Positions 1-64,000 of a stretch of 64,000 nucleotides of DNA are shown piece after piece. Position numbers and translations under genes: made by a program. The stretch is from a virus (Duplodnaviria; Heunggongvirae; Uroviricota; Caudoviricetes). Each line of letters opens with the position of its first letter. Positions within the stretch are counted from its first letter, which is position 1. The stretch lies in the IMG/VR virus record IMGVR_UViG_3300020723_000003; one strand, 5' to 3'. The notes under the pieces were generated by a model. It searched no databases, was not told the DNA's origin, and was given only the letters and a program-made list of their open reading frames with translations.

Positions 1-585
1 AAAGCTGGTGCTCAATTCGGTACTGTAACTCCTGGTATATTTGATTTAGATACTGACTCAAATGGTCGTTGGTCAGTTGAGCGTTTCAAAGGTTTGATTT
101 ATCATATCGAAAGAGAAGCTAACCAAATCGCGAAAACTACTCGTAGAGGAAAAGGTAACATCTTAATCGTTTCTTCTGATGTTGCTTCTGCTTTAGCAAT
201 GGCTGGTGTATTACAATATACTCCTGCTCTTTCTGCTGATCTACAAGTAGATGACACTGGAAATACTTTTGCTGGTTTGTTACATGGTCGTATCAAAGTT
301 TATATCGATCCTTATTTTGGTGGTTCTGCACAAAACGTAGAATTATGTACTGTTGGTTATAAAGGTACTTCTCCTTATGATTCAGGTTTATTCTACTGCC
401 CATACGTTCCTTTACAAATGGTTCGTGCAGTTGATCCTTCAACTTTCCAACCAAAAATTGGATTTAAGACTCGTTACGGTTTAGTTGCTAATCCTTTTGC
501 TGAAGGTTTAAACCAAGGTTTAGGACAATTAAATGCTCGTGCAAACTTATATTACAGAATTTTTGCTATCAAAAACTTAATGTAA
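1..585 (+). CDS. 23: Major capsid protein gp23, C-terminal portion (5' partial, continues upstream of window)
   Basis: Open frame from base 1 in the frame of ORF 94..585. T4 gp23-like C-terminal motifs (LFYCPYVPLQMVRAVDP...NPFAEGLNQGLGQLNARANLYYRIFAI). Followed by a strong terminator and the conserved g23-g3 neighbourhood. Confidence 0.8.
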   Translation, partial: KAGAQFGTVTPGIFDLDTDSNGRWSVERFKGLIYHIEREANQIAKTTRRGKGNILIVSSDVASALAMAGVLQYTPALSADLQVDDTGNTFAGLLHGRIKVYIDPYFGGSAQNVELCTVGYKGTSPYDSGLFYCPYVPLQMVRAVDPSTFQPKIGFKTRYGLVANPFAEGLNQGLGQLNARANLYYRIFAIKNLM

Positions 586-614
586 TAGAAACTATAACTT
601 CGGTTATATTAGGA

Positions 615-639
615 AAGGGGCTGAAAAGCCCCTTTTTTA
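615..639 (+). terminator. Rho-independent terminator after g23
   Basis: GGGGCT-GAAA-AGCCCC hairpin followed by a TTTTTT run. Confidence 0.8.
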
Positions 640-642
640 TGC

Positions 643-1983
643 TTAAAAGAAAGAATCAAAAGTAACAATTTCTTCTTCAATAAAATGATCTTTCCATAAT
701 TTATCAGCAACCCTTTTTACTTCAGGATTCTCTTTTCCAACAAGGGGTTGTTCATATTCTCCGCTATTATTACCTCCAAATGCAAGATTAATGAATTGTG
801 AAGCAATAGTTTTTCTATCAAACGATAAAAGTTTCTTTTGATTGTTTTTAATAATTTTAAGATAATCTTTTTCATTAATATTAAAATATTGATTGATAAG
901 ATCACCAAACTCTTTTGGTGTTGCATCATGAGGAATCATTAAATAATTTTCGTTTGGTTTAAATACTTCACCAATACCTTTTTCGTTGTCTGAAACTCCA
1001 AAATTTCTAGCAATAGGGACAACACCATTAAGCATAGAATCAACAATTACTCTATTAAAATGTTCTCCATAATTCATAGACCAACTAGGATCTAATAAAA
1101 ATTTACATGTATCAAGAATTTCGTCACGCTTATTTTCGGTAATAAATCCAATATATGAGAATTTTCCTGAATTTGCAGCATTGTCCCAAATTGGCATATT
1201 TAATCTATCACTACCAGCATTTGGATCTAATTGTTTTGTACAATGATATTCTGGCTTACACTTATCAACGGAAGTCATATAATTCCTTTCAATCCCATCA
1301 CCAGCTACAATAACATATCCATCAATATAGGGAACTGCTGCAATTAAATCATCAACCCTTTTCCACCGCTTAAATGTTTGTAAAGATAAAATTTTATCTT
1401 CTTTTAAAGCAAAAGATGGTATTTTCTGTTTTGATAAATCTTGAGGATTTAAAATTAAATTTCTTGGAACAGTTAAAAAATTAGCTGATTTTACTGCTGA
1501 TGGGTGAACACAAGCAAGACCTGAAAATTTATGTTGAAATTTATATATCCAAGAATAATTCTTAATAAGATTTCCGTCATGAATAACAACAATTTGTTTT
1601 GCTGTTACATCTTCAATCATTGGAGTCCAATCAAGAAAGTGTTCTGTTTCTGAATTTTTAAACCCAAAAATAGATTGCCAAATAACCAAATCATGTTTAT
1701 TTGCATCTTCCACAAATCTAGAAATTTCATTAGTGTTCTTTAAAGCATAATACGGACAAATCCAACCCTTTCCTTGATGGACTGGATATCCAGTCCCCAC
1801 ACCAATCTCATATCCTTCTTTTAAAGAATAATCAAGATCTCCTTTCTGAGGAGTTTTTGTTGGTTTCACAAATGCAAATGTCACATCATGACCAAGTTCT
1901 TTTAATCCAGCACATAACTGCTCATTATGATTAATAATTCCACCAAAATTATTAAACACATGCATAACTACAAATATTTTCAT
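643..1983 (-). CDS. GT-B fold glycosyltransferase (GT4-like)
   Basis: N-terminal MKIFVV...FGG motif. C-terminal EHFNRVIVDSMLNGVVPIARNFG resembles the GT1/GT4 EX7E donor-binding motif. Lies on the opposite strand between g23 and g3. Confidence 0.5.
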   Translation of the reverse strand: MKIFVVMHVFNNFGGIINHNEQLCAGLKELGHDVTFAFVKPTKTPQKGDLDYSLKEGYEIGVGTGYPVHQGKGWICPYYALKNTNEISRFVEDANKHDLVIWQSIFGFKNSETEHFLDWTPMIEDVTAKQIVVIHDGNLIKNYSWIYKFQHKFSGLACVHPSAVKSANFLTVPRNLILNPQDLSKQKIPSFALKEDKILSLQTFKRWKRVDDLIAAVPYIDGYVIVAGDGIERNYMTSVDKCKPEYHCTKQLDPNAGSDRLNMPIWDNAANSGKFSYIGFITENKRDEILDTCKFLLDPSWSMNYGEHFNRVIVDSMLNGVVPIARNFGVSDNEKGIGEVFKPNENYLMIPHDATPKEFGDLINQYFNINEKDYLKIIKNNQKKLLSFDRKTIASQFINLAFGGNNSGEYEQPLVGKENPEVKRVADKLWKDHFIEEEIVTFDSFF

Positions 1984-1995
1984 TTAATTCTCGCC

Positions 1996-3414
1996 TCAGA
2001 AGAAATCTTCAATACCATTTAATTCAAATGATTTTTTTAACCATGGATGATGTTTTTCTAACCATTCATCACCTTGATCGCCTTTGGATTTTAAATAATC
2101 ATACCACTCTTTTGCTCTAGCATAATCGTGATGTTTGTCTTCAGAGTCAGCCCACATTCCTGGACTTATTCCATTCCAACGGTTTCTTTGTTCTGGATGA
2201 TCTTTGTTTAATCTTCTTGATTCAACAAATATTCTTCTTTCTTGTTCATACTCAAAAGAACCTAATTCAGCCATAGATTCATGAGTAAATGCAATTATTG
2301 ATAATCTTTCTGCATCAGGATCCTCAAGAACAATTGGTGTATTTCCATGTAAACCAACAGTATTTAAAACTAATAATAAATCTCTTGGTCTAACATTTAC
2401 AGCATAACCAATTTCAGGGAATGTTAGATAACCACCAGAAAACTTATCATTATTGCTCATGACACATAAATTTGCCATCCCTAATTCCATATTCTTGGCG
2501 TCATGATGTGCTGCAGTTCTAAAATTACGATTCACAGTTACTGTTGTAAATGGAGTTCCTGGAACTCGAAATTTAGAATCAATTTTTTCTGCTACTTCCA
2601 TTTGATTACTAAATCTCCATGGAAGTAATTCTTTAAATCCTTTAGATAAGGATTGTAAAAATGGATATGCTAATGCAAATTCTTCTGGATTATCTCTGGT
2701 ATAAGATGTTGCTCTACCATATGGAATTCTTGGATATCTTGAATACCAACCAGAAATGCCACTATTAACAACATTAGCATAAGTTGTATCGCTAATATAA
2801 TTATCTAAAATATCTTGTGCTTTCTTTTTTGCAATATCTACCTCTTCGTCACACAATGAATTTGCAAAATCATCAAATATAAAATTATTTGCTTTGATTT
2901 TTTCGGTCAACCAAACAACACCCCTACTCTCATCAGATTTTAATGTTTTATATTTCTCTCTAATTATATTAATTTCTTTTCTTGGATTTCTTTCTCCAAA
3001 AATATCAGAAATATTATTTTTTAAAAAATGTTCAAGAATATCGAATTGCTCATCTGTAACCCATTCTCTTCCGCCACATGTACCTGTTCTTGGTCCACCA
3101 GCAATACCTCTATTTTGAGTTTCAACTGCTGCTTCTCGTAATCCAGCATAAGCTGAATCAGCTTCTTCTTGTGTAAAGAAGTTTTTACGGAATTTAAAAA
3201 CAATATTTTTTTCGTTCAACCCCTTTCCACAATGCCCACAATCCATATTTTTTTCACAATTTTCTTCAGCTGTGAAATCAGCACAATCTGGTGGTAAATA
3301 TATATCACAATCTTCTTCTATCAATGTATGATAATGTGAATCATCTAACCATTGACCTATTAAATCTGGTCTTGGTATAACTTCTTCAGGTTTTAATACA
3401 ATTACTTTTGTCAT
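1996..3414 (-). CDS. 2OG-Fe(II) oxygenase domain protein with N-terminal Cys-rich region
   Basis: C-terminal HHD ... about 60 aa ... HGNTPIV ... RLS is consistent with the HxD...H facial triad plus RxS 2-oxoglutarate-binding motif. N-terminal CxxC pairs (MDCGHCGKG). Confidence 0.45.
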   Translation of the reverse strand: MTKVIVLKPEEVIPRPDLIGQWLDDSHYHTLIEEDCDIYLPPDCADFTAEENCEKNMDCGHCGKGLNEKNIVFKFRKNFFTQEEADSAYAGLREAAVETQNRGIAGGPRTGTCGGREWVTDEQFDILEHFLKNNISDIFGERNPRKEINIIREKYKTLKSDESRGVVWLTEKIKANNFIFDDFANSLCDEEVDIAKKKAQDILDNYISDTTYANVVNSGISGWYSRYPRIPYGRATSYTRDNPEEFALAYPFLQSLSKGFKELLPWRFSNQMEVAEKIDSKFRVPGTPFTTVTVNRNFRTAAHHDAKNMELGMANLCVMSNNDKFSGGYLTFPEIGYAVNVRPRDLLLVLNTVGLHGNTPIVLEDPDAERLSIIAFTHESMAELGSFEYEQERRIFVESRRLNKDHPEQRNRWNGISPGMWADSEDKHHDYARAKEWYDYLKSKGDQGDEWLEKHHPWLKKSFELNGIEDFF

Positions 3415-3528
3415 TTTTTGATCCTATTAATATTAATACTCATAGTTTACTATACTTTTTAAATAAAGTAAAGCGCTTTTTGTTATTTAGAAAAATATAA
3501 ATATAGTAATAAAACAAAGGAACTTAAA

Positions 3529-4059
3529 ATGGCTGCACAAGACTTTTCTCCATGTGATCAAGATATTTTGCAATCTGCAAAATTTATCTTTACTATTCCT
3601 AGATTAACCTCTACACAATTCTTTTGTCAGGCAGCAAATATTCCTGGAATATCAACACATGCAAAATATCAAACTACTACATTTTTAGACCTAGCAATTC
3701 CAGGCGATAAAATAATTTTTGAGGATTTAAATATAGAATTTTTGTTAGATGAGGAATTGCAGTCATGGATTGGAATAAGTGAATGGATGCGGGGTATTGC
3801 GTTTCCTGAAAATTTTGATCAATATATAAATTTAAGGCATCAATCAAAATATAGTGAACGAGTAGAATTCCCTCAATATGCTGATGCAGAATTGGTTGTT
3901 TTATCTTCATCAAATCAACCAACAGTAAAAGTATATTTTAAAGATTTATTTCCTATTTCTTTATCTGCGATAGACTTTGATATAAGATTGAGTTCTGAAA
4001 AAGTAATGACAGCATCTGCGTCCTTTAAATATAAAAGGTATGATGTAGAAATATTGTAG
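3529..4059 (+). CDS. 3: Tail completion/sheath stabiliser gp3 (assigned by size and synteny)
   Basis: 176 aa, same as T4 gp3. Position g23-g3-uvsY-uvsW matches cyanomyovirus core order. TATAAATA late promoter about 35 nt upstream. Confidence 0.5.
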   Translation: MAAQDFSPCDQDILQSAKFIFTIPRLTSTQFFCQAANIPGISTHAKYQTTTFLDLAIPGDKIIFEDLNIEFLLDEELQSWIGISEWMRGIAFPENFDQYINLRHQSKYSERVEFPQYADAELVVLSSSNQPTVKVYFKDLFPISLSAIDFDIRLSSEKVMTASASFKYKRYDVEIL

Positions 4060-4092
4060 TACCTATATAAATTTATTTGAGAATTAATTATT

Positions 4093-4533
4093 ATGCTAAA
4101 ACTTGATCAAATCATTGAGGAATGGAAATCTGATTGTAAAATAGATGAAACAGACCCTCAACACGAACTAATAAAAACCCCATTGCTCCATGCAAAATAT
4201 ATTGAAATATTGTCTCAACAAAGACTAGCATCACATAAAATGAAATTTAACCACTCAAAAATGAAAAAAATCAGAAGGGAATATTATTTTGGGAATTTAG
4301 ACAAAGAAACCCTTGATGAATATGGGTGGGAGCAGTTTGATCTTAGGATTGGAACTAAAGGTAATGTAGATTACTACTTAGATTCAGACGAGAATTTAAT
4401 AAGACTTCTTGAAAAAAAAGCTTATTATGATGAATGTGTATCAATATGCGAATCAATTCTAAAAGAATTGTCTGCTCGTACTTGGCAACTCAGGGAATTT
4501 ATGCAATATAACAAATTTTTGGCTGGTGGATAA
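4093..4533 (+). CDS. uvsY: UvsY recombination mediator
   Basis: 146 aa. N-terminal LxDLQEEL-like pattern and C-terminal region similar to T4 UvsY. Synteny. Late-type TATAAAT upstream. Confidence 0.75.
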   Translation: MLKLDQIIEEWKSDCKIDETDPQHELIKTPLLHAKYIEILSQQRLASHKMKFNHSKMKKIRREYYFGNLDKETLDEYGWEQFDLRIGTKGNVDYYLDSDENLIRLLEKKAYYDECVSICESILKELSARTWQLREFMQYNKFLAGG

Positions 4534-6038
4534 TGATAGAAGTACATAAAATAAACGAATCCTTTGTTATCCTTAAATGCGATAGAGGAATAGCCCAAGA
4601 ATTATCTGAATATTTTTCGTTTCTAGTTCCTGGTTACAAATATATGCCTGCATTTAAAAATAAAATGTGGGATGGAAAATTAAGATTAGCTAAACTTCTT
4701 CCAAATGGTGATGTTGAATTTTATGTCGGATTAATTAACCAACTAGAAATATTTTGTTCGGACAGAGAATATTCCCTAATTAAAAATTATGATGATCGTT
4801 TGAATTTAATTTCATCAGAAGAATTACAATGCTTTATTGAAAAATTAAATATACATTCTTACGGAAAACGTATTGAAGTTAGAGATTATCAATTTGAATG
4901 TGTGTTAGATTTTTTAAATACGAAAAGAATGGTAGGATTAAGTCCAACCAGTTCTGGAAAGAGTCTGATTCTTTATATTATAATACGCTATTTAATACAA
5001 AATACTTGTAAAAAAACATTATTAATTGTACCAAATGTATCATTATGCCACCAATTAGCCTCAGATTTTGTAGATTATGCATCACACAATAAATGGGATT
5101 CTGATAATCATATACATCTAGTGTTTTCCGGAAAAGATAAAGATGCTGATAAAGAAATAATTTTATCTACATGGCAATCTTTATATACCATAAAAGATAA
5201 AAATTACTTTAAACAATTTGATCTTGTTATTTGTGATGAAGCGCATCTTTCTTCAGGAAAAGAAATAACTACTATAATAGAAAAGTGTATTAATGCTGAA
5301 TATAGAATTGGTGTAACTGGTACTCTAAATGGTCAAAAAATACATTCATTGCAGTTAGAATCATTATTTGGTCCAGTAAAAAAAGTTATTACAACAAAAG
5401 AATTAATGGATAATAATCAAGTAACAAATTTAGCCATTAAATGTATTGTATTAAAGTATCCAGAAGAAATAACAAAACTTACCCAAAATTTAAAATACCA
5501 AGAAGAATTAGATTTTATTATATCAAATAAAGAAAGAAATAAATTTATTAAAAATCTAACTTTATCTCTTAAAGGAAATACATTATTGTTGTATCAATTC
5601 GTAGAAAAGCATGGAGATGTGTTATATAACCTTATTTCTAATTCGAAATTTGCACAAGATAAAATTGTATACTATATACATGGAGATATAAAAGCGGAAG
5701 AAAGGGAATCTATAAGAAAGGCGATGGAGACTCAAAATAATGTTATTCTAATAGGTTCTGTTGGTACTGTTTCTACTGGAACAAATATTAAAAACTTACA
5801 CAACATTATTTTTGCAAGTCCAAGCAAATCAAGAGTTAGAAATCTCCAAGCAATTGGAAGGGTTCTTCGACTTAATGAGAATAAGGATAAAGCTATCCTT
5901 TATGATTTAGCAGACGATCTGAGGTATAAAAAGCATCAAAATTATACTATTCTTCATTTTAAAGAAAGAATTAAAATTTACAATGAAGAAAAATTTAATT
6001 ATAAATTGATTAATATTGATCTAGATCAGACCCTATAG
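4533..6038 (+). CDS. uvsW: UvsW DNA/RNA helicase (SF2)
   Basis: Walker A SPTSSGKS, DEAH box VICDEAH, helicase C motifs. Synteny after uvsY. Confidence 0.85.
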   Translation: MIEVHKINESFVILKCDRGIAQELSEYFSFLVPGYKYMPAFKNKMWDGKLRLAKLLPNGDVEFYVGLINQLEIFCSDREYSLIKNYDDRLNLISSEELQCFIEKLNIHSYGKRIEVRDYQFECVLDFLNTKRMVGLSPTSSGKSLILYIIIRYLIQNTCKKTLLIVPNVSLCHQLASDFVDYASHNKWDSDNHIHLVFSGKDKDADKEIILSTWQSLYTIKDKNYFKQFDLVICDEAHLSSGKEITTIIEKCINAEYRIGVTGTLNGQKIHSLQLESLFGPVKKVITTKELMDNNQVTNLAIKCIVLKYPEEITKLTQNLKYQEELDFIISNKERNKFIKNLTLSLKGNTLLLYQFVEKHGDVLYNLISNSKFAQDKIVYYIHGDIKAEERESIRKAMETQNNVILIGSVGTVSTGTNIKNLHNIIFASPSKSRVRNLQAIGRVLRLNENKDKAILYDLADDLRYKKHQNYTILHFKERIKIYNEEKFNYKLINIDLDQTL

Positions 6039-6142
6039 ATCTTAATTACGGCTAACTGGAGGCTTACTGTTTAATGATATTTTTTAATTGACCTTATAGT
6101 ATCAATTAGTAATTATCTATCTTCAAATGCTTTAAAATGATG

Positions 6143-6422
6143 GTTGCGAGCGCAGCGAAGCAGGAGCGAAGCGACTTAATAAGACCTAATTGAATTTAAT
6201 TAATACTATCTCTACTTTAAAAATATTAATTGAATTTAAACTACATCGAGTTGCTTTAACTCGTCGCTTCGCTCCTGCTTCGCTGCGCTCGCACAACATC
6301 TATTTTGTTTAATATTAGATTTAAACTACATCGAGTTGCTTTAACTCGTCGCTTCGCTCCTGCTTCGCTGCGCTCGCACAACATCTATTTTGTTTAATAT
6401 TAGATTTAAGCAGCAGCGAAGG
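6143..6422. repeat. GC-rich inverted/tandem repeat element
   Basis: Arm A (6143..6175, GTTGCGAGCGCAGCGAAGCAGGAGCGAAGCGAC) is the reverse complement of arm B. Arm B occurs twice inside two tandem 85-bp units (6235..6319 and 6320..6404), each of which also carries a small hairpin CGAGTTgctttAACTCG. A partial GCAGCGAAGGA copy lies at 6412..6422. Confidence 0.8.
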
Positions 6423-6430
6423 ATATGACA

Positions 6431-6462
6431 CCCCATTTTCAGGGGGCATCAAAATTTTTTTT
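6431..6462 (+). terminator. Possible weak terminator (CCCC-attttca-GGGGG hairpin then T-run)
   Basis: Hairpin 6431..6446 followed, after catcaaaa, by T8. The spacing is not ideal. Confidence 0.3.
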
Positions 6463-6883
6463 AGATTTATGACAGTAAGTATTTTTATTTGAATCCGCAT
6501 TATTGGGCTCTGTACCTTACCCCACTTACTACGATTTTTAAAGAGAACTCGGTGTCAGTTTCTCTATATAATGCTTTTTATGAATTCTAGATCGAATAAA
6601 ATATATTAACAAGTTAATGTTCTATTCTGACCTTTATTTAACCTTTTACGATTATCTTAACCGAATCCCAGAACGGCTGGTACGATTTAAGGCATCCCTT
6701 TCGGGGCAGAAGATAAAAGACTACGGTATGAAGCGTAGATTTGGAGTACCATCTCCTTTAAGAATGGATTTTCCGGTGAAATATAAATCGGCTCACCAAC
6801 CTTTAAACTCATACATTTATAGTTAATATTTAGTCAATACTAAATACACATAAATCAAAGTCTACTATAACATTTAAAAAAAG

Positions 6884-7111
6884 TCAAGCATTATTTTTAA
6901 TTTTTTTCTTGTATCCTTTTTCGTAGCATAATTTTTTTCTAGGTTTCTTTTTTTGTTTTGTATATTTATGTTCTTCGTAATATGCTTCTAATTTTCTAAA
7001 CATATTAATATCTGTTGTATACCAGCGCCTATATTGGTGGTCAAAGTAAATCCCAATTCTTTTAGCTCGGTCTAACTGTTCTTTATTATCAAATTGTAAA
7101 TATGTTATCAT
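6884..7111 (-). CDS. Hypothetical small basic protein
   Basis: 75-aa ORF with a Lys-rich C-terminus. Only reverse-strand ORF in this interval that does not sit inside another gene. Confidence 0.35.
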   Translation of the reverse strand: MITYLQFDNKEQLDRAKRIGIYFDHQYRRWYTTDINMFRKLEAYYEEHKYTKQKKKPRKKLCYEKGYKKKIKNNA

Positions 7112-7176
7112 ATTAAAATACCGTTTAAATAAAAATATATATAATTATATATTAATGTTATTTTGAGGTTTGTATT

Positions 7177-7560
7177 ATGATTGAAAAGTTTGAATTGAAA
7201 ATTATTAGAATGAAGACGGGCGAAGATCTTATTGGTTTTTGTTTTGAAGATAGAATTAATAATAAGATAATAATAAAATACCCAAAAACATTTTATTCCT
7301 ATATAGATCCAGATACAAGTGATGAAGAGATTGTCCTTATTGATTGGCTTCCTAAACTTGCTTTTTATTCGCAAGAAGTTAAATTTGATTCCAGCAACGT
7401 TTTATTTTCATCTTATACGAATACTGCATTTGGTTATCAATACCTTTCTGTGATACAAGATTCATTAGATGAGACGACAGAATTAGCAACAAAAATACAA
7501 AAATTGTTATCTGAAACAAAAGATTCTTTTCCTGAAGTTAAAAATGATATATTACATTAA
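7177..7560 (+). CDS. Hypothetical protein
   Basis: 127-aa ORF with non-repetitive, acidic composition. Precedes an early promoter. Confidence 0.45.
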   Translation: MIEKFELKIIRMKTGEDLIGFCFEDRINNKIIIKYPKTFYSYIDPDTSDEEIVLIDWLPKLAFYSQEVKFDSSNVLFSSYTNTAFGYQYLSVIQDSLDETTELATKIQKLLSETKDSFPEVKNDILH

Positions 7561-7565
7561 AACTA

Positions 7566-7594
7566 TTGACTTTTTTATAATTCTATAGTATAAT
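7566..7594 (+). promoter_or_regulatory. Early sigma70-type promoter (TTGACT-17-TATAAT, extended TATAGTATAAT)
   Basis: TTGACT at 7566, 17-bp spacer, TATAAT at 7589. The same extended -10 TATAGTATAAT is seen at 18260, 47795 and 55798. Confidence 0.7.
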
Positions 7595-7623
7595 TGGAAA
7601 AAGTGTAATAATATGAGGTTAAA

Positions 7624-8295
7624 ATGAAAGAATTAGATTTAGATTTAGATATAAGGTTTGATGAAGTCATACCAGAAGAAATTATTCCTGAGGAAATCTT
7701 TTTAGATGATCCTATAAAAGACGAAACTGTAAAAGTTAAAAGGAAGAAGGTTCCAAAGAATTATATTAATAATGCAGATTTTTATGAAGCTATTGTAGAA
7801 TATAAGAAAAAATGTGATTTAGCTAAAGAAAATGGAACAAAAAAACCGATTGTTTCCAATTATATTGGTGAGTGTTTTACAAAGTTAGCAGAGGGTCTTT
7901 CTAGAAGACCAAATTTTTTCGGTTATTCTTATCGTGATGAAATGGTTTCTGATGGTATAGAAAATTGTTTGAGATATATTGAAAATTTTAATCCAGAAAA
8001 AACAAAAAACCCTTTTGCATATTTTACCCAAATATTATGGTGGGCTTTTGTTCGTAGAATTAAAAAAGAAAAAACACAACAATACATCAAATATAAAGCT
8101 ACAGAAAATTTTGGTATTTTAGATACTGCTGAATTGATGGAATTGGGTGATGGAAATATTAAACAAATTGAAGTTTATGATAATTTATATGAGTATATTA
8201 AGAAATTTGAAGAAACATCTTTAAAGAAAACAGAAAAACCCATAAAAGAAAAGCAAATTAAAGTTTGTGGAATTGAAACTTTCTTGGAGGGTTAA
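7624..8295 (+). CDS. 55: Late-transcription sigma factor gp55
   Basis: Strong similarity to T4 gp55 blocks (KNPFAYFTQ vs KNPHAYITQ; RRIKKEK vs QRIKKER; GLSRRPNFFGYSY vs GLSKRFNFSGYTQ). Synteny before g47. Confidence 0.9.
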   Translation: MKELDLDLDIRFDEVIPEEIIPEEIFLDDPIKDETVKVKRKKVPKNYINNADFYEAIVEYKKKCDLAKENGTKKPIVSNYIGECFTKLAEGLSRRPNFFGYSYRDEMVSDGIENCLRYIENFNPEKTKNPFAYFTQILWWAFVRRIKKEKTQQYIKYKATENFGILDTAELMELGDGNIKQIEVYDNLYEYIKKFEETSLKKTEKPIKEKQIKVCGIETFLEG

Positions 8296-9362
8296 TGAAA
8301 TTCGTTTTTCTTGGCGATACACATTTCGGTTGTAGAAATGCGAATCAACACCTTCAAGGTTTATTTGAAAAATTTTATTCAGAAACATTCTTTCCATATT
8401 TACTTAAAAATGATATAAAATTAGTTATACAACTTGGTGATATTTTTGATTCTAGAAAATATTCTAATCATAATGCTTTGCATGAAGCAAAGAAGATGTT
8501 TTTCTCTAAATTCGAAGAATATGATATAAAACTTATAACATTACTTGGGAATCATGATATTGCTTTTAAAGAATCGTTATCTGTCAGTTCGTCAGATTTA
8601 TTTTTATCTCAGTTTGAGAATGTTGAAGTAATAAAAGAACCATCTAGAATATTAAAAGATGGTGTTAGTATAGATATTATTCCGTGGATCTGTAAAGAAA
8701 ATTATGAAGAATGTGTTAAATTTATAAAACAATCAAGTTCTGAAATGTGTGTCGGCCATTTTGAAATCCAAGGTTTTAAAATGTATCAAGGTGGTATTTC
8801 TTCTGAGCATGGATTATCAGAAAAAACTTTTTCTAATTATGATAGAGTTTTGTCTGGCCATTATCATCACAGGTCTAAGAAAGGTAATATAGAATATATT
8901 GGTACACCTTATGAAATGACTTGGCAAGATTTTGGCGACCAAAAAGGTTTTCATTTGTTTGATACAGAAACTAGAAAACTACAATTTATTAAAAACCCCT
9001 TTTCAATTTATGTAAAGGTTGATTATGATGATACTGGTGTTGAAATAACAAATTCAAGTTATTTGGATAAAGAGTATCTTGAACAATTTAAATCTAAATA
9101 TGTAAAAATACAAGTAAAAGAAAAAACAAATCCATATCTTTATGATTTGTTTATTGATCAAGTATATGCACAAAACCCTATAGATGTTTCTACAATAGAA
9201 GAAATTGTTGATACTGAGGTTGAGGATTCTATTGATGAAACAGATGATACATTGACAATCACATACAAATATATTGATGGAATAAATCAACAAGATTTAG
9301 ATAAAGTTAAATTGAAAAATATAATGAATAGTTTATATAATGATGCGTTGGCGGTAGAATGA
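8295..9362 (+). CDS. 47: Recombination endonuclease subunit gp47 (Mre11-like)
   Basis: Calcineurin-like phosphoesterase motifs LGDTHFG, LLGNHD, SGHYHH. Synteny. Confidence 0.85.
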   Translation: MKFVFLGDTHFGCRNANQHLQGLFEKFYSETFFPYLLKNDIKLVIQLGDIFDSRKYSNHNALHEAKKMFFSKFEEYDIKLITLLGNHDIAFKESLSVSSSDLFLSQFENVEVIKEPSRILKDGVSIDIIPWICKENYEECVKFIKQSSSEMCVGHFEIQGFKMYQGGISSEHGLSEKTFSNYDRVLSGHYHHRSKKGNIEYIGTPYEMTWQDFGDQKGFHLFDTETRKLQFIKNPFSIYVKVDYDDTGVEITNSSYLDKEYLEQFKSKYVKIQVKEKTNPYLYDLFIDQVYAQNPIDVSTIEEIVDTEVEDSIDETDDTLTITYKYIDGINQQDLDKVKLKNIMNSLYNDALAVE

Positions 9363-11071
9363 TTATTTTTACAAAAGTAAGATTTAAAAATCTATTATCT
9401 TATGGGAATACATTTACTGAAATTGAATTAAATACAGCAAATAAAACATTGTTGTGTGGAAAAAATGGTTTTGGTAAATCTGTTGCTATTGATGCAATAA
9501 CATTTGCATTATATGGAAAGCCATTCAGGAAAATAAACAAATCGGGTTTATTAAATTCAATTAATAAATTAGAATTGGTTACTGAAATTGAATTCTCTAT
9601 TGGGTCACATTATTATAAAATAATTCGTGGCATTAAACCAAATATCTTTGAAATTTATTGCAATGACGTTTTAGTGCAACAAGACGCAAAAGTTAAAGAT
9701 TATCAAGATCATCTAGAACGTTATATCCTCAAAATGAGCTATAAATCCTTTACTCAGGTGGTGATTTTAGGTTCAGCGAGATATACTCCGTTTATGCAAT
9801 TATCAGCTTCTGATAGACGCTCAGTTATTGAGGATTTACTTGATATCCAGATTTTTTCGAATATGAATCTTATTGTAAAGGATAAATTATCTGCGTTGAA
9901 AGAATCAATACAAGATTGTAAATATAATATAGAATTGTATAAAGATAAAATTGATATTCAGAAATCTAATATAAAGCAAAGTAAAAAAGCATCAGAAGAA
10001 ATAATATTAAAAAAAGAATCTTTAATTGCTAATACATTTAATGATGCTGAATTGCATCAAAATGAATTAAATACTTTGTTGGAAATTAATCAATCTTTAT
10101 CTGAAATTATTTTAGATTTTGATTTAGTAGAATCAAAAAAACAAAAATTTGTTGTTATCCAAGAAAAATTTAAAACAAATAAGTTAAAATTTGAAAAAGA
10201 AAATTCTTTTTATGATTCTAATAATAATTGTCCAACATGCAAACAATCAATAGATTTGGAATTTAAATCGTCAATTGTTGAAAGTAATAATACAAAACTA
10301 CAACAATTAAAGGATGGTGAAGAGAAATTATCTGGAGAATTATTAAGTGTTAAAAAAAGATTAGAAGAAATTAATATAATAAACAAAACTATATCAGAAA
10401 ATAATATAGAAATTTCTAAACTTAATGCTTCTATCGTTTCAGCTCATAAATATATAAAATTGATTTCTCATGAATTGCAAGAACTAAATGTTGTAAATCA
10501 AACTGAAGGGAGTGATAATTTACAGTCTTTGGTTGAGAGTCTTGATGTTTATGTTGAAAATTATGAAGAATATATAATTGAAAAATCTTATTATGATTTT
10601 ATATCTGTTATGTTGAAAGATGGTGGGATTAAAACGCGGATAATTAAACAATATCTTCCAGTTTTAAACAAATATATAAATCAATATTTGACTCAATTAG
10701 ATTTTTTTGTTAATTTTAATATAAATGAAAATTTTGAAGAAGTAATTAAATCTAGACATAGAGACGAATTTACATATTCAAATTTTTCTGAGGGCGAAAA
10801 GATGAGATTAGATCTTGCTGTCTTATTTTCGTTTAGACAATTAGCAAGATTAAAAAATTCAGTAAATACAAATTTATTGATTTTGGACGAAGTTATGGAT
10901 TCTAGCTTAGATGCTAATGGAACAGATGTTTTTATGGATCTCATTTCTTCTACAGATAAACATACAAATATTTTTGTAATAAGTCATAAAACGGATCAGA
11001 TTTCTGATAAGTTTGATAGAATATTACAATTTGATAAAGTGAAAAATTTCTCTAAAATGAAGGTGATCTAA
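9359..11071 (+). CDS. 46: Recombination endonuclease subunit gp46 (Rad50/SbcC-like ATPase)
   Basis: Walker A GKNGFGKS, coiled coil with CPTC zinc hook, signature LSEGEKMRLDLA, Walker B LLILDEV. Confidence 0.85.
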   Translation: MIIFTKVRFKNLLSYGNTFTEIELNTANKTLLCGKNGFGKSVAIDAITFALYGKPFRKINKSGLLNSINKLELVTEIEFSIGSHYYKIIRGIKPNIFEIYCNDVLVQQDAKVKDYQDHLERYILKMSYKSFTQVVILGSARYTPFMQLSASDRRSVIEDLLDIQIFSNMNLIVKDKLSALKESIQDCKYNIELYKDKIDIQKSNIKQSKKASEEIILKKESLIANTFNDAELHQNELNTLLEINQSLSEIILDFDLVESKKQKFVVIQEKFKTNKLKFEKENSFYDSNNNCPTCKQSIDLEFKSSIVESNNTKLQQLKDGEEKLSGELLSVKKRLEEINIINKTISENNIEISKLNASIVSAHKYIKLISHELQELNVVNQTEGSDNLQSLVESLDVYVENYEEYIIEKSYYDFISVMLKDGGIKTRIIKQYLPVLNKYINQYLTQLDFFVNFNINENFEEVIKSRHRDEFTYSNFSEGEKMRLDLAVLFSFRQLARLKNSVNTNLLILDEVMDSSLDANGTDVFMDLISSTDKHTNIFVISHKTDQISDKFDRILQFDKVKNFSKMKVI

Positions 11072-11073
11072 CT

Positions 11074-11670
11074 ATGCAAGAAATAGTTTATAATACAAAT
11101 GAATTAAACCCTCCAGCGAAAATAGTTCCAGAGTTTGAACCTTATACGTTGGCTCCTCAGGATGCTGAAATATTAGGATCGAAAATACAAATTTTTGATT
11201 TTGGATATCCAAATCATGATCCATTAGAAATTGGTTCTAGATTAGTAGAAACTGCAAAATTGCATAATTCTTTTGGGATTGCAGCAAATCAATGTGGTGA
11301 AAGATATAGGGTTTTTGTTGCTGGTGCTGATGAAAATTATATTGCATTTTTTAACCCAGAAATTATACTTGAATCTGAAGAAACGTCATTAATTCCTGAA
11401 ACAGATTTGAGTAATATGGGTTTGTTGTTGCATGTTAAACGGCCAAAATCTGTAACTGTTCAATTTCAAGATTTAAATGGTCAACTACAAACATTACACT
11501 TCGATGGTTTAACTGCAAGAATTGTACAACAATGTATTGACAGGTTAAATGGTATTGGGTTTGAGATGCGAGTTTCAAAATTGGTTCTTGATAGAGCAAC
11601 TAAAGCTCTTGATAAAAAGGTTAAAAAATTCGTAAAACAAAATACTTATATAAAAACGGTGAGAAAATAA
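11074..11670 (+). CDS. Peptide deformylase-like protein, catalytic residues apparently lost
   Basis: PDF motif I GIAANQ present and fold-level blocks align (NPEIILESEETSLIPE, GLTARIVQQCIDRLNGIGFE), but the EGCLS Cys and the HExxH metal ligands are replaced (ETSLIPE; QQCIDR). Confidence 0.5.
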   Translation: MQEIVYNTNELNPPAKIVPEFEPYTLAPQDAEILGSKIQIFDFGYPNHDPLEIGSRLVETAKLHNSFGIAANQCGERYRVFVAGADENYIAFFNPEIILESEETSLIPETDLSNMGLLLHVKRPKSVTVQFQDLNGQLQTLHFDGLTARIVQQCIDRLNGIGFEMRVSKLVLDRATKALDKKVKKFVKQNTYIKTVRK

Positions 11671-11693
11671 TTTTAATTTAAAGGTGAAATATT

Positions 11694-12488
11694 ATGGAAA
11701 TAAAAATTAGTAAAGAAACATTGGAAGGAAAATCAATATTTATTGCAACACCAATGTATGGTGGTCAATGCCTTGGTATGTATATGAAATCTTGTTTGGA
11801 CCTTCAAACATTATGTATCCAATATGGTGTTGAAATTAAATTCTCATTTCTTTTTAATGAGAGTCTTATCCAAAGAGCTAGAAATTATCTAGTTGATGAA
11901 TTTGTACGGTCTTCATGCACACATATGATGTTTATTGATGCAGATATTTCTTTCAATCCAATTGATATTCTTGCAATGATCTCTTTGGATAAAGATATTA
12001 TTGGCGCACCATATCCAAAGAAAACTATTAAGTGGTCTAATGTCAAAAAGGCTATTTTAAAAAATCCAGATATTGATGTTGGGGAATTAGAAAAACTTGG
12101 TGGTGATATTGTATTTAATCCAGTTGCTGGGACAGAAAGATTTAGTGTAACAGATCCTCTTGAAGTATTGGAAGTTGGTACTGGAATGATGATGATTCGT
12201 AGAGATGTTTTTGAGCGATATAAAGAAGCATATCCAGAATATTCTTATCTTCCTGATCATGTTGGTACTGCAAATTTTAGTGGTGATAGAGAGATTATGT
12301 CATATTTTAATGTTGAGATTGATCCAGGATCAAGAAGAACTTTGAGTGAAGATTATCACTTCTGTCAGCATAGTAGAAAAATTGGTATTCAAATTTGGAT
12401 GGCTCCATGGATTATTTGTGGTCATACTGGAACCTATATGTTCCAAGGAAGTCTTCCTTCAATTGCAGCAAATTTGGGCGAATTATAA
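11694..12488 (+). CDS. Putative GT-A-like glycosyltransferase (DxD)
   Basis: MMFIDADISF DxD-type motif; otherwise unassigned. Confidence 0.3.
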   Translation: MEIKISKETLEGKSIFIATPMYGGQCLGMYMKSCLDLQTLCIQYGVEIKFSFLFNESLIQRARNYLVDEFVRSSCTHMMFIDADISFNPIDILAMISLDKDIIGAPYPKKTIKWSNVKKAILKNPDIDVGELEKLGGDIVFNPVAGTERFSVTDPLEVLEVGTGMMMIRRDVFERYKEAYPEYSYLPDHVGTANFSGDREIMSYFNVEIDPGSRRTLSEDYHFCQHSRKIGIQIWMAPWIICGHTGTYMFQGSLPSIAANLGEL

Positions 12489-12495
12489 AAAGTGC

Positions 12496-12524
12496 TTGAC
12501 AATTTAAAATATATGCTATACAAT
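12496..12524 (+). promoter_or_regulatory. Early promoter TTGACA-17-TACAAT
   Basis: TTGACA 12496..12501, 17-bp spacer, TACAAT 12519..12524, upstream of the dNMP kinase gene. Confidence 0.55.
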
Positions 12525-12555
12525 AATATTGTAGTTTGAATTTGAGAAATATGTT

Positions 12556-13161
12556 ATGATTATTGGTTTATGTGGTTTAATTGGTTCAGGAAAAGGCACT
12601 GCTGGTGAAATCTTAGTGGAACATGGTTTTGTTCCACTATCATTTGCTGGTTCTCTTAAGGATGCTGTTTCTGCTATCTTTGGATGGGAAAGAGCATTAC
12701 TTGAGGGTGATACTGATGAATCTAGAGATTTTAGAGAAGATGTTGATCCATTTTGGACAAAAAAGTTTGGAAGGGAGATTACCCCTAGAATTATATTACA
12801 GGAGTTTGGGACTGAGGTTGTTCGAAACAATTGTCTTGATTCTATTTGGGTTGATTCGCTTGAAAGAAAACTTTCTTTATATGAAAATGTTGTGGTTACA
12901 GATGTTAGATTTTCTAATGAGATTGATTTCTTAAGAAACTTAAATGGTCAAATTATACAAATCAATAGAGGTGAATTACCTGAATGGTATTCTGTTGCTG
13001 AAAGAAACAATACATTGTATACTAATGATATTCTTTTTATAAGAGAATACCCAAGGATACATAAATCGGAATGGGGTTGGATAGGTAATAAAGGTATTGA
13101 CTATATAATTGACAATAATGGTTCAAAAGAAGATTTAGAACAAAAATTGTTGAACAGGTAG
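12556..13161 (+). CDS. 1: Deoxynucleoside monophosphate kinase (T4 gp1-like)
   Basis: P-loop GLIGSGKGT. FAGSLKDAVSAIFGW matches T4 gp1 LAGPIKDALAYAWG. C-terminal NNGSKEDLEQKL matches T4 NDGSLEELFSKI. Confidence 0.75.
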   Translation: MIIGLCGLIGSGKGTAGEILVEHGFVPLSFAGSLKDAVSAIFGWERALLEGDTDESRDFREDVDPFWTKKFGREITPRIILQEFGTEVVRNNCLDSIWVDSLERKLSLYENVVVTDVRFSNEIDFLRNLNGQIIQINRGELPEWYSVAERNNTLYTNDILFIREYPRIHKSEWGWIGNKGIDYIIDNNGSKEDLEQKLLNR

Positions 13162-13181
13162 AATAGTGAAAAGTGAGCAGT

Positions 13182-13270
13182 GCTCTTAGGTACTCTAATG
13201 GTAAGAGATTTGACTGTTAATCAAACGTATACAGAAATGTTATGGGGGTTCGAGTCCCTCCCTAAGAGCA
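13182..13270 (+). tRNA. Unusual tRNA-like gene: anticodon GUU (Asn) with long variable arm and extended acceptor helix
   Basis: Cloverleaf: acceptor TCTTAGG/CCTAAGA, D-arm CTCT-AATGGTA-AGAG, anticodon arm TTTGA-CTGTTAA-TCAAA, 18-nt variable region, T-arm GGGGG-TTCGAGT-CCCTC. The helix continues to 16 bp into flanks (13175..13190 with 13261..13276). No encoded CCA. Confidence 0.45.
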
Positions 13271-13385
13271 CTGCTCATTTAAATAAATTACAAGGTAAAA
13301 TCTTGAAAGAAAACACTTCAAAGGTCGGGAGATACACTTTGAATAGTGGTGCAGTAAAAGTCTGTGATATCTCCCCCTTGTTTTG

Positions 13386-13460
13386 AGGATGGTAGCTCAA
13401 TGGTAGAGCAGTTTGTTAGAAATAACATTTAAGCATGGGTTCGAATCCCATCGTTCCTCA
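13386..13460 (+). tRNA. tRNA-like element / probable tRNA pseudogene
   Basis: Canonical D-arm (GCTC-AATGGTA-GAGC) and T-arm (ATGGG-TTCGAAT-CCCAT), but no foldable 7-nt anticodon loop (GTTA-GAAA-TAAC tetraloop hairpin instead) and only 5/7 acceptor pairs. Confidence 0.35.
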
Positions 13461-13470
13461 CTTAGTTTAT

Positions 13471-13546
13471 CTCTCTGTAGTGTAGTCTGGTAACATGATG
13501 CGTTTGGGGCGCATTGTCCTTCGTTCAAATCGAAGCAGAGAGACCA
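13471..13546 (+). tRNA. tRNA-Pro (anticodon UGG)
   Basis: Acceptor CTCTCTG/CAGAGAG, anticodon arm ATGCG-TTTGGGG-CGCAT, T-arm CTTCG-TTCAAAT-CGAAG, discriminator A, encoded CCA. Confidence 0.75.
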
Positions 13547-13550
13547 GTTT

Positions 13551-13641
13551 GGAAGAGTGGTTGAGTGGTTTAAGACAGCAGTCTTGAAAACTGTCGAGGG
13601 TTAATACCCCTCCGTGGGTTCGAATCCCACCTCTTCCGCCA
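13551..13641 (+). tRNA. tRNA-Ser (anticodon UGA), type II
   Basis: Acceptor GGAAGAG/CTCTTCC, anticodon loop CTTGAAA, long variable arm CGAGGGTTAATACCCCTCCG, T-arm GTGGG-TTCGAAT-CCCAC, discriminator G, encoded CCA. Confidence 0.75.
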
Positions 13642-13646
13642 TTTTC

Positions 13647-13724
13647 GCACCACTAGCTCAATTGGTTAGAGCTCTCCGCTCATAACGGATAGGTTCTGGG
13701 TTCAAATCCCAGGTCGGTGCACCA
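13647..13724 (+). tRNA. tRNA with CAU anticodon (Met or Ile-lysidine type)
   Basis: D-arm GCTC-AATTGGTTA-GAGC, anticodon loop CTCATAA, T-arm CTGGG-TTCAAAT-CCCAG, encoded CCA. The acceptor stem has 2 mismatches and one extra nucleotide at the T-stem junction. Confidence 0.55.
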
Positions 13725-13734
13725 AATAAAATAC

Positions 13735-13763
13735 TTGACAAAATCTTAATTATAAGTTATAAT
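13735..13763 (+). promoter_or_regulatory. Promoter TTGACA-17-TATAAT upstream of g45
   Basis: TTGACA 13735..13740, 17-bp spacer, TATAAT 13758..13763. Confidence 0.6.
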
Positions 13764-13799
13764 TATATCTGATTTAAAATTTTAACATGAGGAAATAAA

Positions 13800-14483
13800 A
13801 TGAAAATATCACCAGAAACAAATGCGATTCTAAAAAACTTCGCACATATTAATCAATCATTATTCTTTAAAAAAGGTTCTGTCATCTCAACTATGAGTCC
13901 ACAAAAGAATATTCTTGTTGATGCAACAATTACAGAAACTATACCACAAGATTTTGGTATTTACGATTTAAATAATTTTTTATCTGTGACATCATTATTT
14001 AAAGATGGCTCTGAATTAGAATTTGATCAAAATCATGTAATTATCAAAGGTTTGAATGGTAGGTCAAAAATTAAATACCGTATTACTGATCCATCAATGA
14101 TTGTAGTTGCTCCAGATAAACGTCCCAAACTTCCAGTTGTTGATGTTAAATTTACATTCTCAAAAGAAGATCTAGAATGGGTTATTAAAACAGCGTCTGT
14201 TATTGGTGCACCACATTTAGCTGTTGAATCAGACGGTACAACTGTATCATTAGTGACATTTGATGAGAGTAATGATGCAGGTCATACAAACTCATTAGAA
14301 ATGAGTGATGTGGATCCAGAAGGAAATGTGTTTAAATTAGTTTATAAAACTGAAAATTTAAAAGTTATTCCTGATTCATATTCTGTTGAAATTAGTTCTA
14401 AAGGTATTTCAACATGGACTTCAATAACTAATGAAATTAAATATTACATTACATTAGAAACATCAAGTAAATTTGGAGGGTAA
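13800..14483 (+). CDS. 45: Sliding clamp gp45
   Basis: 227 aa (T4: 228). N-terminus TNAILKNFAHINQS matches T4 TTALLKNFATINSG. Synteny. Confidence 0.9.
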   Translation: MKISPETNAILKNFAHINQSLFFKKGSVISTMSPQKNILVDATITETIPQDFGIYDLNNFLSVTSLFKDGSELEFDQNHVIIKGLNGRSKIKYRITDPSMIVVAPDKRPKLPVVDVKFTFSKEDLEWVIKTASVIGAPHLAVESDGTTVSLVTFDESNDAGHTNSLEMSDVDPEGNVFKLVYKTENLKVIPDSYSVEISSKGISTWTSITNEIKYYITLETSSKFGG

Positions 14484-14712
14484 TTTGCAAACAATTGAAT
14501 TTTTTTTGTCTGAAAATAGTATAAAAGTTTTAGATTCGCAACAATTAACTGAAAAACATAAATTATTAGTTAGTGTTGATATTGGCGATTTATCATATGA
14601 AAAAGCACAAGAATATTTGTCTGCTGTGACTGAAGCATTTAAAAGTGTTGTTGATCCAGCTTCAGTTTTGGTTTATCCAGATAGCATTGATGTAACATTG
14701 ATTGAACAATAA
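14473..14712 (+). CDS. Hypothetical small acidic protein
   Basis: 79-aa ORF between g45 and g44. Confidence 0.4.
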   Translation: MEGNLQTIEFFLSENSIKVLDSQQLTEKHKLLVSVDIGDLSYEKAQEYLSAVTEAFKSVVDPASVLVYPDSIDVTLIEQ

Positions 14713-15010
14713 AATTAGGAAATATATTATGAGTAATAAAATTAGTATTGAAACAGTATTTGGAACATTAGACGATAACCAATCACAAACTCTTCGTGAA
14801 GGTATTAAAGAAATATCTGTCCATCTGTCTAGGATGGATATTGAAAAGGAAGCGATTAAAGATATTGTCGCTTCCGTTTTTGATGAAACTAAAGTTCCTA
14901 AAAAAATGATTAATAGATTTGCTAAAGTTTATCATAAACAATGCTTTTCTGAAGTAGTTGTTGAAGACAACGAATTCCAATCACTATATTCTGCTTTATT
15001 TAGTAATTAA
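14702..15010 (+). CDS. Hypothetical protein
   Basis: 102-aa ORF between g45 and g44. Confidence 0.4.
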   Translation: MNNKIRKYIMSNKISIETVFGTLDDNQSQTLREGIKEISVHLSRMDIEKEAIKDIVASVFDETKVPKKMINRFAKVYHKQCFSEVVVEDNEFQSLYSALFSN

Positions 15011-15068
15011 ATTATGATTTTTGCCTCGCTGAGAAATTGGTGAGGCTTTTTTATGTGAGATATATAAT

Positions 15069-16010
15069 ATGGTAAGAGAAGAGATTCTGTGGGCTCAAAA
15101 ATACAGACCAAATAAAATTGCAGATTGTATTCTTCCTGAATCAATCAAAACATCATTTCAAGAATTTGTTAACCAAGATAAAATCCCAAATCTGTTGATT
15201 TCTGGTTCTCAAGGTTCTGGTAAAACAACACTTGCAAAAGCTCTTTGTGAAGAAGTTGGTTGTGATTACATAATTATTAATGGATCTGATGAAAATGGTA
15301 TTGATGTTCTTCGTGGGAAAATTAAAAATTATGCTTCTTCAGTTTCTTTGAGTGGAGGGAGAAAGGTTGTAATTATTGATGAAGCGGATTATCTTAATGC
15401 AAATTCGTTACAACCAGCATTGCGTAACGCTATAGAAGAATTTTCTATTAATTGTTCTTTTATTTTCACATGCAATTATAAAAATAGAATTATTGAACCA
15501 TTACATTCAAGATGTTCTGTTATTGATGTGAAAATATCAAAGGAAGATAAACCTAAATTGATGGCTCAGTTTTTTAAACGAGTTTGTTGGATTTTAGGTG
15601 AAGAAAAGATAGAATATAATAAAGAAGTTGTAGCTCAAGTTATTTCTAAATATTATCCAGATAACCGTAGAATCCTTAATGAATTACAACGTTATGCGAT
15701 GGGTGGAACAATTGATGTAGGTTTATTGTCTCAAGTTTCCGATATTCAATTAACACCTTTAATTACAGCGTTAAAAGAAAAGAATTTTGCAGATACTAGA
15801 AAATGGTTATCTGATAATGACGATATTGATTCTGTAACACTTTTCAGAAAATTGTATGATAATTCTTATGAATTGTTAAAACCAAATTCAATTCCACAAT
15901 TAGTTTTATTGATAGCAAAATATCAATATCAAAACGCTTTCGTTGCTGATCAGCAAATTAATACGTTAGCATTGTTTACTGAAATGATGATAGAATTGGA
16001 ATATCAATAA
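15069..16010 (+). CDS. 44: Clamp loader large subunit gp44 (AAA+)
   Basis: Walker A GSQGSGKTT, Walker B VVIIDEAD, sensor motifs, 313 aa. Synteny. Confidence 0.9.
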   Translation: MVREEILWAQKYRPNKIADCILPESIKTSFQEFVNQDKIPNLLISGSQGSGKTTLAKALCEEVGCDYIIINGSDENGIDVLRGKIKNYASSVSLSGGRKVVIIDEADYLNANSLQPALRNAIEEFSINCSFIFTCNYKNRIIEPLHSRCSVIDVKISKEDKPKLMAQFFKRVCWILGEEKIEYNKEVVAQVISKYYPDNRRILNELQRYAMGGTIDVGLLSQVSDIQLTPLITALKEKNFADTRKWLSDNDDIDSVTLFRKLYDNSYELLKPNSIPQLVLLIAKYQYQNAFVADQQINTLALFTEMMIELEYQ

Positions 16011-16390
16011 TGGATTTATTTAAGGATTTGCTTCCAGGTATATTGCAAAAAAAGAATTATATCCTTAATGAAGATAACGAAAAAGAATATAAACCTTATA
16101 TTGTTAATATGGCATTATCGCAACATACTGATTGTGTATTATATGTAAATGAGATGAATCAATATCCAAGTCTTGATAATAAGATGCAATATGATTTTTA
16201 TTATTATGCTTTACGAGCCCAGAAACGTCCGTATCAAAAGTGGTTTAAATCTACAGAATCAAAAGACCTATTAAATGTGAAAGAATACTTTGGATTTTCT
16301 TCTGAGAAGGCAAAAGAAGCTTTGAGAATACTGACAACAGAACAATTAGGACATATAGCTAAAATTGTTGATAAAGGTGGTAGGGAATAG
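16010..16390 (+). CDS. 62: Clamp loader small subunit gp62 (by synteny)
   Basis: Translationally coupled to g44 (ATG overlapping the stop). Position g44-g62-regA. Confidence 0.55.
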   Translation: MDLFKDLLPGILQKKNYILNEDNEKEYKPYIVNMALSQHTDCVLYVNEMNQYPSLDNKMQYDFYYYALRAQKRPYQKWFKSTESKDLLNVKEYFGFSSEKAKEALRILTTEQLGHIAKIVDKGGRE

Positions 16391-16451
16391 CAACATTTTA
16401 TGTTTTATAAATACTTTTATTTTAAAACATAAGGATTTATGGAGCTATATT

Positions 16452-16856
16452 ATGAGTGATATTTTTAATGGATTTGGGGTTGAGGTCTTCATTGATGAAG
16501 AAAATTTTTTAAAAATAAAAGAAACGTTATCAAGAATTGGTGTTTTATCAAAAAAAGATAATTCATTGTATCAGTCTTGTCATATATTACATAAACAAGG
16601 CAGATATGTTGTAATTCATTTTAAAGAATTATTTGCTCTTGATAATAAACTACATAGTATTGATGAAAATGATATTGCTAGAAGAAATACAATTGTAAAA
16701 TTATTACAAGATTGGGAACTTCTTGAGATTCAAAATCCAGATTCTTGTAAATCTCCATTAGTTCCAATATCTCAAATAAAAATTCTTTCTTATAAAGAAA
16801 AATCTGATTATAATTTAGTTAGTAAATATAATATTGGCAAAATAAAATCAAAGTAA
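16452..16856 (+). CDS. regA: Translational repressor RegA
   Basis: From the internal Met with a GGAG RBS. FLKIKETLSRIGVLSKKDNSLYQSCHILHKQGRYVVIHFKELF closely matches T4 RegA FLKVKETLTRMGIANNKDKVLYQSCHILQKKGLYYIVHFKEML. Confidence 0.85.
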   Translation: MSDIFNGFGVEVFIDEENFLKIKETLSRIGVLSKKDNSLYQSCHILHKQGRYVVIHFKELFALDNKLHSIDENDIARRNTIVKLLQDWELLEIQNPDSCKSPLVPISQIKILSYKEKSDYNLVSKYNIGKIKSK

Positions 16857-16871
16857 ATTTGGAAATTAATC

Positions 16872-17666
16872 ATGCCTTGTCATAATGAATTAAATTCGCA
16901 ATTAAAGGGTCTTCAAGCTAGGTTAGAACAAGCTGAGAATGATATAAACGCACATTATGCTGGTATATCTCAATTAGCGTTGTCGTTAGCTGCAAATCCA
17001 TTTACTGCTGGAAGTGCAGCAGCTACTGCAGCAATTTATAATTTAAATCCTATAGGGATGAAAATCCTTCGTGCATTATTATCAGCCTTGATTCCAAAGG
17101 AACTTCAAAATACAATGAGAATGTTGACCATGTTGTCGGCTTCAAGTATTGATGATTTAGCGGAAGGTATTGTTGATTCTGCTGCTGCACAAGTTGTTGG
17201 AGCTGTTAATTATGGTATTGATTCGATAACTGAAACAGCATTAAGTGAAATGATTTCTGTACAAAACGAATTAAATTCTTTGGTACCAAATGCGGTCAAT
17301 GGGACCGTTCAAGCATTAGCAATGTCATCATTAAATAATGATAAATCTCATAATATTAATTTAGCGCAACAAGCATATGATGCTTGGTATTCAGCTTCTA
17401 TTGCTCCTGTTGGAGAATTTACACAAAGTCAAATTAATTCTTTAAGAGTTGCATATCTTAAGGCTCAACAAGTTGTTAATACAATTAATGCGGGTGCTGC
17501 TGGTGTTGTTGCTCAAGCTGGAGGTCTTTTATCTGGAGCTTCTCCAACCATCCAAGAAATAAATACTGCATTGCAACAATTTAATAATATTGCTGCTTTT
17601 ATTCTTACACAAAATGATATTTCAAGCTGTAAGTCTAAAGCAATGAAGATTGGACCACATACCTAA
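16872..17666 (+). CDS. Hypothetical Ala/Gln-rich protein
   Basis: 264-aa ORF. Composition is atypical for the neighbouring replication genes. Followed by a double stem-loop terminator. Confidence 0.45.
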   Translation: MPCHNELNSQLKGLQARLEQAENDINAHYAGISQLALSLAANPFTAGSAAATAAIYNLNPIGMKILRALLSALIPKELQNTMRMLTMLSASSIDDLAEGIVDSAAAQVVGAVNYGIDSITETALSEMISVQNELNSLVPNAVNGTVQALAMSSLNNDKSHNINLAQQAYDAWYSASIAPVGEFTQSQINSLRVAYLKAQQVVNTINAGAAGVVAQAGGLLSGASPTIQEINTALQQFNNIAAFILTQNDISSCKSKAMKIGPHT

Positions 17667-17673
17667 ATAGAAT

Positions 17674-17725
17674 TTGTAGGGTGTTCCTACAAAGCTTAAA
17701 CCTGCTTCGGGGGTTTAAGAATTTT
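17674..17725 (+). terminator. Tandem stem-loop terminator
   Basis: TTGTAGG-gtgtt-CCTACAA followed by CTTAAACC-tgcttcgg-GGTTTAAG, then aattttt. Confidence 0.6.
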
Positions 17726-17758
17726 TAAATAAAATCTTGCTTTTTAAAGGAGACTAAA

Positions 17759-18208
17759 ATGACACAATTAGAACAATTTAGAACAATTCACAATACTGCG
17801 TTAATAGGTTTTGATGATCTATTTCGTAGAATCAAAGAATTAGAAAGTCCAAAAACAAATTTCCCTCCCTATGATATAATTAAAACATCTGATGATGCTT
17901 TTGTTATTAAATTGGCTGTTGCTGGTTATACGAAAGATGATATTTCTGTAACATTAGATTCTGGAAGATTATTTGTGGATGGATCAATAAGACCTGATGA
18001 TTATTCATTAGATTCTTTATTGGATAAAAAAGAAAAATATCCCGAATATCTTTATAAAGGAATTTCGCAAAGGAATTTCAAAAGAGAATTTACTCTTGCA
18101 GATACTGTTGAAGTTTCTGAAGTAAAATTGTCTGAAGGTATGTTATCTATACATTTAAAAAATGTAATTCCAGAAAGCCAAAAACCAAAAACTTTTGAAA
18201 TTATATAG
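17759..18208 (+). CDS. Small heat-shock protein (Hsp20/alpha-crystallin-like)
   Basis: 149 aa. Central beta-rich DDAFVIKLAVAGYTKDDISVTLDSGRLFVDGS is typical of the ACD domain. Confidence 0.4.
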   Translation: MTQLEQFRTIHNTALIGFDDLFRRIKELESPKTNFPPYDIIKTSDDAFVIKLAVAGYTKDDISVTLDSGRLFVDGSIRPDDYSLDSLLDKKEKYPEYLYKGISQRNFKREFTLADTVEVSEVKLSEGMLSIHLKNVIPESQKPKTFEII

Positions 18209-18226
18209 GTTTAATGTTCTAAATAA

Positions 18227-18271
18227 AACGGCAAATTAAACCTTGCCGTTTTATCACTTTTATAGTATAAT
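18227..18271 (+). promoter_or_regulatory. Stem-loop terminator overlapping an early promoter (PeSL-like unit)
   Basis: AACGGCAA-attaaacc-TTGCCGTT hairpin plus T-run. Its 3' arm supplies the -35 TTGCCG, then a 17-bp spacer, then TATAAT at 18266 with the extended TATAGTATAAT. Confidence 0.55.
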
Positions 18272-18294
18272 AAATTTTTAATTTAGGATTTTTT

Positions 18295-18810
18295 ATGAAA
18301 CAAAAATTTATTGACTATTTTATGTCTGTTGCAGAATTAACTGCAAATCTCTCTCATGCTAAAAAATTAAAAGTTGGTTCTGTTATTGTAAAAGATGATA
18401 GAATAATTTCTTGTGGATATAATGGATTACCTGCAGGATGGAATTCAAATATATGCGAGAAAGTTTCATTTCTTTCTGATGCTGAATATTTCAATTCTAC
18501 AACCGAAGAAAAGCAAAAATATACCCCAATAGATGGGATTTATTTTTGGAAGGGTTTAAAAACATATGATGAAGTAATACATTCTGAAGCAAATTCAATC
18601 TCAAGATTAGCGAGTTCAACTGAATCTGGCGTTGGTGCGATAATGTTTTGCACGCATTCTCCTTGCATTCAATGTAGTAAAATAATTTATAGTGCTGGAA
18701 TTAAAACTGTATATTATAAACACGAATATCGTTCAACAGAAGGAATAAAATTTTTAAAAATGTGTGGAGTTGAGATTATAAAATACATTGACGAAAGAGC
18801 TAATGTATAG
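18295..18810 (+). CDS. cd: dCMP deaminase
   Basis: Zinc-binding HSE ... PCIQC (H-x-E and PCxxC) cytidine/deoxycytidylate deaminase motifs. 171 aa. Confidence 0.8.
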   Translation: MKQKFIDYFMSVAELTANLSHAKKLKVGSVIVKDDRIISCGYNGLPAGWNSNICEKVSFLSDAEYFNSTTEEKQKYTPIDGIYFWKGLKTYDEVIHSEANSISRLASSTESGVGAIMFCTHSPCIQCSKIIYSAGIKTVYYKHEYRSTEGIKFLKMCGVEIIKYIDERANV

Positions 18811-18845
18811 TATAATATAATCTTAAATACAATAAAGGAAAAATC

Positions 18846-19157
18846 ATGACAGATATTAGAATGTTTAGAACAATTAGTGGTGAAGATGTTATTGCGGAAT
18901 TTGTGGAAACAAACAAAACAGGTGATGTTTATAAAAATGCCATACAATTAGTTATTGTGCCTAAAAGAAGTAATCCAGAAGAGCAATCCTATGCATTTGC
19001 ACCATTCCCACAATATGCTCAACAAAATACAGAAGGTAAAATTACATTTAATACAAATTTAATTTCATTTTTTATTGATATTGATGAACAATTCTTAGAA
19101 CAATATAATTCAATTTTCGGAATTATATCGGCACCTGCTCCAAAAATTATTATTTAA
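18846..19157 (+). CDS. Hypothetical protein
   Basis: 103-aa ORF upstream of the DNA polymerase. Confidence 0.4.
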   Translation: MTDIRMFRTISGEDVIAEFVETNKTGDVYKNAIQLVIVPKRSNPEEQSYAFAPFPQYAQQNTEGKITFNTNLISFFIDIDEQFLEQYNSIFGIISAPAPKIII

Positions 19158-19195
19158 AAATAATTCTAAATATGATAATTGATAGGAGTTGATAT

Positions 19196-21742
19196 ATGGA
19201 AAGTGAAGGTTCTTCCTTCTACACAAATGTAAGAGTTATTGGAAATAATATTTGTTATAGGGGTGTTGATGACTCGGGCCAACAGATCAGATTTAAATAT
19301 GAATATAGCCCAAAGGTTTATGTTCCTTCTAATAAACAATCGAATTTTAAAACTTTGGATGGAAAGTATGTAGATGAAATTGAACCTGGATGTATCAAAG
19401 AAACAAGAGATTTCATAAAACGATATGAAGAAGTTGATAATTTCGATATTTATGGTGATATTGGATTTGATGTACAATACATTTCAGATAAGTTCCAATC
19501 TAATGTAGATTGGGATATAAATAAAATTTCAATTCATATCTTAGATATTGAAACTGCTTCTGAAAATGTAAATGCTGTGTCTCATAAATTAACAGCACCA
19601 GAAGAAATTCTTTTAATTTCTATGACTGAATTGTCTACAAAAAAAGTCACAACATTCACATCAAGAGATTACAATGGGACAAATGATGATAATGCTGAAA
19701 TTATTTTATGCCAAGATGAGTATTCGTTATTAAATCAATTTCTTGATCATTGGAATCGTATTGGTATTGATATCGTTTCTGGTTGGAATATTGATGGTTT
19801 TGATATACCATATTTGATTAATAGAATATCGAATGTTATGGGAGATGATCATGCTAAACGATTAAGTCCATGGAAAATGGTTTCTTCTAGAAAAATAAAA
19901 GGTAAGTTTGGTAAAGATGATATTGTTTATGATATTGCTGGAGTTAGTTGTTTGGATTTTATGCAACTATATCTCAAATTTACATATGTTAAAAGAGAAA
20001 TGTATTCTTTAGATTATATTTGTCAAGTTGAATTGGGTAAAGGTAAATTAGATCATAGTGAATTTGCTACATTTAAAGAATTTTACACTAAAGGATTTGA
20101 TAAGTTCATTGATTATAACATCATTGATACGATTCGAGTTATTGAACTTGAAGAGAAATTAAAGTTAATTGAACTTTGTTTAACAATGTCATATTTGGCA
20201 AAAATAAATTATAATGATGTATTCTCACAAATTAGAATGTGGGATTCAATCATTTATAATCATTTAAAACATCAGAACATTGTAATACCTAAAAAAGCAT
20301 CTGGTTCTAAATCAGAACAATTTGAAGGCGCATTTGTAAAAGAACCAGTTCCTGGATTATACAATTGGGTTGTTAGTTTTGATGCAACTTCACTTTATCC
20401 TAGTATTATGCAGACATGGAATATTTCTCCAGAAACTTATATGGGTGTTGATACATCAATTTCTGTATCTGGGTTAATGGGTAAGAAATGTGAGATATCA
20501 GAAGAATATGCTACTGCTGCTAATGGAGCTATGTATAAAAGAGATAAGAAAGGGTTGCTTCCAGAACTTATTGATATTTACATGGCAAAAAGAAGATCTG
20601 CTAAAAATAGTATGATTGAAGCAGAAAAACAGTTGGAAAAATTAAAGAAAATTAAATTTGATTCTGATATTGATGAACAAAAAGAATACAAACGTCTTGT
20701 TAATGAAATATCTAAATTTAATAATGAACAAATGGCGTTTAAAATTGGTCTTAATAGTCTCTATGGGGCGATTGGAAATGCTTACTGTAGGTATTTTGAA
20801 TTAGAAAATGCAAGAGCTATTACTTTGACTGGACAATATATAATTAAAACGGTCGGTGAAGGATTGAATAGAGATCTTAGTAAATTATTTAAAATTGATG
20901 ATTACGATTGGTCTTTTTATTCTGATACAGATTCTTGTTATGTTTCTTTGGAACCTATGGTAAATAAGTTTTATAAGGATTTGTCTGATGAAAAACTTGT
21001 CAATCTTATTGATAAGATTTCTAAAGAAAAAATAACACCTATTATTAATGATAATTGTTTAGACCTTCAAACATATACAAATTCTTATAGAAATATGATT
21101 TCTTTTAAACAAGAGGGTATTTCTAGTAATGGCATTTGGGTTGCTAAAAAACGTTATTTTTTGAATGTTCTTGATAATGAAGGGGTAAGGTATGCTTCTC
21201 CAAAATTAAAAGTTATGGGTTTAGAAGTTGTAAAATCTTCAACTCCAGGTGTTGTAAGGGAGAAATTAAAGACGTGTTTATCTTTAATTCTTGATAACAA
21301 AGAAGATGATTTACAAAATTTTATTGAGGATTTTAGATTAGAATTTAAATCTCTTCCTGTTGAAGATATTGCATCTCCAAGAGGAGTTAATGGTATTGAA
21401 AAATATTCTAATTCCACTACGGTGTATAATTCTGGGTGTCCTTTGCATACAAAAGGTGCAATTATTTACAATAAAAAATTAAGGGAATTAAAGTTGGATA
21501 ATACTTATCCTATTGTTGGTGAAGGTGATAGAATTAAATATACATATTTAAAATCGCCAAACCCAATTAAAGATATTGTTATTGGATTTCCCTCTGAACT
21601 TCCAAAAGAATTTAAACTTGAAAATTATATCGATTATGATAAACAATTTGAAAAAACATTTTTAGAACCAATAAAATCTATCCTTCAAATATTAGATTGG
21701 ACAACTGAAAAAACCAATTCTATTGAAGACTTTTTTTCTTAA
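19196..21742 (+). CDS. 43: DNA polymerase gp43 (family B)
   Basis: 848 aa. Exo motifs (ILDIETAS; YNIIDT), pol motifs (SLYPSIM; KIGLNSLYG; YSDTDSCYV). Synteny regA-43-uvsX. Confidence 0.9.
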   Translation: MESEGSSFYTNVRVIGNNICYRGVDDSGQQIRFKYEYSPKVYVPSNKQSNFKTLDGKYVDEIEPGCIKETRDFIKRYEEVDNFDIYGDIGFDVQYISDKFQSNVDWDINKISIHILDIETASENVNAVSHKLTAPEEILLISMTELSTKKVTTFTSRDYNGTNDDNAEIILCQDEYSLLNQFLDHWNRIGIDIVSGWNIDGFDIPYLINRISNVMGDDHAKRLSPWKMVSSRKIKGKFGKDDIVYDIAGVSCLDFMQLYLKFTYVKREMYSLDYICQVELGKGKLDHSEFATFKEFYTKGFDKFIDYNIIDTIRVIELEEKLKLIELCLTMSYLAKINYNDVFSQIRMWDSIIYNHLKHQNIVIPKKASGSKSEQFEGAFVKEPVPGLYNWVVSFDATSLYPSIMQTWNISPETYMGVDTSISVSGLMGKKCEISEEYATAANGAMYKRDKKGLLPELIDIYMAKRRSAKNSMIEAEKQLEKLKKIKFDSDIDEQKEYKRLVNEISKFNNEQMAFKIGLNSLYGAIGNAYCRYFELENARAITLTGQYIIKTVGEGLNRDLSKLFKIDDYDWSFYSDTDSCYVSLEPMVNKFYKDLSDEKLVNLIDKISKEKITPIINDNCLDLQTYTNSYRNMISFKQEGISSNGIWVAKKRYFLNVLDNEGVRYASPKLKVMGLEVVKSSTPGVVREKLKTCLSLILDNKEDDLQNFIEDFRLEFKSLPVEDIASPRGVNGIEKYSNSTTVYNSGCPLHTKGAIIYNKKLRELKLDNTYPIVGEGDRIKYTYLKSPNPIKDIVIGFPSELPKEFKLENYIDYDKQFEKTFLEPIKSILQILDWTTEKTNSIEDFFS

Positions 21743-21756
21743 TTAAAGGAAATATT

Positions 21757-22665
21757 ATGAGTTTACTTGAAAAACTTAAAAAAAATTCAACGATAAAAGA
21801 ATCATCTATTTTATCTGTATCAAAATTTTTTACTAAAAAGGATATGATAACAACTCCAATTCCTGCGTTTAATGTTGCATTATCAGGCAGATTGGATGGC
21901 GGATTAACTCCAGGACTTTCATTATTTTGTGGTCCTAGTAAACATTTTAAAAGCCTTTTTTGTTTGATTTTAGCTAAAGCATATATGGATAAATATCCAG
22001 AATCTGTATTAGTATTTTATGATTGCGAATTTGGTACACCCGAAGCGTATTTTGATTCATTAGGTATGGATAAAGATAGAATTCTCCATACCCCAATTAT
22101 GAATATGGAAGAGTTTAAATTTGATATTATTAATCACCTTCAAAATATTACTAGAGGCGACAAAGTAATATTTGTTGTTGATTCTTTAGGAAATATGGCT
22201 AGTAAAAAAGAAACTGATGATGCTATTGATGGTAAATCTGTTGCTGATATGACTCGTGCAAAATCTATGAAATCTATGTTTCGTATGATTACACCATATC
22301 TAGTTAAATATGATATTCCTATGGTAGCAGTAAATCATATCTATATGACTCAGGAAATGTTCAGTAAACCAGTCGTTAGCGGGGGTTGTGTTGTAGCAGG
22401 CACTAAAATTCAAATGTTTGATAGATCGTTAAAATCTATTGAGGATATTACACCTGGATGTTTGGTTAAAACTCAAGATGGTCCTAAAATTGTTACACAT
22501 AGTTGGAACCCAGAGACACTTTTAGATGGAAATCCAGAATGTTATAAAATTACATTTGAAGATGGTTACTCTGTAATTTGCTCTGATGAACACCCATTTC
22601 TTAAAAATTCAGAATTTGTATCGGCAAAGGAACTTAGTATTGGAGATGATATAACAACATTGTGA
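21757..22665 (+). CDS. uvsX: UvsX recombinase N-terminal extein (aa 1-210) fused to an N-terminal split-intein half (91 aa)
   Basis: RecA-like N-part ends ...KPVVSGG. It then switches at Cys (22387) to a Hint N-domain (CVVAGTKIQMFDRSLKSIEDITPGCLVKTQDG...CSDEHPFL...) and stops at 22663. Confidence 0.85.
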   Translation: MSLLEKLKKNSTIKESSILSVSKFFTKKDMITTPIPAFNVALSGRLDGGLTPGLSLFCGPSKHFKSLFCLILAKAYMDKYPESVLVFYDCEFGTPEAYFDSLGMDKDRILHTPIMNMEEFKFDIINHLQNITRGDKVIFVVDSLGNMASKKETDDAIDGKSVADMTRAKSMKSMFRMITPYLVKYDIPMVAVNHIYMTQEMFSKPVVSGGCVVAGTKIQMFDRSLKSIEDITPGCLVKTQDGPKIVTHSWNPETLLDGNPECYKITFEDGYSVICSDEHPFLKNSEFVSAKELSIGDDITTL

Positions 22666-22702
22666 AATACAAAAAGTGGAAAAAAATATATTTGATACTG
22701 TT

Positions 22703-22834
22703 ATGGATAAAGATGTTTGGGCAACAACATCATCATTTCAAAAACGTGAAATTTGCATATATTGTGGGAAAGAAAGTGTGGTCGGTAATATTAAACGCTG
22801 GCATAATGATAATTGTAAAGAGAAAAAAATATGA
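22703..22834 (+). CDS. Mini-ORF encoding a zinc-finger-like peptide between the intein halves
   Basis: 43 codons in a different frame from the uvsX halves (MDKDVWATTSSFQKREICIYCGKESVVGNIKRWHNDNCKEKKI; CxxC...HxxxC). Its stop overlaps the ATG of the downstream half (ATATGA). Confidence 0.3.
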   Translation: MDKDVWATTSSFQKREICIYCGKESVVGNIKRWHNDNCKEKKI

Positions 22835-23388
22835 AAATTGTTAATATAGAAAAAGTTGGTAAAAGAAACGTATTTGATATAACTGTTGCTGATAATCATC
22901 AATATGTACTAGAAAATGGTGTTATCACACATAATACTGGTGTTTATCTTTCTGCTGATAATATTTACATCTTGGGCAGACAACAAGAAAAAGAAGGTAC
23001 TGATGTTGTTGGGTATAATTTTATTATAAATGTTGAAAAATCAAGACATGTTCGTGAAAAATCAAAAATACCAATTACTGTAAAATATGAAGGCGGTTTA
23101 AGTTCTTGGTCAGGTTTAATTGATATGGCTCTAGAATCAGGACATGTTGTAAAACCATCTAATGGTTGGTATTCGCGAGTTAATACTGCGACAGGCGAGG
23201 TTGAAGAAAAGAAATATCGCCTTAAAGATACAGATACAAAGGACTTCTGGAATAAAATATTATTAGATAAAACTTTTCAAGATTGGATTAAATCTAATTA
23301 TCAAGTATCTCATGGAAATATTTTAGCTTCAGATAAAGATATAGAACAAACATTTGCAGAAATTGGGGATGATGATGAAGAATTATAA
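22831..23388 (+). CDS. uvsX: C-terminal split-intein half (35 aa) fused to the UvsX C-terminal extein
   Basis: Own ATG and RBS. MKIVNIEKVGKRNVFDITVADNHQYVLENGVITHN (intein block F/G ending HN), then TGVYLSADNIYILGRQQ..., which aligns to T4 UvsX TGVMYSADTVFIIGKRQ right after SGG. Confidence 0.85.
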   Translation: MKIVNIEKVGKRNVFDITVADNHQYVLENGVITHNTGVYLSADNIYILGRQQEKEGTDVVGYNFIINVEKSRHVREKSKIPITVKYEGGLSSWSGLIDMALESGHVVKPSNGWYSRVNTATGEVEEKKYRLKDTDTKDFWNKILLDKTFQDWIKSNYQVSHGNILASDKDIEQTFAEIGDDDEEL

Positions 23389-23572
23389 AAATTGTGCTGA
23401 ATTGACAGGAGCAATATTTGCAATTTGTCTTATTGTTGTATTATTATCAGCATGGATAACTCATGTTGTTGTTTGTATTAAAACTGCATCTTGGGGTTTT
23501 TTGATTGCTGGTGCTATTGCATTTCCTGTTGCATGGGTTCATGGAATTGGATATTGGTTTAATATTTGGTAG
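23354..23572 (+). CDS. Small hydrophobic (2-TM) protein
   Basis: 72-aa ORF with two predicted TM helices. Confidence 0.35.
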   Translation: MQKLGMMMKNYKNCAELTGAIFAICLIVVLLSAWITHVVVCIKTASWGFLIAGAIAFPVAWVHGIGYWFNIW

Positions 23573-23581
23573 GAGAAAATA

Positions 23582-23920
23582 ATGCTTGACTATAAAGAGG
23601 AAATAGATTATACTTTCATTGAGGCTAATGGTGCTGCTGGTATAAAGATTATTAGTGGTAATTTTGAAGATGTAATTTATACATATTCTCGTGTTTCAAT
23701 ATCAGAAGCAAAAGATGATGTTACAGATGAAGATCTTCCGGCAATGTTGAGTTTTAATTATGATATTGTTGATTCGTCTGGTTACACTGAAGAAGAGTTT
23801 CAGACAATTGAATTTAAAACTAAAATTGGTGATATTTTAATGTCAATTTTAGCAAAAAGTGCGGAGAATACTATTGAACTTGAACAAACTGATTCTAAAG
23901 AATCTGCAATATTGGGATGA
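23582..23920 (+). CDS. Hypothetical acidic protein
   Basis: 112-aa ORF. Overlaps the g41 start by about 60 nt. Confidence 0.4.
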   Translation: MLDYKEEIDYTFIEANGAAGIKIISGNFEDVIYTYSRVSISEAKDDVTDEDLPAMLSFNYDIVDSSGYTEEEFQTIEFKTKIGDILMSILAKSAENTIELEQTDSKESAILG

Positions 23921-25271
23921 TTATTCTCGAAAAGTTTTACCGTTTATAAAACAAGATTATTTTAGTGAAAGAAGTGAAAAATTAATATTTAATGAAATAA
24001 CTTCTTTCATTGGAGAATATGGTAATTTGCCAACTTATGAATCATTAATTATCCAATTAGAAAATAAATCTTTATCTGATGGAGAATATAGTGATGCAAT
24101 TGGATTATTAAACGAGTTTCATGAATCGAAAGCAGAAACAGTTGAATTGGAATGGTTGATTGATAAAACAGAAACATTTTGTCAAGAAAAAGCAGTATAT
24201 AATGCTGTTGTTGAATCAATTTCAATTTTAGAAAATAAACATCCTGATTTATCTAAAGGATCTATTCCAAAATTGCTATCTGATGCATTAGCTATTTCTT
24301 TTGATTCTAGTGTTGGTCATGAATATGTTGATGATAGTGATTCGAGATATGAATACTATCATAGAACTGAAGAAAAAATTCCATTTAGTTTAAATTGGTT
24401 TAATAAGATAACAAATGGAGGTTTACCTAAGAAAACATTATCAATAATTCTAGCTGCTCCACATTCTGGAAAAAGTTTGATGATGTGCGATTTTGCAACA
24501 AGTTTTTATCAATCTGGTAAAAACGTTCTTTATATAACTGCTGAAATGGCAGAAGAAGAAATTGCAAAAAGAATTGATGCAAATTTATTAAATGTCTATA
24601 TGGACGATTTAATGAATATGACAAAAGCTCAATATGAGAAAAAAATAAATTTCGTAAAATCTAAAACTTCTGGAAAATTGTTTATAAAAGAATATCCAAC
24701 ATCTTGTGCTTCTGTGACACATTTCAGAACTCTTTTAAATGAGTTAAGATTAAAAAAGAATTTTGTCCCTGATGTTATATTTGTTGATTATTTAAATATC
24801 ATAGCGTCTTCAAGAATGAAGATGTCGGGGGCAGTTAATTCCTACACATATATTAAAGCTATTGGTGAGGAATTAAGGGGTTTGGCTCAAGAGTTTAATG
24901 TTCCTATTGTGAGCGCCACACAGACCACCAGAGGCGCAGCAAATTCTAGTGATACCGATATGACCGATATCTCAGAAAGTTTCGGTATTGCTCATATTGC
25001 GGACTTTATGGTGTCTATTATTAACTCTGAAGAACTTCAAGAATTGAATCAATTGATGGTAAAACAATTAAAAAATAGATTTAGAGATTTAAATTTAAAT
25101 AAACGTTTTGTTGTTGGAATTGATCGTGCAAAAATGAGGTTGTACGATGTTGAAGATTCAGCTCAAGACGGATTAGTTGATACTGGTTCTCCTGAACCTG
25201 AATATAATGCTGCTTCTTTTGGAAGTAAAAAGAAAATAGATAAAAACTCATTTAGTGGATTCAAGGTATAA
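23859..25271 (+). CDS. 41: Replicative helicase gp41 (DnaB-like)
   Basis: Walker A AAPHSGKSL, Walker B VIFVDYL. Aligns to T4 gp41 (RIDANLLNV vs RIDANMLDV; NELRLKKNFVP vs NELKLKKNFVP). Apparently intact, no intein. Confidence 0.9.
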   Translation: MRRILLNLNKLILKNLQYWDDYSRKVLPFIKQDYFSERSEKLIFNEITSFIGEYGNLPTYESLIIQLENKSLSDGEYSDAIGLLNEFHESKAETVELEWLIDKTETFCQEKAVYNAVVESISILENKHPDLSKGSIPKLLSDALAISFDSSVGHEYVDDSDSRYEYYHRTEEKIPFSLNWFNKITNGGLPKKTLSIILAAPHSGKSLMMCDFATSFYQSGKNVLYITAEMAEEEIAKRIDANLLNVYMDDLMNMTKAQYEKKINFVKSKTSGKLFIKEYPTSCASVTHFRTLLNELRLKKNFVPDVIFVDYLNIIASSRMKMSGAVNSYTYIKAIGEELRGLAQEFNVPIVSATQTTRGAANSSDTDMTDISESFGIAHIADFMVSIINSEELQELNQLMVKQLKNRFRDLNLNKRFVVGIDRAKMRLYDVEDSAQDGLVDTGSPEPEYNAASFGSKKKIDKNSFSGFKV

Positions 25272-25274
25272 AAT

Positions 25275-25610
25275 ATGGAAAAACGATATACAGTTGTTGG
25301 TGAAGATATTGATATATCTGATGGTTATCATACAATGTCAGAATTATATGCACATAGATGTACACTATTTGCTGCATTGTTAAAGTCTCACCCACAAGCT
25401 TCTTGGAAGAGTAAAAAACACAGCGATGGTACATCTTGGGATGGTTGGTTTATTGCTGGTATGAGATTACCAACAGGTGATGTTACATATCACCTTCCTG
25501 TAGACGAATTTTGGGAAATTCTTCCGATTGCTGAGTTGGAATTTGGTGTCGTTTGGGATGGTCATACATCTGATGATGTTGTGAGACGAATTATGGAATG
25601 GATAAAATGA
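25275..25610 (+). CDS. Hypothetical protein
   Basis: 111-aa ORF. Confidence 0.4.
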   Translation: MEKRYTVVGEDIDISDGYHTMSELYAHRCTLFAALLKSHPQASWKSKKHSDGTSWDGWFIAGMRLPTGDVTYHLPVDEFWEILPIAELEFGVVWDGHTSDDVVRRIMEWIK

Positions 25611-26317
25611 GTAGTGCTGTTGTAATAATTCCAACAATTGGTTCTGTTGTTTTAGATCAAACATTAAAAAGTTTAGAGAATCAAACTCATAAAGATGTAA
25701 CAACATTAATTGTTGTTGATGGTCCTGAATATAAATCTAAAGTTGATAATATTATAGATAAACATCCAAATTTAAACAAACAGGTTGTTTATTTACAAGA
25801 AAATGTTGGCGCAAATGGATTTTATGGACAAAGAGTATATGCTGCATTTTCCCATTTAGTAAATAAAGATTATGTTTTCTATCTTGATCAAGATAATTGG
25901 TATGAGCCTAATCATATTGAATATATGATTAATACAATAGAATCTACTGGATGCCAATGGGCATATAGTTTAAGAAATATATATTCTCCTGATGGCGATT
26001 ATTTGCTTCAAGATAATTGTGAAAGTTTGGGGAAATGGAACGCTTATACAAATACTAACATGGTTGATACTAATTGTTATTGTATTCCAAGAAATATAGC
26101 TGTAGAAATATCAAGATTTTGGCATTGTGGTTGGGGTGAAGATCGTGTTATTTTCTCTATTTTAAATGAACATTTTCCTAATTATGAATGTTCTGGTAAA
26201 TATACAATAAATTATAGATTAGGTGGAAATGTGGGTTCTGTATCAAAAGATTTTTTTGAACAGGGAAACAGTGTAATTGATAGTCAATATAAAGGAAAAT
26301 ATCCATGGGCGAAATAA
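25598..26317 (+). CDS. Glycosyltransferase family 2-like (GT-A)
   Basis: N-terminal VVIIPTIGSVVLDQTLKSLENQT...LIVVDGP is typical of GT2 with an LDQD-like DxD. Confidence 0.45.
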   Translation: MDKMSSAVVIIPTIGSVVLDQTLKSLENQTHKDVTTLIVVDGPEYKSKVDNIIDKHPNLNKQVVYLQENVGANGFYGQRVYAAFSHLVNKDYVFYLDQDNWYEPNHIEYMINTIESTGCQWAYSLRNIYSPDGDYLLQDNCESLGKWNAYTNTNMVDTNCYCIPRNIAVEISRFWHCGWGEDRVIFSILNEHFPNYECSGKYTINYRLGGNVGSVSKDFFEQGNSVIDSQYKGKYPWAK

Positions 26318-27072
26318 AAATATTATGTTATATATTTTCTTGGAAAGGTCAGTTTGAAAATGCTGTCAAATTGCAAGAACAATTATCTCCGTTATTAGAT
26401 GTAGTTGTAATAAATTCTGATGATGATAATACAAAAGAGGGTTGGATTAATATTGGGAACGAATGTTATTTTTCTGATCAGTTTAGAACTGCTCTAGATG
26501 CATTTGATGATTCAAAATATGATGTTTTGTGGCATATTCAAGCTGATGCTTCTTATTCTGAGTGGGAACCAATTATAAAATCAGCAAGAGAAAGTTATAA
26601 TACTTATAATTGGGGTGTATTTGCTCCAAATGTTAACGATACATTTTACATTTCAGAAAGAACTGATGTTTCAGATTTAGATGGAAATTTAAAACTTGTT
26701 GCAACAACTGATAATACTTGTTGGTTTATTCATAAAGATTATATTAATGCAATGAAAGCTAATTATCATTTAATGAGAGAAAATATTTTAGGTTGGGGTT
26801 GGGATTTAATTATTTGTGCTCTTAGTCATCTTGATGGTCGATATGTCATAAGAGATTATTCTTTCGAAGTTAATCATCCTACTTCAACAGGATATATGAA
26901 AGATAAAGCAGAGAAAGAAATGCAAGAAATGTTTCAAAAATGTGATTTAAAATTACAAGAAACTATTTATAATATTAAGGTAAAACCAAGAGAATTGGGA
27001 AAATTATATAATATTCAACAAGTTTCTAATTCTGCTGAAATAATTTATAATACTGCAACAGGAATTTATTGA
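26305..27072 (+). CDS. Hypothetical protein in the glycan island
   Basis: 255-aa ORF. Confidence 0.4.
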   Translation: MGEIKILCYIFSWKGQFENAVKLQEQLSPLLDVVVINSDDDNTKEGWINIGNECYFSDQFRTALDAFDDSKYDVLWHIQADASYSEWEPIIKSARESYNTYNWGVFAPNVNDTFYISERTDVSDLDGNLKLVATTDNTCWFIHKDYINAMKANYHLMRENILGWGWDLIICALSHLDGRYVIRDYSFEVNHPTSTGYMKDKAEKEMQEMFQKCDLKLQETIYNIKVKPRELGKLYNIQQVSNSAEIIYNTATGIY

Positions 27073-27911
27073 TGAAAATTTCATATTTAGATTTTTGGCC
27101 AGGATTTGATCCTTCTTCAAATTGGTTTAATTTACTATTGCGTGGTGCATTTCCTGACAGAGAAATAAAAATAACAGCACCTGAATATGCTGATGTTATT
27201 TTCTTTTCATGTTTTGGTAGTGAACATCAAGTATATAAAAATTCTAAAGCAATTAAAATTTTATATATTGGCGAAAATGAAAGACCCAATTATTCTGTTG
27301 CTGATTATTCGTTAAGTTTTGATTTTGATGATTATTCAGGAAGAAATTTTAGACTTCCTCATTGGTATCTATATATAAATTGGTGGGACGAACCAAATTT
27401 TCAACATGCTGAAATTCCATTGATTGCTTTGACTAAATGGATTGACTCTAAAGAAATTTGGAATAGAAAAGAATTTTGTTCTATAATAATTGGTAATCCA
27501 GTTCAAAATAGAATAGATACTGCAGCAAAATTAAACGAATTTAAACCTGTTCATGGATTTGGTAGGGTGTTTAATAATCCTGTAGATGATAAACTTAAAC
27601 TTTTGTACAACTATAGGTGGAATATTTGTTTTGAGAATTCTATATATGATGGATATGTGACAGAAAAATTATTACAAGCTAAAATTTCTGGGTGTATTCC
27701 TTTATATTATGGATCTAATGCAGCTACTATAGATTTTAATAAAGATTGTTATCTTGATATTACAGGTCTTTCATTAGAACAAATTTATAAAAAAGTTGTA
27801 GATATTGAAAATGATAAAAATCTATTTTTGGCTATTTCTTCTGAGCCATTATTTAATACTTTACCAACATTAGACCCATTATATAATTTTTTAAAGGATA
27901 AATTAAAATAA
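27069..27911 (+). CDS. Alpha-1,3-fucosyltransferase-like (GT10)
   Basis: YNYRWNICFENSIYDGYVTEKL matches the GT10 signature (F/L-x-F-E-N-S ... Y-V-T-E-K). Confidence 0.6.
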   Translation: MMKISYLDFWPGFDPSSNWFNLLLRGAFPDREIKITAPEYADVIFFSCFGSEHQVYKNSKAIKILYIGENERPNYSVADYSLSFDFDDYSGRNFRLPHWYLYINWWDEPNFQHAEIPLIALTKWIDSKEIWNRKEFCSIIIGNPVQNRIDTAAKLNEFKPVHGFGRVFNNPVDDKLKLLYNYRWNICFENSIYDGYVTEKLLQAKISGCIPLYYGSNAATIDFNKDCYLDITGLSLEQIYKKVVDIENDKNLFLAISSEPLFNTLPTLDPLYNFLKDKLK

Positions 27912-27912
27912 T

Positions 27913-28836
27913 ATGCAAAAAGATTTTTATGAAATAAATGATTTGATTGGTGAGCGATTACAATCTGGAGAACCATTTTCTGTTTTGCGTATTGATAATA
28001 CTGCTGGATATGTTCTTGATTGTTTACACGAAAAACAATCTCCAAGCGAAGAATTTTACAATAATTATACGTTAGTTGAAAGTGGAATTTATCCGACTGA
28101 TTTAAATTATTCATTTCAGGTTGTGATGCCTAAAACTATAGAAATGATGAAACAATGTAATATTTTAGGGTTTGTTGATGTTTCTGGTAAAATTAAAGCA
28201 AATGAAAATAAATTTTTAGATCAATTCCCAGATAAACCCACATTTTTTGATTTTCATATTTTTGATGCTGGATATATAATGGGGTATTCTAAGTTTGGAA
28301 AACTAGAAAATCCTTGGACAAAATATCTCAAAGGGAAAAAGGTTCTTATTATTTCTTCCCATGCAAAAACGATTTTACATCAATGGAAAAATATTAATAA
28401 AATATGGGGCGATAGAGTAGAAGAAATAGTTCCTTTTGAATTGGTTGATGCAATCAGTACGCCATTTCATCCTGCTATTGATGATAGACAATATAAAGAT
28501 TGTGGTGATTTTGAGCAATTAGTAAATATAACGAAAGATAGAATTGATCAATATGATTATGATGTATTATTAACAAGCGTTACAACACAATCTCCGTTTT
28601 ATGCAAATCATGCTAGAGAAAGAGGAAAGGTTGGTATACAAACTGGCGGTGCTTTACAGTTATTTTTTGGTATTTTAGGTGGAAGATGGTTGAATCCTGA
28701 TTATTATAATTATTGTTATCCATCACCAGAAAAATTATTTAATGAGTATTGGATTTATCCTCTTGAAGAAGATGAACCACAAAAACGAAACGAAATTGGA
28801 TTTCTTGAAACCTCAACTGCATATTGGAAAGTATAA
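27913..28836 (+). CDS. Hypothetical protein in the glycan island
   Basis: 307-aa ORF. Confidence 0.4.
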   Translation: MQKDFYEINDLIGERLQSGEPFSVLRIDNTAGYVLDCLHEKQSPSEEFYNNYTLVESGIYPTDLNYSFQVVMPKTIEMMKQCNILGFVDVSGKIKANENKFLDQFPDKPTFFDFHIFDAGYIMGYSKFGKLENPWTKYLKGKKVLIISSHAKTILHQWKNINKIWGDRVEEIVPFELVDAISTPFHPAIDDRQYKDCGDFEQLVNITKDRIDQYDYDVLLTSVTTQSPFYANHARERGKVGIQTGGALQLFFGILGGRWLNPDYYNYCYPSPEKLFNEYWIYPLEEDEPQKRNEIGFLETSTAYWKV

Positions 28837-28839
28837 ATT

Positions 28840-30174
28840 ATGAATAATAATGATTTAAGTGAAATTTTAGCATCAGTAAAAAGTTATGCTGAAAATAATT
28901 TGTTGACAAAAAAATGGGAAGCTGGTATTGATTATGTAAATTATGCTGGTCCATTTTTTGATCATAATGAATATGTTGCTGCCGTAAATACTATTTTAAA
29001 TGGTTGGCTTGTGATGGGAAATGATAGTTTAAAATTTGAACATAAATTTCCTAAATTTTTTGGTAAAAATCATGGGATTCTAACAAATAGTGGATCTAGT
29101 TCAAATTTGTTAATGATGTATAGCCTAACAAGCAAAAACGGTCATAATTTCCCAAAAGGAACAAAAGTCTTGATGCCTATTGCTGGTTTCCCGACAACAT
29201 TAAATCCGACACTTCAAGTTGGATTTGAACCTATATTTCTTGATATCGAATTAGATACTTTAAATCTTGATTTAACTAAAGCTGAAGACTTGATAAAAGA
29301 ACATGACATTAAAATAATAACATTTGCTCATGTTTTAGGTAATCCGCCAGATATGGACAAATTGATGGATTTAGTTAACAAATATAATTTGATTCTTTTG
29401 GAAGATTGTTGTGATGCTTTAGGTTCTAGTTATGATGGAAAACCATTAGGCAGTTTTGGTGAGATGGCTTCTTGTAGTTTTTATCCAGCACATCATATTA
29501 CAATGGGTGAAGGTGGATTTGTTTCTTGTAACACTAAAGAACAAGAAGTTATTTTAAGAAGTTTAAGAGAGTGGGGTCGTGGTTGTTATTGTGTTGGTCC
29601 CAAAGCAAATACCCTAAAATGTGGAACATGTAAAAATAGATTTAGTAATTGGATTCCAGCATTGGAAAATGAAACTTTTGATCACAAATATGTTTATGAT
29701 GAAATTGGATTTAATTTAAAGCCTATTGAAATGCAAGCATCAATTGGTCTTCATCAAATTGAGAAATTGGATACTATTGGACAATTAAGAAAGAAAAATT
29801 ATAATCTGTTATTTCAAATTTATGAAAAATATGAAGAATTCTTTCATCTTCCAAGAGCTAGAGATAAATCTGATGTGAGTTGGTTTGCTTTTCCATTGAC
29901 TATTAGAAAAGGTGCTCCATTTACACGATTTGAGTTTGTTAATTATCTTGAAAATAAAAAAATTCAAACTAGACCATATTTTGCTGGAAATATTATGTTA
30001 CAACCTGCGTATACACATATTATGGATACAAATACTGCAAAAGTGAATTATCCAAATGCAACATATACTACTACACATACATTATTCCATGGAACAAGTC
30101 CAGTAATTAGCGATGATCAAATTGCCTATATAAAAATAGTAGTAGATGATTTTATGAAACAGTTTATAGGATAG
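28840..30174 (+). CDS. DegT/RfbH-family PMP-dependent sugar 3-dehydrase (E1/DdhC-like)
   Basis: 444 aa. CSFYPAHHITMGEGGF has His in the position of the PLP lysine, as in the E1 dehydrase. Cys-rich CYCVGPKANTLKCGTCKNRF is consistent with an Fe-S motif. Confidence 0.65.
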   Translation: MNNNDLSEILASVKSYAENNLLTKKWEAGIDYVNYAGPFFDHNEYVAAVNTILNGWLVMGNDSLKFEHKFPKFFGKNHGILTNSGSSSNLLMMYSLTSKNGHNFPKGTKVLMPIAGFPTTLNPTLQVGFEPIFLDIELDTLNLDLTKAEDLIKEHDIKIITFAHVLGNPPDMDKLMDLVNKYNLILLEDCCDALGSSYDGKPLGSFGEMASCSFYPAHHITMGEGGFVSCNTKEQEVILRSLREWGRGCYCVGPKANTLKCGTCKNRFSNWIPALENETFDHKYVYDEIGFNLKPIEMQASIGLHQIEKLDTIGQLRKKNYNLLFQIYEKYEEFFHLPRARDKSDVSWFAFPLTIRKGAPFTRFEFVNYLENKKIQTRPYFAGNIMLQPAYTHIMDTNTAKVNYPNATYTTTHTLFHGTSPVISDDQIAYIKIVVDDFMKQFIG

Positions 30175-30177
30175 GTT

Positions 30178-30864
30178 ATGATTTTATTGGCATCTATTCA
30201 TACCCCATTAAATGGGTATGAACAAAATGATTTTTCTGAAGTTGCAAATATTACTTGGAATTTAAATAAGGTAAATTATGCTAAAAAACATAATTATCTT
30301 GCAATAAGTAAATCGAATGGTTTTTATAATGTTCAAATAGGGTTTGAAAAAATAATTTTTCTTTATGATTTGTTAGTTAGCGTTCCTCAGTGTTCTTGGA
30401 TTTGGTGGACTGGTTGTGATACACTAATTACAAATTTTAATGTTAGAGTTGAAGAAAAGCTTGAAGAAGCATTAAACATAAATCCAAACGCAAATATTAT
30501 TATGAGTGGTGATTTTAATTTCCCTATTAATAGTGATTCTATTTTGATTAAAAATACTGAAGAATCGAAATTGTGGTTAAAATTTATACTTGATAATTTT
30601 GAGGTATATTCACAAAAACCATATTTTGAACAAGAATGTATGATTGATTTTTTATCAAATTTTGATAAACTGATTCAAATAATGCCACAAAATTTTATGA
30701 ATAGTTATGATGAAAATTCGGCTGATAGTGAAAAGATAAAATTTGATACAAAAGGTAATAGAGGTAATTGGGAAAAGGGTGATTGGTTACTACATCTTGC
30801 TGGAATTAGCTGGCAAAAACGTGCCCAATTGGTTAAACAATATTCTAAAGAAATAATATATTAA
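30178..30864 (+). CDS. Hypothetical protein
   Basis: 228-aa ORF. Confidence 0.4.
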   Translation: MILLASIHTPLNGYEQNDFSEVANITWNLNKVNYAKKHNYLAISKSNGFYNVQIGFEKIIFLYDLLVSVPQCSWIWWTGCDTLITNFNVRVEEKLEEALNINPNANIIMSGDFNFPINSDSILIKNTEESKLWLKFILDNFEVYSQKPYFEQECMIDFLSNFDKLIQIMPQNFMNSYDENSADSEKIKFDTKGNRGNWEKGDWLLHLAGISWQKRAQLVKQYSKEIIY

Positions 30865-30865
30865 T

Positions 30866-31492
30866 ATGAAAGATCAAGAACTTATTGAATTTGAAAACAA
30901 AGTTGCTGATTTGTTTAATAATAAACAAATTAGAGCTCCTATCCATTTATATCATGGAAATGAAAAGCAAATACAAACAGTATTTGAAAAAATAGATACT
31001 GAAAATGACTGGGTTTGTTGTACATGGAGAAATCACTATCAATGCTTATTAAAAGGTGTTCCTGAAGAATTGTTGATAGAGAAAATCCTTGCTGGTAAAA
31101 GTATGGTAATAAACTTGGAACAATATAAAATTGTATGTTCAAGTATTGTTGGTGGAATTCCTAGTATTGCAGCTGGTATTGCAAAAGCAATCCAACTTAA
31201 AGAAGAAAAATCTAGAGTCTGGTGTTGGTTAGGGGATATGAGTGCTGAAACTGGAGCTTTTCATGAAGCATATAAATATGCTGTTGGATTTAATCTTCCA
31301 ATAACATTTATTGTTGAAGATAATGGATTAAGTGTTACATCTCCAACTTCAGAAATTTGGGGTAGACAAACTCCTTGGTATTTACCTGAAGAGTTTACTG
31401 GTGATAAATTTGAATCAGAACATTTAATATACTACAAATATAAAAACGAAAAATATCCTCATGCTGGTGCTGGGGTTAGGGTGGAATTTTAA
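30866..31492 (+). CDS. TPP-dependent enzyme, alpha/N-terminal subunit (transketolase/E1-like)
   Basis: TPP-binding GDG-x(26)-N motif: LGDMSAETGAFHEAYKYAVGFNLPITFIVEDNG. Confidence 0.55.
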   Translation: MKDQELIEFENKVADLFNNKQIRAPIHLYHGNEKQIQTVFEKIDTENDWVCCTWRNHYQCLLKGVPEELLIEKILAGKSMVINLEQYKIVCSSIVGGIPSIAAGIAKAIQLKEEKSRVWCWLGDMSAETGAFHEAYKYAVGFNLPITFIVEDNGLSVTSPTSEIWGRQTPWYLPEEFTGDKFESEHLIYYKYKNEKYPHAGAGVRVEF

Positions 31493-31493
31493 T

Positions 31494-32036
31494 ATGAATG
31501 AACAACAATTATATAATAATGAATTGATCGCTGCCATGAAATGGCTTTCTGAGCAAGAAAATACTTTATTTTTGGGTCAGGCTGTTAAATATCCAGGAAC
31601 TGGATTATTTCAAACATTACATTCTGTTCCTGACGAATTGAAACTTGAATTTCCTGTTACCGAAAATTTACAAATAGGATTTAGTATTGGAATGGCATTA
31701 AATGGTATTGTTCCAATTTCTATTTTCCCAAGGTGGAATTTTCTTGTTTGTGCCGCCGATCAACTCGTCAATCATTTAGATAAATTGCCGTCAATGAGTC
31801 TTGGTGAATATAACCCAAAAGTTATCATTAGAGTTGCTGTTGGGTCAGAATTACCTATCGATCCACAAGACCAACATAAAGGTAATTTTTCTGAAGGATT
31901 TAGAAATTTGTTTAAACATGTAGATATTATTGAATTACACACACCTGATGATATTTTAAAAAGTTATCAGTATGCATATAATAGAACTGATAATAAAAGT
32001 ACAATATTAGTAGAATTTTCTGATTATGGAAAATGA
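31494..32036 (+). CDS. TPP-dependent enzyme, beta/C-terminal subunit
   Basis: Follows the alpha subunit. Start chosen at the Met with a GGTGGA RBS; pyrimidine-binding-domain-like. Confidence 0.4.
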   Translation: MNEQQLYNNELIAAMKWLSEQENTLFLGQAVKYPGTGLFQTLHSVPDELKLEFPVTENLQIGFSIGMALNGIVPISIFPRWNFLVCAADQLVNHLDKLPSMSLGEYNPKVIIRVAVGSELPIDPQDQHKGNFSEGFRNLFKHVDIIELHTPDDILKSYQYAYNRTDNKSTILVEFSDYGK

Positions 32037-32820
32037 TTCTGATATTTTAATATTAGGATCTACAGGATTTATTGGTAATTTTCTTTCAAAGAATTTAAAT
32101 TGTGTTTCATTGTCTAGAAACGATGTCAATTTTTTGGATTTTGATTCTTTGTATAAATGTATAAAAAAAATAAAACCAAAAGTTGTTGTTAATTGTGCGT
32201 CTAATGTTGATACCCAATTAACAACATTTAAATTTGAATGTTTCCATGAAAACTTAACATTATATAATAATATATATAAAATGAAAGACGAATTTGAATT
32301 TGTTCTTCATTTTGGTTCTGGGGCTGAATTTGATAGATCTTCTTCTATTGATTATGTTAAAGAATACGAAATCTTTAAAAAATTCCCAAAAGATCATTAT
32401 GGTTTTAGTAAAAATATAATTTCAAGAAATATTTATGAGGTTGATAATTTTTATAACCTTAGATTATTCGGTTGTTTTCATGGCTCAGAAAAATCTAGAT
32501 TGTTGTATAAGGTATTATTAGAAGATAATATAATACTAGAAGATAAGTTGTTTGATTATTTTTGGTTGAATGATGTTCTTGAAGTTATAAATTATTATTT
32601 AAATCCGAAAAACGAAAAAATAAAAGATTTGAATTTGGTATATAAAGAAAAATATCTGTTAAGTGAGTTTGTAAATAAATTTTTAACATTCCATAACATT
32701 CAAAAAACAATTAAATTCAAAGATTCACATATAAATTATACAGGTTCGTCTAAAGTATTAGATTCATTAAATTTAAATTTTGGCGGTATTGAAAAGGGCA
32801 TTAAGGATTATTTTAAATGA
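32026..32820 (+). CDS. NAD-dependent epimerase/reductase (SDR)
   Basis: Rossmann GSTGFIGNFL at the N-terminus. Confidence 0.45.
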   Translation: MENDSDILILGSTGFIGNFLSKNLNCVSLSRNDVNFLDFDSLYKCIKKIKPKVVVNCASNVDTQLTTFKFECFHENLTLYNNIYKMKDEFEFVLHFGSGAEFDRSSSIDYVKEYEIFKKFPKDHYGFSKNIISRNIYEVDNFYNLRLFGCFHGSEKSRLLYKVLLEDNIILEDKLFDYFWLNDVLEVINYYLNPKNEKIKDLNLVYKEKYLLSEFVNKFLTFHNIQKTIKFKDSHINYTGSSKVLDSLNLNFGGIEKGIKDYFK

Positions 32821-33764
32821 AAAAGATTATTTATATTACAGGATGTCTAGGGTTTATAGGTTCTGAAATAACAAGAGCATATTTAGATAAAGGTTGGTAT
32901 GTTATTGGTGTTGATAAAGTCACATATGCTGCAAATGAATCATTAATACCAGAATTTGAATCATATTCAAATTTTAAATTTATAAAATCAGATATAAACG
33001 ATTTAGAATATCTTTATGATTGTGATTATATTATTAACACAGCAGCCGAAACACATGTAGACAATTCTATAATAAGTTCTAGCGAATTTTTAAATAGTAA
33101 CATTAATGGTGTGCATCATCTATTGGAGTTAATAAAACAAAAACATAAATTTAAAATGCCAACATTACTACATTTCAGTACTGATGAAGTTTATGGTGAT
33201 ATAGTTGATGGGTTTCATAAAGAATATGATTTATTAAAACCTTCAAATCCTTATTCGGCAACAAAAGCTTCTGCGGATATGCTTGTTCTTGCATGGAATA
33301 GAACTTTTAATATTCCTTATGTTATTGTACGTCCAACAAATAATTATGGTATTGGTCAGTATGTTGAAAAATTAATACCTAAAACATGTAAATATCTGCA
33401 ATTAGATAGAAAAATTCCTGTACATGAAAATGGAAAACCAAAACGAACTTGGTTACATGTTTCTGATACTGTTTCAGCAGTTATACATATAATTGAATCG
33501 GGAGTAACAAATTCAATTTTTAATATTTCTGGAAATTATGAAGATGAGAATATTAAAGTAGTTGACAAAATCATAAAATTATATTATAATACTTCTATAG
33601 ATTATAATAATTATGTTGATTTTAAATATAATAGGATTGGTCAAGATGTTAGGTATGCTATTGATGATTCAAAATTAAAATCTCTTGGATGGAATCCTGT
33701 TGCAAATTTTGATTTAGAATTAGAGAAAATTGTTGAATATAATAAAAATCACTTTATATGGTGA
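32817..33764 (+). CDS. NDP-sugar 4,6-dehydratase/epimerase (extended SDR)
   Basis: GCLGFIGSEI Rossmann motif and YSATK catalytic YxxxK. Confidence 0.6.
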   Translation: MKKIIYITGCLGFIGSEITRAYLDKGWYVIGVDKVTYAANESLIPEFESYSNFKFIKSDINDLEYLYDCDYIINTAAETHVDNSIISSSEFLNSNINGVHHLLELIKQKHKFKMPTLLHFSTDEVYGDIVDGFHKEYDLLKPSNPYSATKASADMLVLAWNRTFNIPYVIVRPTNNYGIGQYVEKLIPKTCKYLQLDRKIPVHENGKPKRTWLHVSDTVSAVIHIIESGVTNSIFNISGNYEDENIKVVDKIIKLYYNTSIDYNNYVDFKYNRIGQDVRYAIDDSKLKSLGWNPVANFDLELEKIVEYNKNHFIW

Positions 33765-33782
33765 TTAATTGAAGGTGAACTT

Positions 33783-34790
33783 ATGAAGAAAGCGTTAATA
33801 TTTGGTGTAACTGGTCAAGATGGGAGTTATCTTTCTGAAATTCTTTTAGAAAAAGGTTATGAGGTTCATGGTGTAAAACGAAGAAGTTCTTCATATAATA
33901 CATCACGAATCGATCATATCTATGAAAACAAAAACTTTAAATTACATTATGGTGATGTTACTGATTCGCTTAATGTGACAAGTCTTATTCAAGCAATTCA
34001 GCCTGATGAGATCTATAATTTGTCCGCTCAATCTCATGTAAAAGTTTCTTTTGAAATTCCAGAATATACTGCGAATGTTGATGCTGTAGGTACTCTTAGA
34101 GTTCTTGAATCTATTCGTTTACTTGGTATGGAAAATCGAGTTAAATTTTATCAAGCATCAACTTCTGAATTGTATGGTTTAGTGCAAGAAATTCCACAAA
34201 AAGAAACAACTCCATTTTATCCAAGAAGTCCATATGGCGTTGCTAAACTCTATGGATTTTGGATTGTAAAAAATTATAGAGAATCATATAATATATTTGC
34301 GTGTAATGGTATTTTATTTAATCACGAATCTGAGAGAAGAGGTGAAACTTTTGTCACTCAGAAAATTGTAATGGGATTAAATGATATTTCTCAAGGCAAA
34401 TCAGACATATTGACGCTTGGTAATTTAAATGCATTAAGAGATTGGGGTCATGCTAAAGATTATTGTTATGCCATGCATTTAATGCTCCAACAAGATACTC
34501 CAGATGATTATGTCGTTGCTACTGGCGAACAATATTCCGTTAGACAATTTGTAGAAGCTTGCGCCCCGCATTTTAATATGAACATTGAATGGCAAGGTGA
34601 AGGCTTGGATGAAACTGGAATTGATGTTAATACTGGAAAAACTATAATTGCAGTTGATCCTAAGTATTTTAGACCAGCAGAAGTTGCAACATTATTAGGT
34701 GATTCTACAAAAGCTAGAACTGTATTAGGATGGAAACCAGAATATAGTTTTATTGATTTGGTTGAAGAAATGTGTTTAGGGGTTCAATAG
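33783..34790 (+). CDS. gmd: GDP-mannose 4,6-dehydratase
   Basis: [47 protein letters not shown] is the canonical Gmd N-terminus. YGVAK catalytic motif. 335 aa. Confidence 0.85.
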
Positions 34791-35549
34791 GTGAGCATAG
34801 TTTTACGTGAAGAATCTGGTCGTGGATTTTTGTCAAATTATATTACAATTTTAAATTCGTATAAAAAGTTTGTTGGTAAAGAAGGAATATCTTATAAAGA
34901 TATACACATTTCAACAGAACATTTTAAATTGTATGGTGGAAATCCTAGAGAATGGTTTGATGTTTATAATTTTTCTGATGGCGACGAAAACTCGGAATTC
35001 TGGAGTACTGGAGAGTTAAATGAAATTGAAGAATATCCAAATGTTGAATCCTTAAATTTATTAAGTTATTCAAAGTTTATACCATATAATACAAGACTTA
35101 AAACATTTCTTAATAAAAATATAAAATCATTAAATAAATGTTTAGGTGTTCATTATAGAGGGACTGATCATTTTAATGCTGTTATTAAACCTGATATTAT
35201 GTTTCTTAATGTAGAAGAACAGTTAAAAACAGGTAAATATGAGCAAATTTTTATTTGTAGCGAACAACAAAACTTTATTGATCTTATAGCAGGTTTTGTT
35301 CAAATTAATTTTAATGACGTTGATATAATTGTTAATGATGTTGAACGATGTGATTCAACTCCTGTATTTTATTTAGATACCAATAAGATATCATTAGGCG
35401 ATCAAGTTTTATTGGATGCTCATATGTTATCAGCTTGTGATTTTGTATTGGGTAAATCATCAAACATTGTTAGTTATGCACGGATTCTAAATTTAAGTTT
35501 GAATGGTTTTTATTTAGATACTCAAAAATATTTTTTAATTGGTAATTAA
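34791..35549 (+). CDS. Hypothetical protein (GTG start)
   Basis: 252-aa ORF between gmd and fcl. Confidence 0.35.
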   Translation: MSIVLREESGRGFLSNYITILNSYKKFVGKEGISYKDIHISTEHFKLYGGNPREWFDVYNFSDGDENSEFWSTGELNEIEEYPNVESLNLLSYSKFIPYNTRLKTFLNKNIKSLNKCLGVHYRGTDHFNAVIKPDIMFLNVEEQLKTGKYEQIFICSEQQNFIDLIAGFVQINFNDVDIIVNDVERCDSTPVFYLDTNKISLGDQVLLDAHMLSACDFVLGKSSNIVSYARILNLSLNGFYLDTQKYFLIGN

Positions 35550-35551
35550 TT

Positions 35552-36484
35552 ATGGAAAAGAATTCAAAAATTTATGTTGCTGGCCATAATGGCTTAGTTG
35601 GTTCGGCAATTGTTAGAAAATTAAAAGAATTAGGATATACTAATCTTGTTTTAAAAACAAGAAAAGAATTAGATCTTAGGAATCAATATGCTGTTGACAG
35701 GTTTTTTGATATTGAGCGACCTGAATATGTTTTTGTTGCTGCAGCAAAAGTTGGTGGAATTAATTACAATAAAATGTATCCTGCAGAATTTATTACTGAA
35801 AATTTACAAATTCAAACAAATATAATCAAAAGTGCTTTTGATTATAGAATAAAAAAGATTTGTCAATTGGGTACTGCTTGCATTTATCCTAAAATAACAG
35901 AACAACCAATAAAAGAAGAATACTTAATGACAGGTCCATTAGAACATACTAATGAAGCTTATGCATTAGCTAAAATTTCTGGTTTGATGATGTGTAAAAA
36001 ATATTATGAACAATATGGATTTAAAAGTATTAATGTGATGCCAACAAATCTTTATGGTATAAATGATAGATTTGATGTGAATCATGGTCATGTTATTCCT
36101 GGATTAATTAATAAATTTTTAGAAGCTAAAGAAAGCAATTCTAGTAGTGTAGAATGTTGGGGAACTGGTACTCCTACAAGAGAATTTTTATTTTCTGATG
36201 ATTTAGCTGATGCATTGATTTTTCTGATGAATACTCAAGAATATGTTGATTTGATTAATATTGGTATTGATAATGAAATTACTATTAAAGAATTGGCAGA
36301 AAAGATTAAAGATTTGGTTGGATATGAAGGTGAAATAATTTGGAATTCTGATAAACCGGATGGAACTCCAAGAAGAAAGATGTGTAATGCTAAATTGAAA
36401 GAACTTGGTTGGAAACCAAAATATACTTTAGAAGAAGGATTAAAAATAACATTAGATTGGTATTTGGAAAACATTAGGTCATAA
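35552..36484 (+). CDS. fcl: GDP-4-keto-6-deoxymannose 3,5-epimerase/4-reductase (GDP-fucose synthase or ColC-like)
   Basis: KIYVAGHNGLVGSAIVR N-terminus, YALAK motif. 310 aa, typical of Fcl/WcaG. Confidence 0.8.
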   Translation: MEKNSKIYVAGHNGLVGSAIVRKLKELGYTNLVLKTRKELDLRNQYAVDRFFDIERPEYVFVAAAKVGGINYNKMYPAEFITENLQIQTNIIKSAFDYRIKKICQLGTACIYPKITEQPIKEEYLMTGPLEHTNEAYALAKISGLMMCKKYYEQYGFKSINVMPTNLYGINDRFDVNHGHVIPGLINKFLEAKESNSSSVECWGTGTPTREFLFSDDLADALIFLMNTQEYVDLINIGIDNEITIKELAEKIKDLVGYEGEIIWNSDKPDGTPRRKMCNAKLKELGWKPKYTLEEGLKITLDWYLENIRS

Positions 36485-36486
36485 TA

Positions 36487-37665
36487 ATGAAAAAATTGAA
36501 ATTGAAATGTGGTTGGAAATTGATGAATAATTCTATCACAATAAAAGATAGAATTAATTTGGCTAAATTTGTTTTATTTTCTGATAGATTCACTATGGCA
36601 GATAAAGTAAACCAAGTAGAGAAAGAATGGGCTGAATGGGTTGGCGCTAAACATTCTTTATTTGTTTCTTCTGGAAGTACTGCAAATTTTTTATTATTAG
36701 CTGCGATTAAAGAAAAATTTAATTTAAAACAAAAAGATAAAGTTTTAGTTTCTTCTTGTACTTGGATGACAAATGTTTCTCCAGTAATGCAATTAGGTTT
36801 TACTCCTATCTTTTGTGATGTTTCTTTTGATAATTTCAGTTTTGATGAATCTGAATTAGCATATATTTCAGAAAAACATCCTGACATTAAAGTTGTTTTT
36901 ACAACACACCTTTTGGGATTTAATTCAGATACTAAAATATTAGAATCATATTTTCCAAATGCTATCATATTAGAAGATGCGTGTGAAGCAATGGGCGCAA
37001 AAGCTAATGATGGAACTTATCTTGGTGCAAATTCTTTAGGGTGTACATTCAGTTCATATTTTGGTCATACTATTTCTTCAATTGAAGGTGGTTTTGTTAC
37101 TACAAATGATACAGAATTATATGATTTGATGAAAATGAAAAGAAGTCATGGTTTAGCGAGAGAATCAATATTTTTTGATGATTATGCTGCCAAATATCCT
37201 TATATTGATAAACAGTTTTTATTTATTACTGATGGTTATAATTTCAGAAACCACGAAATATGTGCAATTTTAGCTTCTTCTCAGATTAAAAGATTAAAAT
37301 CCTTTGTTGATATTAGAAGTAAAAATCATAAATTGTTTTCTGAGATGACTGAAAAATATTTAGATAAAATTCAACAGATTAAATTTTATGAAACTAGTGC
37401 GAGTTTTTGTTTTCCTATTATATGTAAGGATGCAGAATCGTTATCTAAATTAAAAACGTTGTTGGTAGAATATGATATTGAATATAGACCAATTTTATCT
37501 GGAAATTTATTAAAACATCCATTTCTAAAAGATTATATATTGACAACGAATCGTTTAGTCGCTAATGTTGATGTATTACACACTAATGGATTATATATAG
37601 GAAATAATCAATTTGTATCTGAAAAACATTTAAAGTTATTGGATAAAGTTTTAAGTTTATTATAA
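36487..37665 (+). CDS. DegT-family PMP-dependent dehydratase, ColD-like (His replaces the PLP lysine)
   Basis: 392 aa. SSGSTANFLLLAAI and FSSYFGHTISSIEGGFVTTND with His in place of Lys, as in GDP-4-keto-6-deoxymannose 3-dehydratase ColD. Adjacent to gmd/fcl. Confidence 0.55.
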   Translation: MKKLKLKCGWKLMNNSITIKDRINLAKFVLFSDRFTMADKVNQVEKEWAEWVGAKHSLFVSSGSTANFLLLAAIKEKFNLKQKDKVLVSSCTWMTNVSPVMQLGFTPIFCDVSFDNFSFDESELAYISEKHPDIKVVFTTHLLGFNSDTKILESYFPNAIILEDACEAMGAKANDGTYLGANSLGCTFSSYFGHTISSIEGGFVTTNDTELYDLMKMKRSHGLARESIFFDDYAAKYPYIDKQFLFITDGYNFRNHEICAILASSQIKRLKSFVDIRSKNHKLFSEMTEKYLDKIQQIKFYETSASFCFPIICKDAESLSKLKTLLVEYDIEYRPILSGNLLKHPFLKDYILTTNRLVANVDVLHTNGLYIGNNQFVSEKHLKLLDKVLSLL

Positions 37666-37672
37666 GGGTTTT

Positions 37673-38518
37673 ATGAATTCAATTAGAGAAAAGGTAAAAG
37701 AACTTAGTGTTGTTTTTGTAGGTCCAACAAGAGATAGTTCTGGAAATCTTACAAAAATATTTGAGAATATTGAAAGAATTGGTGGACTATTTAAATCTTT
37801 TTCTTGTGTATTTGTGGAAAGTGATTCTTCTGATAATACTTTAGAAATTCTTAAAAATTATAAAAGTGGTCGCGATAATATTCATATACTTTCTTTAGGG
37901 AAATTAGAAGATAGAATTAATTCTAGAACATGTAGGATTGCTACAGCAAGAAATGTTGGGATTGAATATTGTGAACAAAATAATATCTTAGATACTCATG
38001 ATTATTATATTCATATGTGTGTTGATGATGTTAATAGTGAAAAGATTGAAGAAGAAGATTTCTTAAGTTGCTTTAAATACGACATATCTTCTTGGGAAGG
38101 TATGACAGCAAATCAGTTAAATTATTATGATATTTGGTGTTTACGAGCAAAAGGTTGGGTTGAAAATGATTGTTGGTATGCAATTCATAATAGACCTTCT
38201 TATATGTCTTATGATGAAGCATTTATAATGTATGTAGGATCTAAATTTATACAAATTCCAAAAAATTACGGTTTAATTGAAGTTGATGCTGCTCATGGCG
38301 GTTTTGGAATCTACAAAAGTTCTTTTGCTAAAGGTTCTCGGTATAGAGGTTCTTCTGAAGCTGGTAATGCAGAAGAATGTGATTTAGTAAATTTCTGTAG
38401 TGATGTTAAGAAGAAAGGTGGAAGAATATTTATAAACTCAGAATTGATGAATATGAATAATGTAAATAATAGACATGATACCACAGTTCAAAGTTTACGA
38501 TCTTTAGGTAAATTGTAA
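37673..38518 (+). CDS. Hypothetical protein
   Basis: 281-aa ORF. Confidence 0.4.
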   Translation: MNSIREKVKELSVVFVGPTRDSSGNLTKIFENIERIGGLFKSFSCVFVESDSSDNTLEILKNYKSGRDNIHILSLGKLEDRINSRTCRIATARNVGIEYCEQNNILDTHDYYIHMCVDDVNSEKIEEEDFLSCFKYDISSWEGMTANQLNYYDIWCLRAKGWVENDCWYAIHNRPSYMSYDEAFIMYVGSKFIQIPKNYGLIEVDAAHGGFGIYKSSFAKGSRYRGSSEAGNAEECDLVNFCSDVKKKGGRIFINSELMNMNNVNNRHDTTVQSLRSLGKL

Positions 38519-39303
38519 TGGGAAATATTACTAATACAAATATTCATGGGTCGTGTCTATTAGGGTCTCAAATGTTTGAGTATTCTTATTTAATTGCTGT
38601 TTCTTTAGAAAATCCTGGAGTTGTTCCAGGATTTTATTTAAAAAATCTTCCTGGAATGTTTGGTTTGTTAATAAATTTTCCATTTATACATAAACCTAAA
38701 ATTTTTGAAGGAGAATGTGATTATTCTGGTATAAACTACAATCCTTCTGATGTTTTAGCTTTTGATCGTAATTATGATATACATTTCAATTTCGATTATA
38801 GCATTTTTCATAAACATAAAGAATATTTGTTAAATTTATATACATTTTTGCCAGAAATATATTCTAATTGTAATACATGGATAAAAGATAATTCTTCACC
38901 AGACGAATTGTTAGTTTCAATCCATTTTAGAAGAGGCGATTATTTATCGATTTCTTCATTAAACCTTTCTTTAGAATATTTTTATGGAGCAGTTGAAACA
39001 ATTAAAAATAAACTTCCAAATTCAACATTAAAATTTGTGTGTTTTTCTAATGATATTACATGGGTGAAAGAGAAATTTGTTGGTATAGATAATATGATAT
39101 TTGTTGAATCGTTATCTGATCCTGAACAAATGTGTTTAATGTCTTTATGTGACCATAATATCATTGCAAATAGTAGTTATAGTTGGTGGGGTGCATATTT
39201 AAATAAGACACCTGAAACAATAACTATTTGTCCATCAAGTTATGGTAGTGCAGATGTAATAAGTTATTATCCTGATGAATGGATAAGAATGAACGTGCTT
39301 TAA
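38518..39303 (+). CDS. Alpha-1,2-fucosyltransferase-like (GT11)
   Basis: VSIHFRRGDYLS matches GT11 motif I (HxRRGDY). Confidence 0.6.
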   Translation: MGNITNTNIHGSCLLGSQMFEYSYLIAVSLENPGVVPGFYLKNLPGMFGLLINFPFIHKPKIFEGECDYSGINYNPSDVLAFDRNYDIHFNFDYSIFHKHKEYLLNLYTFLPEIYSNCNTWIKDNSSPDELLVSIHFRRGDYLSISSLNLSLEYFYGAVETIKNKLPNSTLKFVCFSNDITWVKEKFVGIDNMIFVESLSDPEQMCLMSLCDHNIIANSSYSWWGAYLNKTPETITICPSSYGSADVISYYPDEWIRMNVL

Positions 39304-40319
39304 TTGAGATTAATATGATAATAGAATCTGATGTAAATAATATAATAAAATCTATAGATTTTGAAAAACTAAGGAATAAATCTATCTTAATCACAGGATC
39401 TTCTGGGTTATTAGGAATTTATTTTGTTTCTTGTTTAAAAACAATACAGAAAGAATATAATATTGATGCTTATTTTTGGATAAAAAGTGATATTGATTCA
39501 AATTTTAAATCCTTTTTTGATTTTGATTGTCATATAATTAAGGAAGATATTAGCGATCTAAAAGCATTCGATTCATTACCTATGTTTGATTTTATTATTC
39601 ATTCATCAGGTTATGGTCAGCCAGATAAATTCTTAGAAGATCAGATAAAAACCATCCAAATAAACACCACAGCTACAATTAATTTATTTGAAAAATTAAA
39701 TCCAAATGGAACATTTTTATTTTTAAGTTCTAGTGAAGTTTATAATGGTTTAGATAAGTTTTCTGTGTCAGAAGATGAGATCGGGGTATCAAATACAACT
39801 AACCCTAGAGCGTGTTATATTGAATCAAAGCGTTGTGGTGAAGCTATTTGTCATATTCAAAAAAATATGGGTAAAGATGTAAAAATTGCTAGATTGAGTT
39901 TAACATATGGTCCAGGAACAAAACCGTTTGATACTAGGGTTGTTAGTTCTTTGATTCAAAAATCTATATTAAATGATTCTATAGAATTGAGAGATAGGGG
40001 CGAAGCTATTAGAACTTATTGTTATATTTCTGATGTAATAGAAATGATGTGGAATATTATTTTGCATGGAAAAGAAGTGACTTATAATGTTGGTGGAAAT
40101 ACTACATTTAGTATATTTGAAATGGCAAATATTATCTCTACTAAAACGAATAAACCAATACTTTTGCCAGAAACATCAAAAACGTTAACTGGCAGCCCTA
40201 AAGTTGTTAATATTAATATTGATAAGTATATATCCGAATTTAACAAAACTTCATTCATTGCTCTTGATGAAGGTTTAAATAATACAATTCTTTGGCAACA
40301 ACATATATACAAAATTTAA
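39279..40319 (+). CDS. NAD-dependent epimerase/dehydratase
   Basis: ITGSSGLLGIYF Rossmann motif; YIESK YxxxK. Confidence 0.5.
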   Translation: MDKNERALIEINMIIESDVNNIIKSIDFEKLRNKSILITGSSGLLGIYFVSCLKTIQKEYNIDAYFWIKSDIDSNFKSFFDFDCHIIKEDISDLKAFDSLPMFDFIIHSSGYGQPDKFLEDQIKTIQINTTATINLFEKLNPNGTFLFLSSSEVYNGLDKFSVSEDEIGVSNTTNPRACYIESKRCGEAICHIQKNMGKDVKIARLSLTYGPGTKPFDTRVVSSLIQKSILNDSIELRDRGEAIRTYCYISDVIEMMWNIILHGKEVTYNVGGNTTFSIFEMANIISTKTNKPILLPETSKTLTGSPKVVNINIDKYISEFNKTSFIALDEGLNNTILWQQHIYKI

Positions 40320-40436
40320 CATCAGAAAATGTGATAATATTTGAAGTTCAACATGGTGATAAGTGTATTGAAGAAGATATTATTAGAATTTAATTGATTT
40401 ATAAATACTTAAATAACTTTTAAATTTTGGGTACTT

Positions 40437-41369
40437 ATGAAATCTTTTAGACAATTTATCGTAGAATCTGTTAGACAAGGTTTACCACACATTTCTACAA
40501 TGACACATGAACAATTCGGTAATCTTACAAAAGGTGGAAAAGTTCATATTAATCATGTAACAGAAAAAACTGATGGTCAAACAATGGTTTTTGGGCATGA
40601 TGAACATGGTTTTTATACTCAATCTTCTGGTTCTGGAAATGAAAAAATGCGAGCTCCGGAACATTATGCTGAAAGAGCAAAACGTAGAGCAGAAGAAACA
40701 GGAAAACCATTTGATCCAACTTCGTCAAACGCATTTGGTGATATCCATAAGCACCTCCAAAATAATAAAGCCCTCCAAGAACACCTAAAATCAACATATA
40801 AAAAAACTGGTAATGAAGTAAAAGTTAGGGGAGAATCTTTTTATAAACCTTGGGGTAGACCTAGCGAAGTTCCTGGAGAAGTAAAATTTGTTGGCACTTC
40901 CTATGACCCTAGTCATATGGGAACGGTTGGTAAATTTGTGATTCATAGTAAATTGCCAGAAAATCAAGGTCATGATTTAGAACATTTTAAAAAGAATTTA
41001 TCTGATAAAAATATAAATTTTGATGATGATATTATAGAGCATAAGTCTGGTCATGTTGATGTTTCTCCAGAAAAGAAAGATTTTGATGATTTAAATCATG
41101 AATTATTAAAATCAAGAAAAACTAAAAAAAATTCAGAAGATAAAGAAGTTGAGACTGCTAAATTTAATGCAATAAAACAAAAAGTTTCTGATAAAGTTGA
41201 TTCTCACATCAAATCTCAAAATATTAAACCGAAATGGGGTACAGGTACTGAAGGTGCTGTAATACACCCTCCAAAAGAAAATCCTGATGCTCCAAGATTT
41301 AAAGTGACAAGTGATGCATTTAGAAAATATAAAAGTTCCGATGAATCTAAAAACTTATTAAAGAGATAA
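40437..41369 (+). CDS. Hypothetical protein with capsid-targeting-sequence-like N-terminus (MKSFRQFIVE|S)
   Basis: 310-aa Lys/His-rich protein. Its first 10 aa resemble the T4 IPIII/Alt CTS MKTYQEFIAE. TATAAATA late promoter at 40391. Confidence 0.5.
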   Translation: MKSFRQFIVESVRQGLPHISTMTHEQFGNLTKGGKVHINHVTEKTDGQTMVFGHDEHGFYTQSSGSGNEKMRAPEHYAERAKRRAEETGKPFDPTSSNAFGDIHKHLQNNKALQEHLKSTYKKTGNEVKVRGESFYKPWGRPSEVPGEVKFVGTSYDPSHMGTVGKFVIHSKLPENQGHDLEHFKKNLSDKNINFDDDIIEHKSGHVDVSPEKKDFDDLNHELLKSRKTKKNSEDKEVETAKFNAIKQKVSDKVDSHIKSQNIKPKWGTGTEGAVIHPPKENPDAPRFKVTSDAFRKYKSSDESKNLLKR

Positions 41370-41373
41370 TTAA

Positions 41374-42849
41374 ATGCTAAATTTTAAACAATTTTTACAA
41401 GTTTTAACAGAAGGCGGGAACATTAAGATTGGAGAATCAGAGGCTAATCCAATTCATATTACACCTGAAAATAGAAAATCTGTTACTTCTGATATTGGTG
41501 GTTTTTTACATGGATTGAGTAATTCTCATAAAATGGTTCATGGTTCTCATTTATTTGGAAATAATTCTTCGGCACTTGATGATGGGTCAGCATTTTCTGG
41601 TTCCACTCATCATTTATTTGATAAAACGATCAGTGATAAAGAATTCGCAAAACATAAACCTGTTGTTGGTGATATTGATGTAAAAGTTCCAAAACAACAT
41701 CTTGCTACATTAGAACATCATTTAGTTCCAGGAAAACAAATAGGAAAATATACTGTTGTTGGTGTTAAACATGGAGCTGGTGGACATCATGCTTTAATAA
41801 AACACGAAAATGGACAAATACATCAAATAGATTTTGAAGGTTCAAATTATGAAAATGATAAACCATCAGATTTTGATAAATTCGCACATAGTTCTAATTG
41901 GAAAGATGTAAAAGAAGGAATTAAAGGCGCACATCATAAGATGCTATTGAATGCGATTGGAACTGATAAACACAAATTTTCAATTCTTTATGGTTTAGGT
42001 TCTAGAGAAGGAACTGACCCAAAATGGGAAAACAATAAAAATAAAATATCTTCTACATTATTTGGAGAAAAAGCTCCAGTTAAAAATTTAGAGTCGTTTC
42101 ATGGATTAGTTAAAAGTATTAAAAATCATATTCCAGAAGAAAAACATCAAGAAATTTATGACAAATTTAAAGATTCTGCAAAATCTTCTAGAGGAATAAA
42201 TTTTTCTTCTGCATTATCTCATATGAGAAAACATCTTAATGTTCATGATAATACTATTCAAGAATCTGTTGAAGAAGTACATCATGCATCAGTAGTGCCA
42301 ATAACTGGGTTTGTTCCAATTTCTCATGAAGGGCATAAATTGGATTTAGGAAATACCCTAAATAGATTACCTGGAAGTAAACATATCGGAATTTCAGGAA
42401 AATCTGATGCTTATTCTCCAGAAGAAAGAAAGGATGTTCTTGAAAGGCAATGGGGAAAAGGAGTAACGGCACATAATGTTTCCGGTGCTGGGCAAACAAT
42501 AAGAGCAGCATATGATTCTTTACCAAAAACAGGAAAAAAAGTATTGCATTTATTGGTGGGTCATGATAGAAAATCCCTTGCCGATGGATTAAAGTCTTCT
42601 TTAGAAGCAGGAAAACTTAAGGAAATGCATGGTTTAGCTTTTGATGAAATACACATTCATCATCCAGAAGATACAAAAAGAAGTCATGGTATGAGTGGAA
42701 CAAAAATGAGAGAAGCTGCAGCAGCAGGTAACATAGAAGAATTCCATAAACATTTAGGTCCAAATTTTACTAGAAAAGAAGCTGAAGAACATATGTCAAG
42801 ATTCCAAACTGGTATTAAAAATGGAACAATTCCTCTAAAAAGAAAATAA
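41374..42849 (+). CDS. Hypothetical His-rich protein with CTS-like N-terminus (MLNFKQFLQVLTE|G)
   Basis: 491-aa ORF. Contains a GDIDV motif, a possible nucleotidyltransferase-like fragment. Confidence 0.5.
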   Translation: MLNFKQFLQVLTEGGNIKIGESEANPIHITPENRKSVTSDIGGFLHGLSNSHKMVHGSHLFGNNSSALDDGSAFSGSTHHLFDKTISDKEFAKHKPVVGDIDVKVPKQHLATLEHHLVPGKQIGKYTVVGVKHGAGGHHALIKHENGQIHQIDFEGSNYENDKPSDFDKFAHSSNWKDVKEGIKGAHHKMLLNAIGTDKHKFSILYGLGSREGTDPKWENNKNKISSTLFGEKAPVKNLESFHGLVKSIKNHIPEEKHQEIYDKFKDSAKSSRGINFSSALSHMRKHLNVHDNTIQESVEEVHHASVVPITGFVPISHEGHKLDLGNTLNRLPGSKHIGISGKSDAYSPEERKDVLERQWGKGVTAHNVSGAGQTIRAAYDSLPKTGKKVLHLLVGHDRKSLADGLKSSLEAGKLKEMHGLAFDEIHIHHPEDTKRSHGMSGTKMREAAAAGNIEEFHKHLGPNFTRKEAEEHMSRFQTGIKNGTIPLKRK

Positions 42850-42851
42850 CT

Positions 42852-43757
42852 ATGCAAAAATATCAAGCAATCTTTGTTATTGGTAGTCCAGGTTCTGGTA
42901 AAGATGTTATTATCAGAGATACAATTTCAAATTTCAACATTGTTGAATTTACATCAACACAAATAGATGAGATGTTATCTGATGACTCTGTATTTAAAAG
43001 AGCAAAATACGAAAAAAGAAATTCTCTTTTAGAAAGAAAATCTATTTTAGTAACCGCAAATTCTTTTGACTTGGGATTTATTCTTACAAAATCTGTATTA
43101 GAATCTGTTGGATATACTCCACATTTAATTTTTGTTGAAGCCAATCTTTCTGTTTCTTATGATAGATTACATAATAGAAATAATCTTAAAGAGTCTCTTG
43201 AAAGAATAAGTATTGGAAATAATAATAAATCTTCTATTTTAGAATTATTTGATTCTTTGTTTGTTGTTGACAATTCAGAAAATTTAGATTTAACTGAATC
43301 AAGAGAATTTATTTCAGATATTTTGAGCGAATTATCATTTAAATCGGATCTAACTGTTGAGCGTGTATTAAATGTAAATTTGAGAGATAAATTACAAAAA
43401 ACATCAAAACCAACAATATCAAGACAAGTTCCTGGACCTGCTGCAATAGTTTTACCTATTATTGATAGTTTTGATTCTAAAGAAAAGAAAAAAACAATAA
43501 AAAAATACCCAAAAACACCAAGTTATTTTTTTGATGGTAGTGGAGATCAACAACCAAACATTGCGTTGGGTGAAGCGGAAGATTGGCCTATTGCTTCTCC
43601 AGGATTTGGTGATGCAATGATGGGAGCTCCTGGACAACAATCTTCTGCTCCAGTAACTAATTTGGGTTCTGATCAACAAAAACAAGATATAAAAAAAGTT
43701 TTGAATAAAATTAAAAAAATTCATTTTAAAACTGCAATACCAAAACAAATTGGATAA
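42852..43757 (+). CDS. P-loop kinase-like protein (resembles polynucleotide kinase N-domain) with low-complexity tail
   Basis: YQAIFVIGSPGSGKDVIIRD resembles T4 Pnk IILTIGCPGSGKSTWAREF. C-terminal half is S/G/Q/K-rich. Confidence 0.4.
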   Translation: MQKYQAIFVIGSPGSGKDVIIRDTISNFNIVEFTSTQIDEMLSDDSVFKRAKYEKRNSLLERKSILVTANSFDLGFILTKSVLESVGYTPHLIFVEANLSVSYDRLHNRNNLKESLERISIGNNNKSSILELFDSLFVVDNSENLDLTESREFISDILSELSFKSDLTVERVLNVNLRDKLQKTSKPTISRQVPGPAAIVLPIIDSFDSKEKKKTIKKYPKTPSYFFDGSGDQQPNIALGEAEDWPIASPGFGDAMMGAPGQQSSAPVTNLGSDQQKQDIKKVLNKIKKIHFKTAIPKQIG

Positions 43758-43789
43758 AATATTTTAAATCATTTAAGTAAGGAATTTTA

Positions 43790-44329
43790 ATGAAACTTCA
43801 AGATATACAAAAAATGTTAAGTGAGAGAAAATTAACAAAAGCAGAATCAAAAAAGAAAGAAGAAATTGCTCAAGCAATGGAAAAAGAACATCCTGGGATG
43901 GGTTCGACTCCAGAAGGAATGTCAAAAAAAATGGCAATTGCAACTGCTCAAGCAAAAAAGTGCTGTGAAGAAATAGAAGGCGAATTAGAAACTGAAGAAA
44001 CTTTAGATGAAGTTTCTAATTATGATTTAGTTGTAAACTATTATAGACATTTAGGTTTAGATCCATATAAACTACGTGGCGTAGTTGGCAAACAATTAAG
44101 AACAAAAATTAAAACTTCTCCAGCATTTCAAGCATGGGCAAGAATTAATTCTAGTTTTGAATATGAAAAGAAATATACTCAAATTATCGAAAAAATAAAA
44201 GAAGCTAAAAAAGAAGCAAAGGGAAAAGTTCAAATTGATTTTTTTGGATATCCTGAATCAACAGCAAATACTTCTAATTCAGATAAAGATATTGCTCAAA
44301 CTGATGATAATTTCATAACCCCAAATTAA
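43790..44329 (+). CDS. Hypothetical Lys/Glu-rich protein
   Basis: 179-aa ORF. Confidence 0.4.
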   Translation: MKLQDIQKMLSERKLTKAESKKKEEIAQAMEKEHPGMGSTPEGMSKKMAIATAQAKKCCEEIEGELETEETLDEVSNYDLVVNYYRHLGLDPYKLRGVVGKQLRTKIKTSPAFQAWARINSSFEYEKKYTQIIEKIKEAKKEAKGKVQIDFFGYPESTANTSNSDKDIAQTDDNFITPN

Positions 44330-44383
44330 AATTTTTAATAAATACTATTATAATTTTTATCATATTAAAAAAGGAATAAAACT

Positions 44384-44956
44384 ATGTCAGGTTGGAAAAA
44401 TACAGACGCTCAAGCAAATAACGAACCATCTTATATTACCCATATTGGGATGCCACAACCAATAACAAATAATTATAGCAACAATACGGTTTTAGTTGAT
44501 GCTTCTCGTTTAGCAAATGCTAATGTTCAATTTGGAGTTTCTTCAAAAGGAACATCACATACTGGTTGGGTTCATTACCAACATGGAACAGGTCCTTTGG
44601 CTTCTATTACTGTTGCTAATGTTACTCCAGGACTTGTATATTCTAATGATTATTTAACTATTGTTGGCGCAAATACAGCTTCTTTTGTTAATACTCCTTA
44701 TGTCGCAGCTAATGCTCAAATTATTGTTACTGGTGCAAACACAATTACCATTCAAATTAATAGTGTCGGTTCTGGTTTTATTCAAGACCCAACTGTAGTT
44801 TCTTCTACTTCAGGTAATGCAAATAATGCAACTTTAGTATTTACTGGTAAAGCAGGCGGAAGAGCTAATAGAGTTAAATCTGAAGTTTTAGTTGCTTTGT
44901 CATCTCCTACTTCAACAAATGCTAATGGCGCTGAACCTTGGTTCCATGGCGTATAA
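44384..44956 (+). CDS. Hypothetical T/N/G/V-rich protein (possibly structural)
   Basis: 190-aa ORF, beta-rich composition. Confidence 0.35.
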   Translation: MSGWKNTDAQANNEPSYITHIGMPQPITNNYSNNTVLVDASRLANANVQFGVSSKGTSHTGWVHYQHGTGPLASITVANVTPGLVYSNDYLTIVGANTASFVNTPYVAANAQIIVTGANTITIQINSVGSGFIQDPTVVSSTSGNANNATLVFTGKAGGRANRVKSEVLVALSSPTSTNANGAEPWFHGV

Positions 44957-44959
44957 TTT

Positions 44960-45346
44960 ATGAAGTCGTTTAAAGAATTTAAATCGTATCTACAGGAGCA
45001 TCAATCTCCTGTAGCATATATTGATACTACTGGAACTCAAGATATCGCTATTCCTGAAATTCGTAATGAATTAAACCGCCATATAAGTTTGATTTTTCGT
45101 CAAAGTTTTGTGACAGTTGAATCTGCAGTGCAAAGATTAGCAAAACTTTTATCTATGTATAGTCTTGATATTCCACAAGTTGATTCAAATGATAAAGATT
45201 CGGATACATTAAAAATAATTGTTGGGCATAATAATACAAAATGGGACGAATTTGATGGAAAAGTTGAAAATGATAACCCATGGATTTTAATATTTTCGTA
45301 TAAATTAGAAGACGGATTGTATAAGTGCTCAGCTAAAATAAAATAA
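44960..45346 (+). CDS. Hypothetical protein with CTS-like N-terminus (MKSFKEFKSYLQE|H)
   Basis: 128-aa ORF. Confidence 0.45.
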   Translation: MKSFKEFKSYLQEHQSPVAYIDTTGTQDIAIPEIRNELNRHISLIFRQSFVTVESAVQRLAKLLSMYSLDIPQVDSNDKDSDTLKIIVGHNNTKWDEFDGKVENDNPWILIFSYKLEDGLYKCSAKIK

Positions 45347-45352
45347 TATATT

Positions 45353-45739
45353 ATGTTTGATGAATTGACTCCAGAAAATTTTGTATTATTTGCTGCAAAA
45401 CACTATTGGTCTATACACTATTCAATGGCTGAGTTTGAATCAGATTTACAAAGAATAGTGTATATAAAAAGGCTTTTGAAGAAATACAAAAAAACTGGAG
45501 TCGTTTCAGAAAGGTTAATTCTTAATCATCTTATATTATTGTATAATGTCTTTGAACCGACCGTTGCTGTTAATAGAATGTTATTTTTTAAAATAGATTC
45601 AGATTGTTACTCTAGTTTAAAAACGTTTCTGGTATATTTAAATAGGATACCAGAAACAATTATAATAAATAATAATATAGTTGTTTCTTCAGATATTCAA
45701 GTAGATATGAATGTTGCAAATTTATTAAGGGTTTTATGA
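45353..45739 (+). CDS. Hypothetical protein
   Basis: 128-aa ORF. Confidence 0.4.
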   Translation: MFDELTPENFVLFAAKHYWSIHYSMAEFESDLQRIVYIKRLLKKYKKTGVVSERLILNHLILLYNVFEPTVAVNRMLFFKIDSDCYSSLKTFLVYLNRIPETIIINNNIVVSSDIQVDMNVANLLRVL

Positions 45740-46575
45740 AAGGTTTTAAACAATTTGTATTAGAAAAAGTAGAACATGAAAATCCGAATGCCGGAAGTTT
45801 ACACGTTCTAGATGTTGATGATACATTAGTACACCCAAAAGCACAAATCCATGTTGTTCAAAATGGAGAAAGAGTTAAATCGCTACATAATTCCGAATTT
45901 AATACCCACAAACTAGAACCTGATCAACACTATGATTTTAGTGAATTTAGAAATTCTGATACGTTTAGCAAATCTGCTCCAATTCAAAAAATGATTTCTA
46001 AAGTAAAAGCAATCCATAAGAATATCTCAAGTAATCCAAATCATAGAATTATTATCAATACTGCTAGATCAGATATGGATAATAAACATACATATCTTAA
46101 TACTTTTAAGAAATTTGGTCTTCCGATTAACGATATACATGTATATAGAGCTGGTAATGATACTGGATCGGATACAGTTGCTGTTAAAAAGGCAAATGTA
46201 ATATCAAAAATATTAGAAAAACAACCATATAAAAAAGTTCATGTATATGATGACGGAAAAGAAAATTTAGATGCCGTTCATAAATTAAAACAAAAACACC
46301 CTGAAACAGAATTTCATACCTATCATGTTCAACATGATGGTTCTGTTAAAAAATACAAACCTACAAATTTAAATGAAGATGGTGGTGCTGCAGGCGGTAT
46401 TGGCGGTGGTGGTGGAAATACTGTCGGTGGCGGAGCAATAGCTGGAGTTGGGGTAAATAATCCTTCTGTTGGGCCAAATCAAGGGGAACCTGGAGTTTTT
46501 CCAAAATATAAAAAAAGAAAATCGGATTTTCCAAAAAGTCCTGTCTTAACACAAATTCTTGCGAGAAAAAACTAA
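45736..46575 (+). CDS. HAD-family phosphatase with CTS-like N-terminus (MKGFKQFVLE|K) and Gly-rich C-tail
   Basis: HAD motif I LDVDDTLV, motif II IINTAR, motif IV YDDGKENLD. Resembles the Pnk phosphatase domain or 5'-deoxynucleotidases. GGAAGGIGGGGGNTVGGG tract. Confidence 0.55.
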   Translation: MKGFKQFVLEKVEHENPNAGSLHVLDVDDTLVHPKAQIHVVQNGERVKSLHNSEFNTHKLEPDQHYDFSEFRNSDTFSKSAPIQKMISKVKAIHKNISSNPNHRIIINTARSDMDNKHTYLNTFKKFGLPINDIHVYRAGNDTGSDTVAVKKANVISKILEKQPYKKVHVYDDGKENLDAVHKLKQKHPETEFHTYHVQHDGSVKKYKPTNLNEDGGAAGGIGGGGGNTVGGGAIAGVGVNNPSVGPNQGEPGVFPKYKKRKSDFPKSPVLTQILARKN

Positions 46576-46576
46576 A

Positions 46577-47116
46577 ATGGACAAATATCTAAATAAAATT
46601 AAATCAATCGTTGATAATAATGGTTTTGAGCGTCATTATAAAGAAACAGAAATTGTTGAATCTGTTGATGATACGTTAGAGAGAGTATTGTTTGAAGCAA
46701 GAAGTCCAGCCAATCCCCCAGAAGAAGCTAACGATCCATCTTCAAAAGAAGGAATTTCAAATACTGTTGCTAGTGAATTTTTTGCTAGAGCAAGAGCTTT
46801 AGCGACTGTTACTCATTTTGCACATTTAAGTACAGATTCGTTTTCTGAACATATAGCTTTAGCTACATTTTATGAAGAAATTGTTGAATCTATTGATACT
46901 TTTTGTGAAGCGTATATTGGAAAATATGGTAAATTTATAAATCTTCCTCCAATCGCTGCTGAGATGCAACAAGCAGTTGATGCAATAATTGAATTTAGAG
47001 ATTGGATGGATAAGAATCGTAGTTTAATTACTGATGATAGTTCTCTACAAAATATAATAGATGAAACAGAACAATTATGTAATAGTACAGTATATAAATT
47101 ACAGAAATTAAACTAA
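46577..47116 (+). CDS. Hypothetical protein
   Basis: ORF 46559..47116; likely start at the internal Met MDKYLNK. Confidence 0.4.
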   Translation: MDKYLNKIKSIVDNNGFERHYKETEIVESVDDTLERVLFEARSPANPPEEANDPSSKEGISNTVASEFFARARALATVTHFAHLSTDSFSEHIALATFYEEIVESIDTFCEAYIGKYGKFINLPPIAAEMQQAVDAIIEFRDWMDKNRSLITDDSSLQNIIDETEQLCNSTVYKLQKLN

Positions 47117-47143
47117 ATTATTTTCTCTTTTTAGGTATTTTTT

Positions 47144-47326
47144 ATGGTAACTTATGAACAAATAAATACTACGTTATATTATAATGAAGTATTGTCTACT
47201 AAGAAAGAAGAAAGAATAGATTTTAATAAATGTCAGAAAATATTAGATTCTTTTGAGTCGTATTCTAAAAAATTAGATAAATTAATAGAAACTGTAAATA
47301 CCGAAAAAAATAATTATAAGGATTAA
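47144..47326 (+). CDS. Hypothetical small protein
   Basis: 60-aa ORF. Confidence 0.3.
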   Translation: MVTYEQINTTLYYNEVLSTKKEERIDFNKCQKILDSFESYSKKLDKLIETVNTEKNNYKD

Positions 47327-47329
47327 GTT

Positions 47330-47770
47330 ATGGCAGAAAACCAACTTGAAAATTCTATTATTATGGATTTAAAAGTTGAAGTGGCTATGTTAAAAAAAGA
47401 AGTTTCGTTCATTAATAAATTATTTGAAAAAATGGATGTTGTGATTAATAAAATTGATTCACAACATGACATATTAATAGACAAAACTACTAAAGTTGAA
47501 TCAACCCTTTCTTTTACTAAAGAAGAATTGGTTAATTTATATACATCTTTTGAACAAACTGAAAAAGAAATTTCTGAAAGAATAAATTCTATAGAAAGAT
47601 TATTAACAGAAGAAATTAAAACAATTAATCACGATTTGTCAGTAAGATTAGATAAACAAGAAAAAATTACTGGTAATCTATCAAATATAAAGATGATGGC
47701 TTTAGGAATGATTGCTCTTGTTACTTGGTTAGCTTCTAATCTTGATTTTATAAAAAATGTGTTACATTAA
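47330..47770 (+). CDS. Coiled-coil protein with C-terminal TM helix
   Basis: 146 aa. Heptad-like composition and a hydrophobic C-terminus MMALGMIALVTWLASNL. Confidence 0.4.
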   Translation: MAENQLENSIIMDLKVEVAMLKKEVSFINKLFEKMDVVINKIDSQHDILIDKTTKVESTLSFTKEELVNLYTSFEQTEKEISERINSIERLLTEEIKTINHDLSVRLDKQEKITGNLSNIKMMALGMIALVTWLASNLDFIKNVLH

Positions 47771-47776
47771 AATAAC

Positions 47777-47835
47777 TTTACAAATTGTGTATTTTATAGT
47801 ATAATAAAGCCTGGATATAATTTCAGGCTTTTTTA
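47777..47835 (+). promoter_or_regulatory. Early promoter (TTTACA-17-TATAAT, extended TATAGTATAAT) immediately followed by a stem-loop plus T-run (PeSL-like)
   Basis: -35 at 47777, -10 at 47800. AAGCCTG-gatataattt-CAGGCTT then TTTT at 47807..47834. Upstream of primase. Confidence 0.55.
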
Positions 47836-47845
47836 TGGATATTGT

Positions 47846-48856
47846 ATGAGTATTTACATTGATCGAAAATATATTCTTTTGTTATCTCCAAAATTAGAAC
47901 AATTTAAACAAAAGAATACAAATCTTTTTAATATGCGTTGTCCATATTGTGGGGATTCAGAGAAAAACAAATCAAAAGCAAGGGGATTTGTTTATGAAAA
48001 AGATAATCATTATTTTTTTCGTTGTCATAATTGCGAAACTGGAACAACTTTAAGAAATTTAATTAAATTCCTAGATCCATATCTTGAGAAAGAATATGTT
48101 ATGGAAAATTTTAAAGATTTGAGTTCTGAAAAAAAAATTAAAATCCCTAAAATTCCTAAAATTCCAATATTTAAAACAAAAGAAGCTGTAAAACCAAAAC
48201 TGGATTTACCAACAATTTCGTCATTATCTGATGATCATATTGCAAAACAATATATACTAAAAAGAAAGCTTCCAGATTATTCTCTAGATCTTTTATATTT
48301 TGCGGAAGATTTTAAATCTTTTACAGAAAGTGTTTCTGATAAAAAATTAGATAGAACAAGCCCAAGAATTGTGATTCCATTTTTCTCTGTTGATGGGAAA
48401 TTGATTGCATTTCAAGGAAGAGCTTTAGATGATTATTCGATGAGATATATCACAGTTAAAATTGATAGAGATGTTGAAAAAATATTTGGTTTAGATAGGG
48501 TTAATACAAAAAAACAAATTATTGTAGTTGAAGGACCGTTTGATAGTTTGTTCATACCAAATGCAGTCGCCGTTGCCGACTCCAATTTAGCTGCTGCAGG
48601 TAATATTTTTGATAAAGGTACTTTGGTATTAGTTCCTGACAACGAGCCCAGAAACCGAAATATAGTAGAAAATGTTGAGAGGTTTATAAAATCTGGATTT
48701 TCTGTTTGTTTATTTCCTGAATCTATTAAAGAAAAGGATATTAATGAAATGGTACTTTCTGGGTTGACGAAAGAGGAAATATCAGGTATAATAAATCAAT
48801 ATACATATAAAGATTTAAGGGCGAAATTAGAATTTATAAGATGGAGAAAAGTTTGA
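47846..48856 (+). CDS. 61: DNA primase gp61
   Basis: Zinc finger CPYCGDSEKNKSKARGF...RCHNC matches T4 gp61 CPFCGDSQKDKNKARGH...CFNC. Toprim-like C-terminal region. 336 aa. Confidence 0.8.
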   Translation: MSIYIDRKYILLLSPKLEQFKQKNTNLFNMRCPYCGDSEKNKSKARGFVYEKDNHYFFRCHNCETGTTLRNLIKFLDPYLEKEYVMENFKDLSSEKKIKIPKIPKIPIFKTKEAVKPKLDLPTISSLSDDHIAKQYILKRKLPDYSLDLLYFAEDFKSFTESVSDKKLDRTSPRIVIPFFSVDGKLIAFQGRALDDYSMRYITVKIDRDVEKIFGLDRVNTKKQIIVVEGPFDSLFIPNAVAVADSNLAAAGNIFDKGTLVLVPDNEPRNRNIVENVERFIKSGFSVCLFPESIKEKDINEMVLSGLTKEEISGIINQYTYKDLRAKLEFIRWRKV

Positions 48857-49007
48857 AAAGTGAAAAATTTAAAACGACTTTAAAATTTAAAGTTAATGGT
48901 GTGGAATATGTAAGGGTCGATGGGATTTGGTTCAAATATTTGAATGATGCCTATATGCCATCAAAAGATTCAACGGTATTAGAACAATTATACAAAGAGA
49001 AATATAT

Positions 49008-49835
49008 ATGATGAAATCTCAAATTCAAGTTAAGATGATTGAAGATTCAATTTCAAAAACTAATAGAATCTGTACATTACAATTAAAATATCATAGATAT
49101 ATACATGCGGAATTTATGACACATCGTGTTTTTTCTAGATCTGCATCCAGTTCAAGAGCAATACCAATCAAAAAAATTATATCAGAAGTTTGGAATAATC
49201 CAGCAACGCCATTGCATTGGGGTCAAAATATTTCTGGTATGCAAGCTAAAACTGAATTAACTGGTATTAAATTATACTTAGCAAAAACCTTTTGGAATCT
49301 TGCTTCTAAATTTGCTTGTATTCTTGCATATTTTATGTACAATATAGGATTACACAAACAAATTGGAAATAGAATATTAGAACCATTTTCTTTTATTAAT
49401 GTCATTTTAACATCTACTGAATTTGATAATTTTTTTGAATTAAGGATTCATCCCGATGCTCAACCAGAAATACAAGAATTAGCTAAACAAATTAAAGAAG
49501 CTATTGATAATAGTAATCCAAAGTCTTTAGAAGATGGTGATTGGCATCTCCCTTATATTTCATATGAAGAAAGAGAATTATTTGATGTTACTGATCTGTT
49601 AAAAGCTTCTACAGCAAGGTGTGCTAGAGTTTCATATAATAATCATGATGGAAGTTTGCCTTCTGTTACTAAAGATATTCAATTACACGATAGATTGGTT
49701 GGTTCTAAACCATTACATGCTTCTCCTGCCGAACATCCAGCAAAAGCAGAAGGAAATGATACATTTTATAAGAATTTTAAAGGATGGAATCAATATAGAA
49801 CTATTCTTGAAGATACAGTTTTTAACAAACGATAG
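49008..49835 (+). CDS. thyX: Flavin-dependent thymidylate synthase ThyX
   Basis: ThyX signature RHRx7S (THRVFSRSASSSRA). 275 aa. Confidence 0.8.
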   Translation: MMKSQIQVKMIEDSISKTNRICTLQLKYHRYIHAEFMTHRVFSRSASSSRAIPIKKIISEVWNNPATPLHWGQNISGMQAKTELTGIKLYLAKTFWNLASKFACILAYFMYNIGLHKQIGNRILEPFSFINVILTSTEFDNFFELRIHPDAQPEIQELAKQIKEAIDNSNPKSLEDGDWHLPYISYEERELFDVTDLLKASTARCARVSYNNHDGSLPSVTKDIQLHDRLVGSKPLHASPAEHPAKAEGNDTFYKNFKGWNQYRTILEDTVFNKR

Positions 49836-49844
49836 GAACATATT

Positions 49845-50261
49845 ATGAGTAAAATAGATACAAAAGATTATCAAGATTTCGTAAAGAAGACAATTTCTCC
49901 TGCATCAAGTGATGTTTCATCATTTTTGACAAGATTAGACTCTTTATATGTTGATTCTATCCCACTACAAATAAAACTTCCAGAATTATTAACAGCATCT
50001 GCTGGATTATCTGCTGAATCAGGGGAATTTACTGAAGTTGTTAAGAAAATATTATTCCAAGGGAAACCATTGGACGAAGATAATATCTATCATATGAAAA
50101 GAGAATTGGGTGATATTTGTTGGTATCTTGCTGTTGCATGTACAGCACTAAATACTACACTAGAAGATATTCTTGTTATGAATGTTGAAAAGTTATCAGC
50201 TCGTTATCCTCAAGGGTTTGAGATTATTAAATCTGAAATTCGTCAAGATGGTGATATTTAA
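49845..50261 (+). CDS. mazG: MazG-like nucleotide pyrophosphohydrolase
   Basis: ELGDICWYLAVA EExx-type MazG motif. 138 aa. Confidence 0.6.
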   Translation: MSKIDTKDYQDFVKKTISPASSDVSSFLTRLDSLYVDSIPLQIKLPELLTASAGLSAESGEFTEVVKKILFQGKPLDEDNIYHMKRELGDICWYLAVACTALNTTLEDILVMNVEKLSARYPQGFEIIKSEIRQDGDI

Positions 50262-50278
50262 AAATAAAATATAAAAGG

Positions 50279-51277
50279 ATGGTTATGGGAATAAGAATAC
50301 TAACTCCTAAAACAATTTATACAACGGATTATCCTACTGCTATAGAATTTGCAGAAAAACAAGCTGAGGTATTTTGGCTTCCTACTGAAATTGAAGTAGA
50401 AAAAGATCTTCATGAGTTAAAAACAAATTTTACTGAAGCAGAATATCATGGTGTTATTTCAACATTAAAATTATTCACTCTTTATGAATTAAATGTTGGA
50501 AATGATTATTGGCAAAATTATATTTCTAAAGTTTTTCCGAGACCAGATATTCAAAGAATGGCTGCAACATTTTCTTTTATGGAATTGGGTGTTCATGCAC
50601 CATTCTATAATAAAATTAATGAAGTTCTTGGTTTAGATAATGATGAGTTCTATACTGATTATTTAAATGATGAAGTTCTTGCAAATAGAATGGCTTGGAT
50701 AGGTAAACGAACTGAGAAAAGAAATACTGTTTATGACGTATTAAAATCAGTTGGTATTTTCTCTATGATTGAAGGTGCAATTCTTTATTCAAGTTTTGCT
50801 TTCTTGAAACATTTCAATTCTGCAGGTAAAAATAAATTAGTAGCTATTAATGCTGGAATCAATTTCTCTGCGATTGATGAAACTTTACATTCACAAGCTG
50901 GCGGTTGGTTATTTAGAACATTATTAAAAGAAGCTAAAGAAGATGGTCAAGTAACAGATATATTTGTTGAAGAATTAATTCGAGAACTTGAAGAAACTGC
51001 TAAAGTGATATTAGAACACGAATCAATAATTATTGATAAAATATTTGAGAAAGGTCAAATTAAAGGTATTACTGAAAATCAATTGAAACGGTTTGTTGAA
51101 TCTAGATTAGATATTTGTTTAGAAAATCTTGGATATAAAGGAATTTTTAAACCAACGTATAATCCGATTAAATCTTGGTTCTATAAAGATCTAGAATCTT
51201 CTACGTTGCACGACTTTTTTTCGTCGCAAGGTTCTGATTATAATAGAAATTGGATTGAAAATAAATTTAAATGGTAA
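50279..51277 (+). CDS. nrdB: Ribonucleotide reductase small subunit NrdB (class Ia)
   Basis: Di-iron and Tyr-radical regions (MELGVHAPFY; SAIDETLHSQAG). 332 aa. Upstream of nrdA. Confidence 0.8.
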   Translation: MVMGIRILTPKTIYTTDYPTAIEFAEKQAEVFWLPTEIEVEKDLHELKTNFTEAEYHGVISTLKLFTLYELNVGNDYWQNYISKVFPRPDIQRMAATFSFMELGVHAPFYNKINEVLGLDNDEFYTDYLNDEVLANRMAWIGKRTEKRNTVYDVLKSVGIFSMIEGAILYSSFAFLKHFNSAGKNKLVAINAGINFSAIDETLHSQAGGWLFRTLLKEAKEDGQVTDIFVEELIRELEETAKVILEHESIIIDKIFEKGQIKGITENQLKRFVESRLDICLENLGYKGIFKPTYNPIKSWFYKDLESSTLHDFFSSQGSDYNRNWIENKFKW

Positions 51278-52419
51278 CTGAAATGAAAGAATTATCAATA
51301 TACGACGAATTAGGTGAAGAAAGAAAAAAATTGCAAGGTGAAGGTAAATTACCAATGTGGTGTTCGACTATTGCATGGCAAATGCTTAAAGAAAATTATC
51401 TTTCTGAAAAATATCCTGATTTAAAATCAGTATATACACGTGTAGCTAAACATGCTGCGCAATATACTACAAATCCTGATGAATGGGAACAAAAATTCTT
51501 TGATCTATTCTGGAAAGGATATTTGGCAGCTTCAACTCCTGTATTGTCTAATATGGGAACAGGATTTGGTTGTTCTGTAAGTTGTTCAGGCGGATATATC
51601 AATGATTCAGTTTATGATTTCTATGATGCACAAAAAGAAGCTGCAGTTCTATCAAAAAATGGTTTTGGTACATCAGGCTATCTTGGTGCAATTAGACCAA
51701 GAGGTTCTAAAATTTTTGGAATGAAAGGTAGTGCTTCTGGTGTCCTTCCAGTATTCAAAGATTTTATACAAATGTCTAGAGATATTTCTCAAGGTTCACA
51801 AAGACGAGGTGCTTGGGCTGGGTATCTTGAAATTGATCATGATGATTTTTATGAATTGGTAAATTATATCGGTAAGAATCCTGACGATGCAAATATTGGA
51901 TGGATTATCACAAAAAACTTTATTGATAGATTAGATGCTGGTGATAATGATGCAATTTCTAGATATCAAAAAGCGTTAAAGTTGAAAATGATTACTGGAA
52001 AGGGTTATTTCATTAAAATTGATGCTATTAATGAACAAAATCCACAAATGTATAAAGATAAAGGTTTATCTGTAAAAGCATCAAATTTGTGTTTAACTGG
52101 TGATACTAGAATTAATATTAAAGGTGATATTAGTGGCGAACTACAAGTATCAATGGAAGGGTTAAATAATTATTTAGGTAAAAATGATGATGTAGAAAAT
52201 TGGAAGGTTTGGTCATATAACACAGAAACTAACATGAGCGAATGGAAAAAAATTATAAAATCTGCACAAACATCAATATCGACTAAGATAATGAATATTA
52301 CAGACGAAATAACTGGAAAATCTATAAAATGTACGCCAGATCATAAGATTTTTACCGAGAACCGTGGATATGTTTGTGCAAAAGATTTAATGGAAAATGA
52401 TGTATTATTATTAAAATAG
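51271..52419 (+). CDS. nrdA: NrdA N-terminal extein fused to an N-terminal split-intein half
   Basis: RNR large-subunit sequence up to the active-site ...KASNL. It then switches to CLTGDTRINIKGD... (Hint N-domain, about 98 aa) and stops with TAG. Confidence 0.85.
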   Translation: MVTEMKELSIYDELGEERKKLQGEGKLPMWCSTIAWQMLKENYLSEKYPDLKSVYTRVAKHAAQYTTNPDEWEQKFFDLFWKGYLAASTPVLSNMGTGFGCSVSCSGGYINDSVYDFYDAQKEAAVLSKNGFGTSGYLGAIRPRGSKIFGMKGSASGVLPVFKDFIQMSRDISQGSQRRGAWAGYLEIDHDDFYELVNYIGKNPDDANIGWIITKNFIDRLDAGDNDAISRYQKALKLKMITGKGYFIKIDAINEQNPQMYKDKGLSVKASNLCLTGDTRINIKGDISGELQVSMEGLNNYLGKNDDVENWKVWSYNTETNMSEWKKIIKSAQTSISTKIMNITDEITGKSIKCTPDHKIFTENRGYVCAKDLMENDVLLLK

Positions 52420-52594
52420 TTTTGTGTACTGAAATATGACGAAAATATTCCTAGTTCATTTGGCGGAACTTATAGAGAAAATATTACTACTAAAAAGATT
52501 CAAAAATTACTTATAGATAAGTTTGGTGCAATTGATAAACAGTTGGGTTCATATGCTAAACACCATACAAATAAAATAAAAGAGGAAATTGAAA

Positions 52595-53590
52595 ATGAGT
52601 TTAAAAATTGAGTATTTAGAAAATGAAGAAGCGGTATATGATATATCTGTAGAAGATAACCACAATTTTTTTGCTAATGGTATATTAGTACATAATTGCA
52701 CGGAAATCACATTATTTTCTGATGAGGATCATACATTTTCTTGTGTTCTTTCATCTATGAATGCGTCTCTTTATGATGAATGGAAAGATACAGATGCTGT
52801 GTTTAATGCTACAGTATTCTTGGATTGCGTCAATCAAGATCTAATTGAAATTGGTAAAAACACTAAGGGAATGGAAAGGGTTGTTAGATTTGCTGAAAAA
52901 TCAAGAGCATTGGGATTAGGTCTTCTTGGTTTTCATACTTATCTTCAAGATCATTTAATTGCTTTTGAATCTTTAGAAGCTAATTTTAAAAATGTAGAAA
53001 TATTTAAACATCTTGATGCAGAATCAAAACGTGCTTCTGAATGGATGGCTAAAGAATTTGGTGAACCTGAATGGTGTAAAGGGTATGGAGTAAGAAATAC
53101 CCATAGAATTGCAGTGGCACCAAATCTTTCTTCTGCGTTAATCTGTGGTTCTGTGAGTCAAGGTATTGAACCTATCTATAAAAATGCTTATGTTCAAAAT
53201 ACAGCAGCAGGAAAAATGGATAGGGTTAATCCTTCATTATTAACGTTGATGAAAAAAATAAATGTATATTCAGAAGAAACTGTTAAAGATATTATTTCTA
53301 ATAATGGTTCTGTTCAGCATGTAGATTGGTTAACAGATGAAGAAAAAATAGTATTTAAAACTGCTTTTGAAATTAATCAGCATAGTATAATTAGATTGGC
53401 TTCTACAAGACAAAAATATATTGACCAAGCTCAATCTATAAATCTTTTCTTCTCTGCTGATGAAGATGAAGAATATATTTCAGAAGTCCATAAAGCTGCC
53501 TTTAAAGATCCTTATATTAAATCGTTGTATTATATTAGATCTGAAACTGGGGTTAATGTTTCAAAAGAGTGTCTGAGTTGTCATGGTTGA
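52595..53590 (+). CDS. nrdA: C-terminal split-intein half fused to the NrdA C-terminal extein
   Basis: AAGAGGA RBS. MSLKIEYLENEEAVYDISVEDNHNFFANGILVHN then CTEITLFS..., which restores the SNLCTEI active-site motif. Different reading frame from the N-half. Confidence 0.85.
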   Translation: MSLKIEYLENEEAVYDISVEDNHNFFANGILVHNCTEITLFSDEDHTFSCVLSSMNASLYDEWKDTDAVFNATVFLDCVNQDLIEIGKNTKGMERVVRFAEKSRALGLGLLGFHTYLQDHLIAFESLEANFKNVEIFKHLDAESKRASEWMAKEFGEPEWCKGYGVRNTHRIAVAPNLSSALICGSVSQGIEPIYKNAYVQNTAAGKMDRVNPSLLTLMKKINVYSEETVKDIISNNGSVQHVDWLTDEEKIVFKTAFEINQHSIIRLASTRQKYIDQAQSINLFFSADEDEEYISEVHKAAFKDPYIKSLYYIRSETGVNVSKECLSCHG

Positions 53591-53602
53591 TATAGAGTTA
53601 TT

Positions 53603-53860
53603 ATGAAAATTGAAATTATTAAAGAGTTTAATATTGAATTAAAAGGTTTTAAGTGTACTGTTACTTATGATGAAGCAAAATATCTTTATGATGAACTCAA
53701 TAAAGAGTTTGGGTATAATGCTGAAAAGATCTGGGAAGATACATTGCCTGAAGGTGACTATATATTCAAAACGAAAGATAGATATGATATTCAGCAAGTG
53801 CCATATGTAGATGATGTTCCAGATGGTAATTATGTTTTTTCGTGTAAAAGTAAAGGTTGA
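53603..53860 (+). CDS. Hypothetical protein
   Basis: 85-aa ORF. Confidence 0.4.
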   Translation: MKIEIIKEFNIELKGFKCTVTYDEAKYLYDELNKEFGYNAEKIWEDTLPEGDYIFKTKDRYDIQQVPYVDDVPDGNYVFSCKSKG

Positions 53861-54039
53861 TTATGAATATATATTTTAAATGTGTGTTTTATTTTTTATT
53901 ATTTTTTGGTGTTGAGGGGTTTTTGTTGCCAAACTTATTCTCTTCAGAATCAGATTATGGTGTGTTACTTGGGTTAATGATCGCTGTATTGTTTATCCCA
54001 ATTTCTTTTTGGTATATTAAGTGGAGTTTTAAAAAGTGA
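53857..54039 (+). CDS. Small membrane protein
   Basis: 60-aa ORF with two hydrophobic helices. Confidence 0.35.
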   Translation: MIMNIYFKCVFYFLLFFGVEGFLLPNLFSSESDYGVLLGLMIAVLFIPISFWYIKWSFKK

Positions 54040-54893
54040 AACAAATTATAATATTATGTTTAGCGTTATTTCTTGTTGCGTGTTCTGATGTTCCTAATGG
54101 CTATGTTGGAATTAAAATAAACAAATTGGGTTCTGATAAAGGTATTGAAAATCAAACCCTTCCTGTTGGTAGGTATTGGTTAACACCTAATGAACAACTG
54201 TTTATTTTTCCAATGTTTACTCAAACACATGTCTGGACTCAAAATGTAACTGAAGGATCTCCTACAGATGAAAGTTTTTCTTTTCAAACTATTGAAGGGA
54301 TGACTGTTAATACAGATATTGGTATAACATATTCTCTGGACCCAAATAAAGTTTCTATTGTCTTCCAAAAATATCGTAAAGGTATTGATGAAATTACTAG
54401 CTCTGTTCTGAGATCTATGGTTAGAGATTCTCTAATTAATGCTGCTTCAACAAAACCTATTGAAACTGTTTATGGATCGGGTAAAGCTTCTCTTATCAAA
54501 GAAGTTGAAGATTCTGTTAAAATTCAATGTGTTGAAATTGGGATAAATATTGAACATGTATACTGGGTTGGTGGATTAAGATTGCCTGAATCAATTATTT
54601 CTTCTATTAATGCAAAAGCAGCTGCCTCTCAGATGACTGCTCAGAGGGAACAAGAAATCCAACAATCTAAAGCGGAAGCTGATAAGAAAATCCAAGAAGC
54701 TAGAGGTGATGCGGAATCAACTCTTCTGAGAGCAAATGCTGAAGCTCAAGCAATTTTAATTAAAGGTAAAGCTATTTCTGATAATCCTCAGATTATTGAA
54801 TTGTCAAAAATTGAAAAATGGAATGGAATTTTACCACAAATCACTGGTAATGCAGGCACTTTAGTCCAGCTAAGTCCAGTTCAGGTCAAATAA
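54036..54893 (+). CDS. SPFH/band-7-like lipoprotein
   Basis: Lipobox LFLVAC-SD signal, followed by a prohibitin/HflC-like region and a C-terminal coiled coil (AQREQEIQQSKAEADKKIQEARGDAE). Confidence 0.45.
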   Translation: MKQIIILCLALFLVACSDVPNGYVGIKINKLGSDKGIENQTLPVGRYWLTPNEQLFIFPMFTQTHVWTQNVTEGSPTDESFSFQTIEGMTVNTDIGITYSLDPNKVSIVFQKYRKGIDEITSSVLRSMVRDSLINAASTKPIETVYGSGKASLIKEVEDSVKIQCVEIGINIEHVYWVGGLRLPESIISSINAKAAASQMTAQREQEIQQSKAEADKKIQEARGDAESTLLRANAEAQAILIKGKAISDNPQIIELSKIEKWNGILPQITGNAGTLVQLSPVQVK

Positions 54894-54927
54894 ATAGATA
54901 AAATAAACGAAAAAAGAAAGGATTCAA

Positions 54928-55072
54928 ATGAAATATCAAATAATCTGTGAAGAATGTGACTCTGAATATATTATCTTCTCTGAAGATGATCTCTATCAAG
55001 ATGATCCCTCTTTCTGTGCAATTTGCTCTGAACCTATTTCTCCTGATATTATTGAAGAAGATGAAGAATAAA
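54928..55072 (+). CDS. Mini zinc-ribbon protein (47 aa)
   Basis: CEEC ... CAIC pairs, acidic tail, RBS AAAGGA. Not in the ORF track because it is shorter than 60 aa. Confidence 0.3.
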
Positions 55073-55122
55073 ATCTTCTAATGAATTCTAATGAATTCTA
55101 ATGAATTCTAATGAAGAATAAA
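55063..55122. repeat. Short tandem repeat (TCTAATGAAT x about 4) flanked by a duplicated ATGAAGAATAAAATCT
   Basis: Direct reading of 55063..55122. Confidence 0.8.
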
Positions 55123-55326
55123 ATCTAACCTTCTCCCGAGGTCAGGTAATGGGAGTATTCTCCTAGTCCTTTTGCTGTTTCGACTATAACTAAACAGTAT
55201 CCCTCTAAATCTCTCCTCTGAGGCTAAATCTCAACTCTTCTATACCTTTCTCCCTCTACTAATAAATCACCACTCCAATCTCTCCTAAATATCTCTATCT
55301 GAAACTTATATCTCTCTCTCTATCTA

Positions 55327-55770
55327 ATGGAAAATCTAATCCAACCCTCCTGGATCTACCAATCTCTTCCTCTTCTATCTCCTCCTGAAAATGCTATTGC
55401 CTTTGTCTATCTTATCTATAATCCCTCTACTAATAAATCCTATATCGGGAAAAAACAATTCTTCTCGAAAAAAATCTCGCAAAAATCTATTACTCAAATT
55501 GATGGCTCTAAAATTGTAAAAAAGAAAAAATTGACTGTGGAATCTGATTGGAAATCCTATAATGGCTCTAACTCTTCTCTTATTGAACATGCTAAAATAC
55601 ATCTTCTTGAAAAAACAATTCTCCATATCTGCTACTCAAAATCTCATGCTTCCTATCTGGAACTGAAAGAACAAATGTCTAGGGATGTTATTCTCTCTTC
55701 TCTCTACTATAATGACTGGGTCTCTGCTAAAATTACTAGGAAACATCTGCAAAAATTTCAAAAATTCTGA
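55327..55770 (+). CDS. GIY-YIG nuclease domain protein (free-standing, homing-endonuclease-like)
   Basis: FVYLIYNPSTNKSYIGKK (GIY...YIG), downstream E (ELKEQ) and YN as in the I-TevI catalytic domain. Embedded in a CT-rich tract with composition unlike the rest of the window. Confidence 0.45.
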   Translation: MENLIQPSWIYQSLPLLSPPENAIAFVYLIYNPSTNKSYIGKKQFFSKKISQKSITQIDGSKIVKKKKLTVESDWKSYNGSNSSLIEHAKIHLLEKTILHICYSKSHASYLELKEQMSRDVILSSLYYNDWVSAKITRKHLQKFQKF

Positions 55771-55780
55771 TTTTTATTGC

Positions 55781-55809
55781 TTGACTTTTCTATCTTCTTA
55801 TAGTATAAT
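55781..55809 (+). promoter_or_regulatory. Early promoter TTGACT-17-TATAAT (extended TATAGTATAAT)
   Basis: Perfect consensus hexamers with a 17-bp spacer. Reads into the tandem arrays. Confidence 0.7.
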
Positions 55810-55860
55810 ATCTCTATGAATTTGATAATTGTGTCTGTGATAATGGTGTCTTTGTATGAT

Positions 55861-56312
55861 CTGAATCTTTGAATCTTTGTTCGAATCTTTGAATCTTTGT
55901 TCGAATCTTCGAATCTTTGAATCTTTGTTTGAATCTTTGTTCGAATCTTTGAATCTTTGTTCGAATCTTCGAATCTTTGTTCGAATCTTTGAATCTTTGA
56001 ATCTTTGAATCTTTGTTCGAATCTTTGTTCGAATCTTTGAATCTTTGTTCGAATCTTTGTTCGAATCTTTGAATCTTTGTTCGAATCTTTGTTCGAATCT
56101 TTGTTCGAATCTTCGAATCTTCGAATCTTCGAATCTTTGAATCTTTGTTCGAATCTTTGTTCGAATCTTTGAATCTTTGTTCGAATCTTTGAATCTTTGA
56201 ATCTTTGTTCGAATCTTTGAATCTTTGAATCTTTGTTCGAATCTTTGAATCTTTGAATCTTTGTTCGAATCTTTGAATCTTTGTTCGAATCTTTGTTCGA
56301 ATCTTTGTTCGA
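55861..56312. repeat. Tandem array 1: about 45 units of GAATCTT(T/C) with or without GTTC (8- and 12-bp units, dominant 20-bp period)
   Basis: Direct reading. No ORF; TGA is present in every unit. Confidence 0.9.
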
Positions 56313-56327
56313 GAAAATATTAATTAA

Positions 56328-56336
56328 AGAAATTAT
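56328..56336 (+). promoter_or_regulatory. Late-promoter-like TATAAATA between the arrays
   Basis: AATTATAAATAGG. Confidence 0.35.
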
Positions 56337-56349
56337 AAATAGGTCTAAG

Positions 56350-56612
56350 TCAACTAAGAACTATTTACAGTTATTTACAGTTATTTACAGTTAATTACAG
56401 TTAATTACAGTTATTTACAGTTAATTACAGTTAATTACAGTTAATTACAGTTAATTGCAGTTAGATCCAGCTATTTACAGTTAATTGCAGTTAGACCCAG
56501 CTATTTACAGTTAATTACAGTTAGATCCAGCTAATTACAGATATTTACAGCTAATTACAGTTAATTACAGTTAGATCCAGATATTTACAGATAGATTCAG
56601 ATAAATACGATG
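56350..56612. repeat. Tandem array 2: about 26 units of a 10-bp repeat (TTAATTACAG / TTATTTACAG / TTAGATCCAG variants)
   Basis: Direct reading. Strict 10-bp periodicity; every unit ends in CAG. Confidence 0.9.
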
Positions 56613-56710
56613 TTATCTTTCTCTAATATATAAAGAGTAATTGGTATTTATTCAGGTTAAATCAAGAAAAGAACAATTGCGGGACAATTTCCGTTAAAAG
56701 ATATTAGAAT

Positions 56711-56804
56711 ACTAGATATAGTGTTTGTGCACTAGATATAGTATTTTATTTTAGGCAATACTATATGTAGTAGTAGACCCTTAGGGGTAGATACTAGATG
56801 TAGT
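56711..56804. promoter_or_regulatory. Four imperfect-palindrome sites ACTA-N4-TAGT (operator-like) upstream of a small ORF
   Basis: ACTAGATATAGT at 56711 and 56731, ACTATATGTAGT at 56760, ACTAGATGTAGT at 56793. Confidence 0.45.
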
Positions 56805-56842
56805 AGTAATTTATAAAAACATTCAGAAAAAGGTGAAAAATT

Positions 56843-57070
56843 ATGGCAGAACAAGAGATTAAAACAGAAGAAGCGACAATCACATTCCGAGGAAAGGAAT
56901 ATTTTGTGAAGGATTTAAGCCCCGAAGCAAACAGATACGTTGAGCAGATATTAGATTTAGAGAAGAAGATCAGAAGTACAGGATTAGATTTAGAGCAGTA
57001 TCATTTCGCCAACGAGTATTTCAACGAGATGTTATTCAGAGCATTAGAGCCAGTAGAAGAAGAAGAGTAG
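56843..57070 (+). CDS. Small protein (75 aa) with acidic tail, candidate DNA-binding regulator
   Basis: RBS AAAGGTGA. N-terminal beta-strand-like ATITFRGKEYFV followed by helices, which would be compatible with an RHH-type fold. Ends EEEE. Confidence 0.4.
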   Translation: MAEQEIKTEEATITFRGKEYFVKDLSPEANRYVEQILDLEKKIRSTGLDLEQYHFANEYFNEMLFRALEPVEEEE

Positions 57071-57082
57071 AAGAGAGAGAGA

Positions 57083-57112
57083 GGGGAGTTATAGAGACTC
57101 CCCTTTTTTTTA
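57083..57112 (+). terminator. Rho-independent terminator
   Basis: GGGGAGT-tatagag-ACTCCCC followed by T9. Confidence 0.8.
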
Positions 57113-57595
57113 TTGTTGATTAGTTTTATAGAGAAAGCTCCTAGATAGAGATTCCCCATTAGATTTAGTAACTTGATTAGTCAATTCAAATTGAGTAATC
57201 GAGGAGTCGAAGGGACCGATATTAGTAGCAGTTTTAGCACCACTAGAACCAGAAGACTGTATATTCACATTAGCAGAAGCAGACCAAGTTGACAGAGTAA
57301 TAGATTGATATGGGAGAAGCCATAGATCCCAAGGAGTTGCAGTAAACACCGCAGTACCAGAAGTAGTATCCCCTTGATTCCAAGTAGGTTCAACCGAGCC
57401 AGAGACCCCATTAGTAGTACAGATATAGTAATAGCCATTATCTACAGAAGGACGAACAACATCATCCAGACGATAGACAGCATTTGGCACAACTGTTTGC
57501 GCACCCCAGAAAACAGATACAATAGTAGTATCATCAGGATCAACAAACCCAGATATTTTCAGAGGACCTTTTTGGTTAGGAGAATATGTTTGCAT
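57110..57595 (-). CDS. Putative structural/host-recognition protein
   Basis: 161 aa, S/T/N/G-rich. Co-directional with, and immediately downstream of, the large repeat protein. Confidence 0.45.
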   Translation of the reverse strand: MQTYSPNQKGPLKISGFVDPDDTTIVSVFWGAQTVVPNAVYRLDDVVRPSVDNGYYYICTTNGVSGSVEPTWNQGDTTSGTAVFTATPWDLWLLPYQSITLSTWSASANVNIQSSGSSGAKTATNIGPFDSSITQFELTNQVTKSNGESLSRSFLYKTNQQ

Positions 57596-57599
57596 AGAA

Positions 57600-60500
57600 T
57601 TATTCCAATTTAATTAGTATGTTATTATCAGGTTGTTTAATAAGATACTTATTATCCCCTTCTAGGATTTTAACAGAGGTATCTAAAGGTTTAATCAAGT
57701 AAGTATAATCAGGAGCTTTAATTAATATTCTGTGAGTATTACCATAAATAAGAGTAACTAGAGCTACTGGAAATACATTACAAATAGCAGAGATATTACC
57801 TGCCAAAAGAATATTTGTTCTTAGATTCGATGTAGCTGTAGAAACTGCAGCTACATTAGAAGCTAATTGTATACTTGTTATTAAATTAATTGGCCTAATA
57901 GTAGAAACTGCAGCTACATTAGAAGCTAATTGTATACTTGTTATTAAATTAATTGGCCTAATAGTAGAGAATACAGATACAATTGATGCAAGTTGTATAC
58001 TTGTATATAGAGTAGCATTAGTCGATACAACACAAAGATCAACAGAAGCAAGTTGAATATTTGTATGTAGATTAGCATTAGTCGATACAACAGAAGTAAC
58101 AATAGAAGCTAATTGTATACTTGTGTGTAAAGTGGCATTAGTTGATACAACACATAGATCAACAGAAGCAAGTTGAATATTTGTATGTAGATTAGCATTA
58201 GTCGATACAACAGAAGTAACAATAGAAGCTAATTGTATACTTGTGTGTAAAGTGGCATTAGTCGATACAACACATAAATCAATAGAAGCTAATTGAATAT
58301 TTGTTCTTAGATTCGATGTAGCTGTAGAAACAACAGTTACATTTGATGTTAGTTCTATGCTTGTATGTAGAGTAGCATTAGTCGATACAATACATAAATC
58401 AACAGAAGTTAGTTGAATGTTTGTATTTAAATTAATTGGACTAATTGATACAACAGATGCTAAAGTATTTGATGCAAGTTGTATACTTGTATGTAGAGTA
58501 GCATTAGTAGATACAACACACAGATCAATAGAAGCTAGTTGTATGTTTGTATTTAGATTCGATGTAGCTGTAGAAACTGTAGATACATTAGAAGCTAATT
58601 GTATGTTTGTATTTAAATCAATTGGGTTAATTGATACGACAGATGCTAAAGTATTTGATGCTAATACAATATTTGTATTTAACGAAGCATTAGTCGATAC
58701 AACACACAGATCAACAGAAGCTAGTTGTATGTTTGTATTTAAATCAGCAGGGCTAATAGATACAACAGAAGAAATATTTGATGCTAATACAATATTTGTA
58801 TTTAACGAAGCATTTGTCGCTACAACACACAGATCAACAGAAGCTAGTTGTATAGCAGTTGTTAGGCTAGAAGAAGCAGTAGAAACAACAGATACATTAG
58901 AAGCCAGTTTGATATTTGTGTTAAGAACAGCATTAGTTGATACAACACATAAATCAACAGAAGCTAGTTGTATAGCAGTTGTTAGATTAGAAGAAGCAGT
59001 AGAAACAACAGATACATTAGAAGCTAGTTTGATATTTGTGTTAAGAACAGCATTAGTTGATACAACACACAGATCAACAGAAGCTAGTTGTATAGCAGTT
59101 GTTAGGCTAGAAGAAGCAGTAGAAACAACAGATACATTAGAAGCTAGTTGGATGTTTGTATTTAAATTAACAGAAGTAACAGATACAACAGATGTTAAGA
59201 TATTTGATGCTAATGTAATATATGTTCTTAAATCAATTGGACTAATTGATACGACAGATGCTAAAGTATTTGATGCTAATGTGATATTTGTTCTTAACGA
59301 AGCATTAGTCGATACAACACACAGATCAACAGAAGCTAGTTGGATGTTTGTATTTAAATTAACAGAAGTAACAGATACAACAGATGTTAAGATATTTGAT
59401 GCTAATACAATATTTGTATTTAACGAAGCATTAGTCGATACAACACACAGATCAACAGAAGCTAGTTGGATGTTTGTATTTAAATTAACAGAAGTAACAG
59501 ATACAACAGATGTTAAGATATTTGATGCTAATACAATATTTGTATTTAACGAAGCATTTGTCGCTACAACACACAGATCAACAGAAGCTAGTTGTATGTT
59601 TGTATTTAAATCAGCAGGGCTAATAGATACAACAGAAGAAATATTTGATGCTAATACAATATTTGTATTTAACGAAGCATTTGTCGCTACAACACACAGA
59701 TCAACAGAAGTTAGTTGTATAGCAGTTGTTAGGCTAGAAGAAGCAGTAGAAACAACAGATACATTAGAAGCTAGTTGGATAGCATTTGTAAGATTCGATG
59801 TAGCTGTAGAAACAACAGAAGCAACAATAGATGCTAATGTATTATTTGTATTAAGAACAGCATTAGTTGATACAACACATAAATCAACAGAAGCTAGTTG
59901 TATAGCAGTTGTTAGATTCGATGTAGCTGTAGAAACAACAGAAGCAACAATAGATGCTAATGTATTATTTGTATTAAGAACAGCATTAGTCGATACAACA
60001 CACAGATCAACAGAAGCTAGTTGTATAGCAGTTGTTAGGCTAGAAGAAGCAGTAGAAACAACAGATACATTAGAAGCTAGTTGGATAGCATTTGTAAGAT
60101 TCGATGTAGCTGTAGAAACAACAGATACATTAGAAGCCAGTTTGATATTTGTATTAAGAACAGCATTAGTCGATACAACACACAGATCAACAGAAGCTAG
60201 TTGTATAGCAGTTGTTAGGCTAGAAGAAGCAGTAGAAACAACAGATACATTAGAAGCTAGTTGGATAGCATTTGTAAGATTCGATGTAGCTGTAGAAACA
60301 ACAGATACATTAGAAGCCAGTTTGATATTTGTGTTAAGAACAGCATTAGTCGATACAACACACAGATCAACAGAAGCTAGTTGTATAGCAGTTGTTAGAT
60401 TAGAAGAAGCAGTAGAAACAGAAGAAATATTTGATGCTAATTGGATAGCATTTGTAAGATTCGATGTAGCTGTAGAAACAACAGAAGTAACAATAGAAGC

Positions 60501-61064
60501 TAATTGTATACTTGTATTAAGAACAGCATTAGTCGATACAACACATAAATCAACAGAAGCTAGTTGTATAGCAGTTGTTAGATTAGAAGAAGCAGTAGAA
60601 ACAGAAGAAATATTTGATGCTAATTGGATAGCATTTGTAAAAGAAGCAGAAACAATAGTTGATACTGATGCTACACTTGAATTTATTTTTATCGTTGTCG
60701 CTAACGAAGCACCAGATACAGCTAATGATGATGTAGAAGCAGCAAGAAAAATTTGTGTATTTAGTGTTATTGTTCCTACAACACTAATTGTATTCGCTGT
60801 TCCGAATAGTGTTATGTAAGTTGTTAAATTTGATGTAGTAACAGATGTTATACATGTTACTGTAGAATTTAACGAAATTCCAGTTATTAAATTGATAGAA
60901 GATGCAACAGCAACACATTTAGGTGCTGTTGTGCATAATATTTGTGTTGTAACATTTGATGATGTTGTAGAAACAACAAATACAGATGCGCTTAATTGAG
61001 CAGCAGATTTTGCTGTTCCTGATGAAGATATTGGATTTGAACTTATCGGGAAAAACCCTAACAT
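57600..61064 (-). CDS. Hyper-repetitive fibre-like protein (1154 aa; about 20-aa periodic repeats)
   Basis: Unique N- and C-termini flank dozens of near-identical ASVDLCVVSTNAVLNTNIKLASNVSVVSTASSSLTTAIQL units. These are encoded by 60/120/180-bp nucleotide tandem repeats. Confidence 0.65.
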   Translation of the reverse strand: MLGFFPISSNPISSSGTAKSAAQLSASVFVVSTTSSNVTTQILCTTAPKCVAVASSINLITGISLNSTVTCITSVTTSNLTTYITLFGTANTISVVGTITLNTQIFLAASTSSLAVSGASLATTIKINSSVASVSTIVSASFTNAIQLASNISSVSTASSNLTTAIQLASVDLCVVSTNAVLNTSIQLASIVTSVVSTATSNLTNAIQLASNISSVSTASSNLTTAIQLASVDLCVVSTNAVLNTNIKLASNVSVVSTATSNLTNAIQLASNVSVVSTASSSLTTAIQLASVDLCVVSTNAVLNTNIKLASNVSVVSTATSNLTNAIQLASNVSVVSTASSSLTTAIQLASVDLCVVSTNAVLNTNNTLASIVASVVSTATSNLTTAIQLASVDLCVVSTNAVLNTNNTLASIVASVVSTATSNLTNAIQLASNVSVVSTASSSLTTAIQLTSVDLCVVATNASLNTNIVLASNISSVVSISPADLNTNIQLASVDLCVVATNASLNTNIVLASNILTSVVSVTSVNLNTNIQLASVDLCVVSTNASLNTNIVLASNILTSVVSVTSVNLNTNIQLASVDLCVVSTNASLRTNITLASNTLASVVSISPIDLRTYITLASNILTSVVSVTSVNLNTNIQLASNVSVVSTASSSLTTAIQLASVDLCVVSTNAVLNTNIKLASNVSVVSTASSNLTTAIQLASVDLCVVSTNAVLNTNIKLASNVSVVSTASSSLTTAIQLASVDLCVVATNASLNTNIVLASNISSVVSISPADLNTNIQLASVDLCVVSTNASLNTNIVLASNTLASVVSINPIDLNTNIQLASNVSTVSTATSNLNTNIQLASIDLCVVSTNATLHTSIQLASNTLASVVSISPINLNTNIQLTSVDLCIVSTNATLHTSIELTSNVTVVSTATSNLRTNIQLASIDLCVVSTNATLHTSIQLASIVTSVVSTNANLHTNIQLASVDLCVVSTNATLHTSIQLASIVTSVVSTNANLHTNIQLASVDLCVVSTNATLYTSIQLASIVSVFSTIRPINLITSIQLASNVAAVSTIRPINLITSIQLASNVAAVSTATSNLRTNILLAGNISAICNVFPVALVTLIYGNTHRILIKAPDYTYLIKPLDTSVKILEGDNKYLIKQPDNNILIKLE

Positions 61065-61122
61065 CGCATCTCTCTATTTATTGTTGGATATCATCTATTT
61101 ATTTAATAGAAATTTTCTAATT

Positions 61123-61130
61123 ATAAATAC
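61123..61130 (+). promoter_or_regulatory. Late promoter TATAAATA
   Basis: CTAATTATAAATACTG upstream of the 61196 fibre gene, in a divergent intergenic region. Confidence 0.5.
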
Positions 61131-61195
61131 TGAATAATGTTAAGGCTTAAATAGGAATTTTTATGTATTTTATTTTTAGGGTTGTAGAATAAATT

Positions 61196-63400
61196 ATGAC
61201 GTTATTAATAAAAGATAGAGTCAAGGAAATATCAACTACTGTTGGGGTAGGACCTATATTAGTAGGGACAACTCCAGTTGTAGGTTTTACTACTATTGAT
61301 GCAGCAATAGCGAATGGCAATACAACTCCCTATGTTATAGAACATCAATCTGATGGATCTTACGAAATTGGTGTGGGTCAATATTATTCTTCAAATACAT
61401 CATTAGTAAGACTTCAAGTTTTAGCATCAAACAATTCAAATCAATTAGTTTCTTTTGCTGCTGGAAATAAAAATATTTTTGTAACTATTCCAGCTGCATA
61501 TTCTGCTATGGTGGTCAGAGATTTAAGTCAATTTGCTGTTACAACTTCTGCAAATTTGGCAAGTATTATTTCTGATGAAACGGGAGTTGGTCCTTTAGTT
61601 TTTGCAAATAATGCTACATTATTTAATCCCACGATTACTGGTAATACAGCACAATTTACAGATACAACGAACGCAACAAACTATTCAACTGCTCCTGCAA
61701 CATTTTCTGGTGGTGTTGGTGTTGCGAAAGATGTTTATGTTGGTGGAACATTATCAGTTTCTGGAAATGTTTATATTAATGGTAATACAATATCAATTAG
61801 CGCAAATAACTTAGAGATTAATGACTCTTTAATTTATATGGCTCAAGGAAATCCTGCTAATTTAAATGATATTGGAATAGTTGGTCATTTTAATAATGGA
61901 ACTTATCAACATACTGGATTAGTTAGAGATCATAGTGATGGTGTTTGGAAATTATTTTCTGGAGTAACCACAGAACCAACAGGAAATATAATAAGTCTTT
62001 CTAGTGCAACATATGATACGTTAAAGGTTGGATCTATTATTTCCAATACTTTCACATCTTTAATCACAACTGGCGTTGCTCCATTAGTAATAAATTCTAC
62101 AACTCCTGTTGCTAATTTAAGCATTTATGCTAATAATATATCAGGATCAATTGTTAATAGTTCTTTGGCTAATACCTCAGTTACAATCAATACCGGTGCT
62201 GGGTTGTCTGGTGGTGGTTCTGTTGCCTTGGGTTCTTCTGTTTCTGTAAGTGCTAATACTGGGAACACAACACAAGCAGGAATTGTTCAGTTAAATGATA
62301 GTGTAATTTCTATTAGCACTGTATTAGCAGCCACTGCCAATGCTGTTTATACTGCATATAATTTTGCAGTAACTGCAAATACTAATGCTGCTAATGCTTC
62401 ATATTTAACAACTGGAACAGTTCCTAATGTTAGATTGTCTTCTATTCCAAATAGTTCATTAGCAAATAATTCTATTACAATAGGATCAACAGTTATACAA
62501 TTAGGAAGTTCAAATACAACACTTTCTGGTTTAAATTTATTATCAAGTAATACATTTATAGCTAACAATGGATTCTATTCTTCTAATAATTATACTGGAT
62601 CTTATTCACATGGCATAGTCGTTGATTATGTGCCTGGAACTGGTAGGATTTCTGTTGGTTCTGCTGATGGAATTACAATTTATAATGGCGGAGTTGGAAC
62701 AACTCCATTAGTATCTGTTACTGCTGGTGGTGTCGTTACATCAAATGTTTATACATCTTCAGCTGTTACAGGTATTGCCCCATTAGTAATAAATTCTACA
62801 ACTCCTGTTGCAAATTTAACTGCAAATCTAGCATTAGGTGTTGCTGGTGGTTCAGCGAATAATCTTTTATATCAAACAGCTGCTAATATTACAAGTTATA
62901 TAACAGCACCAGCAGCAAACAATACCTATTTAAAATGGAATACAGCTGGTGGATTTTCTTGGGCTACTGTTACAGGTGGCGGAGGTTTGACAACAACTGA
63001 TGATAATGCAACAAATGCAACGTATTATCCAGTTTTTGTTACTGCAGCTGGTGGGAGCACTGCTAAAACAGCATCAACTGATTTGACATTTAATCCATCA
63101 TCTGGAACATTATCTGCCACCTTATTCCAATCATTATCAGATAAATCTAAGAAAATAAATATTATTGGAATTTCTGGTGCGATAAATACAGTTAAAAAAT
63201 TAAATGGTGTAGAATTTGATTGGATAGATAATGGATTTCATTCTTCAGGTGTTATTGCGCAAGAAATAGAACAAATATTACCACATTTAGTACAAGAAAC
63301 TGATGGAATAAAGAGCGTGAATTATTCAGGTTTGATTGGATATTTAATCGAAGCAATAAAAGATTTATCAGATAAGATTGATAATTTGGAGAACAAATAA
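61196..63400 (+). CDS. Tail fibre/tailspike protein with C-terminal intramolecular chaperone (peptidase S74) domain
   Basis: S/T/N/G-rich with an internal duplication (APLVINSTTPVANL twice). C-terminus SDKSKKINIIGISGAINTVKKLNGVEFDWIDNG...QEIEQILPHLV...SVNYSGLIGYLIEAIKDLSDKIDNLE matches the autocleaving chaperone-domain pattern. Confidence 0.65.
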   Translation: MTLLIKDRVKEISTTVGVGPILVGTTPVVGFTTIDAAIANGNTTPYVIEHQSDGSYEIGVGQYYSSNTSLVRLQVLASNNSNQLVSFAAGNKNIFVTIPAAYSAMVVRDLSQFAVTTSANLASIISDETGVGPLVFANNATLFNPTITGNTAQFTDTTNATNYSTAPATFSGGVGVAKDVYVGGTLSVSGNVYINGNTISISANNLEINDSLIYMAQGNPANLNDIGIVGHFNNGTYQHTGLVRDHSDGVWKLFSGVTTEPTGNIISLSSATYDTLKVGSIISNTFTSLITTGVAPLVINSTTPVANLSIYANNISGSIVNSSLANTSVTINTGAGLSGGGSVALGSSVSVSANTGNTTQAGIVQLNDSVISISTVLAATANAVYTAYNFAVTANTNAANASYLTTGTVPNVRLSSIPNSSLANNSITIGSTVIQLGSSNTTLSGLNLLSSNTFIANNGFYSSNNYTGSYSHGIVVDYVPGTGRISVGSADGITIYNGGVGTTPLVSVTAGGVVTSNVYTSSAVTGIAPLVINSTTPVANLTANLALGVAGGSANNLLYQTAANITSYITAPAANNTYLKWNTAGGFSWATVTGGGGLTTTDDNATNATYYPVFVTAAGGSTAKTASTDLTFNPSSGTLSATLFQSLSDKSKKINIIGISGAINTVKKLNGVEFDWIDNGFHSSGVIAQEIEQILPHLVQETDGIKSVNYSGLIGYLIEAIKDLSDKIDNLENK

Positions 63401-64000
63401 TGTCAAGTTTTAGTTCACCAGCGACTGGCGATTTTGACAAATATTTTATGACTACAACTGATTTAATTGATCGGTTTGCAGTAGGCGGGTTATGGGTTTG
63501 TGGTTATAATGGTTATGGAGAACTTGGCGATAGTACCATAACAAATAAAAGTTCTCCAGTTCAGACCATAGCAGGTGGAACAAATTGGAAACAAGTTGCT
63601 ACTGGTTATTATCATACCGCAGCAATCAAGACCGATGGTACATTATGGACTTGTGGTTATAATGGTACTGGACAACTTGGCGATAGTACCACCGTTACTG
63701 GTAGAAGTTCTCCAGTTCAAACCATAGCAGGTGGAACAAATTGGAAACAGGTTGCTTGTAGTTTTGATCATACCGCAGCAATCAAGACCGATGGTACATT
63801 ATGGGGATGGGGTAGAAATTCTTATGGAGGGCTTGGCGATAGTACCGTTACAAATAAAAGTTCTCCAGTTCAAACCATAACAGGTGGAACAAATTGGAAA
63901 CAAGTTGCTTGTGGAACTTATCATACCGCAGCAATCAAGACCGATGGTACATTATGGACTTGGGGTTATAATGTTACTGGACAACTTGGCGATAGTACCA
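63400..64000 (+). CDS. RCC1-repeat (beta-propeller) protein, 3' partial
   Basis: ATG overlaps the upstream stop (TAATG). At least four repeats of GGTNWKQVA-x-HTAAIKTDGTLWTCGYN-x-GQLGDST. The frame is open to the window end. Confidence 0.6.
   Translation, partial: MSSFSSPATGDFDKYFMTTTDLIDRFAVGGLWVCGYNGYGELGDSTITNKSSPVQTIAGGTNWKQVATGYYHTAAIKTDGTLWTCGYNGTGQLGDSTTVTGRSSPVQTIAGGTNWKQVACSFDHTAAIKTDGTLWGWGRNSYGGLGDSTVTNKSSPVQTITGGTNWKQVACGTYHTAAIKTDGTLWTWGYNVTGQLGDST

Follow-up and report, generated by a model that had tools for sequence, protein, structure and literature searches.

A natural split intein in the nrdA gene of an uncultured T4-like phage and the probable deletion remnant of a homing endonuclease gene between its halves

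In the uncultured T4-like phage analysed here, nrdA very probably carries a natural split intein, and the gap between its two halves is very probably the deletion remnant of a free-standing endonuclease gene. By its homology, the 175-nt gap was shown to be the remains of an HNH endonuclease gene of about 289 codons (PHROG 655 type) and not an intein linker. The alignments support that the gene is broken exactly before the thiyl-radical cysteine (SNL/CTEI). Positions (Table 1) refer to the window, that is, the whole 64,000-nt stretch of DNA that was analysed (IMG/VR record IMGVR_UViG_3300020723_000003).

Table 1. Features of the interrupted nrdA locus in the window
Feature	Positions	Strand	Remarks
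nrdB, RNR small subunit	50279..51277	+	ORF directly upstream of the nrdA N-half
nrdA N-ORF	51271-52419	+	273 aa of NrdA (...KASNL) and a 109-aa N-intein; TAG 52417-52419
nrdA N-extein	51271..52089	+	273 codons, end ...KASNL; Pfam Ribonuc_red_lgN and Ribonuc_red_lgC
N-intein	52090..52419	+	109 codons, from Cys1 (CLTGDTRI) to ...VLLLK; native stop TAG 52417-52419
Spacer remnant after the N-intein stop	52420..52435	+	TTTTGTGTACTGAAAT; identical to L100 102-117
3' relic of the free-standing HNH homing endonuclease gene	52436..52611	+	last 58 codons and TGA
Shine-Dalgarno AAGAGGA of the C-half ORF	52580..52586	+	8 nt before ATG 52595; inside the endonuclease relic; read from the sequence
C-intein	52595..52696	+	34 codons, MSLKIEYLENEEAVYDISVEDNHNFFANGILVHN; ends in block G His-Asn
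nrdA C-extein	52697..53590	+	Ribonuc_red_lgC, E 3e-49; begins with the catalytic Cys (CTEI)

The end of nrdB overlaps the start of the nrdA N-half by 7 nt, and because of this overlap and of their direct adjacency the two were assigned to one gene cluster. A preliminary description of this DNA had read the N-half as NrdA up to ...ASNL followed by an intein domain (CLTGDTRI) and closed by the TAG at 52417, and all these coordinates hold. It had placed the C-half in another frame, behind the RBS AAGAGGA, with an intein segment preceding CTEI, which was confirmed from the sequence and by Pfam: the N-half matched Ribonuc_red_lgN, Ribonuc_red_lgC and Intein_splicing, and the C-half matched Intein_splicing (positions 125-155 of 155) and Ribonuc_red_lgC. 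The two ORFs indeed lie in different reading frames. The C-ORF runs from the ATG at 52595 to 53590, an alternative in-frame TTG start at 52589 having been called by the ORF program, and its product begins with MSLKIEYLENEEAVYDISVEDNHNFFANGILVHN, then CTEITLF. The AAGAGGA element is identical base for base in the related contigs L093, L094 and L100, and it was not sequestered in the predicted RNA structure, the gap folding no better than shuffled sequences (z +1.49). Both nrdA ORFs would be co-transcribed with nrdB, judging only from the absence of a terminator-like site, and the C-half would be translated from its own strong RBS.

The N-extein is 74-86% identical to the N-terminal part of the uninterrupted nrdA of L006 and L008-L047, and the C-extein is collinear with uninterrupted homologues, ending in a CxxC motif (ECLSCHG) followed by TGA. 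In the uninterrupted genes, found in about 40 related phage contigs, ASNL is directly followed by C[ST]E, and the joined sequence predicted for the window agrees with them, as expected from the proposal that splicing at SNL/CTEI restores the catalytic-cysteine motif. The hallmarks of a class I RNR alpha subunit were all found: PF00317 and PF02867 across both halves, the N-x-C-x-E motif at the spliced junction SNL-CTE, the C-terminal ECLSCHG and a neighbouring nrdB, whose equivalent in contigs L106-L114 matches PF00268 (Ribonuc_red_sm). These nine contigs, retrieved by exact identity to the N-ORF or the C-ORF protein, were assembled independently from several ENA and JGI samples and are identical to the window, including the 175-nt gap, over the 1,901-2,320 nt open to comparison. 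The arrangement in two ORFs, and not in a continuous one, is the same in all of them, and an assembly error is thereby excluded. In the collection, 74 blocks list the exact N-ORF protein and 68 the exact C-ORF protein.

The intein itself has all its catalytic motifs. Its N-terminal part scored 36.3 bits against PF14890 (Intein_splicing; cutoff 35.8), and the C-terminal part covered positions 125-155 of the 155 of this profile with 32.6 bits, just under the same cutoff. The nucleophile Cys1 directly follows ...ASNL, the block B TxxH motif is present as TPDH (N-intein residues 82-85), aligning with CTPDH of NrdJ-1 and NrdA-2, and the C-intein ends in ...GILVHN before the cysteine of CTEI; each intein part is fused, in a separate ORF, to one half of NrdA. 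The fused intein is 49% identical to NrdA-2 (BLASTP E 1e-41), and among solved structures the NrdJ-1 intein (8ubs, E 3.8e-17) is closest to it by sequence. The C-intein is 97% identical to that of L100 and 94% to that of L094. AlphaFold2, run on the fused halves as a single sequence, reached a mean pLDDT of 36, too low to judge a HINT fold. NrdA-2 occupies the same SNL/C junction and is described by Pinto et al. (2020, PMC7090010) as active in splicing, whether in cis or in trans; the fractured NrdA-1 to NrdA-7 likewise have their insertion directly N-terminal to the thiyl-radical site (PMC2677866). From the intact motifs and the identity to NrdA-2 we infer that the pair is active in trans-splicing. 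The 109-aa N-intein and the 34-aa C-intein would associate and join ...ASNL to CTEI..., and the +1 cysteine would double as splicing nucleophile and as radical cysteine of the enzyme.

Past the TAG, the N frame remains open for exactly 63 codons (52420-52608) until a TGA at 52609-52611. As previously described, this frame reaches 14 nt into the C-ORF with its last sense codon (an overlap of 17 nt with the stop counted), and such a run is improbable by chance, at about 0.001: 77 of 100,000 shuffles of the same bases stayed open, composition alone gave P = 0.0013, and 0.1% of the off-frame stop-free runs in the window reached 63 codons. The translated frame is homologous from end to end to the C-terminus of two endonucleases. 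It aligned with residues 227-289 of the 289 of P0016 (89% identity; phmmer E 3.9e-29, a value referring to a whole library of 1.84 billion representatives) and with residues 199-261 of the 261 of P0005 (70% identity; BLASTP E 4e-32). P0016 and P0005 each contain an HNH motif and have matches to PHROG 655 'homing endonuclease'. Their genes lie between an nrdA N-intein and C-intein, and in both cases the C-intein ORF is overlapped by the same 17 nt. The HNH motif of P0016 (EEHHIIP...N, at about residues 40-62) belongs to the part deleted in the window, where the endonuclease is incomplete and covers only P0016 residues 227-289; the relic lacks a start codon, the HNH motif and an upstream hairpin or promoter. 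Its 3' end supplies the RBS and the start codon of the C-half gene.

Other searches with the 63-aa peptide were less informative. It matched no Pfam or PHROG family, a scan of viral contigs gave no matches, and a word-index protein search returned only P0001, a 44-aa called fragment leading to L093. With a profile HMM from an alignment of seven endonucleases, some HNH and some GIY-YIG, the peptide scored 2.9 bits (396 of 5000 shuffles did better), a null result attributed to the heterogeneity of that alignment, since the homology is clear only with closer members of the family. P0019 (68 aa), considered as a third relic, turned out to come from an endonuclease gene that is truncated where contig L105 ends, and to represent its C-terminal part.

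The origin of the relic is best illustrated by L100, in which an intact endonuclease gene lies between near-identical split intein halves. Compared with L100, the window lacks just 732 nt (L100 118-849): positions 52319-52435 align to L100 1-117 at 94.9%, and positions 52422-53127 to L100 836-1541. The 14 nt shared by both alignments are a repeat, and the deletion junction falls inside this microhomology (52422-52435), to which both of the imperfect 14-nt direct repeats of L100, at 104-117 (TTGTGTACTGAAAT) and 836-849 (TTGTAAACTAAAAT), align. As L100 is a close relative and not the ancestor, the repeats as they stood when the deletion occurred are deduced from it. The relic reads on in the N frame because the endonuclease gene of L100 shares the frame of the N-intein and the length lost, 732 nt, is divisible by three. 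L100 also contains a regulatory hairpin (z -4.4) with TATAAATA in its loop; a hairpin of this type and the TATAAATA late-promoter box are absent from the window. The deletion between the repeats took away the hairpin and the TATAAATA box in it, and also the start of the endonuclease gene, from its initiation codon through ~231 codons, among them those of the HNH motif. What remained are the last 58 codons, their 3' end giving the C-half its RBS and ATG. Since L100 has the intact endonuclease gene in the same position, the split of the intein predates the deletion; on this comparison, an endonuclease gene had split the intein first and was itself mostly deleted afterwards.

Nucleotide identity to L100 and L093 falls from ~96% to ~77% exactly at 52697. 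Phages with no more than ~77% identity between their nrdA exteins share an intein-endonuclease cassette that is ~95% identical; its left border lies outside L100, in which just the final 98 nt of the N-intein are present. The cassette very probably arrived recently by horizontal transfer (homing), and the sharp fall at the intein border indicates that it moves between diverged phages.

The preliminary description had proposed that the open frame reflects either a recent split of a contiguous intein or stop-codon readthrough. If the gap were the linker of a recently broken contiguous intein (by a TAG mutation plus a frameshift), the open frame would derive from former coding sequence of the intein or of an endonuclease nested in it. 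Contiguous inteins do exist at the same nrdA site, as a mini-intein in L002-L004 and with an in-frame HNH domain in L007, and the open frame begins directly after the N-intein in the same frame. However, what the 63 codons match is the C-terminus of a free-standing endonuclease with its own start, RBS, hairpin and stop, and L100, 732 nt longer, has the intein already split. Moreover, the relic is out of the C-intein frame, with its 17-nt overlap exactly like that of intact free-standing endonuclease genes, and the ...LLLK-stop ending of the N-intein is native, being common to L051 and L100. We give this explanation next to no weight. A TAG read through by suppression or recoding, yielding an N-intein with a functional 63-aa C-terminal extension and peptides such as YDENIPSSFGGTYR from 52420-52608, would account for the improbable length of open frame directly past the stop, but it is hardly credible: no suppressor tRNA with a CUA anticodon was found among the five tRNAs of the window, TAG is an ordinary stop there, closing 10 of 66 long ORFs, and the in-frame arrangement is fully explained by a multiple-of-three deletion in a locus that shares the frame. 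In the related L093, the relic is out of frame with its upstream piece. Furthermore, readthrough could not rebuild a contiguous intein, because the relic ends in a frame other than that of the C-ORF. The substitutions relative to L100 point in the same direction: the relic has 2 synonymous and 7 non-synonymous codon changes (only 9 codons), and these changes look unconstrained, whereas synonymous and non-synonymous changes number 5 and 1 in the N-intein, and 3 and 1 in the C-intein. These small counts suggest a relaxed constraint, and most likely the relic is untranslated and decaying.

Endonuclease genes of this kind have decayed independently at other loci, which also bears on whether the relic has been kept for a reason. 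L093 carries a different, out-of-frame deletion of the same endonuclease gene (L100 260-906) and keeps the hairpin and the first 32 endonuclease codons. A separate relic of 65 codons is found in L101-L104; it has an ATG of its own, 5 nt downstream of the stop of the N-intein. As the preliminary description had stated, a second gene in the window is split by an intein, namely uvsX, and its gap holds a relic of a related endonuclease; this homology was found by tblastn against the fetched loci, a protein search with the uvsX gap ORF having given no candidates. Of the endonuclease 3' end, L093 keeps 117 nt, the uvsX gap ~156 nt, the nrdA gap of the window 176 nt and L101-L104 198 nt. Such similar lengths in three or four independent relics (about 117-198 nt) could mean that more than the RBS and start codon is functionally retained. 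It is unlikely, though, that the relic was kept by selection as a promoter or translation-initiation region of the C-half, or as a small DNA-binding peptide that blocks re-invasion: in the window no ATG or GTG preceded by an RBS is found in its frame, its changes relative to L100 are mostly non-synonymous, and promoter-like matches in the region are at chance level. The halves of L005 and L063/L065, only 28-39 nt apart, imply that a long relic is not required, and all the relics may simply be young. Copies within L101-L104 and within L106-L114 are all identical and hence uninformative on selection. From the independent relics of similar length in nrdA, uvsX and L101-L104 (the last with its own ATG), it can be argued that the last ~160-200 nt of the endonuclease gene were selected as a portable module for C-half expression or for a C-terminal-domain DNA-binding peptide shielding the locus, a reading that we consider rather improbable.

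The description of the interrupted gene as essential was too strong, as nrd mutants of phage T4 are viable and the host enzyme can substitute. This dispensability would be compatible with nrdA being a decaying pseudogene, and the fact that NrdA of phage Aeh1 is described as working as two non-covalently joined fragments (PMC2677866; PMC3045599) with halves that remain unspliced or assemble without splicing. We nevertheless regard these possibilities as very unlikely: both exteins are full length and conserved, with N-x-C-x-E and the C-terminal CxxC intact, as are all the catalytic residues of the intein. Unlike the Aeh1 break, the one in the window lies in the active-site loop and leaves 143 aa of intein attached. 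The same sequence was found in many samples, which speaks for a viable locus.

A split intein in this position is ordinary for the field, since fractured phage nrdA genes with an insertion at the exact site have been known since 2009. In this 'fractured gene' layout, a free-standing endonuclease gene lies between split-intein halves (Dassa et al. 2009, NAR 37:2560, PMC2677866). NrdA-1 to NrdA-7 resemble the window in being phage-like class I RNR alpha genes with the SNL/C insertion and the same split position in the intein, and in the start of the C-half overlapping the end of the endonuclease frame, by 17 nt here and by 6-69 bp in the fractured loci (PMC2677866). They differ in that their endonuclease gene is intact, whereas here only the last 58 codons of an HNH gene (PHROG 655 type) remain, and the hairpin and late-promoter box are lost. 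The window thus has the tandem, same-strand, intein-fused halves of a fractured gene without the intact endonuclease between them, and is a fractured-gene derivative at step III of the gene-breaking model of Dassa et al. The gp41-7 locus, also at step III, similarly has tandem split-intein halves and no working endonuclease gene; there, however, the hairpin is described as kept and the endonuclease gene as absent, while in the window the hairpin is lost, a 3' coding fragment is kept, and comparison with an intact relative places the deletion at nucleotide resolution.

The NrdJ-1 intein (PDB 8ubs, 9omb), a fast-splicing tool intein, shares CTPDH...NRGYV in its N-intein and HNFFAN.ILVHN in its C-intein, although its host gene is the class II RNR nrdJ and its insertion lies one residue further C-terminal. 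In phage Aeh1, also T4-like, nrdA is split by a free-standing HNH endonuclease gene, mobE (a system described by Friedrich et al. 2007 and Crona et al. 2011, PMC3045599). Upstream of mobE lie a late-promoter box and a hairpin that sequesters the RBS (PMC2677866), and L100 has an equivalent hairpin. Aeh1, in contrast to the window, has no intein, and its fragments assemble without splicing; in the window intein halves flank the break, and the endonuclease is mostly deleted.

A relative of the window intein is already a laboratory tool, and this natural pair, 49% identical to NrdA-2 and belonging to a phage found in many samples, is a candidate orthogonal ligation tool. The states available as sequences comprise the intact L100, the deletions in the window and L093, the relic of L101-L104, the contiguous inteins of L002-L004 and many empty alleles. 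The nrdA locus of this phage represents a nucleotide-resolved snapshot of a step that is predicted by the gene-breaking and homing-cycle models and has rarely been documented.

The phage in the window is T4-like, with a gp43-type DNA polymerase ~47% identical to those of cyanomyoviruses, and its nrdA gene, preceded by nrdB, mazG and thyX, is carried by two ORFs in different frames, with the RNR all-alpha and barrel domains and the Intein_splicing domain (Pfam) spread over both halves. The locus, gap included, was identical in nine independently assembled contigs from ENA and JGI samples (1,901-2,320 nt comparable), which were selected for an exact match to the protein of either ORF; moreover, the exact N protein was indexed in 74 collection blocks and the exact C protein in 68. 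These results show that the break is real and that the phage carrying it, present in metagenomes such as JGI 3300000162, 3300031813 and 3300020726 and ENA ERZ272718xx, is common.

Features of the nrdA and uvsX loci in the window and in related contigs
Feature	Contig	Position	Strand	Details
nrdA N-ORF	window	51271-52419		273 NrdA residues ending ...KASNL, then 109 residues, CLTGDTRI to ...VLLLK
N-ORF stop	window	52417-52419		TAG
Gap between ORFs	window	52420-52594		175 nt
Shine-Dalgarno	window	52580-52586		AAGAGGA, upstream of ATG 52595
nrdA C-ORF	window	52595-53590		ATG start; begins MSLKIEYLENEEAVYDISVEDNHNFFANGILVHN, then CTEITLF...
Five tRNA genes	window	13184-13724	+	Asn-GTT, Ser-AGA, Pro-TGG, Ser-TGA, Met-CAT; no suppressor
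uvsX N half + N-intein	window	21757-22665		CVVAGTKI...DDITTL
uvsX gap ORF	window	22676-22834		52 codons in 165-nt gap; 4-nt overlap with C-half start
uvsX C-intein + C half	window	22831-23388		MKIVNIEKVGKRNVFDITVADNHQYVLENGVITHN; T4_UVSX_C domain
Short ORF	window	55877-56008		repetitive peptide (FESLNLCSNLRIFESLFESLFESLNL...)
Endonuclease gene (P0016)	L100	156-1025
C-intein ORF	L100	from 1009
Repeat 1	L100	104-117		TTGTGTACTGAAAT
Repeat 2	L100	836-849		TTGTAAACTAAAAT
Relic ORF	L101	5001-5198		own ATG 5 nt past N-intein stop; 17-nt overlap with C-intein ORF
SegE-type GIY-YIG gene	L093	2011-2442		few genes downstream of nrdA
SegE-type GIY-YIG gene	L101	6603-7106	minus	few genes downstream of nrdA

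The preliminary description had proposed that nrdA is broken by a split intein at the SNL/C junction, and both this call and its two-ORF layout (coordinates, RBS, frames and a 63-codon open run) were borne out. The hallmarks of an active class 1 intein are complete (Cys1, block B TPDH at residues 82-85, terminal His-Asn and a +1 Cys), and the joined halves are 49% identical to NrdA-2 (E 1e-41), the closest solved structure being the NrdJ-1 intein 8ubs (E 3.8e-17). NrdA-2, a naturally split intein known from Global Ocean Sampling data, also occupies the SNL/C junction, and the supplement of Pinto et al. 2020 (PMC7090010) gives ~75-98% cis-splicing and orthogonal trans-splicing for it. Seven "fractured" NrdA loci, with the intein directly N-terminal to the thiyl-radical site, were described by Dassa et al. 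2009 (PMC2677866). In ~40 related viral contigs nrdA is uninterrupted, ...KASNL being followed directly by C[ST]E..., so trans-splicing of the window halves would regenerate the native active-site loop; the junction tryptic peptide of the spliced protein, ~570 aa long, would be ASNLCTEITLFSDEDHTFSCVLSSMNASLYDEWK.

Beyond the TAG, the N frame remains open for 63 codons (FCVLKYDENIPSSFGGTYRENITTKKIQKLLIDKFGAIDKQLGSYAKHHTNKIKEEIENEFKN) and closes at TGA 52609-52611, within the C-ORF. As had been claimed, such a run is unlikely by chance: it remained open in 77 of 100,000 shuffles, its probability from composition alone is 0.0013, and only 0.1% of the stop-free off-frame runs in the window are as long. 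It had been attributed to readthrough of the TAG or to the recent split of a contiguous intein. Readthrough found no support, since no suppressor tRNA is present in the window, where TAG serves as a normal stop. The peptide itself pointed elsewhere than to a contiguous intein: its first match was the end of the gene intervening between the split halves in the related contig L056 (tblastn E 4e-5, BLASTP E 6e-8), where it aligned to the last residues of the product. Closer homologues of this gene made the relationship unambiguous. Residues 199-261 of P0005 (261 aa) cover all 63 residues (70% identity, E 4e-32), and residues 227-289 of P0016 (289 aa) match peptide positions 1-63 with 89% identity (E 3.9e-29, exhaustive phmmer, 1.84 billion representatives). 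Both proteins match PHROG 655, "homing endonuclease", and contain an HNH motif; both genes sit between an nrdA N-intein and C-intein and, like the window relic, run 17 nt into the C-intein ORF. Judged by these alignments, the 63-codon frame is the C-terminal tail of a free-standing HNH homing endonuclease.

The way in which this tail was left behind can be read against L100, a close relative, not the actual ancestor, that encodes P0016. In L100 the N-intein end and its TAG are followed by a spacer whose 12-bp hairpin, with TATAAATA in the loop, sequesters the endonuclease RBS (z -4.4). L100 1-117 aligns with window 52319-52435 (94.9% identity) and L100 836-1541 with window 52422-53127. The 14 nt common to the two alignments occur twice in L100, as imperfect direct repeats, so the window aligns as L100 without positions 118-849, a 732-nt segment that held the hairpin, a promoter box and, from the endonuclease gene, the start codon plus ~231 codons, among them those for the HNH motif. 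As the N-intein and the endonuclease gene share one frame in L100, and 732 is divisible by three, the relic continues the N frame right past the TAG, as five spacer codons plus the 58 remaining endonuclease codons. On this alignment, the in-frame deletion accounts completely for the unusual length of the open frame. The split-intein call of the preliminary description stands, and its explanation of the open frame is replaced by an endonuclease relic. No significant RNA structure is predicted in the gap (z +1.49), the C-half RBS is free, and no terminator-like site was found between the nrdA halves.

Related contigs have decayed on their own. L093 shares its relic and C-intein with the window at 96-97% identity; its own deletion (L100 260-906, 647 nt) is out of frame, and it keeps the hairpin, with a loop short by 9 nt, and the first 32 endonuclease codons. 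By sequence comparison, neither allele is derivable from the other. Yet another nrdA relic, a 65-codon ORF from an endonuclease like P0007, occurs in L101-L104 (12 contigs) and could be translated by termination-reinitiation; its four fetched copies are all identical and so uninformative on selection. The part of the endonuclease 3' end that survives is similar in several independent relics, and this may merely reflect the need to keep the RBS and start codon of the C-half; that it hints at a retained function of the 3' end is unlikely. Codon differences between the window relic and L100 were 2 synonymous and 7 non-synonymous, vs. 5 and 1 in the N-intein and 3 and 1 in the C-intein, a pattern that, with small counts, fits loss of constraint.

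Together, the related loci show every state of the nrdA intein site, including empty alleles. The intein is contiguous in L002-L004, as a mini-intein, and in L007, where it contains an HNH domain in frame; it is split around a complete free-standing endonuclease gene of 228-304 codons in L001, L051-L054, L056-L062, L064 and L094-L100, and split with its halves nearly abutting in L005 and L063/L065. In several RNR backgrounds (L056, L058, L060, L062, L064) split inteins with the N motif CTPDHKI.TKNRGYV and the C motif HNF[FY]AN.ILVHN are partnered by free-standing HNH or GIY-YIG endonucleases, whose similar C-terminal module (..IPKSF.KYRFNG..) suggests that nuclease and DNA-binding parts are exchanged as modules.

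Relatives also have a second nrdA intein site near ...APN|LSSALICG, where the window has no intein. It holds another split intein with a different endonuclease gene in L100 (1541-3458, equivalent to window 53127/53128) and L005 and a contiguous mini-intein in L002-L004; a large, probably LAGLIDADG-type intein lies at a nearby site in L028, and none of these is present in the window. The nrdA neighbourhood in related contigs is rich in free-standing endonuclease genes, and, downstream of the nrd cluster in the window, the short ORF at 55877-56008 suggests that the intergenic DNA there contains a tandem repeat.

The phage has a second fractured gene, uvsX, encoding a RecA-like recombinase and likewise split by an intein. 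L159 and L119 encode HNH endonucleases of 237-242 aa between their uvsX halves, and the ORF in the window gap is homologous to the C-terminal end of these (...C.YC.....GN.KRWHNDNCK). By this homology the genome has a second endonuclease relic, and both of its fractured genes have thus lost the endonuclease and kept its tail. In L115 the uvsX site has a contiguous mini-intein.

When the window was compared with L100 or L093, 28-30 of 30 nt were identical per block over most of the relic and C-intein, falling to ~20-25 of 30 immediately past the intein-extein border at 52697 (overall ~95% in the cassette vs. ~77% in the extein). Nearly identical cassettes thus occupy diverged nrdA genes, the expected signature of recent homing.

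Phage split RNR genes are well documented (PMC3653736). The window nrdA descends from a fractured gene in the sense of Dassa et al. 2009 and would work as such genes do, but it lacks the intact intervening endonuclease gene by which they are defined. In their model this is step III, represented there by a single example, gp41-7. Fractured phage nrdA is an already known kind, to which this locus adds one further case.

Follow-up and report, generated by a model that had tools for sequence, protein, structure and literature searches.

Why a phage should carry, behind an early promoter, two adjacent arrays of short tandem repeats was asked for a locus in a 64-kb stretch of DNA (the window) of an uncultured freshwater phage. 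The phage is T4-like, has a GC content of about 30% and derives from humic-lake metagenomes. Outside T4, there is practically no map of origins or other cis-acting control regions. The features of the locus are collected in Table 1. Its neighbours are a GIY-YIG gene, a Zn-ribbon gene, an SPFH gene and a 75-aa ORF, and it faces the late genes, which are convergent to it. A search of phage DNA in GenBank with the locus yielded no match, and in a literature search no description of an element composed of promoter, box and 10-bp array was found.

Table 1. Features of the array locus, numbered from the first base of the window.
Feature	Position	Strand	Remark
GIY-YIG gene, standalone, SegE-like, 147 aa	55327..55770	+	Pfam PF19835, E = 1.4e-24
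Early promoter, sigma-70-type, TTGACT-17-TATAAT	55781..55809	+	11/12 consensus positions
15-bp leader repeat TGATAATGGTGTCTG, 1.9 copies in the window	55823..55851	+	
Array 1, 45 units of 8 or 12 bp	55863..56310	+	
AT-rich spacer, TATAAATA at its end (56334-56341)	56311..56341	+	
Conserved box GGTCTAAGTCAA, directly upstream of array 2	56342..56353	+	
Array 2, 24 exact 10-bp units and one degenerate unit	56361..56610	+	
Near-palindromic ACTAGAT(A/G)TAGT motifs, three to four, upstream of the 75-aa ORF	56700..56812	+	
75-aa ORF, downstream of the arrays	56843..57070	+	Weak DUF6447 and phrog_21153 matches
Strong hairpin followed by a T-run	57075..57111	+	

The two arrays are genuine, encode no protein and lie far outside chance expectation. 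Chance was excluded because the highest lag-10 and lag-20 identities of the whole window map to the arrays, and because the same order of the 45 units of array 1 was assembled independently in at least eight metagenome contigs. The initial annotation, made from the sequence of the window, had regarded both arrays as non-coding and as free of CRISPR-like spacers, and both statements were confirmed. The unit lengths are not multiples of 3, stops interrupt the frames of the plus strand and no start codon is present on the minus strand of array 1; the units are contiguous and 8, 10 or 12 bp long, whereas CRISPR needs repeats of 23-47 bp with unique spacers. The promoter upstream of array 1 had been called perfect; it is present but deviates from the consensus at one position. 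Similar promoters occur in other intergenic regions of the window, and several members of this family carry TATAGTATAAT. The TATAAATA motif noted between the arrays was located there as well, but it is not conserved at that place in relatives, and it also occurs 33-74 bp upstream of three other ORFs of the window.

Both arrays had been described as phased at 10 bp, which is correct for array 2 only. Array 2 consists of 24 in-register 10-mers (56361-56600) with the consensus TTAATTACAG, all ending in CAG and free of indels, so that of the 26 exact copies counted at first the unit length stood and the number became 24 plus the degenerate one. The proposal that unit variants recur in blocks is borne out by an identity at lag 30 (0.85) slightly above that at lag 10 (0.79). 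AATT or ATTT elements appear once per 10-bp turn in the window. Array 1 has the roughly 450 bp and the dominant 20-bp period first attributed to it (448 bp; Tandem Repeats Finder score 426, period 20; lag-20 peak of 0.69). Its identity at lag 10, however, is at background (0.27), with further peaks at lags 8 and 12 (0.61 each), and GAATC, counted modulo 10, shifts its phase from 0 through 8, 6 and 4 to 2. It is a mosaic of units whose lengths are all multiples of 4, namely 18 copies of GAATCTTT (a), 21 of GAATCTTTGTTC (B), five of GAATCTTC (c) and one of GAATCTTTGTTT (D), in the order aBaBcaDBaBcBaaaBBaBBaBBBcccaBBaBaaBaaBaaBaBBB. Array 1 is not helically phased and does not qualify as a regularly spaced iteron cluster.

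A module of the same build as array 2 and its surroundings recurs in about nine further, more distant lineages (L030/L031, L060, L035, L045-L049, L052/L054, L056-L058, L059, L055, L032-L034 and L042/L044). Its order is standalone GIY-YIG gene, TTGAC(G/T)-17-TATAAT promoter, leader, GTCTAAG(T/A)CAA box and 10-bp array. Compared with the window, the neighbouring 161-aa protein of these lineages is 54-63% identical and the GIY-YIG protein 52-53%. The promoter is kept almost base for base, with TTGACG-17-TATAAT at the equivalent place in all related lineages, and the box occupies the same position in all of them, inside a longer box ATTACTAAGTAGTCTAAG(T/A)CAAAAA. All related arrays step by exactly 10 bp and have a pyrimidine-A-G core (CAA in one lineage). 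This core and the 3' boundary of the array are kept, while the remaining positions of the unit vary between lineages. The number of copies runs from 3 to 30 across the clade and from 3 to 20 in the related lineages alone, and the orientation of the array relative to the promoter is constant throughout. Super-units of 20 bp, in which two unit types alternate, are found independently in L074, L030 and L059. In L032-L034 promoter and array fill a gap of 323 bp that holds no ORF at all; the array is therefore not simply the untranslated region of a gene.

In every related lineage examined that retains the left flank a GIY-YIG gene lies directly upstream of promoter and array. Conversely, no array was present at about 65 distant GIY-YIG loci or in the cultured phages Melnitz and Variovorax V45v66; the array-less GIY-YIG homologues of other T4-like phages are 35-43% identical. 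This indicates that the array is a clade-specific trait and not a by-product of the nuclease gene. On the comparison of sequences, array 2 is this phage's copy of a conserved, clade-wide non-coding module, which closes the block of replication and nucleotide-metabolism genes in a T4-like clade of uncultured phages from fresh water. The combination of early promoter, box and 10-bp array of variable copy number is thereby newly defined as a conserved and easily recognisable module of this abundant clade of lake phages. Searches of viral contigs with the exact array patterns returned one contig of the same phage and chance two-copy matches, and right-hand anchors retrieved nothing from viral contigs. 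With the SPFH gene as anchor, L010 and L011 proved to share that gene only and not to be syntenic, and L004 contains scattered ATTACAGT motifs but is an unrelated phage. When 185,579 reference genomes of bacteria and archaea were searched with a 20-mer of array 2, only chance matches of two to three copies in unrelated taxa were obtained; there is thus no host array to mimic.

Within the population of this phage the repeats vary against a nearly constant background. In about 20 independent contigs the flanks are near-identical, and within one near-clonal population they differ by about 0.3% (6 mismatches in 1,964 bp), but the repeats differ: array length and unit order change greatly, the unit types being retained and their order reshuffled. 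The predicted length polymorphism was found in alleles of 45, 42, 41, 39 and 13 units for array 1 and of 24 or 30 units, in different order, for array 2, although short-read assemblies may collapse or mis-join repeats and the lengths are to be read with this caveat. In the 30-unit allele TTAGATCCAG alternates with (C/T)TA(A/T)TTACAG. The 15-bp leader repeat has about two copies in the window and about four in another allele, and a TTCTAATGAA repeat is present in 4, 3 or 2 copies in near-identical genomes. Each of the four possible pairings of an array 1 with an array 2 allele is represented (the window, L018, L021 and L074), which indicates either frequent exchange at the locus or chimeric assemblies. 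The copy-number variation shared by all small tandem repeats of the locus is partly a local mutational tendency. It provides natural alleles (24 versus 30 units of array 2, 13 versus 45 of array 1), and the arrays could be used as high-resolution strain markers in lake time series.

Conservation in related lineages, as expected of a functional element, applies to array 2 but not to array 1, which is absent from all related lineages examined and confined to this phage. Array 1 is also essentially without point variation, which implies a very recent expansion. It is a young, strain-specific expansion that probably arose from a short TCTTCGA/GAATC motif, which relatives would have as a second, small array of 10-bp units. 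In single-stranded form, RNA or DNA, array 1 is predicted to fold through its 25 TTCGAA palindromes (z = -3.9). It may supply additional binding sites or have no function; taken by itself, it is about as likely to be neutral as to be functional.

For array 2 the reading that we tentatively prefer, and to which we give somewhat less than an even chance, is that of iteron-type DNA to which a protein binds, placed in a control region that is itself transcribed; T4 oriE would be its counterpart. The array would act as double-stranded DNA, on which a sequence-specific protein would bind one unit per helical turn and polymerise along one face, often on pairs of alternating unit types, the 20-bp super-units. 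The resulting nucleoprotein array may cooperate with transcription from the adjacent consensus early promoter. The outcome could be an early origin that is activated by transcription, with early promoter and iterons as in T4 oriE, or a regulatory block where early genes give way to late ones, and copy number would shift fast by slippage or unequal exchange while the function is kept. Protein binding had been put forward for both arrays. For array 2 it is the best available reading, supported by the clade-wide 10-bp arrays; array 1 is neither helically phased nor conserved outside this phage. Array 2 is a cluster of direct repeats of the size (about 10-22 bp) and regular spacing seen in iteron-type origins. 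Its synteny, a further mark of an origin, extends over about nine further lineages that share the order of promoter, box and array. As to a promoter and an AT-rich element, the early promoter is conserved, and only the 30-bp spacer between the arrays is markedly unstable; its duplex is the weakest of the locus and reaches the 97th percentile of instability in the window. The arrays themselves were rejected as an unwinding element since they are not unusually unstable (20th-29th percentile for array 1, 69th-81st for array 2). Among the points against a protein-bound array, the 10-bp period could persist by common descent without selection for helical phasing, and the conserved promoter and constant orientation fit an RNA function equally well.

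The protein that would bind array 2 was sought among the encoded proteins. Pfam and PHROG scans of the neighbouring ORFs and about 65 ORFs of the window revealed no Rep, RepE-like or other iteron-binding family, and Pfam on the tested ORFs of the window no iteron-binding initiator, ribbon-helix-helix protein, ParB or ParR. The scan for initiators covered 64 kb of a genome of about 200 kb (estimated by analogy with a 214-kb contig of a relative), and the gene may lie at a distance. Several sites of host factors were also compared with the arrays by eye. GANTC, the site of CcrM/GcrA, is not conserved in the second arrays of relatives as judged by eye, and it is neither depleted nor special in the genome. 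For CtrA (TTAA-N7-TTAA) the spacing in the window is N6 and TTAA is absent in relatives, again by eye. A DnaA box is approached by TTATTTACA at 8/9 positions in the window only, related arrays failing to match, and IHF sites gave partial matches only, by eye.

T4 offers the closest parallel. Its origins oriE, oriF and oriG lie near strand-switch regions, and for the iterons of oriE a role was never established (PMC3016281). Both oriE, an origin dependent on an early promoter, and the element described here occur in T4-type phages, and each pairs a sigma-70-type promoter of the early mode with a cluster of short direct repeats at even spacing, which related phages have in syntenic position and which are found close to where the transcribed strand switches (PMC3016281). 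The iterons of oriE, however, measure 12 nt, and oriE is located within gene 5 in antisense orientation and is accompanied by the small genes repEA and repEB, whereas the present element occupies a dedicated non-coding region, consists of 3-30 contiguous 10-bp units, has a conserved upstream box and is strongly polymorphic in copy number. The two have no sequence similarity, and Pfam found no RepE-like family among the tested ORFs of the window. In T4 oriF and oriG and in the primary origin of T7 a promoter is followed by an easily unwound region and the transcript primes replication. These resemble the locus, where a strong promoter points into AT-rich non-coding DNA and two gene blocks meet, but they need no repeats, the arrays here are not unusually unstable, and the promoter here is of the early type and not MotA-dependent. 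The module is a concrete target for the mapping of replication starts by read depth and for the identification of binding factors.

A different kind of protein-bound array, the centromere of a type II partition system, had been proposed too. Centromeres of this type are built from repeats such as the ten of 11 bp in R1 parC and the four of 20 bp in pSK41, and ribbon-helix-helix proteins also bind the omega heptads and the met-boxes of MetJ. Array 2 is similar in having contiguous head-to-tail repeats of about one turn, often as 20-bp pairs, which would suit cooperative binding on one face. Nevertheless, the proposal was not supported. No ParM/ParR-like gene was detected by Pfam in the tested ORFs, no recognisable ribbon-helix-helix gene lies near the arrays, and the 75-aa protein has no detectable ribbon-helix-helix fold. 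The promoter is moreover upstream of the repeats and not within them, and a lytic T4-like phage has no known need for partition.

That the conserved module works as RNA is possible, but we consider it doubtful. It would then yield an abundant, unstructured, untranslated early transcript with 10-nt repeats, which may soak up an RNA-binding protein as a multivalent decoy (phage RegA, a phage gene-32-type protein or a host factor, for instance) or may offer Rho an idealised loading site, so that early transcription would stop short of an antisense run into the convergent late genes. A consensus promoter stands directly upstream of the array in every lineage, in L032-L034 it drives a non-coding stretch alone, and the orientation of the array towards it never changes. 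RNA of array 2 is predicted to be unstructured (z = -1.1), and RegA is encoded in the window, where convergent late genes face the locus. Most related arrays have more C than G on the transcribed strand, as judged by eye, but the arrays of the window lack this excess, the conserved core contains a G, which is disfavoured in a Rho loading site, and a known sponge-RNA motif such as GGA is not present. A phage-encoded tandem-repeat RNA that expands in copy number has a precedent in pseudo-ToxI of phiTE (PMC5449768). With the gathering thresholds of Rfam 15 only tRNAs were identified in the whole window; the repeats match no Rfam family, and sub-threshold matches to plant microRNAs are spurious. 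Conserved RNA structure was not found, and a stem enclosing the array was discarded: pairing between the flanks of the array is significant in 3/11 lineages only and lacks compensatory changes. If array 1 were an inverted derivative of the second array of relatives, a homology that we infer, orientation would be irrelevant, which would point to DNA.

Rather unlikely for the locus as a whole is that the arrays are neutral, hypervariable minisatellites at a recombination-prone non-coding junction next to a nuclease gene, transcribed by read-through. Every tandem repeat of the locus varies between near-identical genomes, array 1 has essentially no point variation and no counterpart in other lineages, and the occurrence of all four allele combinations points to frequent exchange or chimeric assemblies. 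Neutral repeats, however, would be expected to decay or to be lost, while array 2 has retained its position, register, core and boundaries at a protein identity of about 54%, and it is placed between conserved non-coding blocks behind a conserved promoter.

Two bolder readings are quite unlikely. One extends the RNA function: the module would encode a new kind of phage RNA, an abundant, unstructured early transcript with 3-30 copies of a pyrimidine-tract-plus-AG motif. In this reading each unit would present a codon with a final C and then AG, complementary to a C32-U33-G34 anticodon loop. The RNA could titrate an RNA-binding factor, from host or phage, or tRNAs of one class, with rapid change of copy number setting the dose. 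Should the element act as RNA, it would represent a new class of phage repeat RNA. The other joins the GIY-YIG nuclease and the array into a self-targeting module, in which breaks would start recombination-dependent replication.

It is improbable that array 2 acts through DNA shape, that is, by being intrinsically curved or anisotropically flexible and in this way attracting non-specific nucleoid proteins or influencing nearby promoters, with no dedicated sequence-specific binder. The exact 10-bp period with one AATT or ATTT element per turn would suit such a role; the core shared across lineages, however, is pyrimidine-A-G and not an A/T tract, related arrays such as ACTTCAGATA/ACCTCAGTAA hold few A-tracts, and array 1 is unphased. 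A type III antitoxin mimic that, like pseudo-ToxI of phiTE, neutralises a host ToxN-like abortive-infection nuclease is very improbable. Like pseudo-ToxI (PMC5449768), array 2 is a phage-borne, promoter-driven, non-coding tandem array of readily changing copy number, here in a T4-family phage. ToxI units, however, are about 36 nt (range about 34-45 nt) and fold into pseudoknots, whereas the units here are 10 nt, no stable fold is predicted (z = -1.1) and super-units of 20 or 30 nt are consistent neither inside a lineage nor from one lineage to another.

The 75-aa ORF downstream of array 2 has a homologue (39% identical) behind the array in L042 and L044, but it is missing from most lineages (it is absent in L030, L032, L035 and L045), and no homologues beyond its own cluster were detected. 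The AlphaFold2 model of the protein comprises a beta-hairpin and two helices that form a helical hairpin, and Foldseek retrieved no significant match to it in the PDB; model and search lend no support to a ribbon-helix-helix binder. The region of the ACTAGAT(A/G)TAGT motifs has a predicted fold of z = -3.4, and the motifs are possibly an operator or a structured leader. In the downstream hairpins G-T and A-C mismatches, used to assign the strand, are mixed (12 versus 7). The hairpin and T-run behind the 75-aa ORF probably form the 3' end of a transcription unit that comprises promoter, arrays and ORF and faces the convergent late genes.

Reading of 55400-57100 together with Tandem Repeats Finder bore out two adjacent arrays, neither of which is able to code for protein. 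The initial annotation, which had taken both for 10-bp-phased, was largely right and made a good catch in the downstream one (array 2): every unit is an exact 10-mer, without indels, and identity amounts to 0.79 at lags 10 and 20 and to 0.85 at lag 30. For array 1 the assigned phasing proved wrong. Its units (18 of GAATCTTT, 21 of GAATCTTTGTTC, five of GAATCTTC and one of GAATCTTTGTTT) are all 8 or 12 bp long, so that the phase of GAATC drifts modulo 10; identity at lag 10 is at background (0.27) and peaks at lags 8 (0.61), 12 (0.61) and 20 (0.69). When the whole window was compared, the maxima of lag-10 and lag-20 identity fell on the array coordinates. Array 1 RNA folds solely via 25 TTCGAA palindromes (z = -3.9), and the duplex stability of this array is above the window average. 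Array 2 RNA is structured at the level of shuffled sequence (z = -1.1) and its duplex is just mildly unstable.

Features of the array locus and of the remainder of the window
Feature	Position	Remarks
Tet/JBP-type 2OG-Fe(II) oxygenase	643-3414	minus strand; adjoins glycosyltransferase
Non-coding gap	6038-7177	1.1 kb, directly after UvsY and UvsW
Perfect 85-bp repeat	6234-6409	2.1 copies; GC-rich core is an inverted copy of 6147-6176
Structured-looking stretch	~6660-6800	follows 85-bp repeat
UvsX, split by intein	21757-23388	
Sugar-nucleotide biosynthesis and glycosyltransferase island	25598-40319	15 kb
NrdA, split by intein	51271-53590	
TTCTAATGAA repeat	55076-55115	perfect 10-bp tandem repeat, 4 copies, between Zn-ribbon ORF and GIY-YIG gene
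Promoter TTGACT-17-TATAAT	55781-55809	11/12 consensus positions matched
Array 1	55863-56310	45 units, each starting with GAATC, order irregular
AT-rich spacer	56311-56341	weakest duplex segment of the locus (97th percentile)
TATAAATA	56334	
Array 2	56361-56600	24 units, CAG-terminated throughout
ACTAGAT(A/G)TAGT near-palindromes	56700-56812	3-4, upstream of 75-aa ORF
Terminator hairpin	57075-57111	strong; between 75-aa ORF and convergent late genes
1154-aa repeat protein	57600-61064	minus strand
153-bp coding repeats	63490-64000	3.3 copies, extending past window end

The window derives from a T4-like myophage of ~30% GC. It encodes UvsY, UvsW, gp46/47, gp45, gp44/62, gp43, UvsX, gp41 and primase as well as gp23, RegA, a DsbA-like protein, ThyX, NrdA/B with inteins and five tRNAs. 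No cultured phage has a DNA polymerase more than 47% identical to that of the window, and no DNA match of the locus was found among GenBank phages. Early and replication genes form a rightward block of 53 kb, at the end of which the arrays are situated; the local order is NrdA, SPFH lipoprotein, 47-aa Zn-ribbon protein, 147-aa standalone GIY-YIG protein (SegE-like), promoter, the two arrays, 75-aa ORF and terminator. Beyond the latter lie the convergent late genes for a 161-aa protein and the 1154-aa repeat protein, followed by the tail fibres. Similar intergenic promoters of the same family occur at 7566, 12496, 13735, 18788, 33562 and 48764. The extended -10 context TATAGTATAAT is common to the early promoters at 7566, 18788 and 55781, and the string is also kept in the promoter upstream of the array in relatives. 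A motif similar to TATAAATA, which had been pointed out between the arrays, precedes the ORFs at 3529, 40437 and 61196 by 33-74 bp; TATAAATA is not kept at the corresponding position in relatives, and its proposed role found no support. The near-palindromes upstream of the 75-aa ORF (predicted RNA fold z = -3.4) resemble a structured leader or operator sites.

Homologues of the 161-aa late protein (54-63% identity) and a scan with the box, a conserved non-coding string just upstream of array 2, yielded ~9 further lineages, in three of which the GIY-YIG protein was aligned (52-53% identity). In all cases with the complete region, the elements follow one fixed order: GIY-YIG gene, promoter, leader, box and 10-bp array. 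The promoter, TTGACG-17-TATAAT in relatives, is kept almost base for base, and the box reads ATTACTAAGTAGTCTAAG(T/A)CAAAAA in the lineages and GGTCTAAGTCAA in the window. The leader is variable: in one sub-clade it contains a hydrophobic ORF (52 to ~60 aa), in the window and L032 it has none. The array step is exactly 10 bp in every lineage, with 8 units in contig L030, 6 in L031, ~3 in L060, at least 10 in L035, 15 in L045, 6 in L052, 8 in L056, 20 in L059, 7 in L055, 12 in L032 and 10 in L034; the ends of contigs L042 and L044 fall within such an array. A core of pyrimidine plus AG is kept, mostly as CAG (CAA in L032 and L034), as is the 3' boundary, the remaining unit positions varying by lineage. 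Super-units of 20 bp made of two unit types recurred independently in L074, L030 and L059. In L032-L034, only 323 bp separate the GIY-YIG gene from the convergent late gene, comprising promoter, leader, array and ~100 bp without an ORF, and the 75-aa ORF is limited to the window and L042-type lineages. This indicates that the array is more than a gene's untranslated region.

No counterpart of array 1 was found in relatives, the leaders of which hold just 2-3 copies of related short motifs. Relatives do have a second small 10-bp array of 2-4.5 copies downstream of the CAG array, with units TCGAAGATTC (2.5 copies), TCTCGAAGAC (4 copies) and TATCGAAGAG (4.5 copies). Because the reverse complement of TCGAAGATTC, GAATCTTCGA, occurs as an exact string inside array 1, the latter may have arisen from this motif by expansion, inversion, relocation and a change of phase. 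In L045, L052, L059, L060 and L035 the second array consists of TATCGAAGAG, TCGAAGATTC, TCTCGAAGAC or CTTCGGAGAC; here 2-3 copies of a TCGC(C/T)CT-loop-(A/G)G(A/G)GCGA hairpin, showing compensatory changes, precede the convergent late gene, and a direct repeat GAATTTCCAA...TTACTAA flanks the whole array region on both sides.

Variation within the same phage was studied in ~20 independent contigs, which exact-protein look-up had retrieved from JGI and ENA metagenomes; record names of the form TB...2009 hint at Trout Bog as their source. In the flanks these contigs agree with the window at 99.7-100% identity (6 mismatches in 1,964 bp for L074) and essentially all differences are found in tandem repeats; therefore, the repeats evolve far faster than their surroundings, and change by whole-unit reshuffling, not point mutation. 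This is subject to the reservation that short-read assembly can collapse repeats or join them wrongly, and that the ends of many contigs fall within the arrays. The 45-unit order of array 1 is identical in the window and seven other contigs, three others have 42, 41 or 39 units, and L001, L018 and L074 share a distinct 13-unit allele (aaBaBaaDaaDaB, each letter a unit type). For array 2, most contigs show 24 units, and 30 were counted in L074, where TTAGATCCAG alternates with (C/T)TA(A/T)TTACAG; this second allele is partly carried by L001 and L021. All four combinations of the array 1 (45/13) and array 2 (24/30) alleles were seen (window, L018, L021, L074), which implies either that recombination took place in the ~500 bp immediately following the GIY-YIG gene or that assemblies are chimeric. 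A 15-bp leader repeat is present in 2 or ~4 copies. Inside the same 1.7-kb stretch TTCTAATGAA is a further variable-number repeat (3 copies in L012, L013 and L021; 2 in L001). The Ser/Thr/Asn/Val-rich 1154-aa protein, a probable fibre or decoration protein, is built of ~20-aa repeats (60-bp period, ~42 copies) and likewise differs from strain to strain in the number of repeats, its gene being called at just 703 aa in L012; because of the repeats the opposite strand is open as well (800 aa).

GIY-YIG homologues of 35-43% identity are widespread in T4-like phages. A tandem array downstream of this gene was absent in ~65 metagenomic loci at that identity and in the cultured phages Melnitz and Variovorax V45v66, and a host mimicry scan of reference bacterial and archaeal genomes revealed none with such an array. 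Contigs L010 and L011 were rejected as syntenic relatives, since they have the SPFH gene alone in common. An unrelated phage (L004, IMGVR_UViG_3300020045_014817; match at 987-1005) contains ~8 scattered intergenic ATTACAGT motifs in both orientations, which looks like a separate set of putative binding sites sharing the TTACAG string by chance.

Position, register, core and boundaries of array 2 are kept across strongly diverged lineages, and it is located between conserved non-coding blocks behind a conserved promoter. This argues that array 2 is a functional cis element and not debris left by slippage. Its contiguous units of one helical turn, frequent 20-bp pairing and tolerance of changes in copy number fit best with a sequence-specific protein that would bind double-stranded DNA cooperatively on one face, as is the case for iterons and for the arrays that ribbon-helix-helix proteins occupy. 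Array 2 could then be a DNA element of the iteron type, tied to early transcription, which would serve as an origin or as a regulator at the early/late boundary; this is the reading that we tentatively favour. Among the window ORFs tested, Pfam revealed no family of the iteron-binding, ribbon-helix-helix or ParB/ParR type, which leaves the partition role suggested by the initial annotation unsupported. For the 75-aa protein, AlphaFold2 predicted a beta-hairpin and two helices (mean pLDDT 80), and this model gave no significant PDB match. The host-factor sites GANTC, CtrA, DnaA and IHF were rejected, none being kept across the clade.

The main rival holds that the transcript itself is the product, as a repeat-RNA sponge or Rho-loading array. 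Promoter conservation, constant orientation and the unstructured RNA agree with it equally well; this reading is considered rather unlikely. Full-transcript RNA folds were inconsistent from lineage to lineage, pairing of the array-flanking sequences was significant in 3 of 11 lineages without compensatory changes, and no Rfam family matched. Neutral hypervariability accounts well for array 1 but poorly for array 2, and is thought improbable. Within T4-type phages the nearest described thing to array 2, here read as a DNA element, is T4 oriE. Unlike array 2, oriE is located within gene 5 and in antisense to it. What the oriE repeats do has yet to be defined (PMC3016281). No description of a promoter-box-10-bp-array module was found in the literature. 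The module would represent a new variety of iteron-like repeat array for which the signal from relatives and from the population is unusually clear, and is directly testable by lake metatranscriptomes, read-depth profiles and binding assays.

The window also encodes a Tet/JBP oxygenase and a large sugar and glycosyltransferase island, which suggests that cytosines in the phage DNA may be hypermodified (hydroxymethylated, glycosylated); if so, any protein reading CAG/CTG in the arrays would be affected. As T4 oriF is located at uvsY, the non-coding gap after UvsY and UvsW, which matched no Rfam family, is a second candidate for a control region or an origin. Intein_splicing family matches were found at the ORF junctions of the split UvsX and NrdA.
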